Shown: positions 1 to 64,000 of the stretch, one piece after another
Position numbering within the stretch: position 1 is the first letter of the stretch
Layout of the letters: every line of letters begins with the position of its first letter
NCBI GenBank assembly: GCA_947498315.1
Contig: CANMLD010000003.1
Location: forward strand, 429 to 64,428
Length of the DNA stretch: 64,000 nucleotides
From: Pseudomonadota bacterium
Lineage (GTDB): Bacteria > Myxococcota_A > UBA9042 > GCA-2863065
Reading direction: 5' to 3'
Position numbers and translations under genes: made by a program
Notes under the pieces: model-generated
What the model was told of the DNA's origin: nothing
Databases searched by the model: none
Seen by the model: only the letters and a program-made list of their open reading frames with translations

Positions 1-1
1 T

Positions 2-772
2 CGTAGCGGTGCAGAGGACGGTGGCTATCCACTCGACGAGCCCATCATCGTCAGTGAAGGCCAGTACCTCGTCGAAGTCGGCAGCGTCCGTGTGGAGGCG
101 AACAGGCTCCGCGTGGCCGTGCGCGCCGGCAAGGAGACGGTGGTCCCGACGGGCATGGTGCGTATCGAGGTCGAGACCGTCGCCTCGCAATCGCCGGACG
201 CGTGCGCCACATGGAGCGCCGCACTCGAAGTGTCTCTACGCCCAGTCGCTGGGGACGGTCCCATCGTGGCCAGAGCAGGTGAGTCGGAGGCGCCGCGAAG
301 CGCGTTGCAGCTCGTCCCGGGTTACTACCGGCTGCATTGGAACGGCGCGAGCGTCGAGGTCGAGGTGAAGCCCTGGACGGTCTATCACGTAGAGACGGGG
401 CTCACAGGGCCGTTCAGGAACGCCTCCTATGAAGTCGCTCTGACCGAGGGGTCAGAGAAGCGGATCCCGCTTTGTCAGCGCCGTGCAACCCGGCTCCTGG
501 CTCAGGCCTACGCCGCTAGCTTCATGGAGCCCATCTCCGAACCCCCGTTCCGCGAACGCGTTTGGGGACGACTGGTCGTCTCTTCCGACTCCCGACGTAA
601 GTCCGCGTTCGAGACGCTCAAACGTCCGCGAGAGCGTCCGAGTGAGCTATCCGCTGTCGAAGCCTTGCTCGAGCCCGTTTGGTCCGAGGCTCCGTCGACA
701 GTGCCGGCTGCACCCGCCCCCGAAGCCCCGCCTGCGCCGGCGCCCGAAGCCCCGCCTGCGCCGGCGCCCTGA
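2..772 (+). CDS. Hypothetical protein, 5'-partial (reading frame is open back to the window edge); C-terminus carries a PAPEAPPAPAPEAPPAPAP low-complexity tail
   Basis: Frame 2 has no stop between position 2 and the listed ATG at 92. Stop codon at 770-772 lies 2 nt before the ATG (775) of the next CDS, suggesting coupling. No recognisable family motif. Confidence 0.3.
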   Translation, partial: RSGAEDGGYPLDEPIIVSEGQYLVEVGSVRVEANRLRVAVRAGKETVVPTGMVRIEVETVASQSPDACATWSAALEVSLRPVAGDGPIVARAGESEAPRSALQLVPGYYRLHWNGASVEVEVKPWTVYHVETGLTGPFRNASYEVALTEGSEKRIPLCQRRATRLLAQAYAASFMEPISEPPFRERVWGRLVVSSDSRRKSAFETLKRPRERPSELSAVEALLEPVWSEAPSTVPAAPAPEAPPAPAPEAPPAPAP

Positions 773-774
773 AC

Positions 775-1602
775 ATGAAGATATCGTTGACCAACGCCGT
801 CTTTCTGCGTGGCTGTGCTGCGATGGTCGCGACCATCGGCATCCTCGCAGCGTCGGCTGCACTCGGTGGCGAACGCCTCGTCGTGCTGGTCGAAGAACAA
901 CGGCTCGAAGGGGGCCCGCGCTTCTGGTGGCATTGTGGTGAGCGCGCGGAGCTCCCCTTCATCGACGCGTTGCTGCCCCACCTGGTAAGGCTCGGCCGAG
1001 TCACCATAAAACGTTGCGGTCCGGATGGCCTGCACGAGACCTTCCGTCGACCGGGTCTGCGAGCCTCTGACGTCGTCAACATCGCCAGTGCCCTCGATGG
1101 CGACGAGGCCCTCGCCGGGACCGTCCGCTATCAAGTCCGAACAGGAGACCCCTCCCTCGGCCTCGTCGCCGTGAACGCACGCGCGGAGCTGCGCTGGACC
1201 GCGCTCGTGCCGCGTGCACAGGAGCTCGGTACGCTCTCGCTCTCGGTCGATGGCTTCGCGCCGACGCTGGGAGAGGCGCAGGCCAAAGCGCGCGAGCTCT
1301 TGCTAAGTCAAGCCATCGACGGCGTGGACGTGTTGCTCGCAGGCCTCGCTGGGGTGAGTGATGTCGCGGCCGCTGACCGCCTTCGGATCATCCTCGAGGT
1401 TGGCGGTCCTATTGCGAAGCGACTCGCGTTGGCACCGATCCTTGCGGGTTTCCCAGGCGTGTCGTCGGCGCGGCTTCACGCGGTTCGGAAGGCGAGCACC
1501 ATCTTCGAGCTCACCTGCAAAGGCCCCGTGGACCCTGCACGCACAGCCGTGACGGCGGGCCTCGATGCGGCCCGCATCGCGTGGTCCTTCGACGAACCCT
1601 GA
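775..1602 (+). CDS. Hypothetical secreted protein (275 aa)
   Basis: ATG at 775 follows the upstream stop. N-terminus MKISLTNAVFLRGCAAMVATIGILAASAALG is signal-peptide-like. The upstream part of the longer listed ORF (679) overlaps the previous gene and is likely not translated. Confidence 0.4.
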   Translation: MKISLTNAVFLRGCAAMVATIGILAASAALGGERLVVLVEEQRLEGGPRFWWHCGERAELPFIDALLPHLVRLGRVTIKRCGPDGLHETFRRPGLRASDVVNIASALDGDEALAGTVRYQVRTGDPSLGLVAVNARAELRWTALVPRAQELGTLSLSVDGFAPTLGEAQAKARELLLSQAIDGVDVLLAGLAGVSDVAAADRLRIILEVGGPIAKRLALAPILAGFPGVSSARLHAVRKASTIFELTCKGPVDPARTAVTAGLDAARIAWSFDEP

Positions 1603-1899
1603 TCTCCGTCAACCCCCACTCGCACACCGTCAATTCCGGCACGCCTCGACGTGCCTTGTGTAGAGGAATTCAACACTCGTCCCCAGCGTGCCGTGGCCAC
1701 TTGCCGACGTGCCTACCCTGGCCGCGCGACCTAACGGCTTGGAATCAACAAGCTCCTCGAGATCGGCGGTGAGTTGGCAGGCAGAGGCCCCGTCGCCGGA
1801 GACCTTGGCGTAATTCTTGCAGAGCTAAAGCCCCCGCCGCCCCCTCCCTCGACGGTGACTTCGCGTGATCGCCCCACGCGCCGAAGGATACAAAGCCCC

Positions 1900-4800
1900 A
1901 TGCGGATGAAGCCCCTCAGCTCTCGGACCTTGCACCTCACGGCTGCTCTTTTGCTCGGTCTTGGCCTCACGGGTTGCGCCGAGATCGTTCGCGACTTCGT
2001 CGGGGAGCAGGTGGACGGCGCGGATGGCGTGGTTGTCCCGCCCGACGACACAGCTGACCCGGGCCAAGTCATCCCCGATCCCGATCCCGCCGACAACGAC
2101 CTCCGCATCACAAGCCTCGACCCCATGCAAGGGCGGACGGGCGGCGCTGAGCTCGTCACGATCGCCGGCGAGGGCTATCAAGATGGCATGAAGGTCTACT
2201 TCGGCAGCACACTCGCTGCAGAGGTCGACGTCCTCTCTGAGTACGTCGTGCATGTTCGCACCCCCGCTCACGCGCCAGGGCCGGTCGACCTTCGGATCGT
2301 GCGCCAGGATGGCGCAGAGACGGTGCGACTCAACGCGTTCAAGTTCAAAGACGCCATCCGAGTCGACGAGCTGAATCCGACATCAGGTCCCCGTGAAGGT
2401 GGGACCGCCGTCACCGTTCGCGGCGAAGGGTTCACTAAGGAGACGCGGGTCCTCATCGACGGGCGTCTCCTCGTCGACAGCCGGGTCGTCGATGGACGCA
2501 CCATCCTCGGGATCGCGCCGCCGGGCAGCCGGGCCGGCGCCGTAGACGTCCTCGCGTTCACGGATTGGACGAACGCCACAGCGCACGGCGCCTACCGCTA
2601 CGCCGAAGCGCCTCGCATCGACCTCATCGAGCCGGCCATCGGCAGCACCACCTCGACGACCCTCGTGACGCTCATCGGCCCGGGGCTCTCGAAGTCGGCC
2701 CGACTCGCGTTCGGCGACGTTGAGGCCAACATCGTCTCGGTACGCGAGGATGGCGTCGTGGCGCGCGTCGCCGCTCAGCCGGCCGGTGTCGTGGACGTGT
2801 CGGTCGTCACTGCCGACGGTGAGACCATTGCGCCCGGCGCGTTCGCCTTCGTGGACGGCGGGATGACGCCAGCGCTGCTCACCGTGTGGCCGCTAACGGG
2901 CCCTGAGTCCGGTGGCACGATGGTCGCCTTCGGGCTCTCTGGGGTGTTTGGGACGCCCGAGGTCCGTTTCGGCGGCCTCCCGGCGCCGCTCGTTCACTTC
3001 GATGGCGCGACGCTCGTGGTGCGCGCCCCCGCTGGCGAAGGTGAGACGCCAATGGTGGTCTTCGCCGATGGTGCCACGCTCACGGCCGCGTCTCCCTTCG
3101 TCTACACGCGAACAGCGTCCATAGCCAACGTCGCCCCAAGCAGCGGCTCGACCCAAGGTGGCGAGCTCGTCACGCTGAAGGGTGAGGGCTTCCCGGTTGG
3201 AGCGTCGGTCCTCTTCGGCGGCGTGCCGGCGATCATCGTCGATGGCAGCCCGGTCAAGTTGGTCGTCCGCACGCCGGTGGGCAGTCCGGGCGCCGTGCCG
3301 GTGAGAGTCAGCGGTGGTGATGTCGACGTGACGCTGCCCGCAGGGTTCACCTATACGGCGCCGGGCGGACCGGTGCTCTTTGCAGTTCAGCCCAATACCG
3401 GAGGGATCGCGGGCGGCACGCTCCTGCGCTTCTACGGGTCCGGGTTCGACGCCGCCACCGAGGTGAAGTTCGCGAACAAAGTGCTCCCCAACATCGAGGT
3501 CATCTCTCCAACCGAGCTCCGGGCGCGCAGCATCCGCGCTGACGAGCCGTCGACGGTTGACGTTCGTTTGACCTGGGCGGCCTCGCCGTCACACCCGGCT
3601 GGCGAGCAGCTCCTCGGCGACGCCTACACCTACTTCGATCCCAGCTCACCCTACGGCGGGTCGTGGGGACCGGCCATCCGCGGCGCCATGAACATCACGG
3701 TGCTCGACCTCACAACGACGGAGCCGGTCACGGCGGCCTTCGTCATTCTCGGCAGCGACCCGTCGACCCCGTACCAAGGGTTCACCGATGACCGTGGGCA
3801 GATCATCTTCTCCGGCATTGGCCTCGAGGGTCCGCAGATGGTTACGGCGTCGAAGCTCGACTACACGGCTTACAGCGTGGTCGAGTACGACGCGGAGAAC
3901 GTCACCGTCCACCTCATCCCGTTCTACCCGTCGACGTCGTCACCGGGCGGTGGCGGAGGTGGTGGTGGTGAGCCACTCGTCACGCCGACGATTGAGGGTC
4001 GTGTGCTCGGCCTCGGCAAGTACATCGTCCCGCCGCCCAAGCCCTGCTCCTACATGGCGCAGAAGGGGCTTGTGGGCGTAGATGGCACCGCGAGTTGCGC
4101 TCCCTGCGCCGACGCCGCCGACTGTGGCGACGGCTACCAATGTTTCGACATCGCGGGTGAAGGGCCGCGCTGCGCGCTCTCGTGCCAGAACGACGCACAG
4201 TGTCCAGAGGGCTATGCCTGTGGCGCGGGTGTCAGTGGGTCAGCGGCGTGTATCCCCGATCCAGGCCGTCGCGCTGCCTATTGCGTCACTACCAACCACG
4301 CGCTTTGGGAGGATCCGGTCCCGGCTCCAGGCCAGATCATCCTCGGTGGCGACACGTCCAAGGCCTGGGCCGACGCCAACACGTACTACAAGATGAACAC
4401 CCGCTTCGGCCCACTCGCGGTCATCTGCCTCGGCGGCGTCGTCCGGGACGAAAACGACCTCGCCGGCTCCTTCGTGCCGCTGGCAATGGGCGTAGCGCGT
4501 AGCCTCGACATGAAGTCGGGCGACGTCATCACCGGCCTCGACGTGATGCTCGACATCCCCCTTCGTAAAGACGTGCCGGTGCGCCTCGATGGCGCGCCGC
4601 TCTGGTACGTCGACGTGTTTGGTGCCGAAGTACCGACGAACGTGCGCTTCCGTGTTGCGCTCGACTTCGGCGCCGAGGGCTACTGGACGGTCCGTGACGA
4701 GACACGCGCGGGCGTCGGTGACTTCCTCCTCGACCGCCAGCCGGAGAACCTGGGCGGCAAGCTGGACGGCGTCAGCTACGAGTTTCTGGCCGAGGTCACA

Positions 4801-6075
4801 GGGCAGCAGTTCGAGATCAGTGGGACCCAAGCCCACCGCGTGAAGATCCTCGACACCGACACACTGTTCAACCTCATTGACGGCTCCTGGAAGGCGCAAG
4901 CCAGCGGGATCGAAGAAGATCTCTTCAGCGTCTGGGGCACCGGCGACGACCGACTCTGGGCCGTCGGCGCCCGCGGCCGCATCGCGCACCGCAAGGGCGG
5001 CGCCTGGTTCCCGCAGTTCTCGCCCGTCACATCGACGCTCCGCGGCGTCTCCGGCGCCGGCCCGAACTTCGCTCTCGCGGTCGGCGATGGCGGCACCATC
5101 GTCGCTTTCGACGGCACTCAGTGGCTCGTCGAACCCTCCGGCACCACGGCCGACCTGATGGCGACGTGTGGCACCGGCCCCTACCACAGCTTCGCGGTAG
5201 GGACAGGTACCGCGCTCTATCGCGACGAGACTGGCTGGCACCCGCTCCCGAACACGCCCCCCGTCGCCTTCCGTGGCGCCTATTGCCCGGCGCCGACGAC
5301 GCTCTGGGCTGTCGGTGATGACGGATTGCTCTGGACCTTCGATCGTCTCACGGGCGTCTGGTCCAGTGAGTCACTGACGAGCGGGCAGGGCATCGCGCTG
5401 AACGCCATCGCGGGTCGTTCAGCGAGCGACGTCTGGATCGTTGGCTCGCTCGGGACCATCTTGCACCGTACCGCCCCGGGCCAGGTCACTCGTCACGAGT
5501 CCGGCACCGTGGTGACGCTGCACGCCATCGCTCTGGCTGCAGACGGTCGGGCGGCCGCCGTGGGGGCCCGCGGCGCCCTCCTCACCTGGGACGGGCTCGG
5601 CTGGGCGCGAGGGACCAGTGAGACCCACGCCGGCGACTTGCGCGGAGTCGCGTTCCTCGACGACCCCGAGGTGGGTGCCATCGCCGCCGGATCTCAAGCC
5701 GTCACACTCGGGCCTATGCTCAGCTTCCCACGACTCCATGATCCGGCCGTAACCTCCCTGACCGGTGGCTCTTTCGAGTACCACGTCCAGTGGGACACCC
5801 TCCCGGGAGCGCTGCCGACCTTCAACTTCATCGAGATCACGGCCTTCGATTTCCCGGTCTGGTGGACCGTCGTCGAAGCCCAGTCCCAGGAAGTCACCTA
5901 CCCGAACCTCATGGCCATTCAGGGGATCTCGCCGTTCATCTCGCCGTCGCCTTTGCTCACGGTGCGCCGAATCCTCAAGCCCGGCGTCACGGTCGACAAC
6001 TTCGACTTCTGGGACACGTACGACCCGTGGGACTGGCAGAGCTGGGCGGAGGATGCGGTCTTCATCTCGCCGTGA
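1900..6075 (+). CDS. Large lipoprotein with ~6 IPT/TIG-like Ig domains, a Cys-rich module and a C-terminal beta-propeller-like repeat region
   Basis: Start ATG at 1900 gives MRMKPLSSRTLHLTAALLLGLGLTGC (signal peptide + lipobox). Six repeats of the pattern 'I.sldP..G...GGt.VTi.G.GF......V.FGg' are IPT/TIG-like. Cys-rich block CAPCADAADCGDGYQCFDIAGEGPRCALSCQNDAQCPEGYACG. C-terminal repeats 'LW/VWAVG..G.I.HR...W' typical of Myxococcota beta-propeller repeats. Strong GC3 bias. Confidence 0.7.
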   Translation: MRMKPLSSRTLHLTAALLLGLGLTGCAEIVRDFVGEQVDGADGVVVPPDDTADPGQVIPDPDPADNDLRITSLDPMQGRTGGAELVTIAGEGYQDGMKVYFGSTLAAEVDVLSEYVVHVRTPAHAPGPVDLRIVRQDGAETVRLNAFKFKDAIRVDELNPTSGPREGGTAVTVRGEGFTKETRVLIDGRLLVDSRVVDGRTILGIAPPGSRAGAVDVLAFTDWTNATAHGAYRYAEAPRIDLIEPAIGSTTSTTLVTLIGPGLSKSARLAFGDVEANIVSVREDGVVARVAAQPAGVVDVSVVTADGETIAPGAFAFVDGGMTPALLTVWPLTGPESGGTMVAFGLSGVFGTPEVRFGGLPAPLVHFDGATLVVRAPAGEGETPMVVFADGATLTAASPFVYTRTASIANVAPSSGSTQGGELVTLKGEGFPVGASVLFGGVPAIIVDGSPVKLVVRTPVGSPGAVPVRVSGGDVDVTLPAGFTYTAPGGPVLFAVQPNTGGIAGGTLLRFYGSGFDAATEVKFANKVLPNIEVISPTELRARSIRADEPSTVDVRLTWAASPSHPAGEQLLGDAYTYFDPSSPYGGSWGPAIRGAMNITVLDLTTTEPVTAAFVILGSDPSTPYQGFTDDRGQIIFSGIGLEGPQMVTASKLDYTAYSVVEYDAENVTVHLIPFYPSTSSPGGGGGGGGEPLVTPTIEGRVLGLGKYIVPPPKPCSYMAQKGLVGVDGTASCAPCADAADCGDGYQCFDIAGEGPRCALSCQNDAQCPEGYACGAGVSGSAACIPDPGRRAAYCVTTNHALWEDPVPAPGQIILGGDTSKAWADANTYYKMNTRFGPLAVICLGGVVRDENDLAGSFVPLAMGVARSLDMKSGDVITGLDVMLDIPLRKDVPVRLDGAPLWYVDVFGAEVPTNVRFRVALDFGAEGYWTVRDETRAGVGDFLLDRQPENLGGKLDGVSYEFLAEVTGQQFEISGTQAHRVKILDTDTLFNLIDGSWKAQASGIEEDLFSVWGTGDDRLWAVGARGRIAHRKGGAWFPQFSPVTSTLRGVSGAGPNFALAVGDGGTIVAFDGTQWLVEPSGTTADLMATCGTGPYHSFAVGTGTALYRDETGWHPLPNTPPVAFRGAYCPAPTTLWAVGDDGLLWTFDRLTGVWSSESLTSGQGIALNAIAGRSASDVWIVGSLGTILHRTAPGQVTRHESGTVVTLHAIALAADGRAAAVGARGALLTWDGLGWARGTSETHAGDLRGVAFLDDPEVGAIAAGSQAVTLGPMLSFPRLHDPAVTSLTGGSFEYHVQWDTLPGALPTFNFIEITAFDFPVWWTVVEAQSQEVTYPNLMAIQGISPFISPSPLLTVRRILKPGVTVDNFDFWDTYDPWDWQSWAEDAVFISP

Positions 6076-6078
6076 GGT

Positions 6079-6321
6079 TCAGCGGAAGATCGGATCCGCC
6101 GACGTCGATTGCATCGCGGGGAGGAAAGACTTCTTGAGTCTGAGCAACGGATCGAATCTCGCCGCCTGACGCGCATCGGTCCACGTCGCTTGGGGGCGGC
6201 GCATCTCGCCGTCGATGAGTTGTTCGCCGAAGTCGTAGAACTTGGCCTTCTCGGGGCGCGCATCATCAGCAAACGCGAGGGCAGGGGTCAGTAGCAGCAT
6301 CAGCGGTAGCAGCAGGCGCAT
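6079..6321 (-). CDS. Small secreted protein (80 aa), GltF/NfsF-like by size and position (inferred); paralog of 7099..7350
   Basis: ATG at 6321..6319 with GAGG ~7 nt upstream. MRLLLPLMLLLTPALAFA is a signal peptide. Mature part KAKFYDFGEQLIDGE..TDARQ..FDPLLRLKKSFLPAM is conserved with the 83-aa ORF at 7099..7350. Confidence 0.6.
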   Translation of the reverse strand: MRLLLPLMLLLTPALAFADDARPEKAKFYDFGEQLIDGEMRRPQATWTDARQAARFDPLLRLKKSFLPAMQSTSADPIFR

Positions 6322-6437
6322 GAGAGACCTCGGAAGGTAGGGGTGATGACGTCGCCGTCGCGCAAGCGCGCCACGGGCAGGCGGATTCCTAAAGACGCGC
6401 GATGCCACGTCGCGATCTCGAGTCCCCCGAAGAAAGT

Positions 6438-7031
6438 TCAAACGCCCAGAAGATTCAGGCCCGCGGCCAGCAGGATGGCGCCGATAACGCCGAAGAGCGC
6501 GATCCGGTAGGGGATCCCGTTCGTCAGCCGTGCCGGATCGACGTCCGTGAGGACGCGACTCTTCGGCTGATACCAAATGGGCTGGCCAGGGACGAGGCGA
6601 ACCTCCGTGACGTGGTAGCGGGCGCCTTCCACGCGGCGCTTGTCGGCGTCTGGATCGCCATCGGAGCGGCCGGGGAGGGCGGCCAGCTCGGCGTCGACCT
6701 TCAGCCGAAGCTCAACGGGCAGACCGTTATAGTCCGTGGTCCACTCATCGCCGCGGGCGGGGCCGAGAGCAAGCTCGGTTCCGGTGAGGTCGATGGGCAC
6801 CTCGCGGCTCTCCGAGGGGATCCACATGCCGAACGCGCCCCACTCGGCGCCTTCGAGGCCGTCGTCCACACCGGCGTCGAGACGACGACGCTGTACGGTC
6901 CAACTTCGGAAGACCGGGACCCCGACCTCGTCACTTGGGACGATGCGGCCCGACAGCCACGGGGGTCTATAGCGGAAGACTCGACGCGTCCAAACCAAGG
7001 CGACCACGATGGACGCGGCACCGAGGCACAA
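6438..7031 (-). CDS. Membrane protein with N- and C-terminal TM helices flanking a beta-rich core (DUF3592-like topology)
   Basis: N-terminus MCLGAASIVVALVWTRRVF and C-terminus IPYRIALFGVIGAILLAAGLNLLGV are both hydrophobic. Lies between the two small secreted paralogs on the same strand. Confidence 0.45.
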   Translation of the reverse strand: MCLGAASIVVALVWTRRVFRYRPPWLSGRIVPSDEVGVPVFRSWTVQRRRLDAGVDDGLEGAEWGAFGMWIPSESREVPIDLTGTELALGPARGDEWTTDYNGLPVELRLKVDAELAALPGRSDGDPDADKRRVEGARYHVTEVRLVPGQPIWYQPKSRVLTDVDPARLTNGIPYRIALFGVIGAILLAAGLNLLGV

Positions 7032-7098
7032 AAAGACGATGGCCGACAGTGAGATGGACAGGGGGCCGCTTCCGCAGCGTGGTGGCCGAAACCAACCG

Positions 7099-7350
7099 CT
7101 ACTTGAAGACGCGGTCCTTACTGGTCTGGAACATGGCCGGCAGGAACGACTTCTTCAGGCTGAGCAGGCGGTCGAACTTCGCCTTCTGGCGAGCGTCCGT
7201 GTAGAGCGCCGTCGGCTTCTTGATCTCGCCGTCGATGAGCTGGTCGCTGAAGTCGTAGAACTTCGCCTTTTCGCCGGAACCTTCCGGGGGGGCCGCGAGA
7301 GCAGCGCTAGAGGCAGTCAGGAAGAAAGCGAGAGTCAGGAGTCGGCGCAT
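7099..7350 (-). CDS. Small secreted protein (83 aa), paralog of 6079..6321; GltF/NfsF-like by size and position (inferred)
   Basis: ATG at 7350 with GGAGG 7 nt upstream. Signal peptide MRRLLTLAFFLTASSAALAAP. Shares the motif KAKFYDFSDQLIDGE..TDARQKAKFDRLLSLKKSFLPAM with its paralog. Even the nucleotide context around both start codons is conserved (gcgcatgaga.acctc). Confidence 0.65.
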   Translation of the reverse strand: MRRLLTLAFFLTASSAALAAPPEGSGEKAKFYDFSDQLIDGEIKKPTALYTDARQKAKFDRLLSLKKSFLPAMFQTSKDRVFK

Positions 7351-7408
7351 GAGAACCTCCGTGGTTCGTGCTTCAGACTAAAGCGTACGCAGCGTCACTT
7401 GTAAAGTG

Positions 7409-8971
7409 TCAGACCTGACCGCCGCCCGCGGGGGCGGGTTGGACAGCCGGCTCGGGGGCCGGGGCGGGCTCGGCAGGAGCGGGCTCAGGTGCCTTCGGGG
7501 CGTCGCCTTCGGGCGCCTTCGGGGCGTCGCCTTCGGGCGCCTTCGGGGCGTCGCCTTCCGGAGCGGTGCCGCCTTCCGGCGCGCCCTCTTCCGGCATCTT
7601 CATCTCTGTCGGTTGATCGAAGAGGCCCTGCTTCACGGCGTCGTCGAGTGCTTTTGCGTTCATCGCCGCTGGGTGTGTCGGGGGCAGGTTGCCCTCCTTA
7701 ACGTAGCGGCTGTAGAACTCGATGGCCTTGATGGTGTCTTCCTTCGTGCCCTTCTTCTGATAGAGCTTGCCGATCTCCTCATAGAGGTTGACGCGACGGC
7801 CATCGAGCTTGATGGCCTTCTCGTAGCTGGCGATCGACTCGTCGAACTTGTTCAAGCCGAGCAGGCAGGTGCCGAGGCCCACGATGGCTTCGACGTTGTT
7901 GCTTTCGAGCTTGAGCACGCTGTCGAAACGCTCTTTGGCCCCTTCGTAGTTCAAGAACTCGAGGTAGATCTTGCCGAGGTTCAGGTGCGCCGCGACGTTG
8001 GCCGGGTCGAGCTTGATGGCCGTCGTGAAGTGCTTGACCGCCAGCGGGAGATTGTTCGTGCGGACGTAGACCGTCCCCACGTTCGTGTGGGCTTCGACCG
8101 AGTTCGGGTCGAGCGTCAGCACCTTCTGCTTGAAGATCCACTCCGCGAAGTTGAGTTGCCCCGCCTGGAGGAAGACGAGGCCGCGCGAGTTGAGCGCGGT
8201 GACGTTCTCCGGGTCGGTGATGAGGACCTGCTTGACGTGCTCTTCGGCGCGGTCCGACTGGCCCTTGACGAGCCAGTAGAGTGCGAGGCCGTTGTTGGCG
8301 GGGACGTTCTCGAAGTCCTGGGCGATGACCTCGTCGAACGTGGCTTTCGACTTCCCGAGCAGCTGCTCGGATTCCGCGATCTTACCGGTCTCGATGAGGT
8401 TCTTCGCCTTGGCGAGGTAGATCTTACCAACGAAGGCCTTGGCGTCCGCGCTCTCCGGGTTCGCCTTGATCGCGCGCTGGTAGGCCTCGAGGGCCTTGTC
8501 CGCCTGACCCTGCTTCTCGAAGACGGTGCCGATGTTGAAGTACGGCTCGAGGAAGGAGGGGTCGATCTCAATCGCCTTCTCGAATGACGCCAGCGCCGCC
8601 GAGTAGTCGGGCGGCACCGACAGCGATGACTGGACGCCCTTGCGGAACTCGTCCTGAGCATCACGCTTCACGCCCTCGACGTAGACCGCTTCGGACTCCG
8701 CGTAGCCGGCCGACTTGCTCTCGAGGTCGATACACTTGCTGTTGTCACAGACCCAGCCTGGGCCAAGCTTCGACTGGCAGTCCGACGTCTCCTTGCACTC
8801 GAAGCCGGGGGGCGCCTCGGACTCGGTCGTCTTCAACTTCCCGTCGTCGACCGGCTTGTCGACCGGGGTGGTCGTGCAAGCGACGCCTGCGAACAGAAAG
8901 GCCGCCAAGGCGGTGAGCTGGATGAACAGAGGCTGAACGGCCGCCGTCGCGTTCTGGATGAAGTCACGCAT
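7409..8971 (-). CDS. TPR-repeat lipoprotein (520 aa) with a C-terminal APEGDAPK repeat tail; GltE/NfsE-like position
   Basis: Signal + lipobox (LFAGVAC). Multiple TPR-like repeats (A..Y..AIK..P.....Y.N.G.....G). Low-complexity C-terminus encoded by perfect 24-bp DNA repeats. Its start lies 3 nt from the stop of the upstream TPR gene. Confidence 0.75.
   Translation of the reverse strand: MRDFIQNATAAVQPLFIQLTALAAFLFAGVACTTTPVDKPVDDGKLKTTESEAPPGFECKETSDCQSKLGPGWVCDNSKCIDLESKSAGYAESEAVYVEGVKRDAQDEFRKGVQSSLSVPPDYSAALASFEKAIEIDPSFLEPYFNIGTVFEKQGQADKALEAYQRAIKANPESADAKAFVGKIYLAKAKNLIETGKIAESEQLLGKSKATFDEVIAQDFENVPANNGLALYWLVKGQSDRAEEHVKQVLITDPENVTALNSRGLVFLQAGQLNFAEWIFKQKVLTLDPNSVEAHTNVGTVYVRTNNLPLAVKHFTTAIKLDPANVAAHLNLGKIYLEFLNYEGAKERFDSVLKLESNNVEAIVGLGTCLLGLNKFDESIASYEKAIKLDGRRVNLYEEIGKLYQKKGTKEDTIKAIEFYSRYVKEGNLPPTHPAAMNAKALDDAVKQGLFDQPTEMKMPEEGAPEGGTAPEGDAPKAPEGDAPKAPEGDAPKAPEPAPAEPAPAPEPAVQPAPAGGGQV
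7489..7562. repeat. Perfect tandem repeat, 24-bp unit (gccttcggggcgtcgccttcgggc) x3, encoding (APEGDAPK)n in the TPR lipoprotein C-terminus
   Basis: Read directly from sequence at 7491-7514, 7515-7538 and 7539-7562. Confidence 0.85.
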
Positions 8972-8974
8972 GGC

Positions 8975-11900
8975 TTAGTTCGCTCCTTCCGCTTTCTTGA
9001 CGGGGCGTAGCATGTCCACCGCGGTGTTGCCGCGCTTGAGGAAGCGCACGATGTTGCCCGAGAGCAGAGTGTCTTGCGTGTGCTCCGCGGTCAGCTGCTT
9101 GTTCAGCGGGCTGTCGCCGGCGACGGGGAAGCTGTCCGGGTCCTTCTTGTGGGTGTAGATGCCGGCATCCTTCGCGCACTGGTTATAGACCCCCTTCTCG
9201 TGAGCGACCATGAGCGCGCCCTTGAGGAGGATGAGCGCCTTCTCGTTGATCGGGTCCGCGAAAGTCTGGAGCGCCGCACGGTACTGGGTCTCGCCGTCGG
9301 TTCCGAGGAGCACGTCGGGGATGGGCACCGAGTCGAGCTCCTCCACGAACTTGTAGTAGAGGAGTCCGTTGCGGAAGGCCGCGCAGCCGAGCCAGTAGGC
9401 CGAGCCCATGTTGAACACGCCGTCGAAGGACGCCTCCGCTCGCTGGTGGAGCTCGGCTTTCTTCTTCAGCGCCTCCATGAGCGCGTTGATGTTCATCGTC
9501 GCCGGGATACGCGCGTCGTCGAAATCCTGGAAGGTGTAGTCGGCGGCCCAGTAGGCAGCCTGCGCGGCGTACTCCTGAGCGAAGCCACGGTTCTCGGGGT
9601 TTGGGTCGTTCTTGCCGTTATTGGCGTACTCGTTCACCGCTTTGGTGAAGTAGTCCGTGGCCTTCTTGCGGCTGGTGTAGACCTTCTTGGTCGGCGCACC
9701 GACGGCGTTCTTGGCGTTCTTCGCGACCTGCTCCTTCTCATCGAGAGCGCGGAGGATGTCACCGGCGCGCGACCAGCCCTGGACCTTGAGGCCGGCTTCA
9801 CCCGAGTACTTCGCGGCGAACGCGTCGTAGTGGGTGACCGCCTTTTTGAGCGACTTCTCGTCGGCCATCTTCTCGAGCAGGTTGCCGATCTTGAAGAAGG
9901 CGTTCGGGGCACGTTCGTGCTTCGGGTAGACCTTGAGGAACTTCTCGAGCGCCGCGATGGCCCCGGCGTGATCGTTGGTCGCTTCGCGAATGAGCGAGGC
10001 GTTGATCATGGCGTCCGGCGTGTCCTTGGCGTCCTTGAACTTCTCCATCTGGAGGAAGGCGTCAGCCGACTCTGCGAAGCGCGTCTGCGACTCGTAAAGC
10101 ACGCCGATCTGGAACTGCGCTTCCGGCGCGACCGACTGGCCCTTGAAGTTCTTCACAATAGACTCGTAGGTCGCGACGGCTTCCTTGGTGCGCTTGGCAC
10201 GCTCGTACAGGAATGCGAGGTTGTAGGTGGCCTTGGCGACCATCTCGCGATCCTTCGACTTGCCGAACTCGGCGACGAGCTGCTTCAGACGGCCGATGGC
10301 GTCTTCCACGCGTTTGGCCTTCATGAGCGCGACCGCGTCCTCGTTGATGGCGATGGCGATGTAGGTGCTGGCCTGCTCGTCCGTGATGAACGGGTTCTTA
10401 GTCGCCTTGAGCTTGCGGGCCCACTCTTCGACCTTGTCCCAACGAGCGAGCTTCGAGTAGGCCTCCATGATGGTGACGGCCGCGACCGTCGCCAGCTTGT
10501 GCCTCGAGTCGTACTCGAAGATCTTCTGGAGACGTTGAACGGCCTCGGCGAACTGGCCATGCTTGTAGTAGGTGTCGGCGGCCAGATACATGACCTCCGG
10601 GATCTGCTCGCCGCGCTTCGGATACTTCTTGATGAAGGCCGCGTCCTTGCGGAGCTCGAGGAGCAGGTTGACGTAGCTGTCGGCGGCGTCGACGTAGGCG
10701 CGCTCGAGTGGGTGCAAGTCCGACTTTTGGATGGTCTCGCTCATCGAGGCCTTCCATTCGTCTTCGCTCAGCTTCTTCTTCTCGATCGAGCCGGTGCCCC
10801 CCTTGCCGCCATCAACGCACTCGCGGACGCCCTGCTTACACATCTCTTCGTACGACGCGTAGATGATTCCTAGCGCGGCGTCTTCGACGAACTGACCCTT
10901 CTTGTCGCGCTTGATGACCTCTTGGTACGACTTGATGGCGCCCGCGTAGTCCTTCAGCATCCCGTATTGGATTTCGCCGAGGTTGAAGTTGATGACGTAG
11001 GCCTTCTCGCTGTCCGGGAAACGCGACAGGAACTGCGCATAGTCGCCCGCAGCCTTCTCGTAGAGGTCTTTTGCCAGGCCTGCGTTCTTTTTGTCGTCCG
11101 CTTTCTGGCCCGACTCGTGCCAACCGACGGACATCGACGCCATCTCGTTCTCGGTGAGCGTGTTGGCTTCAGCGACGGCCTCGGTGTTGGCATTGTTGGT
11201 CGACATCCACGACCCATCCGGCTGGAAGTAGGCCCACGCGCGACGCACCTCCTTCTCGGTCTCTGCGGCGTCGTTGACCTTGCGACGCACTTCGAGGAGG
11301 CGCGCGAACCATTGCGCCGCCTTCGCGTTCGACGGGCGGGTCTCGAGGAAGTGATTGAAGAGCTCGGTCGCTTCCTTGTCCTTGTCGAAGCCGATGTAGA
11401 GGTCAGCGAGCTTCTCCATCTTCTCCCAGACGGGATCGCCCTTGGTAAGGACGCGCTCGAAGTATTCGAGCGCTTCGCGCCAGGAGTCATCCATCTCGGC
11501 CCACGTCTTCACGAGGTCATCGAGAGCCTGATCGCGGAAGCTGATTTGGCCGGAGGCGGTCCCGATGTTCTCGACGACCTTCTGGAAGGTATCGATCGTC
11601 TTCCGGAACTCGCGGAGGTTGAAGTACACCCAGCCCAGCTTGTAGAGGGCGTAGTTGAGCATGGGTGAGGTCGGGAAGTTCGTGATGATCTTCTCGTAGT
11701 TCGTCTTCGCGTAATAGAGCGAGTCCGTCTCGAAGAAGTGTTCACCGAGCGCCAGGAAGGCCTTGGGTAGCTGCGGCGACTGCGGGTAGGTCTGAACCAG
11801 CTTCTGCAGGTACTGCACCGCCTCCTTGAGAAGGTTGCGGTCCTGCATCTCCTTGCCCTGCTCGAGGGCACCGCGACCGAGGTAATAGAGGATCTCGTCG

Positions 11901-12370
11901 AGGCGGGCGTAGTCGGGGAACTCCTGAATCACGCGCTTGTAGTACCCGAGCGCTGTCGCGTAGTCCTGCTTGGGTTCGACGGGCGCGATGGCAAGGCGCT
12001 TCTGCTCGAAGGCATCCGAGTCCTTGTCGAACTTGGCGCGGGTCTTCAGGTACTCGAACTTCGACTGCTCCCAGTACGACTCGGCGAGCCGGAAGTAGAT
12101 GTCTGCCTTGTTCTTGTACAGCGGCTGGTCGCGGAGCAGCTGCTCCATGCGGCCAATGTTCTGCCGCCGACCCTGGTCGATCTTCTCCATCGCGACGAGC
12201 TGCTCGGGCGTGTACGCCGAGTTCTCGAAGTCGGACAGGCTGAAGGTGGACTTCTTCAGGGGCTGGTTTTGACCGGGCGGTTCGCCGCCGCCAGGCGGGG
12301 GAGGCTCTTGGGCGAAGCTGGTGCCGGCGATGAGCAGGAACGGTAGCAGTAGGTGCAGTGGCCGACGCAT
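8975..12370 (-). CDS. Large periplasmic TPR-repeat protein (~1130 aa), GltD/NfsD (AgmU)-like by size, composition and gene order
   Basis: Start ATG at 12370..12368 (MRRPLHLLLPFLLIAGTSFAQ signal peptide) with GAGGTG upstream. Entire length rich in TPR-like helical repeats (YY..G..Y....Y..A...F). Stop at 8975 is 3 nt from the next gene's start. Confidence 0.7.
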   Translation of the reverse strand: MRRPLHLLLPFLLIAGTSFAQEPPPPGGGEPPGQNQPLKKSTFSLSDFENSAYTPEQLVAMEKIDQGRRQNIGRMEQLLRDQPLYKNKADIYFRLAESYWEQSKFEYLKTRAKFDKDSDAFEQKRLAIAPVEPKQDYATALGYYKRVIQEFPDYARLDEILYYLGRGALEQGKEMQDRNLLKEAVQYLQKLVQTYPQSPQLPKAFLALGEHFFETDSLYYAKTNYEKIITNFPTSPMLNYALYKLGWVYFNLREFRKTIDTFQKVVENIGTASGQISFRDQALDDLVKTWAEMDDSWREALEYFERVLTKGDPVWEKMEKLADLYIGFDKDKEATELFNHFLETRPSNAKAAQWFARLLEVRRKVNDAAETEKEVRRAWAYFQPDGSWMSTNNANTEAVAEANTLTENEMASMSVGWHESGQKADDKKNAGLAKDLYEKAAGDYAQFLSRFPDSEKAYVINFNLGEIQYGMLKDYAGAIKSYQEVIKRDKKGQFVEDAALGIIYASYEEMCKQGVRECVDGGKGGTGSIEKKKLSEDEWKASMSETIQKSDLHPLERAYVDAADSYVNLLLELRKDAAFIKKYPKRGEQIPEVMYLAADTYYKHGQFAEAVQRLQKIFEYDSRHKLATVAAVTIMEAYSKLARWDKVEEWARKLKATKNPFITDEQASTYIAIAINEDAVALMKAKRVEDAIGRLKQLVAEFGKSKDREMVAKATYNLAFLYERAKRTKEAVATYESIVKNFKGQSVAPEAQFQIGVLYESQTRFAESADAFLQMEKFKDAKDTPDAMINASLIREATNDHAGAIAALEKFLKVYPKHERAPNAFFKIGNLLEKMADEKSLKKAVTHYDAFAAKYSGEAGLKVQGWSRAGDILRALDEKEQVAKNAKNAVGAPTKKVYTSRKKATDYFTKAVNEYANNGKNDPNPENRGFAQEYAAQAAYWAADYTFQDFDDARIPATMNINALMEALKKKAELHQRAEASFDGVFNMGSAYWLGCAAFRNGLLYYKFVEELDSVPIPDVLLGTDGETQYRAALQTFADPINEKALILLKGALMVAHEKGVYNQCAKDAGIYTHKKDPDSFPVAGDSPLNKQLTAEHTQDTLLSGNIVRFLKRGNTAVDMLRPVKKAEGAN

Positions 12371-12513
12371 GGTTTTCACCTCATGAAGCGGGTGCTGGGG
12401 ACGCCCGACACCCGGAATCAGCACGAGCGGTGGCTCGTGAAGAGCAGTAGTTCAACGGAGTTTGGGCATGCCCAGCCTGAAGGACACACCGTGATTGTGA
12501 GGGCAGGCCGACG

Positions 12514-14361
12514 TTACTGCTTCGCGCAGCGCGAGGTCAGCTTCGAGCGGAAGCCACGGATCTCGTCGCCCCAGTACTCGCCTTCGTATTTCCACGCCAT
12601 CGAGTCACCACCAGCGATGGCTTGGCTGCCGCCCGACTCACCAACCATCTCTTCTGGCGCGGTGCCACCTTGCAGCTTCTGCATCTCGAGATCGGTGCGC
12701 TGGGTCGTGATGTCGATCTCGAGCTCCGTCTTCTTGACGGCATACTCCGCGAGCTCGGCCTCGACCTGCTTCATCAACTGCTGGACCTTGATGCCCGCTT
12801 CATTGAGGCGGCTCTGCCGCAGGGAGCCGAGCTTGGCGAGGAGGTCCGAGCCGAACTGCCCGAGCGCGGATTGCTCGCCAGTTACGTACGCCTCCTCCTT
12901 CTCGATCTGACGGACCGTTCGGTAGAGGTTGTAGAACTCCACGTTGGCGAGGACCGGGCGCACGAGTCGCTTATCGAGCTCGAAGGTGGGGGCACCTTCG
13001 ACGATGCCGACGAGCGCGTTCCAGTAGTCCTGCGGGGTGCGCAGCTCCTGAACCATCTTCTTGAGCGGGATCGACAGGGCACTGACCCGTTCGTCGAACT
13101 GCTTGATGGCTTGCTCGGCGCGTTCCACGTAACAGAGGTTGACGTAGATGGTCGCTTCGAGGATCCAGAGCTCTGGGTAGAAGTAGTGCTGGAAATATGG
13201 CGAGTGCAGCGCCTGAAAGGTGCCGAGCGCGCGCTCGTAGTCACCTTTCAGGAAGAAGGTCCAGGCGGACTCGTAGAAGGCTGTCGCCAGCTTCGGTGAG
13301 TCGGTAGGGACCTTGCGATAGTAGTAGACGGCCGCGTCGAAGTTCTCGGCCTCGTAGGCGATACGAGCGAGAGCGAGGTAGCTCAGTGTCCGGACCTCGG
13401 GGTCTACGTCGTCGAGGATCTCCGTGGCGTTGATGGCGCGCTGGAAGTTTTCAACTGCCGACTTGTACAGGTTGTTTTGCGTCTGTACGAGGCCCGTTAG
13501 GTAAAGGGCGCGAGGGTACTCGGGCGCGTCGGTGGACACGGCGGCGAAGAAATCCAGCGCCTTCGTGAAGTTGTTGTAGTCGTAAAAGAACTCGCCGAGG
13601 AAGTAGTTGAACTCGTCCTGGAAGCGGCGGCTGAAGTTCGTGACCGAGAACTCAGTGAGCTTCTCGAGGTCCGGCGGCGAGTAGTTGATCTGCTTGCGCA
13701 GCGCGCGGAGCTCCCAGAAGGCCTGCTGGAAGAAGGGCTTCTCTGGCCCTTCGAGCAAGACGTCGACGAGGTAGTTGGCCGAAGACTGAAAGAGCTCGCA
13801 CTGGTTGAGCGCGTGGGCAATGCCGTACCACGCGGTGTAGTACTCGTCGCTACCGCGCTGGTAACCACCCTGCGTGATGAAGTCGAGGAAGGTCTGGATC
13901 GCGCCCACGCAGTTCTCGCGGCGGGCGAGGTCCATGCCCTTCTTCAGGATGCCGTCGGCAAACGCTCGGCGCTGCGACTCCTCGGCCTTGGCGGCTTCGC
14001 CCGCGAGGCGCTGGGCCTCTTCGCGTTGCTTCGCTTCGAGGGCGGCCTTCTCCTCCGGCGTCATCTCTTGCACCGGCGGCGGCTCGTTCTGCGGCTTGAC
14101 TGCCGACGCTCCCCCGTAGGTCTGCGGGGTCTTGAGCATGTACTTCAAGACCTCCTCGGTTAGCCCGGCCTTCTTGAGCTCGAGGATCTCGTTCACCGTG
14201 AGGTTGAAGACGGTGCGGTCCCGATCGATAGCCTTGATCATCTCGTCGCCGGATACGCCGATGCGCGCGAGTGTAATGATCTCCTGCACCGAGATAGCCT
14301 GGGCGGGCAGGGCGGTGAGGAGCACCGAGCTGGCCGACAGGGCGATGAACATCTTTTTCAT
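12514..14361 (-). CDS. Secreted TPR-like repeat protein (615 aa), GltC/NfsC-like position
   Basis: Signal peptide MKKMFIALSASSVLLTALPAQA. Followed by a coiled-coil/Ala-Glu-rich linker and TPR-like repeats (NLYKSAVENFQRAI, YEAENFDAAVYYYRKV). Confidence 0.6.
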   Translation of the reverse strand: MKKMFIALSASSVLLTALPAQAISVQEIITLARIGVSGDEMIKAIDRDRTVFNLTVNEILELKKAGLTEEVLKYMLKTPQTYGGASAVKPQNEPPPVQEMTPEEKAALEAKQREEAQRLAGEAAKAEESQRRAFADGILKKGMDLARRENCVGAIQTFLDFITQGGYQRGSDEYYTAWYGIAHALNQCELFQSSANYLVDVLLEGPEKPFFQQAFWELRALRKQINYSPPDLEKLTEFSVTNFSRRFQDEFNYFLGEFFYDYNNFTKALDFFAAVSTDAPEYPRALYLTGLVQTQNNLYKSAVENFQRAINATEILDDVDPEVRTLSYLALARIAYEAENFDAAVYYYRKVPTDSPKLATAFYESAWTFFLKGDYERALGTFQALHSPYFQHYFYPELWILEATIYVNLCYVERAEQAIKQFDERVSALSIPLKKMVQELRTPQDYWNALVGIVEGAPTFELDKRLVRPVLANVEFYNLYRTVRQIEKEEAYVTGEQSALGQFGSDLLAKLGSLRQSRLNEAGIKVQQLMKQVEAELAEYAVKKTELEIDITTQRTDLEMQKLQGGTAPEEMVGESGGSQAIAGGDSMAWKYEGEYWGDEIRGFRSKLTSRCAKQ

Positions 14362-14481
14362 GGTCGCCTCTTCACCGTTGACCGGCGAGATGGTGGCGTT
14401 CGACCTTCAGCCGAAACGCAGGAACGGGGCACTCGGTTCAGGCGACCTGGGCTTTCGTCCAACTCGCCGCTCGGCTCAGGC

Positions 14482-15207
14482 TCAGTTGGGCTCGGGCGTC
14501 CAGAAGCCCAAGCCCAGCGTGATCTCGGCCGCGTGCGAGAGCCCGCGGCTCTCGTCTTCTGCATTACGGCCATTGTAGAACGTGTGCCGGTAGTCGAGGC
14601 GGATGGCGATGAAGTCCCATACGAAGAAGCGTACCGTGGCGCCGACGTTGCCGCCGACGTCGATACGACTCTGCTCAGTCACGGTGGCGCCTGTCTTGGC
14701 GACCTTCGTGCCGAGGACGTCGATGCCGAGTGCGATACCGAAGTCGAAGTGGGCGAGCTTGGTCGCGAACGCACCGAATTTGCCGTAGACCGGCGTCCAC
14801 ATCACGCCCGCGCCGGCTTTCCACTCGAGGGCCTGGGGGAGGTTCACTTCGTACGAGCCCGGGGCGAGGGTCGTCTCGATGAAGTCCTCTAGCTCGGAGT
14901 TGACGCCGATGAGGTAGGCGCCCGACACCTCGAGGGCGAAGTCCTCGGAGAAGTAGTAGTCGTACTTGAGGCCGACCGGGTAGTAGACGAAGAAGTCGTC
15001 GTTTGGGATGACGCCGCCGAAGATGCTTATCTCGTGACGGCCATCCTTCTGGAACAAGCGTTTGTGGATGTTCGTGATGTCCCGCTGTTCGCCCCAGTAG
15101 AGGTCGAACTCATGCTCGAGCGGGTCTTCGGCCGACGCCGCGAGCGGCAGACAGGTGAACACGGCCAGCAGCGCGGCCGCTCGGCGAATCGGCGATGACG
15201 TGAACAT
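14482..15207 (-). CDS. Outer-membrane beta-barrel protein (241 aa), GltA/GltB/NfsA/NfsB-like by class
   Basis: Internal ATG at 15207 (AAGGAGAG upstream) gives signal peptide MFTSSPIRRAAALLAVFTCLPLAASA. Alternating hydrophobic beta-strand pattern (ISIFGGVIP, FALEVSGAYLIGV, RIDVGGNVGATVRFFVWDFIAIRLDYRHTFY, AEITLGLGFWT) with aromatic-rich girdles. Confidence 0.6.
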   Translation of the reverse strand: MFTSSPIRRAAALLAVFTCLPLAASAEDPLEHEFDLYWGEQRDITNIHKRLFQKDGRHEISIFGGVIPNDDFFVYYPVGLKYDYYFSEDFALEVSGAYLIGVNSELEDFIETTLAPGSYEVNLPQALEWKAGAGVMWTPVYGKFGAFATKLAHFDFGIALGIDVLGTKVAKTGATVTEQSRIDVGGNVGATVRFFVWDFIAIRLDYRHTFYNGRNAEDESRGLSHAAEITLGLGFWTPEPN

Positions 15208-15314
15208 GGAGCGGAGCTCTCCTTGGCTTGAAGCTCGACAGAGCGGGGTCACAGTGTTTTTCGAAGCGTGTGCGGCCGTGAGGCCGTAGGTCTTTGAGTC
15301 GTTCATGAGGGCGG

Positions 15315-17072
15315 TCACGGGCAGCTACGCGGGTCGTCTGGGTCGACGCAAACTGGCTGGGTGACGCAGTCGCCTGCGCAGCATACGTTGCCGACGCCGC
15401 ACGGCGAGCCTTGGGCGGGTGCAATGCAGAGCTTCGACTCAGGGTCACAGCGGATGCCGCAGACCGCACCTGCGCCGGTGCCGCAGTCGGCATCGGCCTG
15501 ACACGGTCGGACCACGGGGAGGCGACCGTCGAGGTTCCCGTCGAAGATGAAGGGAACGATCTCGTCGGTCTTCGTGACGACGTCTTTCTTGAGCGTGAGC
15601 TGGCCTGCGAGCGCGTAGTCGTCGCCCTTGGGTGACGCCGCCGCCGACGTGACCGGGTCGGCCGTGTACTCTGAGATGCCGGTCACGACGCCCCAGTGGC
15701 CGGACAGGCTGTAGCGGAGCCGGGTCATGGCTTCGGTCATGACCTCGGCTCGCTCCGAGCTCAGTCGGTTCGAGTTGATGAAGGTGTAGTTGCCGCCCGT
15801 CAGGCAGGCGAGCTGCTGCATTCGGGCGTCGTGCTCCGGGTAGCCGGGCGACTGGAAGTGCACGAAGGAGAGGTGCAGGTCGTTCGGTTGCTGATTGGCG
15901 CGGCGCTCGGCGATGTACGCCTCCACCTTCGTGCGAAGCGCGTTGAAGGAGACCGCGCTCGCACAGGGAGACTGTGCCGTCGGGCCTTCGCCTGCGCCGT
16001 TATTCGTGAAGCAGTGCTGGAAGTCGGTGCTCTCTGCAGTGCAGGTGTCGGTGCCGTCCGTTACGACGACGATGTGTCTCGCCACTTCGCCCTGCAGCTT
16101 CATGTAGTCGAAGCCGAGGTCGAGTGCGCTCCAGAGGTTGCTTCGACCGACACCACGGCTACCCAAGACCTGGTCCGAGAGCTGGTCGATGTAGAAGTCG
16201 TCGTCTACGAGACCGCCGAAGAACTTCTCGCGGCGAGTCGTGTAGCACTCCTTGCCCTTCTGCTCTTCCGTTGCCGCCGGTGCGTCCGCGTCGCACACGA
16301 TCTTGACGCCGACGTCTTCGTTGAACTGGAAGACGATGCTGCGGTCGTTGGAGTTCAAATCCTTGAGCAGCGTCTTGGCCGCCTGAAGTCGGAGCTCTTC
16401 GCTGTCGGACGCGCAATCCTGGAGCGACGCGGCGTCATAGGCGTCAGGCTTCCCTTCGATGCACGTCGGGCGAAGCGCGCCGGCAGGCACAAGTCCATCA
16501 CCGGCACCCAGAGTGGAGCCGCTCTGATCGACGAGGATGGCGACACCAATCGAGGTCCCGCGCGGCTCGCCGTTGACACGGTCGACGTAGACGAGACCGG
16601 ATGCGTCGACCGTATCCGAGGGGTCGGAACCCGCGCAGTTGCCGCCCTGATCGCCGCCCGAGTGCGACGAAATACAGTTCACGGAGAGGTCGAAGTCCTC
16701 CACGTTGACGGTGGAGCCAATGATGATCTGCTTGTCATCGACGACGTCGAGCCCTTCGCGGATCTGGCGGTCCCGGTCGACGAAGCCGTCATCGCGAGGC
16801 TTGCGCGCCGTCGATATCAGGTTGAAGTCGACGCGGACGTGAGTCGCGTCTCCACCACAAGCTGGTTCGAAGAGAGTCCCGCCCGCCTTCGTCGTCACCT
16901 TCTTCACGGGTGTTGCGCCGAGGACCTGGATGTTGTCGAAGCTGACGCGATTCGGGATGAACTGAGCGTTGTTGTCGCATGACGCGCCCAGAGCGGTGAA
17001 GGCCGCTCCAGCCATCAGGGCTCGGACGCCCTGCGCCCGGATGCGATCTCGGCTGCGTAGAAAGGGGAACAT
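15315..17072 (-). CDS. Lipoprotein with von Willebrand factor A domain and C-terminal Cys-rich module (586 aa)
   Basis: ATG at 17072 (GGAGG ~13 nt upstream) gives MFPFLRSRDRIRAQGVRALMAGAAFTALGASC (lipobox). MIDAS-type motif ILVDQSGST. C-terminal CQADADCGTGAGAVCGIRCDPESKLCIAPAQGSPCGVGNVCCAGDCVTQPVCVDPDDPRSCP. First gene of the minus-strand cluster. Confidence 0.6.
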   Translation of the reverse strand: MFPFLRSRDRIRAQGVRALMAGAAFTALGASCDNNAQFIPNRVSFDNIQVLGATPVKKVTTKAGGTLFEPACGGDATHVRVDFNLISTARKPRDDGFVDRDRQIREGLDVVDDKQIIIGSTVNVEDFDLSVNCISSHSGGDQGGNCAGSDPSDTVDASGLVYVDRVNGEPRGTSIGVAILVDQSGSTLGAGDGLVPAGALRPTCIEGKPDAYDAASLQDCASDSEELRLQAAKTLLKDLNSNDRSIVFQFNEDVGVKIVCDADAPAATEEQKGKECYTTRREKFFGGLVDDDFYIDQLSDQVLGSRGVGRSNLWSALDLGFDYMKLQGEVARHIVVVTDGTDTCTAESTDFQHCFTNNGAGEGPTAQSPCASAVSFNALRTKVEAYIAERRANQQPNDLHLSFVHFQSPGYPEHDARMQQLACLTGGNYTFINSNRLSSERAEVMTEAMTRLRYSLSGHWGVVTGISEYTADPVTSAAASPKGDDYALAGQLTLKKDVVTKTDEIVPFIFDGNLDGRLPVVRPCQADADCGTGAGAVCGIRCDPESKLCIAPAQGSPCGVGNVCCAGDCVTQPVCVDPDDPRSCP

Positions 17073-17220
17073 CGACGAAGGAGCCTCCGGGTGATTGGCC
17101 CAGTCGCCGGGGCGACGAGCCGGCGTATCTTGGTTGACACGAGGCTGACCCGTCAACCCCTGACTCGAACAGGCTTTCGAAAGCTCGTCGCTTTCCCGGA
17201 TCGAGTGGGCCCAGGAGGTT

Positions 17221-17422
17221 GCTGCTTTTGTGCCGTCGCTGGCCTTCGCGCTGCCACACGGGAGCGGCGTCAGCTGTCTGCGACACGTCCTCACGTACCT
17301 TTTGGTACGCTCCGTGCGTCTCCCCCTCGGGGGCGCGGTGGTTTCCCCCGCCGGCACGCGCAGGAACAGCCTTCCTTGCTCCCGGACGACATCGCTTCGG
17401 CCGGCTGGGTCCAAAAATTAGC
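17221..17422 (+). repeat. Copy A of a ~200-bp interspersed intergenic repeat with imperfect terminal inverted repeats (MITE-like or structured RNA candidate)
   Basis: Aligns over its whole length with 27780..27982 at roughly four-fifths identity by eye. Ends gctgcttttg... / ...ccaaaaattagc. GC-rich internal hairpins (ccccctcggggg). Sits in the divergent region between 17072 and 17604. Confidence 0.6.
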
Positions 17423-17603
17423 ACCCTTTTAGCTTGCGGGCGGATTCGTTCGTGCCAGTTCGGAATTGCTGGCGCTTTCGGGCGCTTCATCGTTGACCTT
17501 GCCGCCTCGACCTCTGTAGGGTATGGGCTCTTGCCCGCGGCACCTGGTGGCCCCGGACATCCACTCCGCTTTTCTTGGCGAGGCACCAGTGAGGAGGTTC
17601 TTG

Positions 17604-19745
17604 ATGTCGAATGCAGTGACCAGGTACAGTCGGTTTGCCGCGAGCGTGGGTCTGCTCATCTTCTCCGCGTGCGGCGGTGGTAGCGAAGACAGCGGCGGCG
17701 GCAGTGGAGGCTTCAACGTCTCTGACGACGGCGTCATTCAGGTATTCGTCGGGACGTCGCTGCTCAGCAATCCGAACGACGTACCTCCGCTCTCTTTCGA
17801 CAAGGGGGCTGTCTCTGTCGGCAGCTCTGCCGAAGGTCAGGTCCGTGTCCTGAACGTTGGCACCGGAGCGCTCAACATTCGGAAGGTTGCCTTCGGCTAC
17901 GAAGCTCCCGCTGAAGACGGCGGTGCGCCTGCGCTCCAGTTCGTCCGAGCGACGGCCTCGAGCGGTGACGTGACCGTGACGGGTGGCGAGCTCGAAGGCG
18001 TGCTTCTCGGGCCGGACGAAGAGCTCACGCTGTTCGTTAGATACACCCGCTTCGACGACGACATCGATCGCGTTGGTGGGCTCGTAATTGTGAGTGACAC
18101 GCTCGACGAGCGGTTCACTACCCTCACTATTCCAGTCCAAGTTGGCGGCGCCCTCCCCGTCGCCAACATCACTCCCCGCCTCGTCGACTTCCAGCAAGTC
18201 GCGGCAGGTGAGACCAAGACCCGTGAGATCACGATCTCCAACACGGGCGCGGCCGACCTCGAGATCCGCCAATTCAACTTCACTGGGCACCCGGACTTCC
18301 GCTTCCTGGCCTCGGCCGCGTCGGAGACCGTCGCGTACGAGCCGGATGGCGAGACCGTGACGTTCGACCCGCCCGTGTTGGTCAAGCCGCAGGCGGCCCT
18401 TAAGTTCAACGTCTCCTTCTCGCCGCAGGGCCCCGACCCCGCTGAAGGCGCCATCATCTTCTACACGAACGAGGCTACGCCGCAGCAGCAGGTCGATCTG
18501 ACCGGCAACGCGAATCGGCCTTGCATCCTCGTGACGCCGCAGACCGTGCAGTTCGGCGCCAAGCTCCTCGGTCAGCCGGCCGTTCTCCCGGTCGAGATCT
18601 CGTCTTGCGGTAACAAGGACCTCGAAGTCACGGGCATCGAGCTCAACGAGAACCCGACTGGCAACTACTCGCTCCAGTTCGCGGGGCTCCCGGGCGGCGT
18701 CGCGCCGTCGGCCGAAGCCAAGCTCACCATCCCGGTGAACCAGAAGGCGACCTTCAACGTCCAGTACATCCCGAACCGCGAGAACCCGATAGTCGATGGC
18801 AAGCCCGAGTTCGACACGGGCAACATCCTCATCACGTCGAACTCGTTCGAGGCCGAGGTGGATGTCGCCATTACCGGTATCGGCTCGAGCGTCGTGTGCC
18901 CGACCGCCGTCGGCAAGATCGCCGAGGGTGAGCAGGTCATCCCGCAGACGGTCCTCCACCTGTTCAGCGACCAGAGCTTCGCTCCCGCCGGCAGCAGCCT
19001 CGTCGAGCGCAAGTGGACGGTTCAGCAGCCGCCCGGGTCCGCGTCCGTGTTCGTGCCGTCGGACAAGTTTCCCAATCCGACCTTCGAGGCCAACGTCGCC
19101 GGGGCTTACAAGTTCAGCCTCGATGTCTGGGACAACAACAACGTCAAGAGCTGCGTCCCTTGGGAGTCGACGGTCCTGGTCATCCCCGACGAGGCCATCC
19201 ACGTCGAGCTCGTGTGGCGCACGCCGAACGACTCGGACGAGACCGACGAAGGCGCCGAAGCCGGCTCCGACGTCGATCTTCACTTCGTGCACACCAAGTA
19301 CGCGGTCGGCTCCGGATACGACGGGGACGGCGATGGCGTCGACGACCCGTGGTTCAACCAGCCCTTCGACTGCTTCTGGTTCACGCCGCAGCCGAACTGG
19401 GGCACGCTCGACCCGACGGCGGATGATGATCCGTCGCTTGATCGCGACGACACCGACGGCGCCGGCCCCGAGAACCTGAACCTCAACGTCCCGCAGAACG
19501 GCGCGGTCTACGGCGTTGGAGTTCACTACTGGTCGGATCATGAGTTCGGTGACGCTTACTGCACCGTTCGCATCTACATCTACTCGGAGCTCGTCGCCGA
19601 AGTGAAGGACGTCCGCCTGTCCAATCTGGACATGTGGGACGTTGCCACCATCGACTGGCCGTCCGCGAAGGTCACCTTCGTGCAGGGCGCTGGCGGGGCG
19701 TATAAGATCACCCCGAACTACCAGAACCCGAACTTCTCCGAGTGA
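17604..19745 (+). CDS. Lipoprotein with three ASH / choice-of-anchor-D-like Ig domains and a conserved ~300-aa C-terminal domain (713 aa); paralog 1
   Basis: ATG at 17604 with GGAGG 7 nt upstream. LLIFSACGGG lipobox. Ig-like repeats with the 'F..V.vG.t....i.I.NtG.a.L.i..i.ftG...F' signature. C-terminal domain (CPTAVGKIAEGEQVIPQT...PENLNL...VYGVGVHYWSD) is highly similar to the downstream paralog. Confidence 0.7.
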   Translation: MSNAVTRYSRFAASVGLLIFSACGGGSEDSGGGSGGFNVSDDGVIQVFVGTSLLSNPNDVPPLSFDKGAVSVGSSAEGQVRVLNVGTGALNIRKVAFGYEAPAEDGGAPALQFVRATASSGDVTVTGGELEGVLLGPDEELTLFVRYTRFDDDIDRVGGLVIVSDTLDERFTTLTIPVQVGGALPVANITPRLVDFQQVAAGETKTREITISNTGAADLEIRQFNFTGHPDFRFLASAASETVAYEPDGETVTFDPPVLVKPQAALKFNVSFSPQGPDPAEGAIIFYTNEATPQQQVDLTGNANRPCILVTPQTVQFGAKLLGQPAVLPVEISSCGNKDLEVTGIELNENPTGNYSLQFAGLPGGVAPSAEAKLTIPVNQKATFNVQYIPNRENPIVDGKPEFDTGNILITSNSFEAEVDVAITGIGSSVVCPTAVGKIAEGEQVIPQTVLHLFSDQSFAPAGSSLVERKWTVQQPPGSASVFVPSDKFPNPTFEANVAGAYKFSLDVWDNNNVKSCVPWESTVLVIPDEAIHVELVWRTPNDSDETDEGAEAGSDVDLHFVHTKYAVGSGYDGDGDGVDDPWFNQPFDCFWFTPQPNWGTLDPTADDDPSLDRDDTDGAGPENLNLNVPQNGAVYGVGVHYWSDHEFGDAYCTVRIYIYSELVAEVKDVRLSNLDMWDVATIDWPSAKVTFVQGAGGAYKITPNYQNPNFSE

Positions 19746-19752
19746 TGCGCGC

Positions 19753-19776
19753 GGCCCCGGGTTCACACCCGGGGCC
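19753..19776 (+). terminator. GC-rich hairpin (10-bp perfect stem ggccccgggt/acccggggcc, 4-nt loop) 8 nt after the paralog-1 stop; candidate intrinsic terminator without a U-tract
   Basis: Seen directly. Followed by an AT-richer segment (19983-20045) upstream of paralog 2. Confidence 0.45.
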
Positions 19777-20061
19777 TCTGCGGCGCTCCTCCCCCTCCCC
19801 GCACATCCTTCTTTAGCTGGTCTCGCCTTATGGCGAGGTTCGTTCGGTGCCAACCGGGGCACGCCGACCTCATGAGGGTCTGGCGCACAGCCACCATGAG
19901 GGGGCCTGTCGGCTCGGCAATCGTCGCCCGTGACGGATAGTGAGCGCCGCCTCCAAGACCTCTGTGCAAGCCGAGTGACGGCTTGTGTAATTCGAATACG
20001 TCAATGTCGTGACTGAATAGTTACGGCGCATGAGTATTCGTGCTCTCTGGAGGTCTAATCG

Positions 20062-22272
20062 ATGATTCGCCGTCTGTTCCTGCTGTTCTCGTTGATTCTG
20101 CTCGGACGGTCCTCTCTCTGGCTCGGCGCGTGTTTGCGTTCGTCCGGGGGACCCGTTTCGAGGGCGAAACGTCTCTCTTCTCCGCTTACGGGCTCGGTGC
20201 GTCCGAGCGACGTAGGCCCTGCTGCGTCTACATACTTGGGCGGTCTCTGGATCGTCCTGCTGGCTCTACTGGCTCTACCTCTGCTTGCCGGATGTGGCGG
20301 CGGTGGAGGGATCTCCGAGGTCGTCTCGGGGCAGATCACGCTCTCTCTTCGCGGCGTGCCCGTGCCGCTCTCGTCCATCCCGAACCTCGTGTTCAACCCG
20401 GGGGAGGTGGCGCCCGGCGAGGTGAGCTTTGCCGACGTTCGTCTTCAGAACGTCGCGCCGAGAGGTCTCCTCACCGTGGCGTCGATATCGCTCGTCCCAT
20501 CTTCAGCTACTGACTTCAGCCTCGTGGAGGTGCCCGCGTTGCCAGCGGCCCTGGGCGAGGAAGAGTCGATCCGCTTCCGCGTTCGATTCACCCGGCCGCT
20601 CGGTGATCAGGCAATAGCGCCCGCGGCTATCGTCATCGCGTCCGATACGCTCGAGGAACGCGACAGGGAGTTGATCATTCCGCTGGTGGCCGAAGCCACA
20701 GTCCCTGTACTTGCGGTGTCGCCGTCGCTCGTCGACTTCGACAAGGTGGCCGACGACGAGGTAGCGTCCCGGGAGATCCGTATTACGAATACCGGCGCGG
20801 CGGAGGCCGTCATCACCGGGCTGTCGTTTACGGGGCATCCGGACTTCCGACTCGTCACGGAGTTTTCCGACGAGGCGTCGTCGCTACTGCCGGACGACCA
20901 ACGTGACCCAACGCTGGCGAGTCCTTGGCGGATCGCTCCGCAGGCGCATCGTCTTGTTCGCGTCCTCTTTGCGCCGCTGAATCCGTCTCCTGCGACCGCT
21001 CAGATCGTGCTCTATGCCAACACGGCGGAAGGTCAGCATCAGGTTGACGTCATCGGCAACGCCAACCGGCCCTGCATCGAAGTCTCGCCTACGGTGGTCC
21101 AGTTCGGCCCCAAGCTGGTGGGTCAACCAGCGGTCTTGCCCATCGAGGTTCGGTCGTGCGGTAACCGAGACCTCACGGTGACGGGGATCGCCTTTGAGGA
21201 CAACGTCACGGGCAACTTCGAGCTTGGCTTCGCCGCACTACCGAACGGTGCGCCTTCGCCCGAGGTGCCGCTCCTCATCCCCATCAACGGTAAGGTGTCG
21301 CTCACTGTCAGCTACCTACCGAACGCCGAGAGCCTCGTGGACGGCGACGGGCTCGTGCCTGACGAGGCGCTCATCCGGGTCGAGTCGGACGCCTGGGAGC
21401 CTGAGACGTTTGTGCCGGTCACTGGCTTCGGGACCTCGACGTTGTGCCCGATCGCCGTCGGGTCCATCGCCGAGGGTGAACAGGTGATCCCGCAGACCAA
21501 GTTGCATCTCACCTCGGCTCAGAGCACCGCTCCGGGGCAGTCCATCGCAGAGTGGCGGTGGTCCGTCGTTCAACCCCCGGGATCGGCGTCCGTCTTCCAG
21601 CCAGCGATGACGACCCCCAGCGCGACCTTCGAAGCCAACGTTGCGGGCGCTTATCAGTTCAGTCTGGACGTTTGGAGCGAGGACGGCGTCAAGAGCTGCG
21701 TCCCTTGGCAGGCTACTGTCTTGGTCGTCCCGGACGAGGCGATCCACGTGGAGCTCACGTGGACCACTCCGAACGATCCGGATGAGACCGACGAGGGGGT
21801 GGAAGCGGGGACGGACCTCGATCTGCACTTCGTCCACATGAAGTACGCGGTGACGGAGCCGGGTGGTGATCCCTGGTTCAACATGCCCTTCGATGCGTAC
21901 TGGTTCAACCCGAACCCCAACTGGGGCACGTTGGCGCCGAACGTCCCCGACGATCCGAGCCTCGACCGCGATGACACCGATGGCGCTGGCCCCGAGAACC
22001 TGAACCTCGATCAGCCCCAGAACGGGGCTGTCTACGGCGTTGGGGTGCACTACTGGAGCGATAGCGGCTACGGCGAGTCGTTTGCAAGCGTCCGAATCTA
22101 CATCTTCGGCTCGCTGGTATTCGAAGCGGCCGGCGTCCCGATGTCGTCATGCGACCTCTGGGACGTCGCGCGGATCGAGTGGCCGTCGGGCAAAGTGACG
22201 CTCATGCAGGTCGCCTCTGGCGGCTACGCCACCTTCCCGGGCTACTCGAACGCGAACTTCCCCTGCCCGTGA
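20062..22272 (+). CDS. Lipoprotein, paralog 2 of the ASH/choice-of-anchor-D family (736 aa)
   Basis: ATG 20062 with GGAGG 8 nt upstream. LLALPLLAGCGGGGG lipobox. Same three Ig-like domains and conserved C-terminal domain as 17604..19745. Confidence 0.7.
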   Translation: MIRRLFLLFSLILLGRSSLWLGACLRSSGGPVSRAKRLSSPLTGSVRPSDVGPAASTYLGGLWIVLLALLALPLLAGCGGGGGISEVVSGQITLSLRGVPVPLSSIPNLVFNPGEVAPGEVSFADVRLQNVAPRGLLTVASISLVPSSATDFSLVEVPALPAALGEEESIRFRVRFTRPLGDQAIAPAAIVIASDTLEERDRELIIPLVAEATVPVLAVSPSLVDFDKVADDEVASREIRITNTGAAEAVITGLSFTGHPDFRLVTEFSDEASSLLPDDQRDPTLASPWRIAPQAHRLVRVLFAPLNPSPATAQIVLYANTAEGQHQVDVIGNANRPCIEVSPTVVQFGPKLVGQPAVLPIEVRSCGNRDLTVTGIAFEDNVTGNFELGFAALPNGAPSPEVPLLIPINGKVSLTVSYLPNAESLVDGDGLVPDEALIRVESDAWEPETFVPVTGFGTSTLCPIAVGSIAEGEQVIPQTKLHLTSAQSTAPGQSIAEWRWSVVQPPGSASVFQPAMTTPSATFEANVAGAYQFSLDVWSEDGVKSCVPWQATVLVVPDEAIHVELTWTTPNDPDETDEGVEAGTDLDLHFVHMKYAVTEPGGDPWFNMPFDAYWFNPNPNWGTLAPNVPDDPSLDRDDTDGAGPENLNLDQPQNGAVYGVGVHYWSDSGYGESFASVRIYIFGSLVFEAAGVPMSSCDLWDVARIEWPSGKVTLMQVASGGYATFPGYSNANFPCP

Positions 22273-22393
22273 CCTCATCCATGGCCCGCGCTCGGTCGGT
22301 CACTGCGTCCGAATCGGGCGCGGGAGCCCATCTGCTCCCCAGAGCCGGGAGTACCGAAGGCCTTGACTTTCCGGGGGCTCTCGCTACCCTCCG

Positions 22394-22418
22394 AACTCGG
22401 ACCTGTTTGGTCCGAGTT
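22394..22418. promoter_or_regulatory. Perfect 10-bp inverted repeat (aactcggacc-N5-ggtccgagtt) ~130 nt upstream of sufB; candidate operator or 5'-UTR hairpin
   Basis: Seen directly. No regulator gene is in the window to pair it with. Confidence 0.3.
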
Positions 22419-22546
22419 TGATTGGGTCTCTCTAGCCGACCATTCGCAACGTTTCTTCGAGGCCGGCATCTTTGGCCATGAGCGACGCGGCGTCAACGCT
22501 CGACTAGCGAAGGGCAGCCCTTCGAGGGCGCTCCGGGGTGGTTTCA

Positions 22547-23988
<1,442 letters not shown>

Positions 23989-23992
<4 letters not shown>

Positions 23993-24738
23993 ACCTCCTC
24001 GAGATCGATGACCTGCACGTCACCGTCGGCGAGACGCCGATCCTCGTCGGATTGAACCTGCGAATCCCGGCTGGCGAAGTCCACGCCGTCATGGGACCCA
24101 ACGGTGCCGGCAAGAGCACCCTCTCGTATGCCGTCGCGGGCCGTGAAGGCTATGACGTCACGAAGGGCGACATTCGGCTCGGCGGGGAGTCGCTGCTGGC
24201 GCTCGGGCCGGATGAGCGGGCGCGCCGCGGGGTCTTTCTGGCCTTTCAGTACCCGGTAGAGGTGCCTGGCGTTCGCAGTAAGCCCTTCCTCCGCGCCGCC
24301 GTGAACGCGGTCCGGAAGGCCCGTGGTCAGGCCGAGCTCGACCCTGGCGCCTTCCTCAAGTTCTTGCGCAAGACGCTGGAGTCCGTGCGCCTCGACGAGG
24401 CCCTCACGAACCGCGACCTCAACTCCGGCTTCTCCGGTGGTGAGAAGAAACGCTTTGATATCCTACAGATGGCGCTGCTCGAGCCGCGTTTCTGCATCCT
24501 CGACGAGACCGACTCCGGCCTCGACATCGACGCCATGCGGGTGGTCGCTGACGGCGTGAACGCCATGCGCACGCCGGAACGGTCCATGCTCGTCATCACG
24601 CACTACCAGCGGTTGCTCGACTACATCGTGCCTGACGTCGTCCACGTCCTGAAGGATGGGCGCATCATGCGCTCGGGTGACAAGAGCCTCGTCGCTGAGC
24701 TGGAAGCGCGCGGCTACGAGTGGGTGACGTCGCCGTGA
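23989..24738 (+). CDS. sufC: Fe-S cluster assembly ATPase SufC
   Basis: Walker [10 protein letters not shown]. SufC-type N-terminus [14 protein letters not shown] signature SGGEKKR. Overlaps the sufB stop. Confidence 0.9.
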
Positions 24739-26045
24739 GCTCACTGTTCACGCCGCTGCCAACGCCGGCCACGGTGCCGGGCTGGCTCACGATCCGGCTC
24801 GAGCGTGCGGCCCTGCGACTGACTGACGTCGGGGCCCCGACGACCGCTCGTGAAGATTGGCGCTACACGCGGCTCGGCAGTAGGGCGCCCCTGTCGGCAC
24901 GCCCGCTCCCCACGGCCCGACTGGCGACGCCGTCGGCACGGATCGAGCTTACTGACGGCCAATGGGATACGGAGCGGTCGTGTGTACCTGCCGCTTTGGT
25001 GGTGACGACGCTCGCGGACGCCGTAGCGCGCGAGCTACCCGGCATCACGATGCTCGGCGGCATCGCGGACGCCGATGAGCCGTCGCTACTCAGCTCGCTC
25101 AGCGCGTTTGCGGGTGGACTCTACGTTCACATACCGGCAGGTCGCCCCGAGGGTGGGGCCGTCCCACTCATCGAGCTCGTCGTCTCGGCGACTCGCGCCG
25201 GATCGCTTCATCAGCGTGTGCTCTTCGTGGTCGATGCAGGGGCGCAGGTCTGCATCGTCGAACGGCACCAGGGCCATCCCGGGGCTGAGCGGCTCGCGGT
25301 CACCGAGGTGGCGGTTGGGGCCGGGGCGACGGTCGATCACGTCCGCCTCGGCCTCTCGGGCTGGACCGGCGCGGAGACCACCGCGGCCGCGGGCCTCGAT
25401 CTTGGGACCGTCGCCGCGACCATCGCCGCAGGCGGTCGATTCCACTCACATATCGTCTCGCTTGGTGTCGGCACGACTCGCACAGCGGTCCATGCCACGT
25501 TGCATGGGGCGGGCGCCCACGCGGCGCTGCGGGCGCTCTCGGCGACGCCGGCCGGCTGTAGCCACGACTACTATTCGGTCATCGACCACGCCGTGCCAGG
25601 CGCGACGTCGGCCCAAACGACCAAGGGCCTCATCGCCGACGGCGGCGTGGCCAGCGTCGTCGCGCGAGTCCTCATCGGTAGGGGGGCGGTGGGATCGTCG
25701 ACCACTCAGTCCCTCAAAGCGTTGCTCCTCGGGGCGTCCGCGAAGGCGAACCTCAAACCGCAGCTCGAGATCGACAACGACGCGGTCAAGGCGGCCCACG
25801 GCGCCGCGGTCGGGCGGCTCGATCCACTGCAGCTCTTCTTTCTGCAAGCACGCGGGCTCGATTCTGCCACGGCCAGAGCGTTGCTCATCGCCGGTTTCGT
25901 TCAGGAAGTCGCGGACACCATCCCCAATGTAGCGCTCGCGAGTGAGGTGGTTCACTACGTCCTCGGTGGGCTCGGACTTCCGTCCGGAATCGGCTCTGAC
26001 GACCTCGGCTCTGACGACCTCGGCTCGGATGTGGAGCCATCATGA
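24720..26045 (+). CDS. sufD: Fe-S cluster assembly protein SufD
   Basis: Position between sufC and sufS. SufB/D-like C-terminal beta-helix region. GTG start overlapping the sufC end. Confidence 0.75.
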   Translation: MGDVAVSSLFTPLPTPATVPGWLTIRLERAALRLTDVGAPTTAREDWRYTRLGSRAPLSARPLPTARLATPSARIELTDGQWDTERSCVPAALVVTTLADAVARELPGITMLGGIADADEPSLLSSLSAFAGGLYVHIPAGRPEGGAVPLIELVVSATRAGSLHQRVLFVVDAGAQVCIVERHQGHPGAERLAVTEVAVGAGATVDHVRLGLSGWTGAETTAAAGLDLGTVAATIAAGGRFHSHIVSLGVGTTRTAVHATLHGAGAHAALRALSATPAGCSHDYYSVIDHAVPGATSAQTTKGLIADGGVASVVARVLIGRGAVGSSTTQSLKALLLGASAKANLKPQLEIDNDAVKAAHGAAVGRLDPLQLFFLQARGLDSATARALLIAGFVQEVADTIPNVALASEVVHYVLGGLGLPSGIGSDDLGSDDLGSDVEPS

Positions 26046-27271
26046 GCTTCGACGTCGACGCGGTCCGAGCGGAGTTCCCGGCCCTGGCGCTCACGGTTGG
26101 GGAGGGCTCGCGCGTTCGACCCTTGATCTACCTCGACAGCGCCGCGACGTCGCAGAAGCCCCAGAGAGTCCTCGACGCCTACATCGACTTCTACCGACAT
26201 TCGAACGCGAACGTTCATCGCGGGGCCCACCTGCTCGCGACGCGCGCCACTGACGCCTACGAGGGCGCGCGTGAGATCGTACGCCGGATGGTCGGTGCCC
26301 GTTACACGAGTGAGATTGTGTTCACTCGTGGCACGACGGAGAGCATCAACCTCGTCGCCAACACCTTGGGAGGGCAGGTGCGTGCCGGTGACAACATCGT
26401 CATCACGGCGCTGGAGCACCACTCGAACCTCGTGCCATGGCAGATGCTCTGCAAACGCATGGGAGCGAGCCTGCGGGTCGCGCCGGTGGAAGACGACGGC
26501 ACGTTGTCCGTCGCTCGTTTCGCTGAGCTCGTCGACGGTCGGACGCGCATTTGCGCCTTCAGTCACGTCTCGAACGCGCTAGGTACGGTCTTGCCCGTCG
26601 CCGAGCTGGTCGCAGTCGCGCGCGAGCATGGCGCGCTCACGGTGGTCGATGGGGCGCAGGCGATGTCGCACTTTGCGCCGAACGTCCAAGCGCTGGGCGT
26701 CGACTTCTACGCCTTCAGTGGCCACAAAGTCTTCGCACCCACCGGCATCGGTGTCCTCTATGGGCGACGCGAGCTACTCGACGCCATGCCGCCCTGGCAC
26801 GGTGGCGGCGAGATGGTAGACACCGTCACCTTCGAGGAGACGACGTGGGCCCCTCCGCCGATGCGCTTCGAAGCGGGGACACCGAACTTCGCGGGGGCCT
26901 TCGCCCTCGGCGTGGCGCTCGCGTGGTTAGAGGCGCTCGACCGGCCGGCCGTCGAGGCGCACGAACGTGCTCTCGTCGAGGCGATCACCGAGCGGGTGGC
27001 CCCGATCCCAGGCCTGCGAATCATTGGGACAGCACCCGGCAAGGTGGGGGTCTTGACGTTCGACATCGCTGGGATTCACGCCCACGACATCGGGACCTTA
27101 CTCGACCAACAGGGCATCGCCATCCGCACGGGGACCCACTGTACGCAGCCTTTGCTAGCCCGCTTTGGCCTCAAAGCCACCGCGCGTGCGTCTCTTGCGC
27201 TGTATAATACCTTAGATGACATAGAACGATTCGGAGACGCTCTCGAGCGGGCGTCGAGGATGCTTAGATGA
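26042..27271 (+). CDS. sufS: Cysteine desulfurase SufS (class V aminotransferase)
   Basis: N-terminus FPAL...IYLDSAATSQKP, HRGAHLLATRATDAYEGAR. PLP lysine region SGHK. ATGA overlap with sufD. Confidence 0.9.
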   Translation: MSFDVDAVRAEFPALALTVGEGSRVRPLIYLDSAATSQKPQRVLDAYIDFYRHSNANVHRGAHLLATRATDAYEGAREIVRRMVGARYTSEIVFTRGTTESINLVANTLGGQVRAGDNIVITALEHHSNLVPWQMLCKRMGASLRVAPVEDDGTLSVARFAELVDGRTRICAFSHVSNALGTVLPVAELVAVAREHGALTVVDGAQAMSHFAPNVQALGVDFYAFSGHKVFAPTGIGVLYGRRELLDAMPPWHGGGEMVDTVTFEETTWAPPPMRFEAGTPNFAGAFALGVALAWLEALDRPAVEAHERALVEAITERVAPIPGLRIIGTAPGKVGVLTFDIAGIHAHDIGTLLDQQGIAIRTGTHCTQPLLARFGLKATARASLALYNTLDDIERFGDALERASRMLR

Positions 27272-27774
27272 CGTTGCTACCTGCCAACACGCTGGCCATC
27301 TCGAGCGATCCCATCGTAGCGTTGCCCATGGGTGTGCCAAGCGTAGAAGAGACGGCGACGTCGTCCACGGACGCGACCAGCGTGGAGGCGACGTCGACCG
27401 CAACGTCGACCGCGTCGGAGCCCCTAACGGCGGTCGACGCGCGTTATCCGGACGAGACGACGCCGAACACTGCAGAGGCTATTCACGACGCGATCGTAGA
27501 GGGCTTCAAGACCATCTATGACCCCGAGATCCCGGTCGACATCTGGCAGCTCGGTCTCATCTACGGCATCGAGGTGAGTGAAGACCGCACCGTCTATGTC
27601 CGCATGACGCTCACCTCGCCCATGTGCCCAACGGCGCAGTCGCTCGTCGGTCAGGTGGAGCTCGCGGCCCGCGAAGCGCCCCACGTCAAAGACGCGACGG
27701 TCGAGCTCGTTTGGGAGCCGCCGTGGACCATGGACAACATGTCGGAAGAGGCCCGGTTGCTCCTGGGCTTTTAG
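27268..27774 (+). CDS. sufT: DUF59/MIP18-family Fe-S assembly protein (SufT-like) with a low-complexity N-terminal extension
   Basis: C-terminal IYDPEIPVDIWQLGLIY..V...V.MTLTSPMCP is the DUF59 signature. Overlaps the sufS stop. Confidence 0.7.
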   Translation: MTLLPANTLAISSDPIVALPMGVPSVEETATSSTDATSVEATSTATSTASEPLTAVDARYPDETTPNTAEAIHDAIVEGFKTIYDPEIPVDIWQLGLIYGIEVSEDRTVYVRMTLTSPMCPTAQSLVGQVELAAREAPHVKDATVELVWEPPWTMDNMSEEARLLLGF

Positions 27775-27779
27775 GAGGC

Positions 27780-27982
27780 CGCTAATTTTTTCCCGTCGCA
27801 TGCCTTCGCGCTTCCCCACGGGGGCGGTGTCAGATGTCTGCGGTACGTCCTCACGTAGCTTTGGCTACGCTCCGGGCGTTTCTCCCGGGGGGGGCGGGGG
27901 GGTGTCCCCCGCCGGCAAGCGCAAGAACAGGCTTCTGTGCCCCCGTGGGGAATCGCTTCGGCCTGCTCGGTCCGAAAATCAG
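27780..27982 (+). repeat. Copy B of the ~200-bp interspersed repeat (same orientation as copy A), immediately 3' of the suf operon
   Basis: Termini gctaattttt... / ...ccgaaaatcagc form an imperfect ~10-bp terminal inverted repeat. Internal G/C-run hairpins. The listed ORF 27800..28066 across it is mirrored by ORF 17230..17421 in copy A, i.e. it is repeat sequence, not a gene. Confidence 0.6.
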
Positions 27983-28031
27983 CGGACTCCTAGGCGGTCC
28001 GGTTCAGCGTCATCAGGTCGCGTTGGCTCCA

Positions 28032-29045
28032 TCAACGTCCTCGAAGTGCTTCCGCCAACCTCCTGACCGTGAGCGGCGCGCTGCCCTCGGCCTTGTTGTC
28101 GATGGCGACGGTCACTTCCGGGGAGCCGGCCGCGACGGCGTTGGCGATGGTAGCCGCGGTCTCCGCGATGAGCGCCGGCTGGGGTGACTGTATCTGGTCG
28201 TAGGGGTCGTAGAGCTTCTCTGCGGCCTCGTGGTCGAGTGTGCCGGAGCGTAGCCACCGAATGAGCAATGGGGCGTCCGGCGGGGTCCCGTGGGTCTCGA
28301 GAGCGGCGACCTGTTCGCTCGGACCGGGCATCTCCGGCAGGAGGTTCGTGCAGTGGATCGCGCCGGTGGCCAGGAGTGCGGCGACGTAGTCTGGGCCAAG
28401 AAGCGCGGCATCACGGAGCTCGACTGCGACGCGGCCGTGGGGCCGGACGGTCTCGAGGAAGCGCTGCAGTCGTTCGGCGAAACGCGCGGGGCCGCCAGCG
28501 GCTTTGCCCATCGGAGAGAGCTGGAGGAGGTGGACGGTCCCCGGACCGAGGCCGGCTTCTGCCGGTGCGATCCAGCCGGAGATGGCGAGCTCGGCGTTCA
28601 AGAAGTGCGGGTTCCTGCCGCTACGGCTCCAGGGGAGCGTTATGTCCTTGCCGATCTTCACCAGATAGCGTGCCGGACTCGGGCGGGCGGCGGCCTCTAC
28701 CTGCTGCCGGTAGCTGACGAAATCGCCTTCGGGCACAGGGGCATAGTAGCTGCGGTCGATGCCGACAGCGCCCAGGAGGGGGTGACTCGCGTAAGCCGTC
28801 AGGCCGCGCCATGCGAGCTCGGAGGTGGTCGCGACGCGCCCACTGAGCGGGGCGTAGACGGTGCCGGTCCAACCGGGGTAGGACCATGAGGACGTACCAA
28901 AGCGAACGGGCGGCGGGGTGTTCGTCGCCAGAAGGGTCAATTCAGTCGACGGCGGTGCAGCGGGCACCCACTCCGGAGTCGGCGTGTCAAAGAGTGGCAG
29001 TTGAGGCTGTAGTGGCTTCGTTCTGCGCCTCATAGCGAAGGGCAT
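28032..29045 (-). CDS. DUF72 (YecE-like) family protein
   Basis: Hallmark FGTSSWSYPGW motif. An alternative start at 29033 would overlap the upstream stop as ATGA. Confidence 0.7.
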   Translation of the reverse strand: MPFAMRRRTKPLQPQLPLFDTPTPEWVPAAPPSTELTLLATNTPPPVRFGTSSWSYPGWTGTVYAPLSGRVATTSELAWRGLTAYASHPLLGAVGIDRSYYAPVPEGDFVSYRQQVEAAARPSPARYLVKIGKDITLPWSRSGRNPHFLNAELAISGWIAPAEAGLGPGTVHLLQLSPMGKAAGGPARFAERLQRFLETVRPHGRVAVELRDAALLGPDYVAALLATGAIHCTNLLPEMPGPSEQVAALETHGTPPDAPLLIRWLRSGTLDHEAAEKLYDPYDQIQSPQPALIAETAATIANAVAAGSPEVTVAIDNKAEGSAPLTVRRLAEALRGR

Positions 29046-32000
29046 GGGACCAGGGTGGTCTCGCCTGCGGTCCCCGAGGCGAGATGGATGAGGAGGGCGA
29101 CCGTGCTGTCGTTGCCAAAGAGGATGGCGTTGGCGATGGTGCCTGCTGTGAGGTTGAGCGGGCAGCTGCGGTTTGGGGCGCCGTCGCCATTGGTGTCGAC
29201 CATGAGCTTGCTGCTCGTGTACACGGTCGCGTAGCCACTGGACTTACCGGGTTCGAGCGTGGCTGCGAGAGGGCCGCTCAGCCCGTAGCTCGGGGCGCTA
29301 CCGGCGTGGATGATGCGCACACGCGCGTCGCCTGAAGGCGGCGGTGTTGGGTCGTCAGTGAACAGAGCGACGCTCGGGCCCACGCCGTAAAGGACCGCCG
29401 TGTGATCGAAGCCCGGGTTCAGAAGAGGCAGGCTCGCGAGCGGCACGGGCGCGTTCGGCGTGGTTACGGCCAGCGTCGCGCCCGGTGCGAGCTCGAGATA
29501 GGCGGTCGCTTTGGTGTAGAGGAGGCCGCTGAAGACGGCTTGTGCGTCCGAGAGGAGGTCGAGTGACGGCGTCCCCGAGTAGACGTTTACGACGGACACG
29601 AAGGCAGGCAGGTCGGGGGATGTACACGGCACGATCGTGGGGGCGCCCGTCATTGGGGCGACCCACGCGGCGAGCCCACCGTCCTGCACGAAGAGGGCGA
29701 CATGGGCCGACCCACCTGACGTGCCATCGAGTGCGCAGATGGCCTCGGGGGCGCTGTCGCCGGCGAAGTCGACCTCGAGATTGACCGGCCCCGCTGTGGT
29801 GACGAAGGCCGCGGATGCCGCCCCGAGCCCGAGGGGCGACAGGGGGACGGCGGGGCCTTGGGTGGGGCGAGCGGTGACGTCGTAGTTGGCGTTCGCCGCC
29901 CCCTGCAGCACTCGCCAGCGCGTTGCGCCGGTCTCGGCAGGCTCATGGACGAGTGCTAACGCGACGGGCGCCGTCCCGAGCGCGAACGCCGACGCGCGGT
30001 CGCCCTTGTCGACGGTGAAGGACGCCGTCGACGCGCTCTCGCCCGCGAAGCCGAGGGTGATTTGGTGCGGGCCCGCGTCGAGGCCGAGCTCTTCGCTCGT
30101 GGCCGGCGCGACGACGAGCGTCGTGAGCTGACCGTCGAGCGCGACCGTAACGGGATCGGGCGTCACAGCGAAGATGCGCAAGGTCGCGTCGGTCGGTTTG
30201 GTGCACTCCACCAACTCAGGCGGTGGGGCCATCGTGCCGTCAATGGCGCGTTGGACGATCAACACTCGTCCACCCTTGGGACGGGTCGCTATGAACGCGG
30301 TCAGCGCGTCGCCCGCCTTCAGCGTCGAGAGTGTGCATTCGAGTCGACCCGTGCCGTCGGTGATGGCAATGGTCGTCGATGCGGCGTTGACGTTTAGAGA
30401 GGACGAGGTCTGGCCGAGCGCGAGCCCCTCGCTGAAGTCGATATCGCCGGTTGGGGTGACGAGGGCCAGATCGACCGCGCCGGTCCCCGTGGCGGCGTGG
30501 ACGACTCGCAGCGCCACGGTGGTCGCGTCGCTCGAGACCATGTCGGCGATGAGGAGCCAGCTGATCCCTGCGTTGTTGCCGACCAGCGCTGTGGTGTAGG
30601 TCTGGCCTTCGGAGAGGAGCACCGGACCGAGGCTCGCCGTGAGCGCGCCTGCGGTCGCGATTGCGGTGAAGGCGTCCACCGTGACGTTCGTGATGGGTGA
30701 CTCGTTACCGAAGGCCAGAAGGGGCAGGAGCTCGTCGTTCACGGTCGCTGTTACGGGGAGGTTGAGGCGAGCCGCTTGCAGCAGACGCACGGGCGTCTTT
30801 TCGGGGGGTTCGCAAGGCACGACCGCGACTCCGCCGGTCCAGGCCAGCAGCTCGGTGGTGTCACTCGGCCCGTCTCGGAGGACGAGAGATGCAGCCACGC
30901 CCGCTGGGAACACCCCTGCACGGCAGACCAGAGTGGGGGCTTTCACCTCGCCACCGGGGCCGACGCCGAACATGAGCGCGGTCCCATCGATGGTGACCTG
31001 CGTCGCCTCGCCAACCGAGAGGTCGGCGACGGTCGCCCACTCGGGGACAGCGTCTGCTCCGGCGTCGATCAACGCGTAGAGTCCAACGGGACCCAGCGCT
31101 TCTGCGACGTGGCCGGCTCCGAGCACGGGGCCTTCGGGCGTGCCGAGGGGCGTGCTGGTCACGACCACGCCGAGCTTGCCAGCGATCTCCCAGACGATGA
31201 GATCGACCTTTGCGCCCGCCTCGAGGGCGAGCTTGGGCAGGACAGCGGGGAGCGACGGGCCGGTACCGGCGGTCACGGCGACTCGGAAGGTGAGATCGCC
31301 CGCCGGGAGGTTGAACGGGGCGCTGGCGGACGAGTGGGCTTGTGCGGAGATCAGGGTCTCTACCGCGCCTTCGTAGTACCAGCCGATGTCGACGGTGCGG
31401 GTCCGCGTGGCGTTCAGAACGCGCACGGTGCCTGTGGGAACGTCGGGGACTGTACATGGCGACAGCGCAGGTGCGGCACCCGGCACGTCGTTCAGGATCG
31501 TGAGCGCGTCTGGCGTACCGTCGACGCTCGTCTCGCCTGCCGGCAGCAGCACGGCGATGGCGTTGGGCGCGACGGCACAGATCGCCGTGAGTTGGCCGGC
31601 GCGTACGAGCTGCTCGCCCGGTGCGACGAGCCGGCTCTCGAAAGCGGGCAACGGCCCGGGGCCGTCCGCTTCCGGGTCCCCCAGGATGAGGTCGGCAAGG
31701 GGTGAGACCAGGAGGGACGTGCCGGCAGGCGGGACGGGGAGGACCACGAGGCGTGGAATAGCCGCGTCGCTCATAGCGACGATGGTCTGACGGTCCCCGC
31801 CCTCGAGCGCGAGGGTGGCTTCCGCAAGGGGCTCATCAGGGGCGCTCGGGGCGGCGACGTCGGCGACGCTGGCGATGGCCGGCACGGTCGCCCAGCCGGA
31901 CGCGCTTGGGAAGGCTCCCGACGCCAGCGTGGTCCCGTCGAATCGGAGAAGGAGGGGTGTGACGCCGTCGGCGGCGTGTAGGAACCGGAGCTCGGCGCGC

Positions 32001-32767
32001 GCGTCGCGTTCGGCGCACTCCAGCAGGCGGGTGGCCGTGCGCCCGACCGCGAGGACCCCGGCATGGTCGGGCGCGCTAGCCGGGCCACCTAGCACGACGA
32101 AGACGAGGGCATCGGAGCCGAGGTCGGGCAGCGCGCAGTCGAAGTAGCGCGTGAGGCCGTCAACGGCAGGTGAGGTGATGAGCCGCACGCCGAGGAGTGG
32201 GCTCGCCACCGTCGTCAACGAAGAGAGCTGGCGGGGGGTGAGCGGACCGGTGAGGGTGGCCGGCTGTACTGGTCCTAGGGGGCTCTGGTCGCTGGGCTGG
32301 GTGAGCTCGACCGTCGGGAGCGCCGTCGCTCCAGAGAGGCCGCGGACGCGAAGTGCCCCTTTTGGGGCGGCTGGCGGATCTTCGAGGACGACCGCGCCTG
32401 CGTCGGTCAAGACGGCGGTGTAGCGTCGGCCGGCGCGCCATGTCGTGAAGGGGAGGGGCTCGCCGCCGACAGTGACGGTGGCCGACGCCATCGGGACGGG
32501 GAGGAAGCGTCCGACGTCAAAAGCAGAGACCGAGGCGGTCTCGCCGTTCACGGTCAGTGGCGTTGGAGCCGTAGTCGCGTTCACCAGGCGCAACGACGCC
32601 GGCTCTGTCGGATCGTAGGCCGTGGGTGCCGGTGCCGGGTTCTGGGACAGTGACGGCGCGATGGCCGCCGTCTCGCTGCAGGCGAGGGCCGCGAGCAGCA
32701 GTGCGCTGGCGGCGACGCTCATCCGGACAATTGAGAGAGCGGCCGGTCTGGTTACTGTGGACATCAA
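29030..32767 (-). CDS. Large secreted lipoprotein (~1230-1245 aa) with repeated DUF4397-like modules
   Basis: Signal + lipobox LLLAALACS. Recurring 'LRV.HA / VRVLNAT / VRIIHAGSAP' strand motifs typical of DUF4397 repeats. Strong GC3 bias. Confidence 0.55.
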   Translation of the reverse strand: MMSTVTRPAALSIVRMSVAASALLLAALACSETAAIAPSLSQNPAPAPTAYDPTEPASLRLVNATTAPTPLTVNGETASVSAFDVGRFLPVPMASATVTVGGEPLPFTTWRAGRRYTAVLTDAGAVVLEDPPAAPKGALRVRGLSGATALPTVELTQPSDQSPLGPVQPATLTGPLTPRQLSSLTTVASPLLGVRLITSPAVDGLTRYFDCALPDLGSDALVFVVLGGPASAPDHAGVLAVGRTATRLLECAERDARAELRFLHAADGVTPLLLRFDGTTLASGAFPSASGWATVPAIASVADVAAPSAPDEPLAEATLALEGGDRQTIVAMSDAAIPRLVVLPVPPAGTSLLVSPLADLILGDPEADGPGPLPAFESRLVAPGEQLVRAGQLTAICAVAPNAIAVLLPAGETSVDGTPDALTILNDVPGAAPALSPCTVPDVPTGTVRVLNATRTRTVDIGWYYEGAVETLISAQAHSSASAPFNLPAGDLTFRVAVTAGTGPSLPAVLPKLALEAGAKVDLIVWEIAGKLGVVVTSTPLGTPEGPVLGAGHVAEALGPVGLYALIDAGADAVPEWATVADLSVGEATQVTIDGTALMFGVGPGGEVKAPTLVCRAGVFPAGVAASLVLRDGPSDTTELLAWTGGVAVVPCEPPEKTPVRLLQAARLNLPVTATVNDELLPLLAFGNESPITNVTVDAFTAIATAGALTASLGPVLLSEGQTYTTALVGNNAGISWLLIADMVSSDATTVALRVVHAATGTGAVDLALVTPTGDIDFSEGLALGQTSSSLNVNAASTTIAITDGTGRLECTLSTLKAGDALTAFIATRPKGGRVLIVQRAIDGTMAPPPELVECTKPTDATLRIFAVTPDPVTVALDGQLTTLVVAPATSEELGLDAGPHQITLGFAGESASTASFTVDKGDRASAFALGTAPVALALVHEPAETGATRWRVLQGAANANYDVTARPTQGPAVPLSPLGLGAASAAFVTTAGPVNLEVDFAGDSAPEAICALDGTSGGSAHVALFVQDGGLAAWVAPMTGAPTIVPCTSPDLPAFVSVVNVYSGTPSLDLLSDAQAVFSGLLYTKATAYLELAPGATLAVTTPNAPVPLASLPLLNPGFDHTAVLYGVGPSVALFTDDPTPPPSGDARVRIIHAGSAPSYGLSGPLAATLEPGKSSGYATVYTSSKLMVDTNGDGAPNRSCPLNLTAGTIANAILFGNDSTVALLIHLASGTAGETTLVPCPSL

Positions 32768-32803
32768 CGCGGAAGGTATAGGGCGGACTGGCGAGGCGCA
32801 ACG

Positions 32804-33895
32804 CTACCCGTGAGTGCGAGCGAACTCCGCCATGAACTGGGTGAGAGCGTCCACGCTCTCTATCGGCAACGCGTTGTAGAGCGATGCACGCACGCCACCG
32901 AAGGCGCGGTGGCCCCTCAGGCCAACAAAACCCTGACTTTCGGATTCACTGAAGAAGATGGCCTCGAGCTCCGGCGTCGGCAGCCGAAAGGTCGCGTTCA
33001 TGAGCGAGCGGTGGTGCGGGCGCGCGCAGCCCCGATAGAAGCCGGCCGACCCGTCGATGGCGCCGTAAAGTCGGCCTGCCTTGAACGTGTTTCGATCTGC
33101 CATCGCCTCGAGTCCGCCGACCTCGTCGCGTAGCCATCGCGTCACGAGCATCACGATGTAGACCGCGAAGCACGGTGGCGTGTTGTGCATCGACTTGCCG
33201 GCGACCTGGGTGGGGTAGCTGAGCATGGCGAGTCCGTTCTGGCGGGCGCGTTCGAGCATGCCGTCCGAGACGATGGCGACGGTGACGCCGGCGGCGCCTG
33301 CGTTCTTCTGGGCCCCGGCGTAGTAGAGGCCGAAGCGTGTCAGGTCGACGGGGCGAGAGAGGAAGTCGCTCGAGGCGTCGCAAACGACGGGGACGGCGCC
33401 CGTTGCGGGGACGTGCGCCGTTTGGACGCCCTCGATGGTCTCGTTCGACGTGTAGTGGAGGTAGTCGGCGTCGGGGTCGAGCGAGAGCTCCGAGTCCGAG
33501 GGCATTCGCGACCAGCCCTCGTCGGCGCCGCTCCAGGCGACGCGGGCGGCGATCGTACCGGTGATGGGGGGGCTGCGCCGTGCGTCTTCCCAGGCTTTCT
33601 TGCCCCAGGTGCCGGCGACGACGTAGTCGGCGGAACGCCGGAGGAAGTTGTAGGGGACCATGGCGAACTGCAGCGACGCGCCGCCTTGCTGGAAGAGCAC
33701 CCGATAGTCCGCGGGGATCTTCAGCAACGTCCGGAGGTTGCGCTCCGCCTCGTCGATGACCGCTTCGAAGGGCGGGGTGCGGTGGCTGACTTCGAGGATC
33801 GAGGTGCCGGTCGAGCCGAACTCAGGGAGATCAGCGCCGATCTGCGCGATCACGGGAGCGGGGAGGATGCCGGGGCCGGGAGAGAAGTTGTGCAT
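32804..33895 (-). CDS. serC: Phosphoserine aminotransferase
   Basis: N-terminal MHNFSPGPGILP...GTSILEVSHRTPPF matches the SerC signature. Confidence 0.8.
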   Translation of the reverse strand: MHNFSPGPGILPAPVIAQIGADLPEFGSTGTSILEVSHRTPPFEAVIDEAERNLRTLLKIPADYRVLFQQGGASLQFAMVPYNFLRRSADYVVAGTWGKKAWEDARRSPPITGTIAARVAWSGADEGWSRMPSDSELSLDPDADYLHYTSNETIEGVQTAHVPATGAVPVVCDASSDFLSRPVDLTRFGLYYAGAQKNAGAAGVTVAIVSDGMLERARQNGLAMLSYPTQVAGKSMHNTPPCFAVYIVMLVTRWLRDEVGGLEAMADRNTFKAGRLYGAIDGSAGFYRGCARPHHRSLMNATFRLPTPELEAIFFSESESQGFVGLRGHRAFGGVRASLYNALPIESVDALTQFMAEFARTHG

Positions 33896-33949
33896 GATCG
33901 CCCCAGCATCCCGCAGGGCGGCAGTCTACTGCAAGGATCATGGATGAAG

Positions 33950-36900
33950 TCAGCTTGTGGAGACGCCCTTTCGTGGGCGTCCGCGGGGCTTGGCCGGGGC
34001 GGCCGCGTCCGTAGTCAGTGCCTTTGGCGTCGGTGGCGTCGTCGGTGTCGTCGTCGGTTTCGCAACCGGCGTGACGTGATGGGGGTGCAGCAGCGGCTTC
34101 AGGTAGCGTCCTGTATGGCTGGCTTCGACCCCGGCGACCTGCTCCGGCGTGCCGGTCGCGACGAGGCGTCCACCATGGGCGCCGCCTTCGGGGCCGAGGT
34201 CGATGAGCCAGTCGGCACACTTAACGACGTCGAGGTTGTGTTCGATGACCAGGACCGAATTGCTTTGCCCGACAAGGCGTTGCAGGACCTCGATGAGCTT
34301 CCGAACGTCTTCGAAGTGAAGGCCGGTCGTGGGCTCGTCGAGGACGAAGAGCGTGTGTTCGCGCGCCATGCGACGCGAGGAGGCTCCTTTGCCGAGCTCG
34401 GTCGCGAGCTTGACGCGCTGCGCTTCGCCGCCCGATAGGGTCGTCGATGGCTGTCCGAGGGTGATGTAGCCGAGTCCGACGTCGCGGAGGCACTCGACCA
34501 TGGTGCGGATCTTGGGCTGAACGTCGAAGTAGGAGCACGCGTCTTCGACGGTCATGCCGAGGACGTCGGCGATGTTCTTGTCTTTGAATGTGATCGCCAA
34601 CGTGTCGCGGTTGAAGCGAGTCCCTCCGCAGACCTCGCAGGTGACGTGCACGTCCGGGAGGAAGTGCATGGTGATCTTCTTCTGGCCTTGGCCCGCGCAG
34701 CCTTCGCACCGACCGCCTTTGACGTTGAACGAAAAGCGGCCGGCTTCATAACCACGTACTTTCGCGGCGGGCGTCTTGGCGAACAGCTTTCGGATCTCGT
34801 CGAAGATGCCGGTGTAGGTCGCCGGGTTGGAGCGGGGCGTACGACCGATCGGATCTTGGTCGACTTCGACGAGGCGGTCGACGGCGTCGAGGCCCTCGAC
34901 GCGATCGTGTTCACCCGGGACCACGCCACGCCGACCGACGTGGACCTCGGCGACTCTCAGCAAAATGTCGTTTACGAGTGTGGACTTACCCGAGCCAGAG
35001 ACGCCCGTGACGCACACGAGGCCACCGAGCGGTACGGCGACGTCGATGCCCTTCAAGTTGTTGTGGCGGGCACCGCGTACTGTGAGGGCGCGCGCTTCGG
35101 AGAGGGGGCGGCGTTCCGATGGGTGTGGGGTCTCGACCTGGCGGCGCCCGGAGAGGTAGAGGCCGGTGATGGACGTCGGATGAGCCGCGATGTCTTCGAC
35201 CGTGCCTTGCGCGACGATGCGGCCGCCGTGGATGCCGGGTCCGGGCCCGACGTCGACCACGTGGTCCGCGGCGCGGATCATCTCTTCGTCGTGCTCGACG
35301 ACCAGCACGGTGTTACCGATGTCGGCGAGGTGGCGGAGGGTGTTGATCAGGCGCGTATTGTCGCGGGAATGCAGGCCGATGGTGGGCTCGTCGAGGACGT
35401 AGGTAGCGCCGACGATGCCCGAGCCGACCTGAGACGCGAGCCGGATGCGCTGGGCTTCACCGCCTGACAGGGAGAGTGTCTTGCGATCGAGCGACAGGTA
35501 TTCGAGGCCGACCGACGCGAGGAAGCCGAGTCGGGCCCGCACCTCCTTCAGGATGGGCGCCGCGATGGCCTGCTGTTCGTGGGTCAAGACGAGCGCAGCG
35601 ACTTGATCGACCGCGGTCTCGATCGTCATGTGAGTGAAGTCGGCGATGTTCAGCCAGGCGGGGCTCGCGTCTAGGCCGTGTCGCTTCCGGGCAGCAAGGA
35701 GCGACGCCGGGGGGGCGACCGAGGTCGGGATGGCGACCGAGAGCGCTTTGATGTTGAGCCGGGCGCCGTGACACTCGCCGCAGGGGCGAGACGCTTGGAA
35801 CTGCGGGAGGAACTCCTTCGCCCACTCGGACTCCGTGCGCTCGAGCCAGTCGGTGAGCATGGGGATGACGCCGCTCCAGCTCGCGCCGAAGCGGGTGACG
35901 TCGTCGGGAGTCGTGCCATGGAGCAGGATTCGGCGTCGCGCGGCGTCGAGCTCGCCGACCGTGGTCGTGCGCGACAGCTTGAAGTCACGGACGAAGCGTC
36001 GGATGAGGGGGCCTGAGAAGATGCCCGCCGGACCGCTGCCCTTCCATGGAGCGATCCCGCCGTGTTCGAGCGCGAGCGCGTCGTCCGGAAGGACCAGCTC
36101 GGGCGAGAACTCGTAGAGCTCGCCGAGGCCTTGGCAGGTGCTACACGCGCCGAAGTGCGAGTTGAAGCTGAAAAGACGCGGCTCGAGCTCGTCGAGGGCG
36201 ACGTCCGGGTGCAGCGCACACGCCCAATGCTCGCTGTAGATGGAGTCGATCCAGGTGTCGTCGTCGCCCGCGACAGCGACGATGACGACGCCGCCGCCGG
36301 TGGCGAGCGCAGTCTCGACCGAGCTGGTGAGGCGGGCTCGAGCGTCGGACTTGACGACGATGCGATCGACGACGGCTTCGACGTCGTGTTTCTCGTAGCG
36401 GCCGAGGCCGAGGGGGTTGTCGCCGCCTTTGGCCAGGGTCTCGGCGATGTCGACGATGGCGCCGTTCACGCGAGCACGAGCGAAGCCCTTGCCACCGAGC
36501 TCCTCGAGGACCTCTTTGTGGAAACCCTTCTTGCCGCGCACGACGGGCGCGAGCACGACCATCTTGGCGCCCGCGTGCTGCTTCATGACGTGGTCGCCGA
36601 TGTGCTGCGGGTCCGACTTCTGGATCGGGAGCCCGCAGCGTCGTGTGATCGTGCCGTCCTTCGCCATCGATTCGGGGTGCCAGCAGCGAGGCGCGCCGGC
36701 GCGGGCGAACAGGAGCCGGAGGTAGTCGTAGATCTCGGTCGTGGTCGCGACCGTAGACCGTGGGTTCTTGGCGGCGGCTCGTTGTTCGATGGCGATGGTC
36801 GGCGTGAGGCCTTCGATGCTCTCGACGTCCGGCTTGCGGAGCTGCTCGAGGAACTGCCGCGCGTACGCAGACAAGGACTCCATGTACTTACGCTGGCCTT

Positions 36901-37165
36901 CGGCGAAGATCGTGTCGAACGCGAGAGAGCTCTTCCCCGAGCCCGAGAGGCCAGTCATCACGGTGAGTACGTCGCGCGGGATGTCGATGTCGACGCCCTT
37001 CAAGTTGTGCTCGCGTGCGCCACGCACTCGTATGGCCCGAATCGGCTCGACGCGACCCACGCCCCTCTTGAACGTCTGCGGGGGTGGTTTCAACGCGTCG
37101 TCTGTTCTCGTTGCCTGGTTTCGCCCAGGGCCGTCGAGCGTATTCGACTTGGGTGGGCTGCTCAT
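33950..37165 (-). CDS. uvrA: Excinuclease ABC subunit A (UvrA) with a short N-terminal extension
   Basis: [19 protein letters not shown]. Two ABC modules ([27 protein letters not shown]) and zinc-finger Cys motifs. Start ATG at 37165 chosen over the longer listed ORF. Confidence 0.9.
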
Positions 37166-37467
37166 GAGCGCGCCGAGGACGTCCCCGGCAAGCGCGTCGA
37201 GCGACGTCGATGGGGTAGCTTGAGAAGGTTTCGGACGAGCGGTCGGCATGCATGCTCCTGAACAGGCGTATCGATGCCGAACGAGGCGTCGAGATGCAAC
37301 TCGAATTCGACGAAGGTTGCTTCAGCCCCCGCCGACGACACATCGCGCTCTGGGAGCAATGCCCTGGCGTTCGAGGTCATCCTCGTCGCTGAGATCCCCT
37401 CGTTATGGGCTTGAGCGGACCCAGCGGCGCGGCCTGGAACACGTTCTAGAATTCGTTTCATAAGCCT

Positions 37468-38979
37468 ATGAGAACATTGACGAGTTTCGGCGCCGGGCCT
37501 ACACCGCGCGCCATGCAGATGCACCCTACTTCGTGTGAACATGCACCCACTGCGCCCCTGGCCTCGGCTCCGAGCGCTGGCTCAGGTTGCCCCGTCCCGC
37601 ACGGCGCGGTCGAGACGCTCCACTTCGACGCCGTCGTGGTCGGCGGCGGGATCGCGGGCTCGACGACGGCAGCGGCGCTCGCTGATCGCGGCTTCAAGGT
37701 GCTCATTTGCGAAGCCGGGTTGCCGTCAAAGAAGCGGCTTGCAGGGGAGCTGCTGCACCCGCCGGGGGCAGCGGAGCTCGACGCGCTCGGCTTGCTCGAA
37801 CCCTTGAAGGCGGCGGGCGGGGTGCCGGTCTACGGCTTTGCGATCTTTAAGAACGCCGCTGATCCCGGCACGGTCCTCTCCTACAGCGAGATCCCTGGCG
37901 GTCGTCCAATCGGCATCGCGCTCGAACACGCCGTCCTGACCCGAACGTTGCTCGACGCGACCCGGGCGCGTCCAAACATCACGGTGTGGGAAGGCGGTCG
38001 TGTCCTCGGCGCAACCCCGAGTGTCGTTGGTAGTCCGTCGATGGTCGCGGTCCGAATGGGCGAGTCGGTCCGGCACGTTACGGCCCGCCTCATCGTGAGC
38101 GCGGAAGGGCGCGCCTCGAAGCTCCGCGAAGAAGCAGGCATCCAAACGCACGACGAAGCGCCGTTCCGAATGGTCGGCTGGGCGATCGAAGGGGCTCGGC
38201 TGCCCTTGCCGAGTTACGGCCACGTCTTCATCGGAGGCCCAACGCCGATTCTGGCGTACCAGGTGTCCAAAGACTCCGTCCGCATCATGTTCGAGCTCGG
38301 GATGGACGAGTCGACCGAGATTGGCCCCGAGCTGCTCGCGGCCCTCCCCGAACCCTTCCGCCGCGACGTGATTCGCGGCATGGCCAACTCACCGAAGGCC
38401 ACGGCGCGCTTCCAAGGCTTCAGGCCCGAGCGCGTCGTCGCAAACAACCTCGCAGTGGTGGGCGATGCCGGCGGCTGCGTCCACCCGCTCATCGCGTCGG
38501 GCATGTCTTTCTGCATCGCCGATGGGGTGCGCCTGGCCGCCTCCCTGAAGGATCCCGCGACCCCACTCACCGAGGGCCTGCAGAGCTACGAGATGGCCCG
38601 CTCCGGTCCGATGCGGACGCGCTCGGCGCTCGGCCCGGCGATGGTCGAAGCGCTTTGTTCGAAGGAGCCCTCGATGCGGCTCTTGCGCCACGGCCTCTTC
38701 CGCTATTGGTCGGGCAGCCCGCGGGGCCGTGGCGCGTCGATGGGCCTCCTCTCGACTCGTGAGGACTCCATGGTCGTCATGGCGCGCGAGTACGCTATCG
38801 TCTGCGCGCATGCGCTCGTCGGCGTCGGGACGGGCGCCGTCGCACGCCGCGAGGCCATCCCCGCCATCCGTGGCCTCGTTCAGCGAACGGCCGAGCTCGC
38901 CAAGGGTGTCATGCCGTCGCGGGAAGAGCTCGAAGCACGGGCCCTTGGGGCGCTCGGGCGGGTTGGGGCCCGGCGCTGA
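37468..38979 (+). CDS. FAD-dependent monooxygenase, squalene epoxidase-like
   Basis: GxGxxG FAD motif DAVVVGGGIAGS. RLAGELLHPPG resembles the squalene epoxidase 'GELLQPGG' motif. VGDAGGCVHPLIASGMSF resembles 'GDAxNMRHPLTGGGMTV'. Start could be 37513. Confidence 0.5.
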   Translation: MRTLTSFGAGPTPRAMQMHPTSCEHAPTAPLASAPSAGSGCPVPHGAVETLHFDAVVVGGGIAGSTTAAALADRGFKVLICEAGLPSKKRLAGELLHPPGAAELDALGLLEPLKAAGGVPVYGFAIFKNAADPGTVLSYSEIPGGRPIGIALEHAVLTRTLLDATRARPNITVWEGGRVLGATPSVVGSPSMVAVRMGESVRHVTARLIVSAEGRASKLREEAGIQTHDEAPFRMVGWAIEGARLPLPSYGHVFIGGPTPILAYQVSKDSVRIMFELGMDESTEIGPELLAALPEPFRRDVIRGMANSPKATARFQGFRPERVVANNLAVVGDAGGCVHPLIASGMSFCIADGVRLAASLKDPATPLTEGLQSYEMARSGPMRTRSALGPAMVEALCSKEPSMRLLRHGLFRYWSGSPRGRGASMGLLSTREDSMVVMAREYAIVCAHALVGVGTGAVARREAIPAIRGLVQRTAELAKGVMPSREELEARALGALGRVGARR

Positions 38980-38987
38980 GTCGAGCG

Positions 38988-39019
38988 CACCGAGTGGGTC
39001 GGACAAAATTCCGATTGGC
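38988..39019 (+). repeat. Intergenic ~32-bp motif caccgagtgggtcggacaaaattccgattggc, member of a 3-copy family (with 51037 and 51208)
   Basis: Near-identical to the reverse complement of 51208..51239 and similar to 51037..51070. Lies 9 nt after a stop codon. Confidence 0.55.
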
Positions 39020-39271
39020 ATCCACCCGCGATTTTGGTTGTGTCCCCATCACGGGCACTGATTCGTCGGAAACCGCGGCGAAAGCTCGCCAAAGTCGGTT
39101 TCGTGACGGAGGTGGTCCCGATGACCTGGGTCACTCAGGACCAAAAGGCGCGGCCCTGCCCGCGCCTCCCTGATCGATGCGCCCAAATCCGAGTCACGCC
39201 GCGAGTGTCACCGGGATTGACGCGTTGTTGTGATCGGCCACACCCCGTCAGCGACTTTGGTGGTGGGAGGC

Positions 39272-40447
39272 TCACGCCAGCGGCGGGGCTATTTCTAGGA
39301 CCTTCCGATAAACCGAGAGCGTCTCCCGCGCACACCGCTCCCATGTGAACGTCGCCGCTCTCGTCAGCGCCGCGTGACTCAGCGACCGTCGTCGTTCGGC
39401 GTCTCCTGCGAGAGATGAGAAGGCCTCTCTCAAGGCGGCATCGTCGAGTGGTGGCAGGAGGAGGGCGCCGTCGCCCGCGATCTCGGGGACGCAGCTCGCG
39501 TTTGCGGCGATGACCGGGGCGCCGCACGCCATCGCTTCGAGGAGGGTCATCCCGAAGCCCTCGTAGGTGCTCATCATCACGTGGCCGAGGGAGCGCCGGT
39601 ACAGAGACGGCATCGCCTCGATCGGGACGAAGCCGGCCATTACGACGCGATCGCGGACGCCGAGGGAGTCGGCGCGGGCCCGGAGGTCGGCCTCGACGCG
39701 CGCCGGGACGTTGCCGCAGATGAGCAGGCGCGAGTCGCCGCCCCTGTCCTCTCGAGCGGCGTTCGCGAAGGCAGCCACCATCTCCGGGACGCGCTTCCGC
39801 TCGTCGAAGCCCCCGACGTAGATGAAGAAGCGGTCGCTGCCCACGATGCGGCGCGCGACGTCGGCGTCCTGCGGCTCGGGGGCGCTCCGATAGTGGTGGT
39901 GATCGACGCCGTGGTGGACGACCGTGACCCGGTCGGATGGGAGCCCCGTGACGGCTTGTACGTCGCGCCGGGTCCAGTCCGAGATGGCGATGACGTGGTC
40001 CGGAAGGCGGTAGCGGACGCGATCCATGGTCGCCGTCACGATCCTCGGCAGCCAGGTCGGGCGGTAGGGCGGTCCGAGGAGGGTCGGGATGAGGTCGTGG
40101 CACGTGACGACCGTCTTCACGCCGGGGAGCTCCGGGGTCCCTTTGGGATCGGTCGCGTGGAAGAGCGAGGGCCGGTGGCGCACCAATTGTGCGGCGAGGC
40201 TCGTGTGCTTCAGCGCGTAATAGAGGGCGTAGGGGAGGGGGCGGCCGGAGGGGTCAGGGAGGGCGGCTCCGGCAGCGTGTCGGTCGAAGGTCCAGCGTCC
40301 GGTGAGGTGGGAGAGCGCGAGGTCGGCGACGTCACCACGTGCCATGGCCGCCGTCAGCGCCTCACCGAGCCGCGACGCGTACGTGCCGATACCGCGGAAG
40401 CGAGAGTTCGTGCTGAGAGGGGTGACGTCGAAGAGGACTTGATGCAC
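39272..40447 (-). CDS. Glycosyltransferase family 4 (GT-B, group 1)
   Basis: C-terminal domain with FIYVGGFDERKRV...STYEGFGMTLLEAMACGAPVIA, the EX7E-type signature region. Confidence 0.75.
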   Translation of the reverse strand: MHQVLFDVTPLSTNSRFRGIGTYASRLGEALTAAMARGDVADLALSHLTGRWTFDRHAAGAALPDPSGRPLPYALYYALKHTSLAAQLVRHRPSLFHATDPKGTPELPGVKTVVTCHDLIPTLLGPPYRPTWLPRIVTATMDRVRYRLPDHVIAISDWTRRDVQAVTGLPSDRVTVVHHGVDHHHYRSAPEPQDADVARRIVGSDRFFIYVGGFDERKRVPEMVAAFANAAREDRGGDSRLLICGNVPARVEADLRARADSLGVRDRVVMAGFVPIEAMPSLYRRSLGHVMMSTYEGFGMTLLEAMACGAPVIAANASCVPEIAGDGALLLPPLDDAALREAFSSLAGDAERRRSLSHAALTRAATFTWERCARETLSVYRKVLEIAPPLA

Positions 40448-40496
40448 GCCGGGAGCCTAGCTTAGCTCGGGCTCGGCCGCGACTACCGGGGATTGG

Positions 40497-40550
40497 TAGC
40501 CGCAGAGCAGTAGCCGCAGAGCAGTAGCCGCAGAGCAGTAGCCGGTGCAG
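40497..40550. repeat. Tandem repeat, 14-bp unit (tagccgcagagcag) x3.9, in the divergent region upstream of the GT4 gene
   Basis: Seen directly. Confidence 0.85.
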
Positions 40551-40585
40551 TACTGGAAGTGCATGGGGTCGCCGAAGGCAGCGCC

Positions 40586-40800
40586 TCAATAGAAGCCGTG
40601 CCTCTCGAAGTAGGGTGCGATGACCTTTTGGTCCTTCGAGATGACCATGTCGCTCTTTTTCCGCATTGGGTTCGCGGACGCGTTCACGTCCATTGCGATG
40701 CCCCACGCGTGCGTGCTGAAGTTCGACGAGCCGCCCCGCTTGGAACGGTAGACTTAGCAGCCGTCATAGCTGTTGATGTGCGACGCGAGACCGGCGTTTC
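40586..40800 (-). pseudogene. Degraded remnant of an M15A/LAS-type peptidase (YcbK/DUF882-like) C-terminal region
   Basis: Minus-strand translation gives INSYDGC*VYRSKRGGSSNFSTHAWGIAMDVNASANPMRKKSDMVISKDQKVIAPYFERHGFY, containing the SxHxxGxAxD motif, but interrupted by in-frame TAA/TGA stops and lacking a start. Local GC is lower than the surroundings. Confidence 0.4.
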
Positions 40801-40933
40801 AGATGCTTTGACTCTGGCCATGGCCACACGACCCCGGCACTGAGACCTCATCAGTGGGACGCAGGGCCCCAGGGCCGCTTGCCGTACCGCTGGTTTCAGG
40901 CGAGAAACGGACGTCGACCACGCCGGAAGGCCC

Positions 40934-41734
40934 ATGCCCCTCGAGGACCGAGCCGCGATGAACACGGTGAGCCAGACCCTCCTAGAGCCGCTCTACAAGC
41001 AGTACTTCGCGCGGCCCATCGCCTTTGCGCGCTTTCAGGGCATCTACTCGACCTTCTCGGACGCAGAGCGCGCCGTCCCAGCGACCCTGCCCGGGCACTT
41101 CGATACGGACGACGCTGCCGGCATGTACGGGGACCGGCTCGACCGGCTTCACCCCGAGGACTATGCGCCGCTCTTTTGGCTCTCCCGCATCGTGCAGCCG
41201 GGGATGACCCTCTTCGATCTCGGCGGACACATCGGCATCGCCCGTCACGCGTTCGGTCGCGTGTTGCCCGCCCTCGCGGAGACCCGCTGGATCTGCCAGG
41301 ACTTGCCCGCCGTCGCCAAACGTGGCCAGGCGCTCCTCGCCGAACGACCGGCGGCCGGGCTGTCGTTCACGTCGGAGGTCTCTGATGGGGACGGCGCCGA
41401 TGTCTGGCTCGGGTTCGGGTCACCGCAGTACCTCGATTGGGACCTGCCGGATCGGCTCGCTGCTCTGAAACGACCGCCTCGTTGGGTCATCCTGAACAAG
41501 ATCCCGGTCCACCCGTGGGCTGAGACCGTCACGCTTCAGAACGTCGGGACCGCCATCTGTCCCTACCGCATCTTCGCCGATGCGCCTGTGGTGTCGGCCT
41601 ACCGCGCCGCTGGCTACCGGCTCGTGGACCGGTGGAAGAACCCCGGTTGTCGGTGCCACATCCCTTTCCACACCGAGTTCGACGTCGACCCCTACTCTGG
41701 TTTCGCTTTCGAGCGCAGCGAAATGCTACCCTGA
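40934..41734 (+). CDS. Putative SAM-dependent methyltransferase (FkbM-like fold); assignment tentative
   Basis: LFDLGGHIGIARHAF glycine-rich segment resembles a methyltransferase motif I. Good GC3 bias. No confident family call. Confidence 0.35.
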   Translation: MPLEDRAAMNTVSQTLLEPLYKQYFARPIAFARFQGIYSTFSDAERAVPATLPGHFDTDDAAGMYGDRLDRLHPEDYAPLFWLSRIVQPGMTLFDLGGHIGIARHAFGRVLPALAETRWICQDLPAVAKRGQALLAERPAAGLSFTSEVSDGDGADVWLGFGSPQYLDWDLPDRLAALKRPPRWVILNKIPVHPWAETVTLQNVGTAICPYRIFADAPVVSAYRAAGYRLVDRWKNPGCRCHIPFHTEFDVDPYSGFAFERSEMLP

Positions 41735-41786
41735 TGGCAGGTCCCGCGATGGCGGATCGCGAGACCTCTCCTTGGGAGGCAGCCTC

Positions 41787-42272
41787 GTGAACAGACCAAC
41801 TTCGCTCAGCGCGTCGGCGCGCCAGCGTCCCTGGCCTGAGTCGGGTCGCGTCATCGTGCATCAGCGCGTGGACGCCCTCCGCTTCCGCGCAGGTCTCCTC
41901 GGGTGTCTTCTCGCCCTCGGGTGCATCGAAGTAACCATCCCGGCGGACGATACTGGGCCCGGGCGCCAACCTCCTGGGGGGCCGCCAGGCGTGACGCCCG
42001 GGACGCCCACGAGCCCCTCTGACGATGTCTCCGTTGGAGTTGGACCCGGGCTCGACCTCATCGATAGCGGAGCGAGCGCCGACGCCTCAGGGGTGATTGC
42101 GGACTGCGGTTCGCACTGCGACTGCGACCTGGGTCAGGACTGCATCAATGGTCGCTGCGTCACGGGCGCTCTCTCCATCTATTGCTGCGATGCCGCGGCC
42201 TGCCCAATCGGAGCGGATTGTTGGTCGGAGAGCGGCTCGCCGGGGACGTGCATCGCGGGGGGGCCACCATGA
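41787..42272 (+). CDS. Small secreted Cys-rich protein; start uncertain (GTG 41787)
   Basis: Hydrophobic LLGCLLALGCIEV segment then Pro/Gly-rich linker and C-terminal CGSHCDCDLGQDCINGRCV...CCDAAACPIGADCW. Stop overlaps the next start as ATGA. Confidence 0.3.
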   Translation: MNRPTSLSASARQRPWPESGRVIVHQRVDALRFRAGLLGCLLALGCIEVTIPADDTGPGRQPPGGPPGVTPGTPTSPSDDVSVGVGPGLDLIDSGASADASGVIADCGSHCDCDLGQDCINGRCVTGALSIYCCDAAACPIGADCWSESGSPGTCIAGGPP

Positions 42273-43300
42273 GCGAGGTCCCCGACGGCTTTGACGTCTT
42301 TGCCGCCCCTGAGCGACGGACCTGGCGTTCCGCCGGGCTGAAGTTGCACTACCGCCTCTATCATCGAAGAGGGGTCGATGACGTTTCCCGGCCCCTCGTC
42401 ATCCTTCATCACGGATGGCTCGATCAGGGGGCGAGTTGGGGCCCGGTCGCCGACCGGCTTGCACGTGACTTTCGAGTCGTCGTTCCAGACGCGCGCGGGC
42501 ACGGCGACAGCGACTGGGTGGGTCCAGGGGGCGCTTACTGGTTCCCCGACTACCTGCTCGACCTCCACAACCTCGTTGACTCACTTCGGTCCGAAGGCAT
42601 CCACGGCGATGAGCCCGTCGACCTCATCGGCCACTCGATGGGCGGTTCTGTCGCCGCCTATTACGCCGGGACCTTTCCAGAAGACGTGCGTCGCCTCGTG
42701 CTCATCGAAGGCCTTGGCCCGCCGAACGAAGGCCCCGGCCTCATCGCTGCTCGATTGCACGGTTTCGTCTCCAGCACACGCGCGGCGTGGTCGAAACGGG
42801 AGCGGCAAAGCACTGGAGGGCTGGCGCCGGAGGGAGGTGAGTCGCCACGTGCCGACGTGCTCCCGGGGCTCGACGACGCCGCGCGGCGCCTGATGCAAGC
42901 CGATCGACTGCTCGCGGCTCCCGTGGCCCAGTGGCTAGCGGGCCATGCGACGCGGCCTGCGCCGGACGGCCAGGGCTGGGTCTGGAAGAGCGATCCGTTG
43001 CACAAGGCCCGCTCCGGCATGCCCTTCGTCATCGACCATGCCCGTGAGCTGTGGTCCCGCATCACGGCACCCACCTTGGTCGTCGACGCTGGCCGTGGGT
43101 TTCCCACTCCGGACCGTGCCGAACGGCTCGCCCAGATCCGCGACCACCGTGCAGTGACGCTCCCGCATGTCGGCCATAACGTGCATCTGCACGATCCGGT
43201 GCGGCTCTCGAAGCTCATCTCAGCCCACCTGTTGCCGAAGGCTCTCCCGGGCGACTTCGAGCGTCTCGCTGAAGCCGCACACGCCGCAGGGGTCCCGTGA
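42269..43300 (+). CDS. Alpha/beta-hydrolase fold protein
   Basis: LVILHHGW...DARGHGDS and nucleophile elbow IGHSMGG. Confidence 0.7.
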   Translation: MSEVPDGFDVFAAPERRTWRSAGLKLHYRLYHRRGVDDVSRPLVILHHGWLDQGASWGPVADRLARDFRVVVPDARGHGDSDWVGPGGAYWFPDYLLDLHNLVDSLRSEGIHGDEPVDLIGHSMGGSVAAYYAGTFPEDVRRLVLIEGLGPPNEGPGLIAARLHGFVSSTRAAWSKRERQSTGGLAPEGGESPRADVLPGLDDAARRLMQADRLLAAPVAQWLAGHATRPAPDGQGWVWKSDPLHKARSGMPFVIDHARELWSRITAPTLVVDAGRGFPTPDRAERLAQIRDHRAVTLPHVGHNVHLHDPVRLSKLISAHLLPKALPGDFERLAEAAHAAGVP

Positions 43301-43329
43301 CGAGCTCACGTTGCAAGGCCAACCCACAC

Positions 43330-44078
43330 CGGTGTGGGCGCCGAGGCGGTTGCTCAGCGCTGTGAGCGCCGCGCAGCAGGCTGGTGAGAGGCGGCCTCGA
43401 GTCCTCGTCATCAACATCAACCCCGAGGCCGCAACTCGAAACGGCACGCGACGAATCGCTCGGGCGTTCGAGCGACTGGCGCGGAGTTCAGGAGGTCCCG
43501 AGGCCTCTCCGGCGTTCGTAGTCCACGTCCGTCACTACGCCAGCCTCACGGGCGAGGGCATCGATCACCTCGACCCGGCGGCGATCATCCTCGGGCCGCA
43601 AGGCGTCCCTTTCGACGCCTACCCGGACGGCGCTCGTGCTCACCTATTCGGTCTCATCGCCGCCTTGGCCGACTCTGGGCGTCCACTTCTGGCGATCTGT
43701 GGGGGGCATCAGGCGCTAGTGCTCTCTCATGGGGGCATCATCGCTCCCGTGCACGGCGGTCAAGCAACTGGCTCCTACGACGGCCACCAGAAGGAGACTG
43801 GGCGCCGTTACGTGCGACGGGTCTCGACCGGCTGCCTCGTCGGGGCAGCACTCGATGATGAGTTCATCGTGAGCCACGTAGAGGGCGTCCTCGAGTTGCC
43901 GAGCTGCTTCGAGCTCGTCGGGCAAGGCGACCCATGTCGCGTTCAGGCAGTCCGGCTACGTGGCAAGCCGGTCTGGGGGCTTCAGTTCCACCCCGAACGA
44001 AGCCCGGAAGGCACGAAGGTGCTCTTCGCCTTCTTGGCCGAAGCGGGGCTCGTCACTGCCGATACCGCCCTGGGCTAG
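43330..44078 (+). CDS. Class-I glutamine amidotransferase-like protein; 5' boundary uncertain
   Basis: LLAICGGHQALVL catalytic Cys motif and conserved His near the C-terminus (LQFHPE). The listed ORF from 43167 overlaps the hydrolase gene, so an internal GTG/TTG start near 43310-43330 is more likely. Confidence 0.5.
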
Positions 44079-44153
44079 GCCGCATCGCTGCCCCACTGAC
44101 GCCCCGCCCCGCGTTCTTCAAGCGTTCAGCCGGAATTTCAGTATGATGCGGCG

Positions 44154-47100
44154 ATGCGCCCCTTCTCCGCAGTCGTCTGCGCCCTCGGAGGCCTCTTCTC
44201 GGTCCTCGCTGCCGGCTGCGGCGACCCCGCGGGCACGACCGGGTCGTCGTCCGATCTGTCCGTCGAGATCGCCACCGAGGACGTCAGCTCAGTCGATATC
44301 GACGGGGCTGATGGCACGCTCGATGATGTTCGTGGCGACGTCGCGTCGACTGACGGCGAGGACGTCGACGCGCTCCCCGACCTCGAGTTCGACAGCGTCG
44401 ACACGGCGGACGTGACGGGGACCGCCGTGGCGTGCGAGCCATGTGGCGCCGGTTGCGCCGTGGGGCATGCGTGCGCCGAACAAGCGATCTTCGCGGGGAC
44501 ATGCCTTCTGGAGTGCCTGCCCCCCAGCGCCTCTGCCGGCTCGGACGAGCCCGAGTGCGAGGCTGGCTTCACCTGCGCCCTCGGGCTCTGTGTCCCGACG
44601 AGTGGTGATTGTGCCTGCGTGCCCGGCGGCGTGGCAGCCGACCGCCCCTGCTCGATCACCACCGAGGTCGGGACCTGCAACGGCGTCGAACGCTGCACGG
44701 GCGAAGCTTGGGTGTGCGACGCCGCGCTTCCGGCTGTGGAGAGCTGCAACGGCAAAGACGATGACTGCGACGGACAGACGGACGATCTACCCCCTCAGGC
44801 GTGCATCGTCTCGAACGTCCACGGTGCCTGCCCGGGAACCCGCGACTGCACCGACGGGGCGTGGGGCCCATGCGAGGGTGCGACGCCGGCCGCCGAGGCC
44901 TGTAACAGCGCCGACGACGACTGCGACGGCGCTACTGACGAAGCGCTGGTGAGGTCGTGCGAGACCGTCTCTGATGCTGGGAGTTGTTCGGGCGATGAGG
45001 TCTGCACTGACGGTACGTGGGGAGGCTGTACCGCAGCCACCCCCATGGCCGAGACCTGCAACGGAAAGGACGACGACTGTAACGGCGCCGCGGACGACGC
45101 GATCGGTCTCGAACCGTGCTCGCGCGAGAACGCGGCTGGGTCCTGCCCCGGGGTACGCGAGTGCGCTGACGGGGCTTTATCGGAGTGTACGGCGGCAGTC
45201 CCCACGCTCGAGACCTGCAATGGCGTCGATGATGACTGTGATGGCACTACGGACGAGGACATCACCGCTGAGGCCTGTGTCCTGACGAACGACTTTGGGA
45301 CCTGCATTGGCGCTCGGACCTGTGACCCGGCGCTCGGTGGTTTCGGCAGTTGCGTTGGCGTAGCCGCCTCTGCTGACCTCTGCAACAGCCTCGACGACGA
45401 CTGCGACGGGCTCACTGACCCCGCGCCCGAGTGCACTACCGATACCGATGGCGACGGCGTCTTCGACTTCGAGGACCGCTGCCTCGAGGTCCTCGATCCC
45501 GACCAACTCGACACCGATGATGACGGCCAGGGCAACGCTTGCGACGCCGACGACGACGACGACGGCATCCTCGACGTCGACGACAACTGCCCGACCGCGG
45601 CGGGACCGCAAGACGACCTCGAAGGGGACGGGCTCGGTGACCCATGCGACGACGACGACGATGGCGACGGCGTCGTGGATGTGAACGACGTTTGCCCTGG
45701 CTTCTACGACCCCAAGCAGCTCGATCCCGATGGTGATGGACTCGGTAACTCATGTGACGAGGACGACGACGGCGATGGCGTTCGAGATGACGACGACAAC
45801 TGCTTGCTGGCGTTCAACCCTGGCCAGGGTGACGCCGACGGTGACACTCAAGGCGACGCGTGCGACCTCGACGCGGACGACGATGGCCTCTCGAACCTCG
45901 ATGACAACTGCGATCTCCAGGTCAACCTAGATCAGAAGGACAACGACGGCGACCTGATCGGGGATGCATGCGACTCGGACGATGACAACGACGAGCTCGA
46001 CGACGTCGATGACCTCTGCCCCTTTGTCGCAAGCTCGGATTCGGGTGATCCGGACGGCGACGGGCTCGGCAATCCATGTGACGAGGATGACGACGGCGAT
46101 GGCCGACTCGACGCCGTCGATAACTGCCGCCTCCTCGCCAACGCGGGTCAGCAGAACTTCGATGGCGACGCGTTCGGTGACGCTTGCGACGACGACGATG
46201 ATGGGGACGGCGTGCTCGACGCCAAAGACAACTGCCTCCTCCTTGCGAACGTGGATCAGGCCGACCTCGACGACGACGAGAGCGGCGATGCGTGCGACGC
46301 TGATCGGGATGGCGACGGCGTCCCCAACGCGATCGACCGCTGCCCTACGGTCTGGGAAGCCGTGCAGGCCGACCTCGACCAAGACGGCCTCGGTGACGCT
46401 TGTGATTCGGATCGAGACGGCGATGGCGTTCTCAATGCCGTCGACCGCTGCCCGAACGCGCCCGACCCCACTCAGCTCAACCTCGACGGTGACGCTCTCG
46501 GTGACGCCTGCGACCCCGATGACGACGGCGATGGCGAAGACGACCTCGACGACAACTGCCTTGCAGTGCCCAACGCCAATCAGGCGAACCTCGATCTGGA
46601 CTCGTTCGGCGACGCTTGCGACCCCGATCAGGACGGCGATGGCGTGCTCGATGTCACCGATAACTGCGACCGAGACGTGAACCCGGGCCAACAGAACGTC
46701 GACGGCGACTCGCTTGGCGACGTGTGTGATCCGGATGACGACGGTGACGGCGTGCTAGACGGCGTCGACAACTGCGTCAACAAGGCTAACCCGACGCAGA
46801 CCAACACCGATGGGGACGCCTTCGGCAACGCCTGTGACACCGACGACGACAATGACGGCAAGCCCGACGGTTTCGATAACTGTGCCTTCATCTTCAATCC
46901 CGACCAAACTGACTCGGACGGCGATGGACGGGGAGACCCGTGCGACTCCGACGAAGACCTCGATGGGACCCTTGACGCCGTAGACAATTGTCCAACGATC
47001 TCAAATGAAGATCAGTTGAACACCGACGGAGATGCACAGGGTGACGCATGCGACTTCGACGATGACGGCGACGGTGTGGTGGACTCGTCCGACAAGTGCC

Positions 47101-50100
47101 CGATCCTCTTCGATCCCGCGCAGATCGACAGCGACGGCGACGGCCGTGGGAATCTCTGTGACGACGATGACGACGGCGACGGGGTGCTCGATAGCAGCGA
47201 CAACTGCTCTGTGACGAACAACCCCGGACAGCAGAACGTCGACAAGGACACGCTCGGAGACGCGTGCGACCCCGATGACGACAACGACACCCGGCTCGAT
47301 GCCGTAGACAACTGCCCACTGGTCGCCAACACGTCTCAGGCCGACCTCGATGGCGACAAACTGGGCGACGCGTGCGACTCGGATGACGATGGCGACGGCT
47401 TCGCTGATACGCTGGATAATTGTCCCGTGACGTCGAACGTGAGTCAGGCCGACCTCGACGTCGACGGTACTGGCGATCTATGTGACGCCGATCGCGATGG
47501 TGACGCCGTGGCCAACGCGACGGACAACTGCCCAAACGTAAAGAACGCGGGTCAAGCGGACCTCGACAAGGATGGGCAGGGGGACGCGTGTGACACGGAC
47601 TCCGATGGCGACGGTACCGACGACAGCATCGACGTGTGCCCCGGACTGAAGGATGATCAGAAGGACGCCGACAAGGACAAAAAAGGAGACGCCTGCGACG
47701 ACGATGACGACGGTGACGGCCTCCTCGACGGCGTGGACAACTGCCCGACCATCGCGAACCCGACTCAGGCCGACGTCGATGGAGACGGCACCGGCGATCC
47801 TTGCGACGGTGATGCCGATGGCGATGGTCTCGCGTTTGCGGCGGACAATTGTCCGTCCGTGGCCAACCCGCTACAGCAGAACCTCGACGGAGACGCCGAA
47901 GGAGATGCCTGCGACCTCGATCGCGACGGCGACAACGTGCCAAACAACATCGACCGCTGTCCGGACGCCAAAGACGATCAGACCGACACCGACGCGGACG
48001 GGGCCGGGGACGCTTGCGACCCTGACGACGACGCCGATGGGGTCCCTGACGCGCAGGATAGATGCCGTACAGTGAAGGATCCGGCTCAGCTCGACACCGA
48101 TAGCGATGGGCTCGGCGACGCGTGCGACAGCGACATGGACGCGGATGGGGTGTCGAACAGTCTCGACAACTGTCCAAAGACGCCCAATGCGGCTCAGGCG
48201 GACATCGATCAAGATGACCTGGGCAACGAATGTGATGATGACCGCGACGGGGACGGACTCAAGAACGCTTCAGACAACTGTCCGGACGTCGACAATGAGA
48301 CTCAAGCGAACCTCGACCTGGACTCACAGGGAGACGTCTGTGACTTCGATGACGATGGTGACGGCTATCCGGACTTGGCCGACAATTGCCCCATACTGAA
48401 GAACGTGGGCCAGGAGGATCTCGACAAAGACCTCATCGGCGACGTCTGCGATGATGACCGCGATGGTGACGGCGTGGCGAACGGCAGCGATGGCTGCCCC
48501 GATCTCGCAGACGACCAGACGAACACCGACGGTGACGCCTTCGGGGACGTTTGCGACATCGACGACGACGGCGACTTTATCATCGACATCGCTGACAACT
48601 GTAGAGCCATCAAGAACGCGAGCCAGCTCGACAGCGATAAGGATGGCCTTGGAGACGCCTGTGACTCCGACCGGGACAACGATGGGCTCCCCGACGCGCA
48701 GGACAACTGTCCAACCCAGGTCAACCCGAATCAGGCCGACCTCGACAAAGACAAGATCGGTGATGCCTGCGACCTCGACGACGATGGCGACGGGGCGCTC
48801 GACAACGGTGACAACTGCCCGATAGTCCCGAACAATCAACTCGACCTCGATGGCGATGGCATCGGTGATGCCTGCGACACCGACGACGACGGCGACACCG
48901 TGCCCGACGCAACGGATAACTGCCCAACATTGCAGAACCCCCAACAAGGCGATTCAGACCAAGACGGGCTAGGCGATCTCTGCGATCAGGACGGTGATGG
49001 CGACGGTCGCTCCGACCTCTCCGACAACTGCCCGACCATCTCCAACGCGAATCAGGCCGACTTTGACGGCGATGGTAAGGGGGACGTGTGCGATCTCGAT
49101 GATGACGGAGACGGCACGGAGGACGCTTCGGACAATTGCGCCAATGTTGCGAATCCGAGCCAGTCAAACGTCGATGGCGATGCTTTCGGCGATTTCTGCG
49201 ACCCCGACGATGACAACGACGGCGTACTCGACCTCCCGGACAACTGCGACGATGTGAAGAACGTCGATCAGGGCGACACCGACGGCGATGGGGCAGGTGA
49301 TACCTGCGACTTTGACGACGACAACGATGGGCAGAACGATCCTGACGACAACTGCCCCTTCAACTTCAACCCGAGTCAGTTCGACGCTGACAAGGATGGT
49401 AAGGGAGACGTTTGTGACACGGATGGCGACGGAGATGGGATCTCGGATGCGCTCGACAATTGTCCCACGCACGCCAACAGTGACCAAAAGAACTCCGACA
49501 ACGACGTGTTCGGTGACGCCTGCGACATCGATGACGACAACGATGGAATCGCCGATATCGCCGATAACTGCCCCTTGCTCGACAACCCGTTCCAAAACAA
49601 CAACGACGGTGATGCGGTCGGTGATCTCTGCGATCCCGACGACGACAATGACGGCATCCTCGACACGGTCGACCTCTGCCCCGTCCTCTCGGGCAACGGT
49701 GGCGGTGACCTCGACAGTGATGGCAAAGGCGACGCGTGTGACTCAGACGATGACAATGACACGGTGCCTGACGGGCCTGACAACTGCCCGACCATCTCCA
49801 ACTTCACTCAGGCCGACCTCGATGGCGATGGCCAAGGGAACGCCTGCGATCTCGACGATGACGCTGACGGTGTCGCCGATACGAACGACTGCGGCCCGCT
49901 CGATCCGAAGATAAAGCCCGGCGCACAGGAGATATGCAACGGGTATGACGACAACTGTGACGGACTCTCGGACATCAACGCGCCCTTCTGTCTGCCACTG
50001 TACAAAGACGGCGACCTCGACAACTGGGGAAGCGACACGAGTGAGTGTGTCTGCTTCGGCAAACCCGGCTGGAGCCTCTATAATGGCGACTGTGACGACA

Positions 50101-50981
50101 ACAACAACGCGGTGAAGCCGTCGGCGACCGAAGTCTGCGGCAACGTTCTCGATGAGAACTGCGACGGGCTTCAGGGGGTTGGCTTCACGGCGCTACCCAT
50201 TTACGTCTCGGCGCCGTATTCGCTCCCGGACGTCGCGGTCCGTATCGTCCTCGATGACCCCGCGACCGTAAAGGCCATCGGCAACCCGGCCTCGATTCGG
50301 ATCTTCCCTGAGCCCGTTGGGGTGCCTTACGCGTCGCCGTTTGGACCCATCCCCTACACGGTCGAGCGCTTCGACCCCGGGCAGCGCCTCTCGCTTTGGG
50401 TGAAGATGAACGTCGTGGGTGGGGCTGAAGTGCCGATCTACCTCTATTTCGGTGGCCCCGCCGGCGGGACGACGCCCCCCGACCATCTCTTTATTGCGTA
50501 CAACAACATGAGTGACAGTGGAGGCTTCAGCGCCGACTCGAACGCGAACCACGGGTTCGGGGTGACGCAGGTCAGCGCGCCCGTGATATCGCCACCTCTC
50601 TCACTGAGGCTGTGGGGCGACCGCCACATGAACACCTGCGGTGCGGCCTATGTGCTGACCAGCGGGATCTTCACGGCGCCATACACCGGGATCGTCAAGC
50701 TCGCGGCGCACGGCATGGCCGAGTGTGGGTCGTGCGTCGCACAGCTTCGGGTCGACGGCGTGCCTGTCGCGAGTACCAACTCGCAGGGCGCCTTGAGCTA
50801 CTTCGAAGGCGTCATCGAGGTCGGGGAGGGCGACCACGTCTGGTCCCTCGGCGTCGTTTCGACCAACCCGTGTGGCGAGGCCTATGGCGCCGTCCTCGAC
50901 GACTTGGTCATCACGATGTCGACCGACTCCGGACCGACGACCTCACCCCGATACGCAGAGGCGACCTCCACATGCCAGTGA
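44154..50981 (+). CDS. Giant lipoprotein (2275 aa): N-terminal MopE-like Cys repeats, ~100+ thrombospondin type-3 calcium-binding repeats, C-terminal MopE-like repeats plus a ~330-aa unknown domain
   Basis: Signal + lipobox VLAAGCG. Eight 'C.G.DDDCDG.TDE' modules. From ~aa 430 to ~1870 nearly uninterrupted 'D.D.DG.GD.CD.D.DNDG..D..DNCP...N..Q.D' TSP3 units. Single continuous ORF with strong GC3 bias. Antisense ORFs listed inside it are artefacts. Confidence 0.8.
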   Translation: MRPFSAVVCALGGLFSVLAAGCGDPAGTTGSSSDLSVEIATEDVSSVDIDGADGTLDDVRGDVASTDGEDVDALPDLEFDSVDTADVTGTAVACEPCGAGCAVGHACAEQAIFAGTCLLECLPPSASAGSDEPECEAGFTCALGLCVPTSGDCACVPGGVAADRPCSITTEVGTCNGVERCTGEAWVCDAALPAVESCNGKDDDCDGQTDDLPPQACIVSNVHGACPGTRDCTDGAWGPCEGATPAAEACNSADDDCDGATDEALVRSCETVSDAGSCSGDEVCTDGTWGGCTAATPMAETCNGKDDDCNGAADDAIGLEPCSRENAAGSCPGVRECADGALSECTAAVPTLETCNGVDDDCDGTTDEDITAEACVLTNDFGTCIGARTCDPALGGFGSCVGVAASADLCNSLDDDCDGLTDPAPECTTDTDGDGVFDFEDRCLEVLDPDQLDTDDDGQGNACDADDDDDGILDVDDNCPTAAGPQDDLEGDGLGDPCDDDDDGDGVVDVNDVCPGFYDPKQLDPDGDGLGNSCDEDDDGDGVRDDDDNCLLAFNPGQGDADGDTQGDACDLDADDDGLSNLDDNCDLQVNLDQKDNDGDLIGDACDSDDDNDELDDVDDLCPFVASSDSGDPDGDGLGNPCDEDDDGDGRLDAVDNCRLLANAGQQNFDGDAFGDACDDDDDGDGVLDAKDNCLLLANVDQADLDDDESGDACDADRDGDGVPNAIDRCPTVWEAVQADLDQDGLGDACDSDRDGDGVLNAVDRCPNAPDPTQLNLDGDALGDACDPDDDGDGEDDLDDNCLAVPNANQANLDLDSFGDACDPDQDGDGVLDVTDNCDRDVNPGQQNVDGDSLGDVCDPDDDGDGVLDGVDNCVNKANPTQTNTDGDAFGNACDTDDDNDGKPDGFDNCAFIFNPDQTDSDGDGRGDPCDSDEDLDGTLDAVDNCPTISNEDQLNTDGDAQGDACDFDDDGDGVVDSSDKCPILFDPAQIDSDGDGRGNLCDDDDDGDGVLDSSDNCSVTNNPGQQNVDKDTLGDACDPDDDNDTRLDAVDNCPLVANTSQADLDGDKLGDACDSDDDGDGFADTLDNCPVTSNVSQADLDVDGTGDLCDADRDGDAVANATDNCPNVKNAGQADLDKDGQGDACDTDSDGDGTDDSIDVCPGLKDDQKDADKDKKGDACDDDDDGDGLLDGVDNCPTIANPTQADVDGDGTGDPCDGDADGDGLAFAADNCPSVANPLQQNLDGDAEGDACDLDRDGDNVPNNIDRCPDAKDDQTDTDADGAGDACDPDDDADGVPDAQDRCRTVKDPAQLDTDSDGLGDACDSDMDADGVSNSLDNCPKTPNAAQADIDQDDLGNECDDDRDGDGLKNASDNCPDVDNETQANLDLDSQGDVCDFDDDGDGYPDLADNCPILKNVGQEDLDKDLIGDVCDDDRDGDGVANGSDGCPDLADDQTNTDGDAFGDVCDIDDDGDFIIDIADNCRAIKNASQLDSDKDGLGDACDSDRDNDGLPDAQDNCPTQVNPNQADLDKDKIGDACDLDDDGDGALDNGDNCPIVPNNQLDLDGDGIGDACDTDDDGDTVPDATDNCPTLQNPQQGDSDQDGLGDLCDQDGDGDGRSDLSDNCPTISNANQADFDGDGKGDVCDLDDDGDGTEDASDNCANVANPSQSNVDGDAFGDFCDPDDDNDGVLDLPDNCDDVKNVDQGDTDGDGAGDTCDFDDDNDGQNDPDDNCPFNFNPSQFDADKDGKGDVCDTDGDGDGISDALDNCPTHANSDQKNSDNDVFGDACDIDDDNDGIADIADNCPLLDNPFQNNNDGDAVGDLCDPDDDNDGILDTVDLCPVLSGNGGGDLDSDGKGDACDSDDDNDTVPDGPDNCPTISNFTQADLDGDGQGNACDLDDDADGVADTNDCGPLDPKIKPGAQEICNGYDDNCDGLSDINAPFCLPLYKDGDLDNWGSDTSECVCFGKPGWSLYNGDCDDNNNAVKPSATEVCGNVLDENCDGLQGVGFTALPIYVSAPYSLPDVAVRIVLDDPATVKAIGNPASIRIFPEPVGVPYASPFGPIPYTVERFDPGQRLSLWVKMNVVGGAEVPIYLYFGGPAGGTTPPDHLFIAYNNMSDSGGFSADSNANHGFGVTQVSAPVISPPLSLRLWGDRHMNTCGAAYVLTSGIFTAPYTGIVKLAAHGMAECGSCVAQLRVDGVPVASTNSQGALSYFEGVIEVGEGDHVWSLGVVSTNPCGEAYGAVLDDLVITMSTDSGPTTSPRYAEATSTCQ

Positions 50982-51036
50982 GCGACCACCGGCGCACGGA
51001 GACGGGACTCGCGACGGTGTGCGTGTCCGAGAGCCC

Positions 51037-51070
51037 ACTGAGTGGGTCGGTCAAAATGGAGATTGAGCGA
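51037..51070 (+). repeat. Member of the 'gagtgggtcgg(a/t)caaaa' motif family, direct orientation, 56 nt after the giant gene's stop
   Basis: cactgagtgggtcggtcaaaatggagattgagcg. Forms a long-range inverted repeat with 51208..51239. Confidence 0.5.
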
Positions 51071-51207
51071 TCGCCGTGCAATTTTCGACGCAGCCCTTCC
51101 CCCTGCTTCGACTGGGCGCCGAAAGGCGCGTACTCGAGCGAGCAAGGCGGGCTGCATCGCCCGCCTTTGAACGAGAGCAACTCGATGCTAGCAAATTGCC
51201 GGTGGAC

Positions 51208-51239
51208 GCCAATCGGAGTTTTGTCCGACCCACTGAGTG
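51208..51239 (-). repeat. Member of the same motif family, inverted orientation
   Basis: Reverse complement ggcactcagtgggtcggacaaaactccgattggc is nearly identical to 38988..39019. Confidence 0.55.
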
Positions 51240-51309
51240 CCACTCGTCCAACCACCAGAGCGGCGTTTACGATCAATAGTAGTCGTAAATCAAACAGAGA
51301 GTCAGAACG

Positions 51310-53463
51310 ATGATCACGGAAGGTACGGAGAGCATGCAGGCTCGACTCGCGGCCGAGGGGGGACCATTGCCGCTGCTCGCCCTCCTCGAAGAGCTGCGGG
51401 AGGCCGAGTTCACAGGGGCGGTCAAAGTGACTCTGTCTGGCGAAGAGGTGCGGGTCTTCATTCGTGCGGGGAGTCCGCTCTTCTGTGCCGGCTCGGGTCC
51501 GCATCACTCGCTCGGAGCCTTCCTTCTGCGGTCCGGCGCGCTCCATGCGCAGGACTTGAAAGCCATCGCCGAGAGAGCGCAGACGGCTAAGACCCGCCTC
51601 GAAGAGCTGCTCGTCGCGGAGGGACGCTTCACGCCCGAGAAGTTGCGCGCGGCTCAATCCGCAATGAGCCACTTCACCTTCGCCGACGTCGCCGTGCGTG
51701 GCGATCTCGATGTGCAGCCGATGCCACTCGATGTCCCCAAAGTAATCGAGGACTTCACGCTCGATCCGATACTGGCCATCGTGGAGTTCACGGCTCGGTA
51801 CGACCGTGCCGCCCTAGAGAGACCGCTCTCGGGCCACGTCGTCCCAGGCCCTCGGCTAGCCGAGCTCGAGCCCGTCTTTCATCGGGTCTACGGTGCGGTC
51901 TTCGGGACAGCGCTCGCGGCGATGAAGCATGGGCCCGTGCCGCTCAGCCAAAGCCTCTCGCCCGATCTGAAACGATTAGTGGTGGCGCTCCTTCGCTGCA
52001 ATGCGGCGAAGCTCCTGCCATCAGACGCTGCAATAGCCACTCCGAGCCCGTCCCGAGAGACGCTTCACGCCATCCCCGTGCAAGGAATCCCCGCCGGGAT
52101 GTTGCCTACCCTCGGGGTCCCTGCAGCGGAAGTGGCGCGAATCGCCGACGTACTCGCACGGGAGGGTTTCGTCGCGACGGTTCTCCGCCGTAACGTAGGC
52201 TTCGGCTCGCGCTCAGCGACCGAAGGGCCCGCTCTCGCGTCGCGGACCGGTCCGCGGACGACGGGCGCTCCTGCGGGCTCGGGGGGTGCCGGTGCTAAGC
52301 CGGCCCCTCTACCGGACCTGGAGGCACTCATCGCGCCCACGCCAAGCAGCGAGCATGACGGAGCGCTGCATGCGGCTTTGGCGCAGGCGCTCGTGGAGGC
52401 TGCCGACGATGAGGAGGACGACGCCACCGTAGTTGGCCCTCTGTTGGTGGCAGCCCCGACGACGAGGTCGGGCGTAGGTCCAGCGAACACGAGCCCGGTG
52501 CGTGCAAGCCCACCACCATCGACCTCAAGGGCACGTTCACCGGAGATCGTGGGTGGAGCGAGTGCGGCGGCAACGCGACCCGCGTCGCTGCCCTTGGCGT
52601 CCACACGATCCAGTGAAGCCCGCACGCGCGATGGGCTCTCGCCCTTGTCCGAGCGCGCGGTGGAGCTCGGCGACAGGCGGCGGCGGCTCGAGTCAGCCAA
52701 CGCCTTCGACGCGCTCGAGGTCGCGCCCCGGGTCGCCATGAGCGTGCTCAAGGAGGCTTACGTTCGGCTACGAGCGCGCTACGACGAAGGTGCGTTTTCG
52801 GATGAACTTCGTGGCCATGGTCCTGGAGTCGCTCGAGACCTGAAGCGCGTCACGTCGGCCCTCGACTCGGCCTATGCCCAGCTGACCACGCGTGAACGTC
52901 GCGGTGAGCTCGAAGCGACGTTTGATGGCTTGTCTGTGCTCGAAGTATCGAACTACTTCGGCGCCGACGTCTTCTATCGGGATGGGCGTCGTCAGCACGT
53001 CGCACGTGAGTTTCGGCTGGCGTTTCAGAGCTTCGTTCGGGCCCACCAACGATGGCCACACGAAGCCGACTACTGGGCGTGGGCGGCACAAGCACTCTGG
53101 GACTCCCACCAATCGGAAGGCACCTGGGGAGACGGGGCTCGGGCCGGCGTCGAGCGTCACGCCCGTGAAGCGCTCACGGCGGCTTCCGGCGGTGACACGG
53201 CTGGCTATCACGAGCTCGCGTTGGTGCTCCTCGCGCGCCTCGCGCTCGAACGGGGGCAGGCGGTCGAAGCGCGCGCGTACTACGAAGCCATCCTCGCGAA
53301 GAGCCCCTCGCATGAGGAAGCACGGTCGGGAATTCGAGAGCTCTCCGCCTTTGCAAGTACGCCAGCGGATGGGCCCGGGTCTACGGGCCGTGTGCTCGGC
53401 GGCCTCGCTTCGAGGCTCATCGCGGGGTTCAAGTCCGGAAACAAGCAGGGGGAGAGACGTTGA
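51310..53463 (+). CDS. Multidomain protein: N-terminal DUF4388 (PATAN-like), Ala/Pro-rich linker, J-domain-like segment, C-terminal TPR-like region
   Basis: LPLLALLEELREAEFTGAVKVTLSGEEVRVFIRAGSPLFCAGSG matches the DUF4388 pattern. FDALEVAPRVAMSVLKEAYVRLRARYDE is J-domain-like. Start could be ATG 51334. Confidence 0.55.
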   Translation: MITEGTESMQARLAAEGGPLPLLALLEELREAEFTGAVKVTLSGEEVRVFIRAGSPLFCAGSGPHHSLGAFLLRSGALHAQDLKAIAERAQTAKTRLEELLVAEGRFTPEKLRAAQSAMSHFTFADVAVRGDLDVQPMPLDVPKVIEDFTLDPILAIVEFTARYDRAALERPLSGHVVPGPRLAELEPVFHRVYGAVFGTALAAMKHGPVPLSQSLSPDLKRLVVALLRCNAAKLLPSDAAIATPSPSRETLHAIPVQGIPAGMLPTLGVPAAEVARIADVLAREGFVATVLRRNVGFGSRSATEGPALASRTGPRTTGAPAGSGGAGAKPAPLPDLEALIAPTPSSEHDGALHAALAQALVEAADDEEDDATVVGPLLVAAPTTRSGVGPANTSPVRASPPPSTSRARSPEIVGGASAAATRPASLPLASTRSSEARTRDGLSPLSERAVELGDRRRRLESANAFDALEVAPRVAMSVLKEAYVRLRARYDEGAFSDELRGHGPGVARDLKRVTSALDSAYAQLTTRERRGELEATFDGLSVLEVSNYFGADVFYRDGRRQHVAREFRLAFQSFVRAHQRWPHEADYWAWAAQALWDSHQSEGTWGDGARAGVERHAREALTAASGGDTAGYHELALVLLARLALERGQAVEARAYYEAILAKSPSHEEARSGIRELSAFASTPADGPGSTGRVLGGLASRLIAGFKSGNKQGERR

Positions 53464-55394
53464 TCAAGCTGCGGCTATTGCTCGGCGATCGCGCCGATGA
53501 GATGACTTTTCCAGACGCTGCCGTGATTGCGGTTGGACGTGCGCCAGGGAACGCCCTCCGGATCCCCGATGGACGGGTCTCGAGTCTTCACGGCGAGATA
53601 GTGCGTCGCGGCGGAGGCTATGTGTTCCGCGACCTGCGTTCGACGAACGGCTCATTGCGGCTACGCGGTGAAGAGCGAACGGTTGTCGATGGGCTCAACT
53701 GCCCAGAGGTCTCGCTGGCCACGGGTGACGTGCTCTGGCTCGGCGACGTAAGCGATCCGGTGAAGGTCGAGGTCTGCTTCGCCGACGCGGCGTCTCGCGG
53801 GACGCAGGGGACTGAAAATACGGTGATTGCGCGCCGAGGCGTTCGTGAGGACGCCGTCGTGACGATGCTCTTCGGCGCTCCCAACGCCGAGGCCGACCGC
53901 ATCCTGAGGCTGCTCCGCGACGTCGGCGCCGAGTCCGACGTGACCGGCGTCCTCGAATGTGTGTCCGACTATCTCTTCGAGACGATGGCGCATGCCACTG
54001 CCGTCGTTGCCGCGGTGACCGACCGGCCCGACGAGCCGACCATCGTGGTGGAGCGCGGTGGGCGCGGCGCGCGTGAGGTGGGGGCCGCGGACGCGCCGCC
54101 TTACCCGCGCCGCCTCGTCGAGTTGGCGATCGCAGAAGCGACCGCCGTGTCCGCTGACCTGGGGGCGGGGACCGAAGCGAGCCTCGTTCGCGTGAAGGCC
54201 GCTGCGGCCATTGCGTCGCCGCTGACATGGGCCGGCGAAGGGCTCGGGGCGCTCGTGGTGCTGCTCTCCAGCACGCCACAACAGGGCGACCTCGACCGCG
54301 TCGCCGGGCTCGCGGTACAACTCGCCAGCGCCTTTCAGATGGGGCGGGTGCTGCGACGATTGCGAGCGGTCGAGCGCCGGCTTCGGGACGAGAACAAGGC
54401 GCTCAAGACCGACGTGAGGCCCGACTCGACCTTCGGCGAGATCATCGGTGCTTCAGCCAGTATGCGAGCGGTCTTCGACAGCATGCGCCTCGTCATGGAC
54501 ACCGACGCGACCGTGCTCATCACTGGGGAGACGGGGACCGGCAAGGAGCTGGTCGCCCGGGCGCTACACGACAAGAGCCGCCGAAAAGCCGCACCCTTTG
54601 CCGCCGTGAACTGCGCGGCGCTGTCAGAGAACCTTCTCGAGAGCGAGCTCTTCGGACACATGAAGGGTGCCTTCACGGGTGCGGTCGAGAACAAGAAGGG
54701 CCTCTTTCAGGTCGCGGATCGCGGCACTCTCTTCCTCGACGAGCTTGGGGAGATGTCGCTCACCCTGCAGGCCAAGCTCTTGCGGGCGCTTCAGGAAGGC
54801 GAGATCCTGCCGGTCGGGAGCACGCGGCCGATTCGAGTCGATGTGCGCGTGCTCGCGGCCACACACCGCGACTTGCGCGCGATGGTCAAAGCCAGCCAGT
54901 TCCGCGAAGACCTCTTCTATCGCGTCAATGTGTTCCCGATTTCCCTGCCGCCGCTCCGGGAACGTAAAGGAGACATCGGGCCGCTGGCGAGCTTCCTCAT
55001 CGGCAAGTACGAGAAGAAGTTCGGCAAGCGCCTCGGCGGGATCTCGGTGGGTGCCATCGCGCGTCTCGAGGCGTACGGCTTCCCGGGCAATATCCGCGAG
55101 CTCGAAAACGAGATGCAGCGTGCCGTGCTCCTGACTCCGCCGGAGCACGCCGTCGATGCGAGCGTGCTCTCAGAGCCCATCCGAAACGCCGCGCCGCGCG
55201 TCGATGTGACCGAGAGCCTCGACGTCCCTGACGGCAGCCGGCTCAAGGACACGATGGACAACCTCGAGCGCGAGGTGCTGAGGCGCGCCCTCGAAGAGCG
55301 GGGTTGGAACCGGTCGCAGACGGCACGCGATCTCGGGATCAGCCGGCAGGCACTCATGGTCAAGCTGTCGAAGTATGGGCTAGAGCCGGAGTAA
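53460..55394 (+). CDS. Sigma-54-dependent transcriptional activator with an N-terminal FHA domain and a C-terminal Fis-type HTH
   Basis: FHA-like N-terminus (AVIAVGRAPGNALRIPDGRVSSLHGEI). AAA+ sigma54-interaction module GETGTGKELVARALH with GAFTGA and ESELFGH motifs. C-terminal HTH (SQTARDLGISRQAL). TTG start overlapping the upstream stop. Confidence 0.8.
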   Translation: MIKLRLLLGDRADEMTFPDAAVIAVGRAPGNALRIPDGRVSSLHGEIVRRGGGYVFRDLRSTNGSLRLRGEERTVVDGLNCPEVSLATGDVLWLGDVSDPVKVEVCFADAASRGTQGTENTVIARRGVREDAVVTMLFGAPNAEADRILRLLRDVGAESDVTGVLECVSDYLFETMAHATAVVAAVTDRPDEPTIVVERGGRGAREVGAADAPPYPRRLVELAIAEATAVSADLGAGTEASLVRVKAAAAIASPLTWAGEGLGALVVLLSSTPQQGDLDRVAGLAVQLASAFQMGRVLRRLRAVERRLRDENKALKTDVRPDSTFGEIIGASASMRAVFDSMRLVMDTDATVLITGETGTGKELVARALHDKSRRKAAPFAAVNCAALSENLLESELFGHMKGAFTGAVENKKGLFQVADRGTLFLDELGEMSLTLQAKLLRALQEGEILPVGSTRPIRVDVRVLAATHRDLRAMVKASQFREDLFYRVNVFPISLPPLRERKGDIGPLASFLIGKYEKKFGKRLGGISVGAIARLEAYGFPGNIRELENEMQRAVLLTPPEHAVDASVLSEPIRNAAPRVDVTESLDVPDGSRLKDTMDNLEREVLRRALEERGWNRSQTARDLGISRQALMVKLSKYGLEPE

Positions 55395-55894
55395 GCCAGC
55401 AGTTCCAAAGCGCCGCTGGACGGGCGAGTTGCGGATGAGGAGGCGAACGTGCCGCTCATGGGCGCACCGGGGCCAGGGGCGCACTGTGGCCAGCGGGGGT
55501 GCCGGAGCGTTGACGTGCCGGGACGATGACCACATCACTGGCGCCCAGCGATCTCAAGGTCTCCTCGAGCATCGCCACCACCGCGTCCCGCTCCTCCGCC
55601 GTCACGGCCGTGCCGTCATGCCAACGGCGTATCGACTCTGCAAAGACGACCGCGGGTGACGGCAGCAGCTCGGCCAAGAGCGCAACGGCGGCGACCTGGC
55701 AGAAAGCGACTTCGCCCCGACCGAGCAACTTCAAGCGGCCGACTCGCCGACCGCCGTCGACGTCGATGATGCGCTAGGGTGGCTCGACGGACGCGTCCAC
55801 CTCGGGGCGGGGAGCGCCGTCACCTCGGCCAAGAGAAACTCCCTAGTCGCTGGGCTCGGGACCGTGCGGCTGCGCCGAGGACGGGCCGGAACGG

Positions 55895-57613
55895 TCACGG
55901 GGCTCGCGTGGCCATCGCCTGTGCCAGCGCACCCGCGACCGCTTCGCGCTCGACATGGACGAGCATCAAGATGACGTCGCCAGGGCGCGCGACGGCGAGC
56001 GCACGCTTCACCGCGTCGACTTCGTCTGCAGCCAGGACGACGGCGGCCGGCGGCAGCCCGTGCCGCTCGAGCGCCTCCCGGAGTTTGGCTGGGGTCTCTC
56101 CCGGCGCCCGACCCCGGAGGTATCCAGTAAGCTCTCGAATGTAGACGTGATCTGGCGCGGCGGCGGCGATGATCGCCGAGGTCTCGCTGAGCGCGTCATC
56201 GCTGCGATCGCCGGGGTGCGCCGTGGACACGAAGAGGCGGTTACCCTCGGTCAGCGCCTTGGCGAGGGAGAGCACGGCGCGGATCCCGTGAGCGTTATGG
56301 GCAAAGTCGAGCAGGACCTTCACACCGCGCACGTCCACGACGTTGCCGCGGCCGGGGTTGTCGTCACCGGTGGGCAAAAAGCCCAGGAGGGCGCGGGCTA
56401 TCGCGGGGTCGTCGACGCCGAGGGCGTGGGCCGTCGCTGACGCCGCGAGGGCGTTCTCGATGTTGAAGCGCGCGCGGCCGCCGAACGTGAGCGGGATGGC
56501 GGTGACGGGCGCGATGGCGTGGTCGCCTAGGTCGTCACGGCGGACGATCTCACCGCGAGTGGTCGTCCAGACCGTCTCGCCCTTGGCGCGTGCACGAGTG
56601 AGGAAAGGGTGGCTCTCCTCAGGTGAGAACCAGACGACTCGTCGTCCGGCGCCGTCGCGCGCCAGCGCTCTGCCGAGGACCTGCAGGTTCTCGTCCTCCG
56701 CGTTCAAGACGACGACGCCGCCCGGGCGCACCGAGGTCGCGACCACGGCTTTGACGCGGGCCATCGAAGCGACGTCGTCGATGCCATAGCTGCCGAGGTG
56801 GTCGTCGCTGACGTTGGTGATGAGCGCGACATCCGCGCCGTCCACGGCGAGGCCTCGCCGCAGGATGCCGCCGCGCGCCGTCTCGAGGAGCGCGACGCCG
56901 ATCTCCGGACGCAACAGCGCTTTTCGTGCCGCGAAGGGGCCAGTGCAGTCGCCGGCTTCAATGATGGCGTCGCCGACCGCCACGCCGTCAGTCGACGTCA
57001 CCGCCGCGATGAGACCGCACTCGCGTGCCATGCGCGCCAGAAGCCGGGTGGAGGTGGTCTTCCCGTTTGTCCCCGTGATGATGGCGATGGGGATGTGGCC
57101 GAGGGCGTCCCAATCGACCTCCGCGACGAGAGGGAGCGACGCTCGAGGCCACGAGACGGCGCGGGGGCCGGTGCCGATAGCGACGGTGTCGTCGTCCCAG
57201 AGGAAGTGCAGCTCCCGCCCTTGTGCCTCTTTCTCGAGCGCAAGGAGGCGCTCCGAGCGGAGCCCGTCTACGAGCGGCGTGATCAGAGCCAGCTTGCCGA
57301 CGTCGTCGGGCTGCTCGCCACCGTGATGCGACGCGAGGACGCGCTGAACCGCCCACTCGGCGAGCTCCGCATCGGCGAGGAGTGTGTCGATGGGACCCGA
57401 CCGGAGGAGTGCGATCCGGCCCTTGGAGCGGCGCACGATCGCGTCGCCGGCACCGGGTACACCGAATCGAGCACGAAGGGCGTCCCACTCCGCGAGGATT
57501 GGGGAGAGCGTTGGCGACAGCTCCGAGTCGTCGACGAGCAGCTCGACGATGACCCCTGGGCTCTTTGAATACAGGTTTGGGCCCGTGAGCCTGCGGACGT
57601 CGTCTAGCTTCAT
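55895..57613 (-). CDS. CphA-like protein with cyanophycin-synthetase-type N-domain plus Mur-ligase (M) domain but no ATP-grasp domain (572 aa)
   Basis: N-terminus MKLDDVRRLTGPNLYS parallels the CphA N-domain (compare MKITERRTYRGPSLYA in the adjacent cphA). Mur ligase P-loop IITGTNGKTTSTRLLA, LETARGG and DHLG motifs. 28-nt gap after the cphA stop. Confidence 0.7.
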   Translation of the reverse strand: MKLDDVRRLTGPNLYSKSPGVIVELLVDDSELSPTLSPILAEWDALRARFGVPGAGDAIVRRSKGRIALLRSGPIDTLLADAELAEWAVQRVLASHHGGEQPDDVGKLALITPLVDGLRSERLLALEKEAQGRELHFLWDDDTVAIGTGPRAVSWPRASLPLVAEVDWDALGHIPIAIITGTNGKTTSTRLLARMARECGLIAAVTSTDGVAVGDAIIEAGDCTGPFAARKALLRPEIGVALLETARGGILRRGLAVDGADVALITNVSDDHLGSYGIDDVASMARVKAVVATSVRPGGVVVLNAEDENLQVLGRALARDGAGRRVVWFSPEESHPFLTRARAKGETVWTTTRGEIVRRDDLGDHAIAPVTAIPLTFGGRARFNIENALAASATAHALGVDDPAIARALLGFLPTGDDNPGRGNVVDVRGVKVLLDFAHNAHGIRAVLSLAKALTEGNRLFVSTAHPGDRSDDALSETSAIIAAAAPDHVYIRELTGYLRGRAPGETPAKLREALERHGLPPAAVVLAADEVDAVKRALAVARPGDVILMLVHVEREAVAGALAQAMATRAP

Positions 57614-57641
57614 CGCGGGCCTCAGGAGCTCATGGGATGGG

Positions 57642-60437
57642 TCAGTCGTCGGAGTCGCGCGCGAGACGCACGCCGCGCCCGTCTTGAATCAAGGTCGCGC
57701 CCTCGAGCAGAGATCCGAGCGGCGACGGCGGCGCCTTGGGGAGGACCTCGGCAGCCGCCGCGTCGGTCGCGTTCCCCGCGGGCTCGGTGCCCTTGAAGTA
57801 GATGATCTGCTTCCAACAACGCGCAGGGGCGTCGCCGAAGATCATCAACAGGTCGCCGCGGCGAGCGAACTCGAGGGCGGCGTTGATGGCGGTGACTTCG
57901 TCGTTGATGACGTGGAGGTTCTCGGCCGGAAAGCCGGTCGCGAGCGCCGCTTCCGCCATCATCTTCGGGACTTCCTCCGGGCCGCGGCCACGGGGATCGT
58001 CGTCGCGACGGAGGAAGAGGACGTCGAAGTTCTGGGCGCCGATACGCGCGATCTCGCGGATGTCTTCGTCCCGGCGGTCGCCCGGCGCGGCGAGGACGGC
58101 GATGCGCCGGCCCTCGACTTTGAGGCGGCGGGCGAGCAACGCCATGGCCGAGATAGCCGCGGGGTTGTGGCCGTAGTCGAGGATGACCTTGAAGGGGTGA
58201 TCGTCGAAGACGTTCATGCGGCCCGGGGCCTGGTAGAACGTCGTCCCGAAGGTGCGGAGGCCGTGTCGGATGTCGTCGACCTCGAGCCCCATCGAATAGG
58301 CCATCAAGGCAGCGAACATCGCGTTCTGCACGTTGTGCATGGCCCGGCCCTCGAGGGTCGCCGGGATGAGGTGAGTCCACAGCAGCGGTATGTGAACGTT
58401 GCCGCCGTCGTAGAGCGTCACCATCTGGCCGTTGATGCCGTCTTCGAGCACCGCCGCCAGCCCGCCGCTGCGAATATGCTGCCGGACGAGCTCGTGGCCC
58501 GAGTTCATGGTGACGTACCCGATGCGCTTCGCGCCCGAGTGGTCGGCCATGCGAAGGCAGTGCAGGTCGTCGGCGTTCAAGATGGCGCAATCACGCGCCA
58601 CCTCGACCACGATCCGCTTCAGCTCGGCGAGCTGCTCGAGGGTGTCGATTCCGCCGAGGCCGAGGTGGTCGGCGGCGATGTTCAGGACGGCGCCGACGTT
58701 ACAGGTCCGGTAGCCCATGCCGGCCCGGAGGAGGCCGCCCCGGGCCGTCTCGAGGACCGCGACGTCTACCGAGGGATCGCGCAAGACCATCTTCGCCGAC
58801 TGCGGCCCCGTCATGTCGCCCGCGACCGTTCTCTCGCCGTCGATGTAGACACCATCGGTGGTGCAAAGGCCGACCGTGTGTCCTTTCATCTTTAGGATGT
58901 GCGCGAGCATGCGGGACGTCGTCGTCTTGCCGTTCGTGCCCGTGATCGACGCGATGGGGATCTTCGACGGCGCGCCGGGCGGGAAGAGCATGTCCATGAC
59001 CGGACCCGCGACGTCCCGCGGCTTCCCTTCGGTTGGGGCGACGTGCATACGGAAGCCGGGCGCCGCGTTCACTTCGCAGATGCCGCCGCCAATCTCTCGA
59101 TAAGACTGGCTGATATCGGTCGTGATGAAGTCAACGCCGATGACGTCGAGGCCGATGGCCTTCGCGGCGCGGATCGCCATGGCTCGGTTGTCGGGGTGGA
59201 CGACGTCGGTCAGGTCGATGGCAGTACCGCCGGTGCTGAGGTTGGCCGTCGACCGCAGGAAGAAGCGCCTGCCGTCCTCGAGCACGGTGTCTTTGCTGAC
59301 GCCCCCCTTGTCCATGAGGAGCTGGGCCTGGTGATCGAGCTCGATGCGGGTCAGGACCTTCTCGTGGCCGATGCCGCGGCGCGGATCGCTGTTCACGATG
59401 GCGACGAGCTGTTCGATGGTGCTCACGCCGTCGCCGATGACGTGTCCTGGCACGCGCTTGGCGACCGCGATGAGCTTGCCGTCGACCACGAGCATGCGGT
59501 GGTCCATGCCCTGAATGAAGTTCTCGACGACGACCGAGCGAGCGTGTTCGCGAGCCTTGCCGAAGGCGACGCGGATGTCGTCGGCGGTCATGATCCCGAG
59601 CGTCACGCCGCGCCCGTGGTTGGCGTCGAGGGGCTTGACGACGACGGGGTATCCGAGCCGCTCGGCCGCGCGCACGGCGTCTTCGGCCGACCGCACGAGC
59701 CGCTGCTTCGGGACGGGCAAGCCGAGATCGCCGAGGATCTGGTTCGTCTCTTCCTTGTCGGAGGCGATCGAGACGGCGATGTGACGCGTCTCGGAGGTGA
59801 CCGTGGCCTGGATGCGCTTTTGGTATTTGCCGTGGCCAAACTGAACGAGGCTGTAGTCGTTCAGTCGTAGCCAGGGGATGTCGCGATCTTCGGCGGCACG
59901 CACCAGCGAGCCGGTCGAGGGGCCGAGCTGCCGAGCCTGGGCGAACTCGACGAGGGCCTTCAGCTCCTTGGCAAAGTCGAAGACGGCGTCACTAGCCTCC
60001 TTGGACGGCGTCTTCAGGTCCGCCGGGAGCAGGTCCTCGATGAGCTGAATGCCGAGCTCGGCGGCCGACGCGCCGACACGCTCCTCTTCGAACTCGAAGA
60101 CGACGTGGTAGCAGCCCGGCGTGCCAGTCGAGCGGGTCTTGCCAAAGGTGACCTTGGCGCCCGCAATGTTCTGCAGCTCGATGGTGATGTGTTCGAGGAC
60201 GTGGCCGAGCCAGGTGCCGCCGTCGTCGGTGAGGCGCGTGATGAAGCCCCCGACGTCGCCGACGGAGCACGTGTGTTCACGCAACGATGGGAGGCGCGCG
60301 AGGAGCCCGTCCACGAAGCCCGGGATCTTGGCGCTAGGCCAAGCCTCGAGGTGCTGCAGGTCGACGGTCAGCCGCATGACCGGGAAGAGGGCGTAGAGGC
60401 TAGGGCCCCGGTATGTGCGTCGCTCGGTGATCTTCAT
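57642..60437 (-). CDS. cphA: Cyanophycin synthetase (N-domain, ATP-grasp G-domain, Mur-ligase M-domain)
   Basis: ATG at 60437 (MKITERRTYRGPSLYALFPV). ATP-grasp region VVKPLDANHGRGV. Mur-ligase region ITGTNGKTTTSRM, LETARGG, DHLG. ~931 aa. Confidence 0.85.
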   Translation of the reverse strand: MKITERRTYRGPSLYALFPVMRLTVDLQHLEAWPSAKIPGFVDGLLARLPSLREHTCSVGDVGGFITRLTDDGGTWLGHVLEHITIELQNIAGAKVTFGKTRSTGTPGCYHVVFEFEEERVGASAAELGIQLIEDLLPADLKTPSKEASDAVFDFAKELKALVEFAQARQLGPSTGSLVRAAEDRDIPWLRLNDYSLVQFGHGKYQKRIQATVTSETRHIAVSIASDKEETNQILGDLGLPVPKQRLVRSAEDAVRAAERLGYPVVVKPLDANHGRGVTLGIMTADDIRVAFGKAREHARSVVVENFIQGMDHRMLVVDGKLIAVAKRVPGHVIGDGVSTIEQLVAIVNSDPRRGIGHEKVLTRIELDHQAQLLMDKGGVSKDTVLEDGRRFFLRSTANLSTGGTAIDLTDVVHPDNRAMAIRAAKAIGLDVIGVDFITTDISQSYREIGGGICEVNAAPGFRMHVAPTEGKPRDVAGPVMDMLFPPGAPSKIPIASITGTNGKTTTSRMLAHILKMKGHTVGLCTTDGVYIDGERTVAGDMTGPQSAKMVLRDPSVDVAVLETARGGLLRAGMGYRTCNVGAVLNIAADHLGLGGIDTLEQLAELKRIVVEVARDCAILNADDLHCLRMADHSGAKRIGYVTMNSGHELVRQHIRSGGLAAVLEDGINGQMVTLYDGGNVHIPLLWTHLIPATLEGRAMHNVQNAMFAALMAYSMGLEVDDIRHGLRTFGTTFYQAPGRMNVFDDHPFKVILDYGHNPAAISAMALLARRLKVEGRRIAVLAAPGDRRDEDIREIARIGAQNFDVLFLRRDDDPRGRGPEEVPKMMAEAALATGFPAENLHVINDEVTAINAALEFARRGDLLMIFGDAPARCWKQIIYFKGTEPAGNATDAAAAEVLPKAPPSPLGSLLEGATLIQDGRGVRLARDSDD

Positions 60438-60623
60438 GAACGGTCCCCTTCTGCGTTCCTCTGCTTCGGCCCCCGGTGGGACCGGCGTCTTCACGCTTTC
60501 GACCCCCGCGGGGACCGAACCGATGGGGCCGGGCTAACCCCGGACACCCGCTCGACGGCGAGCGCCGAGCGTAACATCGTTTTGAATGCGGTGGTATGGG
60601 GCGACCGATCCCCAAAATCTGAA

Positions 60624-60690
60624 GGATTGGTCCGGGTCGCTGCCCGCCACTATCGCGCAGCACCGGAGTCCGAGCGACCCGGTCCAATCC
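60624..60690. promoter_or_regulatory. 18-bp inverted repeat (17/18 paired) with 31-nt loop, ~190 nt upstream of the cphA start
   Basis: ggattggtccgggtcgct ... agcgacccggtccaatcc, seen directly. Confidence 0.4.
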
Positions 60691-61107
60691 TCGATTGAAC
60701 GAAGCGCACCACAATTTGCGAGCGAGCGCGCCTTCGTCGGGAGACTACCGGGCCGAAACCCCGCGCCGACTTAGCTCAAGACCCGGGAATCATGCGAGTT
60801 TCGAACCTAAGGACTGCTATGGGGTTCAAGGAAAGCACCCCCGCATTTCGGCAATTTGGCGTCCATGGCCTCCGCCCTGGAGTCGCGATAGCTCAGGGCC
60901 TTCGAGTGGGGAAGCGATGGTCGGTCGGAAGCCTGCCGCGGAGCGGCTTCGTCCAATCGTCGGCGTTCTCGCCGCCTCCTCTTGGGTGGCGTGTGACCCG
61001 ATACCTGCGGCGGTGAAGTTCGCGGCGACGGGTGGCAAGTTCGTGCTGGTTTCCGGTTGTCGGCGCGCCCGGATCAGTCAATGACAGAGGGGTTAGCAGA
61101 GGGGGTT

Positions 61108-61261
61108 CGGACAGGAACCTCGGCCAAAAGAAGGCCGGAGACAACAGATGGAGAAGGACCAACCAGTCAGGTCGCCGAGGATCGCGGAGGGACGGGCCCT
61201 ACTACGGTTGGTCCATCTCCACGCGGCGATAGTCCGGAAGGTTGGCCGAGGTTCCTGTCGG
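61108..61261. other. ~150-nt long imperfect hairpin: perfect 18-bp outer stem (gacaggaacctcggccaa/ttggccgaggttcctgtc) nested around a 15-bp inner stem (1 mismatch); ncRNA or MITE-like element candidate
   Basis: Outer arms 61110-61127 and 61242-61259. Inner arms 61150-61164 and 61206-61220. Lies in the 1.1-kb noncoding gap between cphB and cphA. Confidence 0.45.
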
Positions 61262-61613
61262 AGTGGGAGGTCCCAGATGTTCAGGGCTGGGATCGGGACG
61301 GCCATGTAGTTGTCACTAGGCAGGTCGGTCATGACAAACTCGACTGGCAGCCGGGCGACGGCCCCGCGCATCTATCAGGAAGGCGCGGCCGAGCCGGCCT
61401 TCACTCTGGGAGGCCCGGCGGTAGCCGCGCCTCACAGATAAGAGCGTGTCGGCGTGCTCGGGCCCGTAAAGTGCTATCCTCGCCCTCCTCGCCGGGCGCT
61501 TCGCTTTGCCCGCCTCCGGGGGGCTCCGGCTGACACTTGAGTCACCTGAGCGGAGGCGATTTATCGCCGACGATCAGGGCCGTCCCAACTCCCCGACCGA
61601 GCCCTTCGGCCGA

Positions 61614-62459
61614 TTAGTCGTCGTAGTCTTCGCGAGGCGGCGGTGGCGTTGCGACGCGCGTGTGCAGATTGAAGGTCGCGCCGGCCGTGAGGATGTGGAG
61701 TGAGATCCCGGTCACGCAGATGGGATCGCCGGGGTGGGCCTCGGCGACCGAGCTGTGCGTGATGCCGCTCGGGTCGACGATGGTGATCCCGCCGGTACCG
61801 GCGACGTGGATGGTGTCATCGGGGTCGATGAAGGCGGCTGTGTCTTCGTCGAGGCCGATGCCTACTGCGAAAGGGTTGTAAGCGAGCGCGCTCAGAAGGC
61901 GTCCGAGGCGGTCTCGCTGCCGGAAGTGTTGGTCGATGACGACGCGGTTCGTCAGGCCGAGGCCGGGTGTGACCGTCGCGGTGCCGGCCCTCGGTGTCGC
62001 TCCGCCTTCGCCATAGGCGATCATGTGCTCCGACAAGATCGCGGCGCCAGCGGAGGTGCCTCCGACGATGACGCCTTTGGCGTTGCGTCGTCGGAGGGCC
62101 TTGGCGACTGGCGTCCCGCCGAGGATCGTCGAGATCCGGAGCTGATTGCCGCCGGTCAAGAAGATGCCGGTGGCGTCATCGAGCAAGCCCATCCAGTCCG
62201 CACGATCGGCGTCGCGACGTTCGGCGTACGGGAGCGACGATGCGGCCCGAGCGCCGAGCTCGCGGAAGAGCTGCTCGTAGCGCTCTCCGGTGTCGGGCAG
62301 GACCGAGGCGGTAGGGATGATGGCGATACGAGCCGAGTCGCCACCGGCGAGCTCGACGAAACGGCGGAGAATGTCGGCGCTGCCGGCCTTCTCTTCGCGA
62401 CCGCCCACGGGGACGATCCAGCCGCGGCGTTCTGTGAAGTCGACTTTCGCGGGGCTCAC
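61614..62459 (-). CDS. cphB: Cyanophycinase (S51 peptidase family)
   Basis: GGNQ...GTSAGAAI serine-nucleophile motif and overall CphB-like sequence. GTG start at 62459. Confidence 0.8.
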   Translation of the reverse strand: MSPAKVDFTERRGWIVPVGGREEKAGSADILRRFVELAGGDSARIAIIPTASVLPDTGERYEQLFRELGARAASSLPYAERRDADRADWMGLLDDATGIFLTGGNQLRISTILGGTPVAKALRRRNAKGVIVGGTSAGAAILSEHMIAYGEGGATPRAGTATVTPGLGLTNRVVIDQHFRQRDRLGRLLSALAYNPFAVGIGLDEDTAAFIDPDDTIHVAGTGGITIVDPSGITHSSVAEAHPGDPICVTGISLHILTAGATFNLHTRVATPPPPREDYDD

Positions 62460-62511
62460 GGGCTCTCACTCTCGTTCAGTTACGTGGCGCGGATCAGGGG
62501 CGCCGATCAGG

Positions 62512-63681
62512 TCAGGAGGGGCGTGGCTCGAAGGGCCCGAGCACGACCGGGCGGCCCTCTGCGAGCATGTGCCGACCGCGGGCCCAGACCTCCCGCACCT
62601 CGCCGGCGGCGCCTAGTACCACGAGATCGGCGTCGTTGCCCACCGCGATGCGCCCTTTGCGATGGAAACGAAACAGTTTCGAGACGTTGGAGGTGAAGAA
62701 CGGCAGCGCTTGGCTCAGGGTGTGGCCCCGCTGGAGGAGAGCGCGGAGGGTGTCCGTGAGGAGCGCCGGACGGCCGATGTCCATCGCACACACCTGTCCC
62801 TGCTCGTCAAACACGGGCAAGCAGCCGGCGCCGTCGCTCGAGCAGGTGAGGCGATCGGCGGGCAGCCCGTTGCGTAGCCAGTCATCGATAGCGTCTACGG
62901 CGCTGAGGCCGGGATCGTCGTCTTCTACCGGGAACGCGGTCACATCGACCGTGCAGCCACGCTCGGAGAGCGCCATGGCCTCGTCCCAGAGGCGGCGCTG
63001 CCGGTTGCAGTGGGTCGGGTGAAAGGTGCGTGCCGGCAGCTCGAGCGTGTCGAGCGCCCGTCTCACGAGGTCGAGGCCCCGTGGGCCGTCGCCGAGGTGG
63101 AGGTGCAGCAGGCCAGCTTTGCCGCTCATCATACCCGCGACGTGGGCGTCCGCGGCGATACGGGCGAGCTCGTCCAAGGTGGGTTGGCTCGAGCGATGGT
63201 CTGAGATAGCCAGCTCACCCACGCCGACGATGGGATCGACGAAGACGATGTCGCTGCGCACCGAGCCCGTGAGGGTCAGTAGCGGCACCTCGTAGCTGCC
63301 GGTGTAGCACCACGCCGAGAGGCCTTCGGCGCGCAGGCCGAGGGTACGCGCGACGAGGGACGCCACCGTTCGCGTCGTGCCGTCGGTGCCGAGCGTGCCG
63401 ACGACGCTCGTAATGCCGGCTTCGGTGAGGCGGCTGAGCATAATGGGCGGGACTCGAGAGGACGGGCCCGACTCGCCGCCACCGCCGGTCACATGGACGT
63501 GGCAGTCGATGAGACCCGGGATGAGGCGGGCGCCATCGAGCTCCATAATCGTGGCACGGTAGCCCTGGGGCGGGTCCGGCAGGGACGGCGCCAGAGCGAC
63601 CACCCGGCCGCCTGCGATCAGAACGTCATTGATTCCGAGATCTTCCGGAGCATGAACGTGGGCGCGACGGAGTAGCAGCAT
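62512..63681 (-). CDS. iadA: Isoaspartyl dipeptidase (amidohydrolase superfamily)
   Basis: LIDCHVHVTGGGGE metal-binding motif characteristic of IadA. Sits directly upstream of cphB. Confidence 0.75.
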   Translation of the reverse strand: MLLLRRAHVHAPEDLGINDVLIAGGRVVALAPSLPDPPQGYRATIMELDGARLIPGLIDCHVHVTGGGGESGPSSRVPPIMLSRLTEAGITSVVGTLGTDGTTRTVASLVARTLGLRAEGLSAWCYTGSYEVPLLTLTGSVRSDIVFVDPIVGVGELAISDHRSSQPTLDELARIAADAHVAGMMSGKAGLLHLHLGDGPRGLDLVRRALDTLELPARTFHPTHCNRQRRLWDEAMALSERGCTVDVTAFPVEDDDPGLSAVDAIDDWLRNGLPADRLTCSSDGAGCLPVFDEQGQVCAMDIGRPALLTDTLRALLQRGHTLSQALPFFTSNVSKLFRFHRKGRIAVGNDADLVVLGAAGEVREVWARGRHMLAEGRPVVLGPFEPRPS

Positions 63682-63684
63682 AGG

Positions 63685-64000
63685 TCAGGAGCCCTTCATG
63701 TAGGTCGAGAGCCTCAGGATCAAGGCGGCCAGGAGGACGAGTACGCCGAGGGTGAGCACGCTCGCGATGGCCATACGTCGGCGATCTCGCTGGCTGAGGA
63801 GGGGCCAGATTCGAGCGCGAGTACGCCAAAGCTCGAGGAGCTGAGCGGCGGTGAGGAGCTGTAAAGGCCAGAGATAGGTGCCGACGAGGGACGCGCGCCA
63901 AATCGCAGCGGCGATGGCAGCGGCGTTCTCGCCGCTTGGGGCATCGAGCTCTGGGGGGGCATCGAGCTCCGGAGGCTGGCGTCCGCGTCGGTCTTCGATG
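63685..64000 (-). CDS. 3' end of a membrane protein gene continuing beyond the window
   Basis: Open minus-strand frame from the window edge to TGA at 63687-63685. C-terminal hydrophobic stretch MAIASVLTLGVLVLLAALILRL. Only 3 nt from the iadA start. Confidence 0.3.
   Translation of the reverse strand, partial: IEDRRGRQPPELDAPPELDAPSGENAAAIAAAIWRASLVGTYLWPLQLLTAAQLLELWRTRARIWPLLSQRDRRRMAIASVLTLGVLVLLAALILRLSTYMKGS

Follow-up and report, generated by a model that had tools for sequence, protein, structure and literature searches.

The closest described systems are the Agl–Glt and Nfs complexes of Myxococcus xanthus. In Agl–Glt, an outer membrane (OM) beta-barrel platform is accompanied by GltC, GltD, the lipoprotein GltE and GltF (the same protein as CglF; PMC4488436), and additionally by GltH, K, I, J and G, with the glt genes split between G1 and G2. 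The platform holds a VWA adhesin, CglB (PMC9946355), which is a Cys-rich OM lipoprotein with a MIDAS; cglB and cglD are unlinked from both G1 and G2, and cglD is never encoded in gliding clusters (CglD preprint). The published contacts model comprises GltABHK–CglB–GltC and GltCDEFGJ, with GltF bridging GltC to the TonB-like domain of GltG (PMC11761067). The Nfs genes (nfsA–H, MXAN_3371–3378) form one co-directional operon in which two barrels precede C, D, E and F, together with NfsG, a TonB-like connector, and NfsH, and in which there is no VWA lipoprotein. The motor that Nfs uses, AglRQS, is encoded elsewhere, aglRQS being unlinked from glt and from nfs alike (PMC3858216; Luciano et al. 2011).

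Other clusters of this type have long been catalogued, including four gltD homologues in M. xanthus (Glt, Nfs, G4 and G5), a set of C, D and E without G in Haliangium, and several clusters (four) in Bdellovibrio (Luciano et al. 2011). The M. xanthus clusters G4 (MXAN_1919–1923) and G5 (MXAN_1327–1331) and Haliangium ochraceum Hoch_2490–2492 are C/D/E/F-type clusters to which no function has been assigned. By their published gene lists G4 and G5 are unlike the cluster described here, since each has a GltG homologue, another gene order and no listed VWA gene; Hoch_2490–2492 (C-D-E) resembles it in having no adjacent GltG homologue. The Bdellovibrio bacteriovorus clusters share B-C-D(-E)-F-G components and their multiplicity within a genome, but include aglRQS-type motor genes of their own in cis. 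MIDAS-family adhesins of this species (Bd0875, Bd1483) bear lipoboxes (PMC11003981), and while the Bdellovibrio literature describes no link between them and the gliding clusters, the locus tags suggest that Bd1483 lies near the Bd1474–1481 cluster.

The locus considered here lies in a 64-kb stretch of DNA (hereafter the window) from an uncultured Myxococcota MAG, not from Myxococcus itself, and consists of eight co-directional minus-strand genes at 6079–17072. Their products are a VWA/MIDAS lipoprotein, a single OM beta-barrel, TPR proteins of 615, 1131 and 520 aa, two secreted proteins of about 80 aa and a small membrane protein. The genes are listed below from the head gene on, followed by the flanking features.

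15315..17072, minus strand: VWA lipoprotein, 585 aa, first gene of the operon (lipobox LGASC, VWA domain with MIDAS)
14482..15207, minus strand: OM beta-barrel, 241 aa, in the GltA/GltB position, single copy (TIGR04565, Pfam OMP_b-brl, BLASTP)
12514..14361, minus strand: C, GltC/NfsC-like secreted TPR protein, 615 aa (NF033756, BLASTP)
8975..12370, minus strand: D, GltD/NfsD-like secreted all-alpha scaffold, 1131 aa (BLASTP to the D protein of locus L091, profile search)
7409..8971, minus strand: E, GltE-like TPR lipoprotein, 520 aa (BLASTP to the E protein of L091, NF033758, lipobox AGVAC)
7099..7350, minus strand: F1, GltF (CglF)-like secreted protein, 83 aa, the conserved copy (NF033764, identity to relatives)
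6438..7007, minus strand: small membrane protein, 189 aa, or 197 aa from a TTG start at 7031 (hydropathy analysis)
6079..6321, minus strand: F2, second GltF-like copy, secreted, 80 aa (NF033764 at 6.6e-7)
17073..17603, no strand: intergenic stretch separating the VWA gene from the first, divergently transcribed choice-of-anchor-D gene (position only)
17604..19745, plus strand: choice-of-anchor-D lipoprotein, 713 aa, with an ASH-HYDIN-type Ig domain, divergent from the operon (NF012200 at 2.2e-20, Pfam Cep192_D4/HYDIN Ig)
20062..22272, plus strand: second choice-of-anchor-D lipoprotein paralogue, 736-aa ORF, with a PKD-like domain (NF012200 at 2.1e-14, K319L-like PKD)

The eight genes reported by the first-pass annotation are recovered by independent gene calls on an identical ENA contig (585, 241, 615, 1131, 512, 83, 189 and 80 aa), the shorter E reflecting a 24-nt tandem repeat at 7491–7558 within its disordered, Pro/Ala/Glu-rich C-terminal tail. 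Refined coordinates give gaps of 107, 120, 143, 3, 58, 91 and 116 nt from the head gene to F2, which keeps the lower end of the earlier range of 3–145 nt and corrects the upper end to 143 nt; a search for terminator-like sites on the minus strand inside the cluster found none. Cleavable-type signal peptides are present on the barrel, C, D, F1 and F2. All four departures from the canonical systems that had been pointed out (one barrel, a VWA head, F duplicated around a membrane protein, and no GltG/GltJ/AglRQS-type components in the window) hold, the last of them across the full 64 kb. The membrane protein had been described as having two transmembrane segments, of which the C-terminal one is clear (residues 164–189) and the N-terminal hydrophobic stretch is only short. 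It matches nothing in Pfam or NCBIfam and, among the related loci compared, is confined to the window's own lineage, where it is weakly similar (E 5e-6) to a 239-aa two-TM protein in the same position of a sister locus (L007) with clear hydrophobic segments at both ends.

With a probability of roughly 0.6, this operon codes for the OM and periplasmic half of a relative of the Myxococcus Glt and Nfs machines. Its order is that of M. xanthus nfsA–H and of the Anaeromyxobacter K-B-A-C-D-E-F-G-H cluster. Like nfs it is one co-directional operon, and by order and size D and E are comparable to NfsD (1219 aa) and NfsE (499 aa), although it differs from nfs in the single barrel, the VWA/MIDAS head, the second F, the small membrane protein and the lack of G and H. 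C matches the gliding_GltC model NF033756 over its full length (2.1e-57; residues 137–614 on profile positions 119–621 of 622), yet its 195 bits do not reach the equivalog threshold of 450; D and E, themselves rich in TPRs, give no match to the same model, which serves as a specificity control. The barrel, which also matches Pfam OMP_b-brl, exceeds the cut-off of 60 bits for TIGR04565 OMP_myx_plus (1.8e-25, 89.8 bits). F1 matches gliding_CglF (NF033764; 6.3e-9, profile positions 25–85 of 88) short of its cut-off of 90, and E matches gliding_GltE (NF033758; 2.1e-30, profile positions 67–353 of 411), a TPR signal that is generic because MamA and PilW score about as well. For D the NCBIfam search returned no GltD-named match; its best generic matches are YbgF/CpoB-type and BamD-type TPR units of non-motor envelope proteins. 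In D, helical domains at the N- and C-terminal sides flank a central TPR array and the tails are disordered (AF2 model, pLDDT 82), and a profile search retrieved 2435 representative proteins at E<=1e-30, of which most of the best 150 are collinear and 1000–1250 aa long.

A further comparison is with a canonical-type cluster in another uncultured Myxococcota MAG (L091; GCA_054682455.1), where a MIDAS adhesin is followed by A, B, C, D, E, F, GltG and GltH. The window's barrel (26% over 201 aa, 5e-13), C (7e-30), D (25.7% identity over 1097 aa, E = 1.7e-93), E (26% over 418 aa, 9e-29, matching only the L091 E) and F (about 1e-11) have collinear one-to-one BLASTP matches there. L091 shares the VWA/MIDAS lipoprotein head as well, and is unlike the window in having two barrels and, after F, GltG (FHA and TonB-like domains; 3.9e-90) and GltH/CglE (97.5 bits against a cut-off of 70). 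At the level of sequence, the barrel, C, D, E and F are established as collinear homologues, and the Glt/Nfs-like A/B-C-D-E-F order first proposed is supported by the GltC (2e-57), CglF (6e-9 and 7e-7) and TIGR04565 matches and by L091. Because of these same matches, the TPR proteins do not prove similar in generic content only, nor the small proteins unlike GltF: D and E match L091, and F1 and F2 match NF033764. Since all the Glt-model scores lie well under NCBI's cut-offs for orthologues (195 against 450, 106 against 225 and 36 against 90), these proteins are to be classed as Glt-class homologues, not Glt orthologues; these low scores and the generic nature of the GltE match count against a Glt/Nfs-type reading. 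The view of the cluster as a third, undescribed paralogous complex was overstated: "third" is contradicted by the extra Glt-like clusters catalogued in 2011, and "undescribed" stands for the VWA-headed subfamily, of which a literature search found no description.

From N- to C-terminus the product of the head gene comprises a beta-sandwich, a VWA domain with MIDAS (D182-Q-S-G-S186 ... T338-D-G-T-D342), another beta domain and a tail rich in Cys, with 23 cysteines in all (lipobox C32 and 22 others), and its lipobox is stronger than the AGVAC of E. The VWA-MIDAS fold and lipoprotein nature are established. It is comparable to CglB in domain type and putatively in role, and by description is set apart from it by its 585 aa, the extra N-terminal beta-sandwich and the Cys-rich tail. 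No similarity in sequence to the L091 adhesin (448 aa, matching Bdellovibrio MIDAS-adhesin and CglD models) can be detected, which counts against a Glt/Nfs-type reading; head proteins of two more distant VWA-headed clusters (L092 and L093) are remote homologues (hhalign 8e-16 and 2e-9). By analogy with CglB, the head protein may be the module's own integrin-like surface adhesin. The single barrel also counts against the Glt/Nfs-type reading, in that GltA and GltB stabilize each other as a pair; tandem barrels in two to three copies occur in 29 of 68 related loci.

Some 80–90 species-level loci, all from uncultured Myxococcota, share the order VWA-barrel-C-D-E-F, and since about 80 of these are independent the arrangement is far beyond chance. 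F1 is 75% identical to F of sister and more distant loci and carries the family motif KxKFYDFSDxLIDGExxKP...LLxLKKSF, while F2, the second copy of a kind present in about ten related loci, is 59% identical to F1 and 51% to the F2 of L007, and judging by these identities evolves faster. In 48 of 88 loci the cluster has choice-of-anchor-D homologues beside it, divergently upstream or on the same strand downstream of F, and the 713-aa neighbor (lipobox FSAC followed by a Gly/Ser linker) is probably linked to the cluster functionally. In the 736-aa ORF a Gly linker follows the internal lipobox (LAGC), and the C-terminal domain is shared with the 713-aa paralogue. From its position the intergenic region presumably holds the promoters of both divergent units, although a search there for a sigma-70-like consensus site found none.

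By analogy with M. xanthus, the beta-barrel would form the OM platform, with the GltC-like protein docked beneath it and the GltD-like scaffold lying under the OM, binding the GltE-like lipoprotein; one or both GltF-like proteins would bridge that scaffold to GltC. The Cys-rich VWA/MIDAS lipoprotein would be held by the platform as cargo and displayed on the cell surface, as CglB is in Glt, and the flanking Ig-domain lipoproteins are probably additional partners there. A TolQR/AglRQS-type proton channel would supply the energy, to be passed on by a TonB-like inner-membrane protein of GltG/GltJ type whose gene would lie elsewhere in the genome.

Neither the window nor, within ±10 kb, the other subfamily loci (about 80) contain a GltG/J/H/K/I homologue or a MotA/ExbB–ExbD gene, which counts against a Glt/Nfs-type reading, Luciano et al. 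(2011) having reported gltD, E and G to cluster without exception. It is conceivable that most species of the subfamily have lost the motor link and keep a static OM–periplasm anchor displaying the VWA adhesin and neighboring lipoproteins, as the generic matches of D to non-motor proteins would allow. Canonical and more distant VWA-headed clusters do keep a G/J-like gene in cis, a GltJ-like gene following F in both L092 and L093. Yet the sister locus retains such a gene too: a 574-aa protein directly after F2 matches GltG (1.2e-31) and the AgmX/PglI C-terminal domain (92 bits, cut-off 40). Absence in cis, moreover, is not absence from the genome, because M. xanthus aglRQS is likewise unlinked, and the conserved F1 belongs to a family that in the published model reaches GltG, all of which makes a motorless anchor decidedly unlikely.

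A module that moves or compacts surface polysaccharide (spore coat, capsule or slime), its VWA and Ig lipoproteins binding polymer and not the substratum, is also an improbable account, if one with real precedent: nfsA–H has the same single-operon A/B-C-D-E-F arrangement, the Agl–Nfs machine carries Exo glycan strands around spores (PMC3858216), and Glt-class paralogues have diverged functionally, G4 and G5 being dispensable for motility. UDP-glucose dehydrogenase and lysyl-PG synthase-like genes do lie a few kilobases downstream in some relatives, but the loci examined have no conserved adjacent polysaccharide synthesis or export genes (Wza/Wzy/Wzx-type), and the additional genes that are conserved encode adhesin-type products, namely a MIDAS VWA protein and lipoproteins with Ig-like domains; Nfs has no VWA component. 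That generic TPR, VWA and barrel genes (for example Bat/aerotolerance-like or Tol-Pal accessory) were grouped by chance, bearing no specific relation to Glt/Nfs, is effectively refuted by the GltC and CglF model matches, the former family-specific and full-length, and by the five components collinear with a cluster bearing GltG and GltH, as well as by the order kept in about 80 loci. Pfam alone would permit it, giving only generic TPR, OMP and VWA signals, as would the equal scores of E on MamA and PilW; the BatA–DUF58–MoxR operon near the cluster in one relative is on the opposite strand and in that lineage only.

Conservation of the module across about 80 species is established, as is a G/J-like gene in cis in sister and distant VWA-headed clusters. 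The module's proteins may assemble physically, expose the adhesin at the surface and couple to a motor, and its physiological role would be surface adhesion or gliding-type transport. The cluster is a little-studied version of the Glt/Nfs family with an adhesin gene of its own, and not a new kind of system.

All eight co-directional minus-strand genes that the first-pass annotation had placed in this cluster were confirmed, and independent calls on an identical ENA contig agree with them, giving products of 585, 241, 615, 1131, 512, 83, 189 and 80 aa. The letters C, D, E and F denote homologues of the like-named Glt (gliding) and Nfs (spore-coat) proteins of Myxococcus xanthus:

15315-17072, minus strand, VWA lipoprotein, 585 aa
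14482-15207, minus strand, barrel, 241 aa
12514-14361, minus strand, C, 615 aa
8975-12370, minus strand, D, 1131 aa
7409-8971, minus strand, E, 520 aa here and 512 aa in the ENA copy
7099-7350, minus strand, F1, 83 aa
6438-7007, minus strand, membrane protein, 189 aa
6079-6321, minus strand, F2, 80 aa

In this order the genes are separated by 107, 120, 143, 3, 58, 91 and 116 nt, and a promoter and terminator scan found no terminator-like site on the coding (minus) strand within the cluster. The DNA of the window has a GC content of 60-70%. Identical copies of the cluster are present on ENA and Logan metagenome contigs, and among GTDB genomes the closest relative at species level is 'Myxococcales bacterium MAG_44' (JADMJS01), with 95% identity in the large TPR protein. 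The 520-aa E of the window and the 512-aa E of an otherwise 98-100% identical ENA contig differ because of a 24-nt tandem repeat (7491-7558, 2.8 perfect copies in the window), which varies in copy number and encodes APEGDAPK units in the disordered, Pro/Ala/Glu-rich tail of the protein. The membrane protein had been labelled a two-TM protein, which is roughly right: the C-terminal hydrophobic segment is clear and the N-terminal one is only short. Its counterpart in the sister species is 239 aa long, weakly similar (E 5e-6), and has hydrophobic segments at both ends.

The kinship with the Glt/Nfs machinery that was first proposed from gene order and size stands, since D and E show family-level similarity to it and the small proteins match the model for CglF, which is the older name for GltF (PMC4488436). 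C matches positions 119-621 of the 622-position NCBIfam GltC model (NF033756) at 2.1e-57, and this is not a generic TPR signal, because the other two TPR proteins, D and E, give no match to the same model. The barrel scores over the cut-off of TIGR04565 (NCBIfam); it is the only one in the cluster, and GltA and GltB are normally paired upstream of C. E, which begins 3 nt past D and has a lipobox, matches the GltE model (NF033758, NCBIfam) at 2e-30, a result that is weak taken alone because MamA and PilW score about equally, while F1 and F2 match the CglF model (NF033764, NCBIfam) at 6.3e-9 and 6.6e-7. The bit scores of C, E and the two F proteins are all far under the NCBIfam equivalog cut-offs (195 against 450 for GltC, 106 against 225 for GltE, and 36 and 29 against 90 for CglF), so that these proteins are homologues of the gliding proteins of M. 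xanthus rather than their orthologues. A distance of this order is unsurprising given that GltC and NfsC share only 19% identity within M. xanthus (PMC4488436).

D was assessed indirectly, because NCBIfam gave no GltD-named match (and no CglB match) up to E<=10; no Glt proteins were found in the PDB. An exhaustive search of 1.84 billion representatives with the D profile returned 2435 proteins at E<=1e-30, and among the best 150 of these 2435 most are 1000-1250 aa long and align end-to-end over the profile; at least 292 full-length relatives are present in a 90%-clustered protein collection. The AF2 model of D (pLDDT 82) is all-alpha: a long-helix domain at the N terminus is followed by a TPR array in the centre and a helical domain at the C terminus, and the tails are disordered. 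GltD has been described with the same architecture (PMC11761067).

One match to the D profile (P0163, E 8e-156) led to a locus in another Myxococcota MAG (L091, GCA_054682455.1) that is a canonical Glt/Nfs-type cluster. It encodes, in order, a MIDAS-family adhesin (448 aa), two barrels, a GltC-like protein (1.3e-62), D, a GltE-like protein (1.3e-37), CglF/GltF (1.8e-20), GltG (3.9e-90, with FHA and AgmX/PglI C-terminal domains) and CglE/GltH (97.5 bits against a cut-off of 70). In BLASTP comparisons the window proteins and those of L091 match solely one-to-one, save that the barrel matches both L091 barrels, one of them at 26% over 201 aa (5e-13). D aligns with its counterpart at 25.7% identity over 1097 aa (E 1.7e-93), C at 23% over 451 aa (7e-30), and both F1 and F2 with the single F at 32-36% over 47 aa (about 1e-11); the sole match of E is the L091 E protein (26%, 418 aa, 9e-29). 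On this indirect comparison, which runs through L091, D is assignable to the GltD/NfsD-type TPR scaffolds of the ~1100-1200 aa class.

With a D alignment as the query, a search through one genome per GTDB species gave 95 relatives; 80 were retained, and all come from uncultured 'Myxococcales', 'Deltaproteobacteria' or 'Myxococcota' MAGs. When the relative loci were searched with the window proteins by tblastn, the order VWA-barrel-C-D-E-F was found wherever the contig was long enough, and the loci without one of these components are truncated contigs. Two or three barrels lie in tandem in 29 of 68 loci, a second copy of F is found in about ten related loci, and the small membrane protein is confined to the window's own lineage, with the diverged form in the sister. 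Of the two copies in the window, F1 is the conserved one (75% identical to the F of the sister and to that of a distant locus), and F2 evolves faster (59% to F1 and 51% to the F2 of the sister). One MAG, CALGHC01, has a C-D-E segment of this subfamily on each of two separate contigs (L051 and L074), with D proteins 36% and 37% identical to that of the window, so the module may be present twice in some genomes, unless this bin is a mixture.

Genes for choice-of-anchor-D or ASH-HYDIN Ig-domain proteins adjoin the cluster in 48 loci, placed either divergently upstream, as in the window, or on the same strand downstream of F. The two in the window both have Gly/Ser-rich linkers:

17604-19745, plus strand, choice-of-anchor-D lipoprotein
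20062-22272, plus strand, choice-of-anchor-D lipoprotein

The remaining genes of the window include sufBCDS, uvrA, a GT4 glycosyltransferase, hydrolases, a DUF4388 protein, an FHA-sigma54 activator, cyanophycin genes and large surface proteins. At 44154-50981 (plus strand), where GC drops and the AT skew is strongly positive, a 2275-aa ORF encodes 33 Ca-binding repeats of thrombospondin type 3 (Pfam TSP_3, E 1e-278); a Ca-binding region of COMP/TSP-like type is also found in CglD of M. xanthus. The adjacent pair at 51310-55394 (plus strand), a 717-aa protein with N-terminal DUF4388 and an FHA-domain sigma-54 enhancer-binding protein, makes up a regulatory module typical of myxobacteria. Genes of cyanophycin metabolism occupy 57642-63681 (minus strand) and include a cyanophycin synthetase-like gene (950 aa); to the same group belong a second Mur-ligase-type gene (55895-57613), a cyanophycinase-type peptidase S51 and an isoaspartyl-dipeptidase-like amidohydrolase. 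Beside the gene of a DUF72 protein, a 1245-aa ORF (29030-32767, minus strand) has three DUF4397 domains and no other annotation.

The 585-aa protein that heads the operon carries a lipobox, a MIDAS motif (D182-Q-S-G-S186 together with T338-D-G-T-D342) and 22 further cysteines. All or nearly all of 48 homologues share the MIDAS residues and about 17 cysteines, and a lipobox, typically ...[GAS]-C-D-S-T-A, stands ahead of the mature protein in 50 of 51 head sequences, the one exception being a mis-trimmed sequence. The same features define CglB (PMC9946355) and the C-terminal half of CglD (CglD preprint) in M. xanthus. The head protein is therefore like a CglB-type adhesin by its features, namely a predicted outer-membrane lipoprotein nature, a MIDAS VWA domain and many cysteines; it shows no significant similarity to the MIDAS adhesin of L091. 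Among 8000 word-sharing candidates, a profile of 48 head sequences recovered 10 proteins, all of them already known. Its remote homologues include the head proteins of L092 and L093, two more distant VWA-headed clusters (hhalign E 8e-16 and 2e-9). The cluster of L092 (18248-23444) lies ~3 kb from flagellar genes, which are unusual for Myxococcota and here comprise FlgB/C-type rod proteins, FliE and a FliF-FliG-like ORF.

No MotA/ExbB, ExbD, TonB-like, Zn-ribbon/GYF or GltG-like gene was found in the 64-kb window, where the only FHA/TonB-class Pfam signal is the sigma-54 activator, and four G/J-type proteins and one GltH gave no tblastn match to it. Within +-10 kb of the other loci of the subfamily no G/J-type or motor gene was found, with three exceptions (L007, L092 and L093). 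The sister species (L007), whose D is 69% identical to that of the window, encodes a 574-aa protein directly after F2 (16514-18238, plus strand; also in L008 and L010). This protein matches GltG (1.2e-31), TonB_C and, with 92 bits against a cut-off of 40, the AgmX/PglI C-terminal domain; the GltG/TonB-like match lies in its C-terminal half, and its N-terminal 310 aa carry no annotation. L092 and L093, which were found through D representatives, each have a GltJ-like gene after F (5.5e-21 and 3.3e-36), and the L093 protein has an MJ0042 zinc ribbon and a GYF domain. Because these three loci carry a G/J-like gene, the wider VWA-headed family appears to be designed for a link with a TonB-like protein of the inner membrane. 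The window simply does not have that gene in cis. The site that the GltG-like gene takes in the sister is occupied in the window by another gene:

1774-6075, plus strand, 1433-aa IPT/TIG lipoprotein, convergent with the cluster and ending 3 nt from F2

This protein has five IPT/TIG domains, choice-of-anchor-Z repeats and a Cys-rich segment, and its tblastn match is solely in this genome's own contig (L001). No remnant of a GltG-like gene was found downstream of F2. The small membrane protein was considered as a stand-in for GltG or GltJ and rejected, as no TonB-like, FHA, Zn-ribbon or GYF signal was seen in it.

Together, the best-supported reading is of an outer-membrane and periplasmic module of the Glt/Nfs class whose cargo adhesin is encoded within the operon. 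By analogy with M. xanthus data and models, the barrel would contact C, and C would be joined to D through F as a bridge (PMC11761067); D would contact E, and the barrel platform would hold the VWA lipoprotein (PMC9946355). A proton-driven motor would presumably be coupled through a G/J-type protein encoded elsewhere in the genome, as suggested by the G/J gene that relatives have in cis and by the case of M. xanthus, where aglRQS lies apart from both glt and nfs (PMC3858216). A chance grouping of TPR and VWA genes is excluded, with the gene order kept across the relatives and the barrel, C, D, E and F each paired with a counterpart in L091. A Bat/MoxR-type aerotolerance system, which might also be read from neighbouring VWA and TPR genes, was rejected because Bat genes occur on the opposite strand and in one relative only, and because the GltC and GltF matches are specific.

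As to what such a module does, adhesion or gliding-type surface transport is the best fit to its adhesin-like conserved partners. An Nfs-like role in glycan handling is possible but less likely, and so is a motor-independent scaffold for display. It seems rather unlikely that the module forms a functional class of its own among Agl/Glt-type surface machines, with a role other than gliding or the spore coat. In such a class the MIDAS adhesin and the Ig-like lipoprotein cargo would be hard-wired into the operon, the role might be, for example, prey or particle attachment, the motor and connector would be borrowed from elsewhere or not needed, and the operon might keep an ancestral linkage of adhesin and platform from before cglB became unlinked in Myxococcus.

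A Glt/Nfs-class module with its adhesin in the operon is not a new kind of machine. The earlier suggestion of a third, undescribed paralogue was the wrong framing, because extra Glt-like clusters had already been catalogued: M. xanthus has four gltD homologues (Glt, Nfs, and G4 and G5, whose function is unknown), Haliangium has a C-D-E set without G, and Bdellovibrio has several clusters (Luciano et al. 2011). The same survey describes a fused K-B-A-C-D-E-F-G-H order in Anaeromyxobacter. In Bdellovibrio bacteriovorus HD100, Bd1483 is, by locus tag, two genes from the Bd1474-1481 gliding cluster (Luciano et al. 2011); its product is a lipobox-bearing MIDAS adhesin of studied structure (Tyson et al. 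2024; PMC11003981), and no comment on this closeness was found in the literature on either. Nor did we find in the literature a description of a VWA/MIDAS-headed module with choice-of-anchor-D lipoproteins beside it, which here spans ~90 species.

In Myxococcus cglB and cglD are unlinked from glt, so the relation of these adhesins to the machine had to be shown experimentally; in the window and ~80 related uncultured species a VWA/MIDAS gene heads the operon. The CglD preprint places cglD never within gliding-gene clusters, and the CglB paper reports genomic co-occurrence and not linkage (PMC9946355). The VWA gene at the head of a barrel-C-D-E-F operon offers independent genomic support for the proposed loading of a VWA adhesin on a Glt-type outer-membrane platform. 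The focal-adhesion machine of Myxococcus is the main bacterial model for how force from a motor in the inner membrane reaches an adhesin at the surface, and modules of the Glt class are here shown to be diverse and widespread in uncultured Myxococcota; with six to eight genes, they make a compact set for complex prediction and modelling or for heterologous reconstitution.

Follow-up and report, generated by a model that had tools for sequence, protein, structure and literature searches.

A giant predicted lipoprotein with a 41-unit thrombospondin type 3 array and a putative binding head

Thrombospondin type 3 repeats in described proteins

Thrombospondin carries about 13 type 3 (TSP3) loop motifs. 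Its signature domain binds about 30 Ca2+ ions cooperatively, most of the sites being located in these repeats, and it has been proposed to contribute to calcium homeostasis (PMC4502920). The literature likewise regards the TSP3 repeats of bacteria as binding Ca2+ and depending on disulfides (Dai 2017, cited by PMC12045341). In the OmpA-family proteins and TraB of Myxococcus xanthus (5wtl; Dai et al. 2017), a few such repeats, which have disulfides inside the repeat and are predicted to bind Ca2+, serve as periplasmic linkers between a β-barrel and an OmpA-like domain (PMC12045341, 5wtl); thus, the presence of TSP3 is not by itself a sign of surface exposure. The named TSP3 proteins of myxobacteria are surface or envelope proteins of cell-cell interaction, namely, MtsC (according to its NCBIfam name and PMC12475490) and TraB (PMC12045341). 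The RTX/BIg adhesins (LapA, L. pneumophila RtxA), which are exported by type I secretion, possess a long Ca2+-dependent repeat extender distancing the ligand-binding domains from the cell, and a TSP3 element has been reported in L. pneumophila RtxA (PMC11264772).

Giant TSP3/MopE proteins, mainly from Myxococcota and also from other metagenome bins, are abundant in metagenomes, where they are named "thrombospondin type 3 repeat-containing" or "MopE-related", and the myxobacterial protein described here is a new member of this common uncharacterized class, sharing its building blocks and scale. A search for similar proteins yielded 2804 matches with E <= 1e-20; of the top 120, the majority were 2000-3900 aa long and contained PF02412 and/or PF11617; for example, P0046 contains 37 TSP_3 stretches and P0071 contains 114 Asp-loop motifs. 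Most members interleave TSP3 with MopE modules, whereas the 41 units of the present protein follow one another essentially without interruption, and no longer motif run occurs among the best 120 of the 2804 matches. In addition, its DUF2341 plus jelly-roll head is rare.

Domain structure of the giant predicted lipoprotein

The window (the whole analyzed stretch of 64,000 nucleotides) contains the single 6.8-kb ORF claimed in the initial annotation, with exactly the same boundaries (Table 1). The domain order given there (lipobox, Cys modules, TSP3 array, Cys modules, C-terminal globular part) was also correct.

Table 1. Coordinates of the gene, of the segments of the encoded protein and of the orthologue
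Feature	Residues (aa)	Position	Strand	Basis
Complete ORF, giant TSP3/MopE lipoprotein (predicted)	2275 codons + stop	44154..50981	+	ORF listing and translation
Predicted signal peptide with lipobox, MRPFSAVVCALGGLFSVLAAG/C	1-22	44154..44219	+	Pattern read off sequence
Acidic Cys-free low-complexity linker	23-93	44220..44432	+	Sequence
Irregular Cys-rich stretch, 11 Cys	94-165	44433..44648	+	Cys positions
Five regular ~52-aa 6-Cys modules	166-426	44649..45431	+	PF11617, Cys spacing
TSP3 array, 41 tandem units + partial 42nd	427-1913	45432..49892	+	Pfam TSP_3
Two full-length MopE motifs, 8 Cys	1914-2010	49893..50183	+	PF11617
Head sub-domain 1, divergent DUF2341-like β domain	2011-2130	50184..50543	+	
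Head sub-domain 2, jelly-roll β-sandwich	2131-2275	50544..50978	+	
Collinear orthologue	2270	L001 3986..10798		Myxococcales MAG (MAG_44)

The N-terminus, MRPFSAVVCALGGLFSVLAAGC, carries the lipobox-like motif LAAGC, in agreement with the initial annotation, and this pattern match makes Cys22 the predicted lipidated residue. The equivalent segment of the orthologue is MRLYFAVSCALGGLYVALAVGC. Lipoboxes also open the distant relatives that share the head, P0004 (..GALAAC) and P0007 (..LLLLTAC). The 2275-aa protein consists of 24% Asp (545 Asp) and 6.2% Cys (140 Cys) and has a net charge of -522. The signal peptide and the high Cys content, with an even number (138) in the mature protein, indicate an oxidizing extracytoplasmic location.

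The N-terminal Cys-rich region is composed of five regular modules preceded by an irregular stretch, rather than of eight MopE-like modules as had been counted initially; the Pfam search found no match for the irregular stretch. Each regular module closes with C-N-G/S-x-D-D-D-C-D/N-G, a MopE-type half motif, and the PF11617 matches (E 6e-16, five stretches) cover only profile positions 14-30 of 30. The DNA of this region contains the repeat families D5/D6 with a spacing of 156-165 nt. The two further modules expected after the array are full MopE motifs (PF11617, E 3e-19, two stretches, profile positions 1-26 of 30).

According to the Pfam search, the TSP_3 profile (PF02412) matches the protein in 41 stretches (E 1e-278). 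The units are 36 aa long (35 aa in 6 of the 41), with the consensus CDxDDDGDGvlDaxDNCPxvxNpxQaDlDGDglGDA. The array spans 1487 aa and contains 84 Cys and 83 Asp-rich loops spaced alternately by 13 and 23 aa; 81 of the 83 fit the full pattern [DN]x[DN]x[DN]xxx[DN]xx[DN]. This profile-based count takes the place of the more than 100 repeats suggested earlier. The earlier figure of "hundreds of calcium ions" was extrapolated; scaling from the approximately 30 sites of the thrombospondin signature domain would put the capacity at roughly 80-170 Ca2+.

A 7-unit fragment showed sequence similarity with COMP (3fby) and TSP-2 (1yo8/2rhp) at E ~1e-44 and with TSP-1 (1ux6) at 2e-21. The units are 40-46% identical to those of the eukaryotic proteins and share with them the alternating 13/23 Asp loops and the Cys pairs. 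The fold of a 6-unit AF2 model matched 2rhp, 3fby and 1yo8 (E ~1e-21) and 1ux6 (1e-12), as well as, weakly, the bacterial OmpA TSP3 structure 5wtl (E 9e-4). Only one of five models in the AF2 runs on the TSP3 segment was confident, and the global RMSD of the TSP3 model to the thrombospondin wire was about 22 Å. These similarities show homology of the units with solved Ca2+-binding wires, and Ca2+ binding is predicted for the array as well. The general plan of Cys-rich modules, Ca2+ wire and terminal β-sandwich is also common to both groups. However, unlike thrombospondins, the giant protein showed no coiled-coil, EGF or TSP_C domain in the Pfam search, and no thrombospondin C-terminal domain was present among the 50 PDB matches listed for the head. 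Moreover, with 83 loop motifs, the array could not be wrapped around one lectin domain, and the protein is predicted to be lipid-anchored.

As for the C-terminal part, both strings quoted from it in the initial annotation are present in the translation. It comprises 265 aa rather than ~330 aa, and relatives were found for this supposed domain of unknown function. Sub-domain 1 had no direct match in the Pfam search. Exhaustive HMMER analysis linked residues 3-122 of the head query to P0003, P0005 and P0012 (E 1e-20 to 2e-9), the matched segments of which are PF10102 (E 1e-8 to 1e-25), and the best fold matches in BFVD were DUF2341 proteins (TMq 0.51-0.54). DUF2341 has been inferred to be a pilus-tip adhesin domain by Makarova et al. 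(PMC4858521). The AF2 model of sub-domain 2 is an all-β jelly-roll with a pLDDT of 77. Its best Foldseek matches in the PDB were CBM61, CBM6, CBM22, CBM35, CBM4, the ephrin-receptor LBD and MAM (E 1e-5 to 1e-4, TMt 0.5-0.62). The head resembles CBMs only weakly (E 1e-5, 10-16% identity, TM normalized to the target about 0.6), and its structural neighbors also include phage tail-fibre/receptor-binding proteins. In alignment A1 with 7 distant homologues, C2162, C2191xxC2194, C2240 and the penultimate C2274 of this sub-domain are conserved, together with His and Asp residues. As modeled, the head is a divergent DUF2341 domain followed by a CBM-like jelly-roll, with putative sugar or ligand binding.

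Of 1.84 billion representative proteins, no more than about 8 matched both head sub-domains. P0004 is a 405-aa lipoprotein with about 1.5 TSP3 units, and P0007 is a 586-aa lipoprotein with MopE modules only. The genes adjoining both encode MopE proteins, and one of these proteins, next to P0007, bears a different head, LamG. These observations fit a design in which the spacer varies in length and the binding head can be exchanged.

Possible role of the protein

The most plausible reading, to which we give about an even chance, is a stalk with a lipid anchor, to which Ca2+ and disulfides would give stiffness and which would display a ligand- or glycan-binding head; the initial suggestion of a huge adhesin or a surface/matrix calcium scaffold continues to be the best available, as an inferred role. 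Following processing by signal peptidase II, acylated Cys22 would anchor the protein in a membrane. This is probably the outer one, since Gly occupies position +2, where Lys would signal retention in the inner membrane, as described for Myxococcus xanthus. Surface exposure, like lipidation, is predicted here from sequence patterns. The poorly conserved acidic linker may serve as a tether, and the disulfide-knotted MopE-like modules together with the 41 TSP3 units would make up an elongated filament. Every unit would chelate Ca2+ through its two Asp-rich loops and engage its two invariant Cys in disulfides, in the manner of the thrombospondin/COMP wire and the bacterial OmpA repeats, so that the filament would need extracellular Ca2+ to fold and to be stiff. 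At the far end, the head may bind a ligand, most likely a glycan/exopolysaccharide or a partner on another cell. The whole protein would then work as an adhesin or matrix-binding fibre, similarly to the Ca2+-rigidified repeat adhesins. In contrast to the RTX/BIg adhesins, anchoring would be by N-terminal lipidation, and the Pfam search revealed no RTX nonapeptide repeats, T1SS signal or retention module. No functional link emerges from the genes next to it, which encode an α/β-hydrolase, a glutamine amidotransferase, a DUF4388/TPR protein and a σ54 activator.

Lol-sorted lipoproteins face the periplasm by default, and the bacterial TSP3 repeats described in structural or functional terms all connect a β-barrel with an OmpA-like domain in the periplasm (5wtl; TraB, PMC12045341). 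This would fit an inward-facing outer-membrane lipoprotein acting as a structural tether, with the head bound to peptidoglycan or another envelope polymer. We consider this unlikely, since the 1487-aa array and about 330 aa of Cys modules far exceed short linkers, and neither OmpA nor LysM nor any further peptidoglycan-binding domain came up in the Pfam search. The protein has no barrel and carries a distal lectin-like head, which is similar to CBMs, to receptor-binding domains and to DUF2341 proteins of the surface/pilus-tip type.

A calcium buffer, reservoir or mineral-nucleating scaffold at the cell surface, merely localized by the head, would agree with the abundance of Asp, the negative charge, the 83 loops and the cooperative Ca2+ binding and proposed homeostatic role of thrombospondin signature domains. 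Such a role seems improbable: an exact unit number, invariant Cys pairs and a conserved distal head are not needed for buffering, the head also occurs on relatives almost without TSP3, and Ca2+ is structural in known TSP3 proteins.

MtsC (MXAN_1334; NF047638), a MYXO-CTERM cell-cell cohesion protein, is likewise a myxobacterial envelope protein with TSP3 repeats, and the NCBIfam equivalog throspo3_MtsC reached 1727.8 bits, far beyond its cutoff of 350. Nevertheless, membership was rejected, and orthology is very improbable. The score is built from 17 repeat stretches, the best of which extends over no more than positions 89-266 of the 428 in the profile, and only the repeat portion of the profile is matched. 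At 2275 aa, the protein has five times the length of the model, and it has an N-terminal lipobox instead. The NCBIfam search of the C-terminal 265 aa gave no match, hence no MYXO-CTERM, and the protein ends one residue past a Cys without a hydrophobic tail.

Integrity and conservation of the TSP3 array

The initial annotation regarded the gene as prone to recombination or assembly error, and a 108-nt periodicity is indeed detectable in the array DNA. However, the longest exact repeat within the gene is 24 nt, the units share on average 58% nt identity (range 45-73%), and TRF detected merely about 2-copy stretches with 75% identity. The similarity of units is independent of their distance inside the array, which indicates no recent duplication or gene conversion. 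An identical protein, with 4 synonymous differences, was called on an independent metagenome contig from ENA, ERZ27280213 k141_101129, the name of which suggests a short-read k-mer assembly. The MAG_44 orthologue (81% protein identity, 78% nt identity) likewise contains 41 units, none gained or lost, with zero indels across 1486 aligned array residues. That the array length results from collapsed or expanded repeats is therefore hardly credible.

Selection on the array is strong and its length is fixed: dN/dS relative to the orthologue is 0.07 at a dS of about 1.4, and the D/C/G/N/Q positions are 96% identical vs. 66% for the remaining positions. The linker region is the least conserved (59% identity over aa 1-165), with dN/dS values of 0.58 for the acidic linker and 0.13 for the irregular Cys-rich stretch. 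The only indels of the whole protein are located in the acidic linker, at aa 69-80.

Domain anatomy of the giant putative lipoprotein and predicted fold of its TSP3 repeats

The gene at 44154..50981 (+) is a single uninterrupted ORF encoding a protein of 2275 aa; it has the third-position GC bias typical of real genes and lies in surrounding sequence of ~66% GC. The protein is rich in Asp (24%), Gly (11.7%), and Cys (6.2%, 140 residues) and has a net charge of −522. Translation of the ORF and the Pfam anatomy bear out the domain layout proposed in the initial annotation, namely a lipobox, MopE-like Cys modules, thrombospondin type 3 (TSP3) repeats, two more Cys modules, and a separate C-terminal domain. 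The giant TSP3/MopE lipoprotein is a real and well-conserved feature. The scan for promoters and terminators around the gene returned nothing useful.

Features of the giant protein and the genes on either side of it
Feature	Location	Sequence	Basis
Signal peptide with lipobox-like end	aa 1-22	MRPFSAVVCALGGLFSVLAAG followed by C	pattern inspection
Acidic linker without Cys	aa 23-93		
Irregular stretch with 11 Cys	aa 94-165		
Five regular ~52-aa modules, six Cys each	aa 166-426	each ending C-N-G/S-x-D-D-D-C-D/N-G	
TSP3 array, 41 tandem 36-aa units (six of them 35 aa) and a partial 42nd	aa 427-1913		
Two full-length PF11617 motifs	aa 1914-2010		
Head, 265 aa	aa 2011-2275		
α/β-hydrolase, glutamine amidotransferase	upstream of the giant gene		
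DUF4388/TPR protein, FHA-σ54 activator	downstream of the giant gene		

Inspection of the N-terminus by eye shows Met-Arg, a hydrophobic core, and then LAAG preceding Cys, while the orthologue described below has LAVG before the Cys. The predicted bacterial-lipoprotein signal (lipobox and invariant Cys) is present, and acylation of the protein is putative. As for the Cys-rich modules, the five regular ones match PF11617 (MopE motif) over profile positions 14-30 only, that is, they are half-motifs. Against a PF11617 cutoff of 27, aa 1-430 scored 58.8 bits with 5 stretches and aa 1913-2010 scored 69.2 bits with 2 stretches. According to the Cys spacing and Pfam, the N-terminal Cys modules, previously counted as eight, are five regular modules and one irregular stretch. 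The name of the PF11617 family itself describes metal (copper) binding like that of Methylococcus MopE as putative. In the Pfam scan of the whole protein, PF11617 was absent at E <= 0.01 and appeared once the flanks were scanned by themselves; probably, bias or score correction caused by the huge TSP3 array hides it in the full-protein scan.

The PF02412 (TSP_3) model matched the protein with 899.1 bits (cutoff 25, E 1e-278) in 41 stretches, which is far beyond chance. Counting with this model gives 41 units, or 83 loops, in place of the more than 100 repeats assumed initially. The consensus of the unit is CDxDDDGDGvlDaxDNCPxvxNpxQaDlDGDglGDA; each unit contains one short and one long Asp-rich loop, and the loop starts alternate 13 and 23 residues apart. 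The loop consensus [DN]x[DN]x[DN]xxx[DN]xx[DN] is complete at 81 of the 83 loop positions of the array. The array contains 84 Cys, and both Cys of the unit are invariant across the 36 tabulated units of exactly 36 aa. In the nucleotide sequence, the array (nt 45432-49892) coincides with an AT skew of +0.21 and a decrease in GC content to 0.60-0.63 at positions 46001-50000 of the window, probably because GAC/GAT codons are so dense there. Among Asp codons, the proportion of GAC is 0.77 N-terminally, 0.71-0.73 in the early array, and 0.64 at its 3' end, and leaps to 0.89 in aa 1913-2275 (two MopE motifs and the head).

Comparison of a 7-unit fragment with PDB sequences revealed similarity to COMP (3fby) and thrombospondin-2 (1yo8/2rhp) with E ~1e-44 and to thrombospondin-1 (1ux6) with E 2e-21. 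3D modeling of six units using AlphaFold2, with an alignment made from 7 non-overlapping windows, yielded a structure with pLDDT 91, although just one of the five models was confident. It is nearly devoid of regular secondary structure, as is expected for a Ca2+ “wire”. The fold matches of this model were 2rhp, 3fby, and 1yo8 (E ~1e-21) and 1ux6 (E 1e-12), with an additional weak match to the TSP3 repeats of bacterial OmpA, 5wtl (E 9e-4). Since the global RMSD to the thrombospondin wire is ~22 Å, the likeness is local and the overall path differs; locally, the modeled units are predicted to fold like the solved Ca2+-binding wire. PMC4502920 describes thrombospondins as having ~30 Ca2+ sites, mainly in the type 3 repeats, with cooperative binding. 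Scaled by length or by loop number, the array would hold on the order of 80-170 predicted Ca2+ sites.

Stability of the number of TSP3 units

The 108-nt units of the array are old and diverged. Their mean pairwise identity is 58% at the nucleotide level and 52% at the amino acid level (maxima 73% and 72%), and the TRF program found only ~2-copy stretches at ~75% in the gene. The longest exact repeat across the whole gene is 24 nt, so that within it any assembly k-mer above 24 nt is unique. In addition, an independent assembly (ENA contig ERZ27280213 k141_101129, 28.8 kb) encodes the same protein, without a difference in any of the 2275 residues. Between its DNA and that of the window there are 5 differences in 10,828 positions; the four that fall inside the gene are all synonymous.

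A collinear orthologue of 2270 aa was identified in Myxococcales bacterium MAG_44 (JADMJS010000240.1, locus L001, 3986..10798), with flanking genes syntenic with those of the window. Its identity to the giant protein is 81%, and that of the DNA is 78%. Indels are confined to the N-terminal linker (aa 69-80), and none was found in the 1486 aligned residues of the array. The dN/dS ratio was 0.095 overall, 0.069 in the array (dS ~1.4), and 0.58 in the linker; within the array, 96% of D/C/G/N/Q residues are conserved and 66% of the others. Similarity among units was independent of their distance, staying at ~0.52 for all lags between 1 and 12, and unit-to-unit comparison gave no sign of a super-repeat, a recent duplication, or gene conversion.

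Taken together, the diverged units, the identical independent assembly, the indel-free array of the orthologue, and the absence of concerted evolution indicate that the number of units is stably inherited and selected. The variation in repeat number among orthologues considered in the initial annotation was not seen in the sample compared, which comprised one orthologue and one near-identical strain. The same lines of evidence contradict the suggestion that the repetitive DNA is recombination-prone or misassembled, and an assembly artefact is hardly conceivable as the source of the array.

C-terminal head: a divergent DUF2341 domain and a candidate carbohydrate-binding module

The C-terminal domain measures ~265 aa, shorter than the ~330 aa given previously. 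No significant match was found for it in Pfam, NCBIfam, or PDB sequences. In the single-sequence and profile searches of PDB sequences, the best hit was arylsulfate sulfotransferase with E 0.35, which was taken as chance. The word-indexed homologue search was empty, and the scan of metagenome contigs with the head detected no relative. Exhaustive searching of 1.84 billion representatives with HMMER yielded 34 matches, and the profile search with an alignment of the head and 7 distant homologues added DUF2341 proteins only.

Most of the 34 matches cover only query residues ~3-122 and belong to multi-DUF2341 proteins. Three of the homologues (P0003, P0005, and P0012) matched head residues 3-122 in the phmmer program with E from 1e-20 to 2e-9. 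The matched segments of the multi-DUF2341 proteins score against PF10102 (DUF2341) at E from 1e-8 to 1e-25, and the full-head homologues P0004, P0006, P0007, P0009, and P0024 all match this model. Direct comparison of the PF10102 model with aa 2011-2275 and aa 2011-2121 gave nothing even at E <= 10. By transitive homology, the predicted identity of the first sub-domain (aa 2011-2130) as a divergent DUF2341, below the reach of the Pfam model, can be considered established.

About eight proteins match both sub-domains of the head, with 24-29% identity. In the alignment with the distant homologues, the invariant residues of the second sub-domain (aa 2131-2275, nt 50544-50978) are C2162, C2191-x-x-C2194, R, D, G-x-H, and D. 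Conservation of C2240 goes with that of the penultimate C2274: P0024, the sole homologue without one of them, lacks the other too. These two residues probably form a disulfide pair closing the C-terminus, and the conservation pattern of C2162, C2191, C2194, and the invariant His and Asp suggests a second disulfide or a metal site.

The AlphaFold2 model of the head is all-β (pLDDT 77, pTM 0.67). According to the Foldseek analysis against PDB, it resembles jelly-roll carbohydrate-binding modules (CBM61/6/22/35/4), ephrin-receptor ligand-binding domains, and one MAM domain; these matches of a pLDDT-77 query are weak (E 1e-5 to 1e-4, target-normalised TM 0.5-0.62, 10-16% identity). Against BFVD, a viral structure library, the best matches were DUF2341 proteins spanning the whole two-domain module (TMq 0.51-0.54), followed by phage tail-fibre or receptor-binding proteins. 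Based on homology and on the model, the head is assigned as a divergent DUF2341 plus a candidate CBM-like domain, with putative sugar binding. Makarova et al. (PMC4858521) proposed, as an inference, that DUF2341 is a pilus-tip adhesin domain, and the domain is found again in Patescibacteria, in their giant surface proteins (PMC11809585).

Relatives, possible function, and genomic surroundings

Two of the head-sharing relatives are complete lipoproteins with short stalks: P0004 (405 aa, start ..GALAAC) contains ~1.5 TSP3 units and one MopE motif, and P0007 (586 aa, start ..LLLLTAC) contains a Pro/Thr linker and four MopE motifs. Genes adjoining both of them code for more MopE proteins, one of which, beside P0007, has a LamG head; such neighbours point to clusters of MopE-stalk paralogues that differ in their heads. 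The short-stalked relatives and their MopE neighbours support a modular scheme composed of a lipid anchor, a MopE/TSP3 spacer of variable length, and an exchangeable binding head. The MopE-motif neighbours are located at 3737-5626 (-) and 8016-10427 (+) of locus L003 and at 1343-2995 (+) of locus L002, in unrelated metagenome bins, and one such neighbour bears LamG or sialidase-like lectin domains.

The search with the full-length protein returned 2804 proteins at E <= 1e-20 among 8000 candidates scored. The best 120 of the 2804 are mostly 2000-3900 aa long, contain PF02412 and/or PF11617, and come mostly from Myxococcota-like bins; where names are given, they read “thrombospondin type 3 repeat-containing protein” or “MopE-related protein”. 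The giant protein therefore belongs to a known, abundant, uncharacterised class of myxobacterial envelope proteins. It is at the high end in repeats and has the longest uninterrupted run among the best 120, without being unique: P0046 has 37 TSP_3 stretches and P0071 has 114 loop motifs. What is noteworthy here is the exactly conserved array of 41 units and the head assigned to DUF2341 plus a CBM-like domain.

As for the function, the protein would be held by a lipid anchor outside the cytoplasm, with its MopE and TSP3 modules arranged as a long filament that Ca2+ and disulfides stabilise. By means of this filament, the DUF2341/jelly-roll head would be offered to a ligand, either a glycan or a protein, and the protein may serve as an adhesin or as a fibre that binds the matrix, on the same principle as repeat adhesins rigidified by Ca2+. 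The chances of such a stalk with a binding head are about even. It builds on the demonstrated anatomy, the homology of the repeats to Ca2+ wires, the strong purifying selection and fixed length, the predicted β-sandwich of the head, and the occurrence of this head on other lipoproteins, and would add to them lipidation, a place in the outer membrane or at the surface, bound Ca2+, stiffness, and a ligand. In broader terms, a putative Ca2+-dependent adhesin or scaffold is plausible. If the stalk and head function as proposed, the protein and its short-stalked relatives form a natural series on Ca2+/disulfide “wire” spacers of defined length, and the widespread DUF2341 would acquire a role that can be tested, as the unit by which surface proteins bind at their distal end.

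Among the alternatives, a periplasmic tether analogous to the OmpA or TraB linkers is improbable, and a Ca2+ buffer or mineral scaffold is slightly more so. A more specific version of the stalk, which we consider a long shot, is that the 41-unit array acts as a Ca2+-gated molecular ruler or spring, stiff and extended at ambient Ca2+ and collapsing on its withdrawal, which would set the distance from the outer membrane to the ligand of the head, possibly at tens of nanometres. The ruler stays compatible with the data because no indel is seen across dS ~1.4, concerted evolution is absent, and the stalks of the head-sharing relatives are fixed at widely differing lengths. In that case the protein would be, in functional terms, the bacterial equivalent of the thrombospondin cassette composed of Cys modules, a Ca wire, and a lectin.

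Metazoan thrombospondins and COMP differ in possessing the TSP_C L-lectin, EGF-like type 2 repeats, and an oligomerisation coiled-coil, all missing here, TSP_3 and MopE being the sole Pfam matches; no thrombospondin fold is among the 50 PDB matches listed for the head. The RTX nonapeptide repeats and C-terminal T1SS signal of RTX/T1SS adhesins are likewise missing (no match to HemolysinCabind or a related Pfam family), and the analogy with them concerns mechanism only. Orthology with MtsC (MXAN_1334, a MYXO-CTERM cell-cell cohesion protein) is suggested by the NF047638 score of 1728 bits at a cutoff of 350. However, this match is repeat-driven, being split into 17 separate stretches of the 428-position model with the best covering profile positions 89-266 only. 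MYXO-CTERM is absent from the last 265 aa, where NCBIfam gave no match save a chance one to MreC (E 0.11), and the C-terminus (...ATSTCQ) lacks a hydrophobic segment, so that orthology with MtsC can be dismissed. Kinship with the Omp28-related selenoprotein (NF045500, 519 at a cutoff of 200) was rejected as another repeat-driven score. Repeat-rich proteins of this kind pass NCBIfam “equivalog” cutoffs several-fold by repeats alone, and automated annotation may mis-name them.

UvrA, a GT4 glycosyltransferase, a squalene-epoxidase-like enzyme, and cyanophycin synthetases are also encoded close to the giant gene. By type, its neighbours are housekeeping or regulatory genes, and they show no functional link to it. 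The gene at 37468-38979 (+) encodes a 503-aa FAD monooxygenase with the squalene epoxidase domain PF08491 (E 7e-20), which is unusual in bacteria and recalls sterol-making myxobacteria. At 57642-60494 (-) and 55895-57613 (-), a 950-aa cyanophycin synthetase (Cyanophycin_syn N-domain, ATP-grasp, Mur ligase) lies beside a 572-aa Mur-ligase-only protein; they may constitute a CphA/CphA2-like pair. Two further large putative envelope or surface proteins are encoded at 1774-6075 (+) (1433 aa, four IPT/TIG domains) and 29030-32767 (-) (1245 aa, two DUF4397 domains), neither of them containing TSP3 or MopE at E <= 1e-5. Finally, two neighbouring genes at 17523-19745 (+) and 20062-22272 (+) encode ~740-aa proteins with Cep192_D4 / HYDIN-type Ig-like (ASH) domains, which are seldom annotated in bacteria.

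Follow-up and report, generated by a model that had tools for sequence, protein, structure and literature searches.

The window analysed here (the whole stretch of DNA, 64,000 nucleotides) carries, directly downstream of a complete cyanophycin synthetase gene (cphA1), a gene for a CphA paralog that is devoid of the ATP-grasp (G) domain and is composed of a reduced N-type domain (N') and a Mur-ligase-type domain (M). This protein, designated N'M, has a CphA-type fold and retains the catalytic residues of the M domain, and its gene evolves under purifying selection. Rather than a local remnant, it represents a large and ancient family that has been inherited together with a single CphA1 clade, in clusters that also carry the cyanophycinase (cphB) and isoaspartyl dipeptidase (iadA) genes. 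Sequence comparisons and structure models lead us, with moderate confidence, to consider N'M a putative trans-acting cyanophycin side-chain ligase (of the beta-aspartyl-arginine type), operating alongside the complete CphA1.

Cyanophycin synthesis is currently explained by two enzymes, CphA1 (N-G-M), which does everything, and CphA2 (N-G and an inactive M), which re-polymerises dipeptides. A third, M-only architecture would make many non-cyanobacterial cyanophycin clusters two-enzyme systems, and N'M points to an unrecognised step, such as side-chain ligation in trans, altered side-chain composition, priming or regulation. No paper or model describing a G-less CphA paralog was found in the literature, Pfam or NCBIfam, nor did a term search of a 2023 bioinformatics survey of cyanophycin genes reveal a truncated or second CphA paralog; the N'M family is apparently previously undescribed. 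As a naturally isolated M domain, N'M may be usable for mechanistic work and for engineering cyanophycin whose side chains are tailored, an aim actively pursued in biotechnology.

Organisation of the locus

The following genes and signals were recognised:

55895..57613 (-): gene of the G-less CphA paralog N'M (572-aa ORF, ATG start)
57620..57623 (-): GAGG ribosome-binding site, 6 nt before the N'M ATG (read from the sequence)
57642..60437 (-): cphA1, the partner gene, encoding complete cyanophycin synthetase 1 (N with CxnHxxEH, G and M; TIGR02068, 1132 bits; motifs intact)
61614..62459 (-): cphB, cyanophycinase (TIGR02069, 256 bits; cutoff 127)
62512..63681 (-): iadA, isoaspartyl (beta-aspartyl) dipeptidase (TIGR01975, 405 bits; cutoff 331)

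The stop codon of cphA1 (TGA, 57642-57644) and the start codon of N'M (ATG at 57613) are 28 nt apart. The TIGR02068 score of the neighbour is well above the cutoff of 850, and its Pfam matches comprise Cyanophycin_syn, several ATP-grasp families, Mur_ligase_M and Mur_ligase_C. The preliminary description of this DNA was therefore right in placing the gene directly downstream of a full cphA. The start of cphA1 at the ATG at 60437 is backed by homologs, while the longest ORF opens at a GTG at 60494.

A gene for an FHA-sigma54 activator is located close to cphA. A search for sigma-54 promoters near cphA gave 19 matches versus 18.7 expected, with none upstream of cphA, and scans for sigma-70 promoters and terminators remained at chance level. 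No Rfam match was found over positions 55000-64000. The 1.1-kb spacer between cphB and cphA revealed neither an S8 peptidase remnant nor any other detectable homolog; in locus L084 an S8 peptidase occupies the position of this spacer.

Domain architecture and conserved residues of N'M

Within the N'M gene we distinguished the following parts:

57254..57613 (-): N' region (aa 1-120), predicted to be a CphA N domain in reduced form, the Cx19HxxEH metallopeptidase motif being absent (hhalign, Foldseek)
57146..57253 (-): predicted stub of the G-domain start (aa ~121-156), family motif A..RglP.LWDDe.VS.G.G (hhalign)
56369..57100 (-): M-core (aa 172-415), Mur-ligase middle domain (Pfam Mur_ligase_M; hhalign P=100% to CphA1 491-868)
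57053..57073 (-): P-loop GTNGKTT (aa 181-187), family-invariant, equivalent to the TeCphA1 P-loop 495-501 (K499, T500)
56798..56803 (-): catalytic D271-H272 (DHLG), family-invariant, equivalent to SuCphA1 D585/H586
55949..56368 (-): M-lid (aa 416-555), Mur-ligase C-terminal domain (Pfam Mur_ligase_C), with R422, H439, G468-D-R470 and R500-G-R502

Pfam, NCBIfam, profile alignment and the structure model agree on an N-like plus M architecture, and none of them revealed an ATP-grasp domain that the first reading of the ORF might have overlooked. The ATP-grasp core (about CphA1 210-490) is absent, and a ~35-aa stub of the G start remains (hhalign, AF2). Alignment to CphA, proposed earlier as a way to define the domain boundaries, bore out the M domain (aa 172-552) and corrected the N-terminal part: this most probably is a reduced CphA N domain, from which the HxxEH peptidase helix has been deleted, followed by the G stub.

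The N domain had been called clearly paralogous to that of CphA. Profile and structure comparisons indicate that the homology is real, but the word "clearly" has to be dropped, since BLASTP of the N-terminal part of N'M against the neighbouring CphA1 aligned only 33 aa (E=0.063) and PF18921 (CphA N domain) gave no match to the N'M protein. The relationship was detectable only by profiles or structure. With hhalign, positions 1-155 of the N'M family were aligned to CphA1 1-209 (probability 94%, E=1e-7), the HxxEH helix of CphA1 falling in a gap, and the G stub was aligned to CphA1 170-209 (GPST..A..RgIP..rL....LVQLG.G), where both families conserve A130, P136, G147 and G149. A model of the N-terminal 171 aa by themselves had a pLDDT of 90.5, and a Foldseek search of the PDB with N' alone returned only CphA1 and CphA2 at E<=7e-4 (top 13 matches). 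N' is short of the CphA1 N domain by ~30 residues, and its binding of the polymer may therefore differ.

The M domain is readily recognisable. Pfam detected Mur_ligase_M (PF08245; aa 179-395, 65 bits) and Mur_ligase_C (PF02875; aa 421-550, 57 bits), both above cutoff, and the region aa 172-552 shares 36% identity with the M domain of the neighbour (BLASTP, E=2e-55). The models of whole CphA gave scores below their cutoffs: TIGR02068 matched N'M over model positions 477-850 only (362 bits; cutoff 850), and NF010623 reached 320 bits (cutoff 877). All of the residues of the CphA1-type M site (K185, T186, T208, E244, D271, H272, F383, R422 and H439) are kept in N'M; position 383 is F in the protein from the window and an aromatic Tyr in the family consensus. 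N387 and R500-G-R502 are conserved in both the N'M and CphA1 families. Mutation of D585/H586 in SuCphA1 abolishes M activity, and R731 and H748 of TeCphA1, which correspond to R422 and H439, contact the ATP phosphates. Thus not only the P-loop and the DHLG region, noted before as intact, but also the other known catalytic, ATP- and Mg-binding residues of the CphA1 M domain are present, and the degeneration of M residues that might have refuted the original proposal was not encountered. Together with a dN/dS of 0.13 (0.14 for N' and 0.12 for M), calculated against the ortholog from locus L001, this argues that the protein is active rather than decayed, as had been suggested.

The AF2 model of the whole N'M (pLDDT 95) was superimposed on CphA1 structures with TM scores of 0.80-0.84 (query-normalised), the G domain being skipped. 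Since M alone makes up 70% of the residues, scores this high mean that, in the model, N' has to be placed on M in the same way as the N domain of CphA1.

The two families share 65 positions (conserved >=85%) with identical residues, including K185, T186, E244, D271, H272, R422 and H439. Class-specific changes (CphA1 to N'M) include S547 to A228, H513 to R194 and R789 to S471; moreover, R253 is invariant in N'M, and the Asp before RGR, conserved in CphA1, is not conserved in the N'M family. At the level of shared motifs, N'M has GDWTGPAAAR versus GD.tGP.SA in CphA1, DNPGRG versus q.PGR.N, GDRsd versus GDRRD, and ReL..YLRGR versus r.D..lRGR. Further class-specific positions are N419 and E494/Y498 and, for N', D76, E83, E86, W87, W139, D140 and D141. 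Judging from the alignments, such changes could shift the acceptor or amino-acid specificity. N'M might then perform the same chemistry with Lys, Orn, Cit or another residue on the Asp side chains, resulting in a mixed or modified polymer, which corresponds to the side-chain editing suggested in the preliminary description, and the long maintenance of the paralog beside an intact M domain does suggest a non-redundant activity. However, only 3 positions are conserved but different between the families, against the 65 in common; the differences are too few for a call on amino-acid specificity, and we regard a specificity variant of this kind as rather unlikely.

The N'M family and its CphA1 partners

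At E<=1e-3 the N' profile detected 666 clusters (50% identity), and at the stricter E<=1e-10 it detected 440. Every complete match is 550-615 aa long and carries N' at its N terminus. An alignment of 89 family members contains 51 invariant columns. N'M adjoins cphA1 in 17 out of 17 sufficiently long related genome or MAG loci (Myxococcota, Gamma- and Betaproteobacteria, Planctomycetota, Acidobacteriota, Actinomycetota), with the reservation that in two of them the neighbour is a cphA1-derived gene, degenerate in L021 and apparently frameshifted in L083. A second, divergent N'M clade occurs near cphA1 in Actinomycetota and Chloroflexota, and the pairing recurs in at least seven bacterial phyla. 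Among metagenomic relatives of the partner CphA1, 65 of 68 are followed on the same strand by N'M (median gap about 14 nt). The gene is absent beside three tail-bearing CphA1 relatives (see below) with room downstream, and likewise at L075 (OZ255836.1), which makes N'M accessory and not obligatory. In a neighbour-joining tree the M domains of N'M all fall into a single clade, from which every CphA1 M domain is excluded; the partner CphA1s make up a clade of their own.

Members of the family bear database names such as "hypothetical protein", "Mur ligase family protein" and "UDP-N-acetylmuramyl tripeptide synthase", which might suggest a cell-wall Mur ligase located there by chance, or else a decaying cphA duplicate. 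N'M does share with MurE and other Mur ligases (PF08245 plus PF02875) the middle and C-terminal folds, the motifs of ATP-dependent acyl-phosphate ligases and the invariant GTNGKTT P-loop, and as such belongs to the Mur ligase superfamily. In contrast to these enzymes, it has no N-terminal UDP-binding domain, its N terminus being CphA-N-like, and its genomic context is cyanophycin metabolism and not cell-wall synthesis. The models of MurC, MurD, MurE and MurF all remained far below their cutoffs (TIGR01085, MurE: 76 bits versus 257), and the best matches were always CphA M domains. Purifying selection, the hundreds of clusters with one architecture and the strict synteny with cphA1 complete the case, and both of these explanations can be considered effectively refuted.

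In locus L021 an intact N'M is paired with a degenerate, M-dead, CphA2-like remnant. This would fit a dipeptide or primer synthetase that joins Asp and Arg into free beta-Asp-Arg or short oligomers, as substrate or primer for the polymerisation, and CphA2 shows that polymerising preformed dipeptides is viable (PMC10273328). Yet L021 represents one MAG, the G domain of the neighbour is damaged as well, and all other partners are complete CphA1s of the primer-independent type; furthermore, the polymer-holding N-M unit has been kept, and a polymeric acceptor fits this better. A role in dipeptide or primer synthesis thus appears improbable.

The P-loop, DHxG and CxnHxxEH motifs are intact in 21 of 21 CphA1s of the partner clade. 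N'M as a stand-in for a defective M or N domain of its partner was ruled out on these grounds: with both the M domain and the N peptidase motif intact, there is no missing activity for it to supply. The partner CphA1 of the window ends in a distinctive tail:

57645..57689 (-): C-terminal tail motif of the partner CphA1 (...IQDGRGVRLARDSDD-COOH) with a terminal Asp, conserved in the subclade

The consensus of this tail, a flexible C-terminal extension, is ...DERGVR[LI]AR.E..D-COOH, and the subclade that carries it consists of the partner CphA1s of Proteobacteria, Myxococcota and Planctomycetota. Both the motif and the terminal Asp occur in 10 of the 11 complete subclade CphA1s from genome loci (the L044 protein, cut by the contig end, is outside the 11) and in 76 of 76 complete metagenomic relatives; the tail of the remaining protein (L020) is ERGLVFEREESD, in which the terminal Asp is kept. 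All 87 complete subclade CphA1s (11 from genome loci, 76 metagenomic) therefore end in Asp, and 86 carry the motif; of 62 other CphA1s, none ends in Asp.

This conservation, the position of N'M behind 65 of 68 tail-bearing CphA1s and the fact that chains whose last residue is an unmodified Asp are bound at an M-type site could mean that N'M recognises the CphA1 tail and arginylates its terminal Asp, generating a protein-linked primer or regulating CphA1. Such a partner-directed enzyme is, in our opinion, unlikely: partner CphA1s of Actinomycetota and Chloroflexota have no tail and still have an N'M neighbour, some tail-bearing CphA1s have no N'M gene nearby, and these CphA1s retain the primer-generating HxxEH site. 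The more specific scheme, in which N'M would dock on the tail and arginylate the terminal Asp to give a covalent primer for protein-primed synthesis (by analogy with glycogenin), is more doubtful still.

CphA1s of the partner clade also have in common an insertion of 4 aa in the M-core hairpin, as well as an LxWTHL motif there; this hairpin corresponds to the region of SuCphA1 W672, a tetramer-interface residue. Along with the tight coupling of the genes (gaps often <30 nt, or overlapping) and the congruent trees, this might point to a hetero-oligomer in which N'M, whether or not its own catalysis is relevant, alters the stoichiometry, architecture or regulation of CphA1. The retention of all catalytic residues and the dN/dS of 0.12 in M indicate, however, that catalysis by N'M is under selection, and a subunit of this sort has a low probability. 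A seeming CphA1-N'M fusion in L006 (a 1530-aa stop-to-stop ORF) was rejected as an artefact, because the two genes do not share a frame, and where the long ORF overlaps cphA1 it is not in the cphA1 frame; this candidate support for a shared complex is thereby lost.

Comparison with known enzymes and the proposed role of N'M

N'M shares with CphA1 (TIGR02068; PDB 7LG5, 7LGJ, 7LGQ, 7WAE) (i) a homologous M domain (34-36% identity), (ii) the P-loop, Mg ligands, DH dyad and the lid Arg and His, (iii) an N-type domain predicted to pack on M in the same orientation, and (iv) clustering with cphB and iadA. It differs in its size (572 aa versus about 870-930 aa), in the loss of the ATP-grasp core and of the Cx19HxxEH peptidase helix, and in the placement of its M domain in a separate monophyletic clade.

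CphA2 (PDB 8FXH, 8FXI) is, like N'M, a CphA1-derived paralog with one ligase activity kept and a non-catalytic N domain (PMC10273328). The two are mirror images: CphA2, which polymerises beta-Asp-Arg, has an active G domain next to an M that is truncated and inactive, whereas in N'M the G domain is absent and M is complete, with the lid and catalytic residues. Moreover, CphA2 has been described as cyanobacterial, while members of the N'M family were encountered in seven other phyla. Neighbouring CphA paralogs that differ in their domains are also known from the tandem CphA1/CphA2 pairs of betaproteobacteria (PMC5178258). In the tandem pairs of L013, L022, L025, L030, L037, L041, L048 and L070 a first gene with a short or divergent M is followed by a complete one; in contrast to N'M, both genes of the betaproteobacterial pairs keep G, and their M domains are placed among those of CphA1 in the tree, outside the N'M clade.

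A dedicated enzyme for adding or editing side chains had been suggested in the preliminary description, and such a role agrees with all of the observations. For the side-chain ligase that we favour, the following scheme can be proposed. N'M would have been derived from a cyanophycin synthetase through loss of the ATP-grasp (G) core, leaving a stand-alone M-type ligase with catalytic competence. The N-M unit, which in CphA1 forms the cleft where the C terminus of the polymer is held at the active site of M, would have been kept; the polymer bound at this site of CphA1 lies between the N domain and the M-core (PMC9427784), the chain ending in an unmodified Asp. With ATP, the beta-carboxylate of the C-terminal Asp of a cyanophycin chain or oligomer would be activated, and the activated Asp would then receive arginine or a related amino acid. 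N'M would act in trans beside the complete CphA1, with which it is presumably co-transcribed. The possible benefits include extra M capacity, the rescue of stalled chains whose terminal Asp is unmodified, and a broader range of amino acids. The intact M domain and N peptidase motif of the partner speak against this scheme, as do the class-specific changes, the shortened N' and the CphA1s that have no N'M beside them.

The function of N'M is directly testable, since cultured carriers exist: Plesiocystis pacifica SIR-1 and Luteimonas lutimaris JCM 16916 and, for the second clade, Kribbella and Terrabacter.

Organisation of the cph genes and architecture of N'M

The cyanophycin genes of the window, including N'M, the 572-aa CphA paralog without an ATP-grasp domain, are arranged as follows.

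62512..63681, minus strand: iadA (isoaspartyl dipeptidase), at the right end of the window
61614..62459, minus strand: cphB (cyanophycinase), also at the right end
60495..61613: spacer of about 1.1 kb from the cphB stop to the cphA1 start
57642..60437, minus strand: cphA1, complete (TIGR02068, 1132 bits; cutoff 850)
55895..57613, minus strand: N'M ORF (572 aa), directly after cphA1

The 28-nt gap between cphA1 and N'M contains a GAGG ribosome-binding site, and the encoded CphA1 matches the Pfam N domain, the ATP-grasp families and both Mur-ligase domains. In the cphB-cphA1 spacer we found no ORF with homologs and no Rfam family, and promoter and terminator signals there did not rise above chance; elsewhere this position is occupied by an S8 peptidase (related locus L084) or three genes (L001). 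A small gene (55510..55898, minus strand), whose GTG start overlaps the N'M stop (GTGA), is homologous to a 133-aa protein encoded after N'M in L001 and L002, the closest relatives and the only loci in which its homologs were seen; in the window it is broken over two reading frames near 55805-55812 (frameshift or sequencing error). A DUF4388/PatA_N-TPR gene and an FHA-sigma54-activator (HTH_8) gene (51310..55394, plus strand) converge on the operon; this pair is also present near the operon of L001, with extra genes between. A search for a sigma-54 promoter-like site upstream of cphA in the window found none.

The only Pfam matches of N'M are Mur_ligase_M (aa 179-395) and Mur_ligase_C (aa 421-550), and the cyanophycin-synthetase model recognised the M-domain part alone (model positions 477-850; 362 bits, below the cutoff). 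A profile of full-length homologs (89-120 sequences of about 550-625 aa, 44-86% identical) was aligned with one built from 74 CphA1 sequences of related loci. N'M residues 172-552 corresponded to CphA1 491-868 (probability 100%) and residues 1-155 to CphA1 1-209 (probability 94%, E=1e-7), while the ATP-grasp core (CphA1 ~210-490) was absent. The N-terminal alignment skips about 30 CphA1 residues, including the HxxEH helix, the active site of the CphA1 N-domain endo-cyanophycinase (PMC9262961), and closes with a "G stub" equivalent to the opening ~40 residues of the G domain in CphA1 (family consensus sPrLlaL.aEA.rRglPfLWDDe.VSvG.G; CphA1 counterpart GPST..iv.aA..RgIP..rL...sLVQLG.G).

An AlphaFold2 model built from the family alignment (pLDDT 95.3, pTM 0.94) found its best PDB matches in CphA1 structures, which aligned from end to end except for the skipped G domain (query-normalised TM 0.80-0.84). 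Since the M part comprises only 70% of the residues, we infer that the N-terminal part (N') also superposes and is oriented on M as in CphA1. Modelled alone (first 171 aa, pLDDT 90.5), N' gave 13 Foldseek matches at probability 1.00, all to CphA1 or CphA2 chains (E 8e-7 to 7e-4, TM 0.45-0.60). On the strength of the profile alignments and these structural matches, N'M is predicted to be composed of a reduced N domain, a G stub and a complete M domain. The preliminary description of an N+M-only protein was thus right about the complete M domain and the missing ATP-grasp core, but the N part appears to be a reduced N domain, lacks the HxxEH helix and carries the stub. Its "clearly paralogous" N domain is supported as a remote homolog by profile and structure, but BLASTP against the neighbouring CphA1 aligned just 33 aa there (E=0.063), compared with 36% identity (E=2e-55) for the M domain.

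Conservation of the M domain

Residue correspondences were derived from the PDB alignment and from the published residues of TeCphA1 (PMC9427784) and SuCphA1 (PMC9262961).

Functional residues of the M domain in CphA1 and N'M
P-loop Lys and Thr: TeCphA1 K499, T500; N'M K185, T186
Mg ligands: TeCphA1 T522, E558; N'M T208, E244
Adenine stack: TeCphA1 N497, F692; N'M N183, F383
Catalytic pair, mutated in M-dead constructs: SuCphA1 D585, H586; N'M D271, H272
Lid residues on phosphates: TeCphA1 R731, H748; N'M R422, H439

All of these ATP, Mg and catalytic residues are kept in N'M, in agreement with the intact P-loop and DHLG region reported initially, and apart from T208 and F383 they show little or no variation across the family (the consensus at position 383 is the aromatic Tyr). 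The N'M and CphA1 families share 65 positions conserved at ≥85% with an identical residue; at just three positions does each family conserve a residue of its own (R194 vs H, A228 vs S, W139 vs R). Against the ortholog of a Myxococcales MAG (86% identical), dN/dS was 0.13 overall (N' 0.14, M 0.12), compared with 0.06 for CphA1. Two observations had been named that would refute the initial reading: degenerate catalytic residues, of which the alignment revealed none, and an overlooked ATP-grasp domain, which was found neither by Pfam nor in the profile alignment or the AlphaFold2 model. With neither observed, N'M looks active.

Distribution and descent of N'M

A search of 1.84 billion representative proteins with the N' profile matched 666 clusters at E≤1e-3 (440 at E≤1e-10), and every complete match was about 550-615 aa long with N' at residue 1. 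Among species-representative genomes, full-length relatives were carried by (i) Myxococcota (Nannocystis, Plesiocystis pacifica SIR-1), (ii) Gammaproteobacteria (Lysobacterales, Luteimonas lutimaris, Steroidobacteraceae), (iii) Betaproteobacteria (Rubrivivax), and (iv) Planctomycetaceae, Thermoanaerobaculia and one Actinomycetota MAG. A second group is more divergent and again located near cphA1, in members of Actinomycetota and Chloroflexota (Kribbella, Terrabacter, Nocardioides, Thermomicrobiales and others); here the same M domain follows an N-like domain (147 columns aligned to the CphA1 N domain, P=96%), without the G stub.

Loci were sampled by sequence-pattern seeds, with at most 80 taken per scan. 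In each of the 17 related loci that extended far enough, cphA1 adjoins N'M, usually in the order iadA/cphB-cphA1-N'M; the cphA neighbour is degenerate in L021 and apparently frameshifted in L083. Using the window CphA1, at least 80 metagenomic loci were retrieved (60-74% identical), 68 of them with at least 700 nt downstream. N'M followed CphA1 on the same strand in 65 of these 68, the gap being ~14 nt at the median and several pairs overlapping; profile alignments served to place the gene starts in high-GC loci. Four relatives whose CphA1 bears the C-terminal tail described below (L086, L099, L128 and L075) have no N'M gene in 2-8 kb of downstream sequence; thus N'M is frequent but not obligatory beside such CphA1s, or is located elsewhere in those genomes.

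In L021 (Thermoanaerobaculia MAG; 9717..11528, minus strand) an intact N'M is convergent with an adjacent gene for a degenerate 603-aa CphA. In that protein the N domain, HxxEH included, is intact, but part of the G core is deleted, the P-loop reads GSFGKT, ETADSG stands instead of ETARGG, and DHxG and the M lid are both missing. It may represent a synthetase in decay or a remnant resembling CphA2.

In a neighbour-joining distance tree of M domains (midpoint-rooted, without an outgroup), both N'M groups formed one clade apart from every CphA1 M domain, and the CphA1s with an N'M neighbour formed another, whose two subclades mirror the two N'M groups. This topology strongly suggests that the CphA1-N'M pair is old and co-inherited. 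The single N'M clade and the matching partner clade rule out N'M as a set of independent truncations.

Partner CphA1, candidate roles and known systems

The partner-clade CphA1s are complete, with the P-loop, DHxG and the primer-generating peptidase motif CxnHxxEH kept in 21/21, which excludes N'M as a replacement for a lost partner function. Two G-domain replacements set them apart, K232N and G245Q (K232 and G245 are near-invariant in other CphA1s), as does their M-core hairpin. The hairpin carries the motif L-x-W-T-H-L and an insertion of 4 aa (G670 in 100%), in the region that holds the tetramer-interface residue W672 of SuCphA1 (PMC9262961). In the window CphA1 the G-domain changes are at residues 232 and 245; the hairpin and the C-terminal tail map as follows.

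About 58359..58448, minus strand: hairpin signature (residues 664-693), common to CphA1s with an N'M neighbour
57645..57800, minus strand: C-terminal ~50 aa (tail), also in L001, L004-L010, L020, L075 and the metagenomic relatives L086-L165

The tail, a low-complexity extension of ~40-60 aa, characterises the Proteobacteria/Myxococcota/Planctomycetota subclade. Its end motif (...[IV].DERGV[RH][LI]A.E..D-COOH) was present in 10/11 complete genome-derived and 76/76 complete metagenomic members, and the terminal Asp in 87/87 complete subclade CphA1s vs 0/62 others. The tail may serve for docking, mimic a substrate or product, or act as an inbuilt primer.

In CphA1, the C terminus of the chain first receives an Asp from the G domain; M then phosphorylates the beta-carboxylate of this Asp and couples Arg to it, and at the M site the end of the chain sits between the N domain and the M-core (PMC9262961; PMC9427784). 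Because N'M preserves this N-M unit and all residues of M chemistry, the simplest interpretation is a trans-acting enzyme that would carry out the M reaction on cyanophycin chains or oligomers with an unmodified terminal Asp. We give about even chances to N'M being an ATP-dependent side-chain ligase that acts together with CphA1 on cyanophycin-type acceptors. Candidate roles in a cell whose CphA1 has an M domain of its own are that it adds M capacity or rescues stalled chains, prefers a different amino acid, forms a hetero-oligomer, or makes dipeptides or primers. N'M might also act on the tail of CphA1; the terminal Asp there is the residue that an M-type site would be expected to bind.

CphA2, with G active and M inactive, is the known precedent for descent from CphA with specialisation to a single one of these reactions (PMC10273328); N'M, which retains M, is its mirror image. 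No NCBIfam or Pfam model specific to the family or to N' was found, nor any solved PDB structure related to N'M beyond CphA1 and CphA2; its members are named "hypothetical protein", "Mur ligase family protein", "cyanophycin synthetase" or "UDP-N-acetylmuramyl tripeptide synthase". In the open full-text literature searched, no CphA paralog without G was described (an earlier mention in subscription-only sources is possible), and a term search of a 2023 survey of cyanophycin genes gave no mention of a truncated or second one. We classify N'M as a third, apparently new, CphA architecture. Tandem cphA pairs of ten betaproteobacterial loci (L013, L022, L025, L030, L033, L037, L041, L047, L048, L070; Nitrosomonas europaea included) represent a different two-gene split of CphA functions: in the first gene, M is short and divergent, with about 26-30% identity across its initial ~150-250 residues, and the second is complete, with a divergent N domain.
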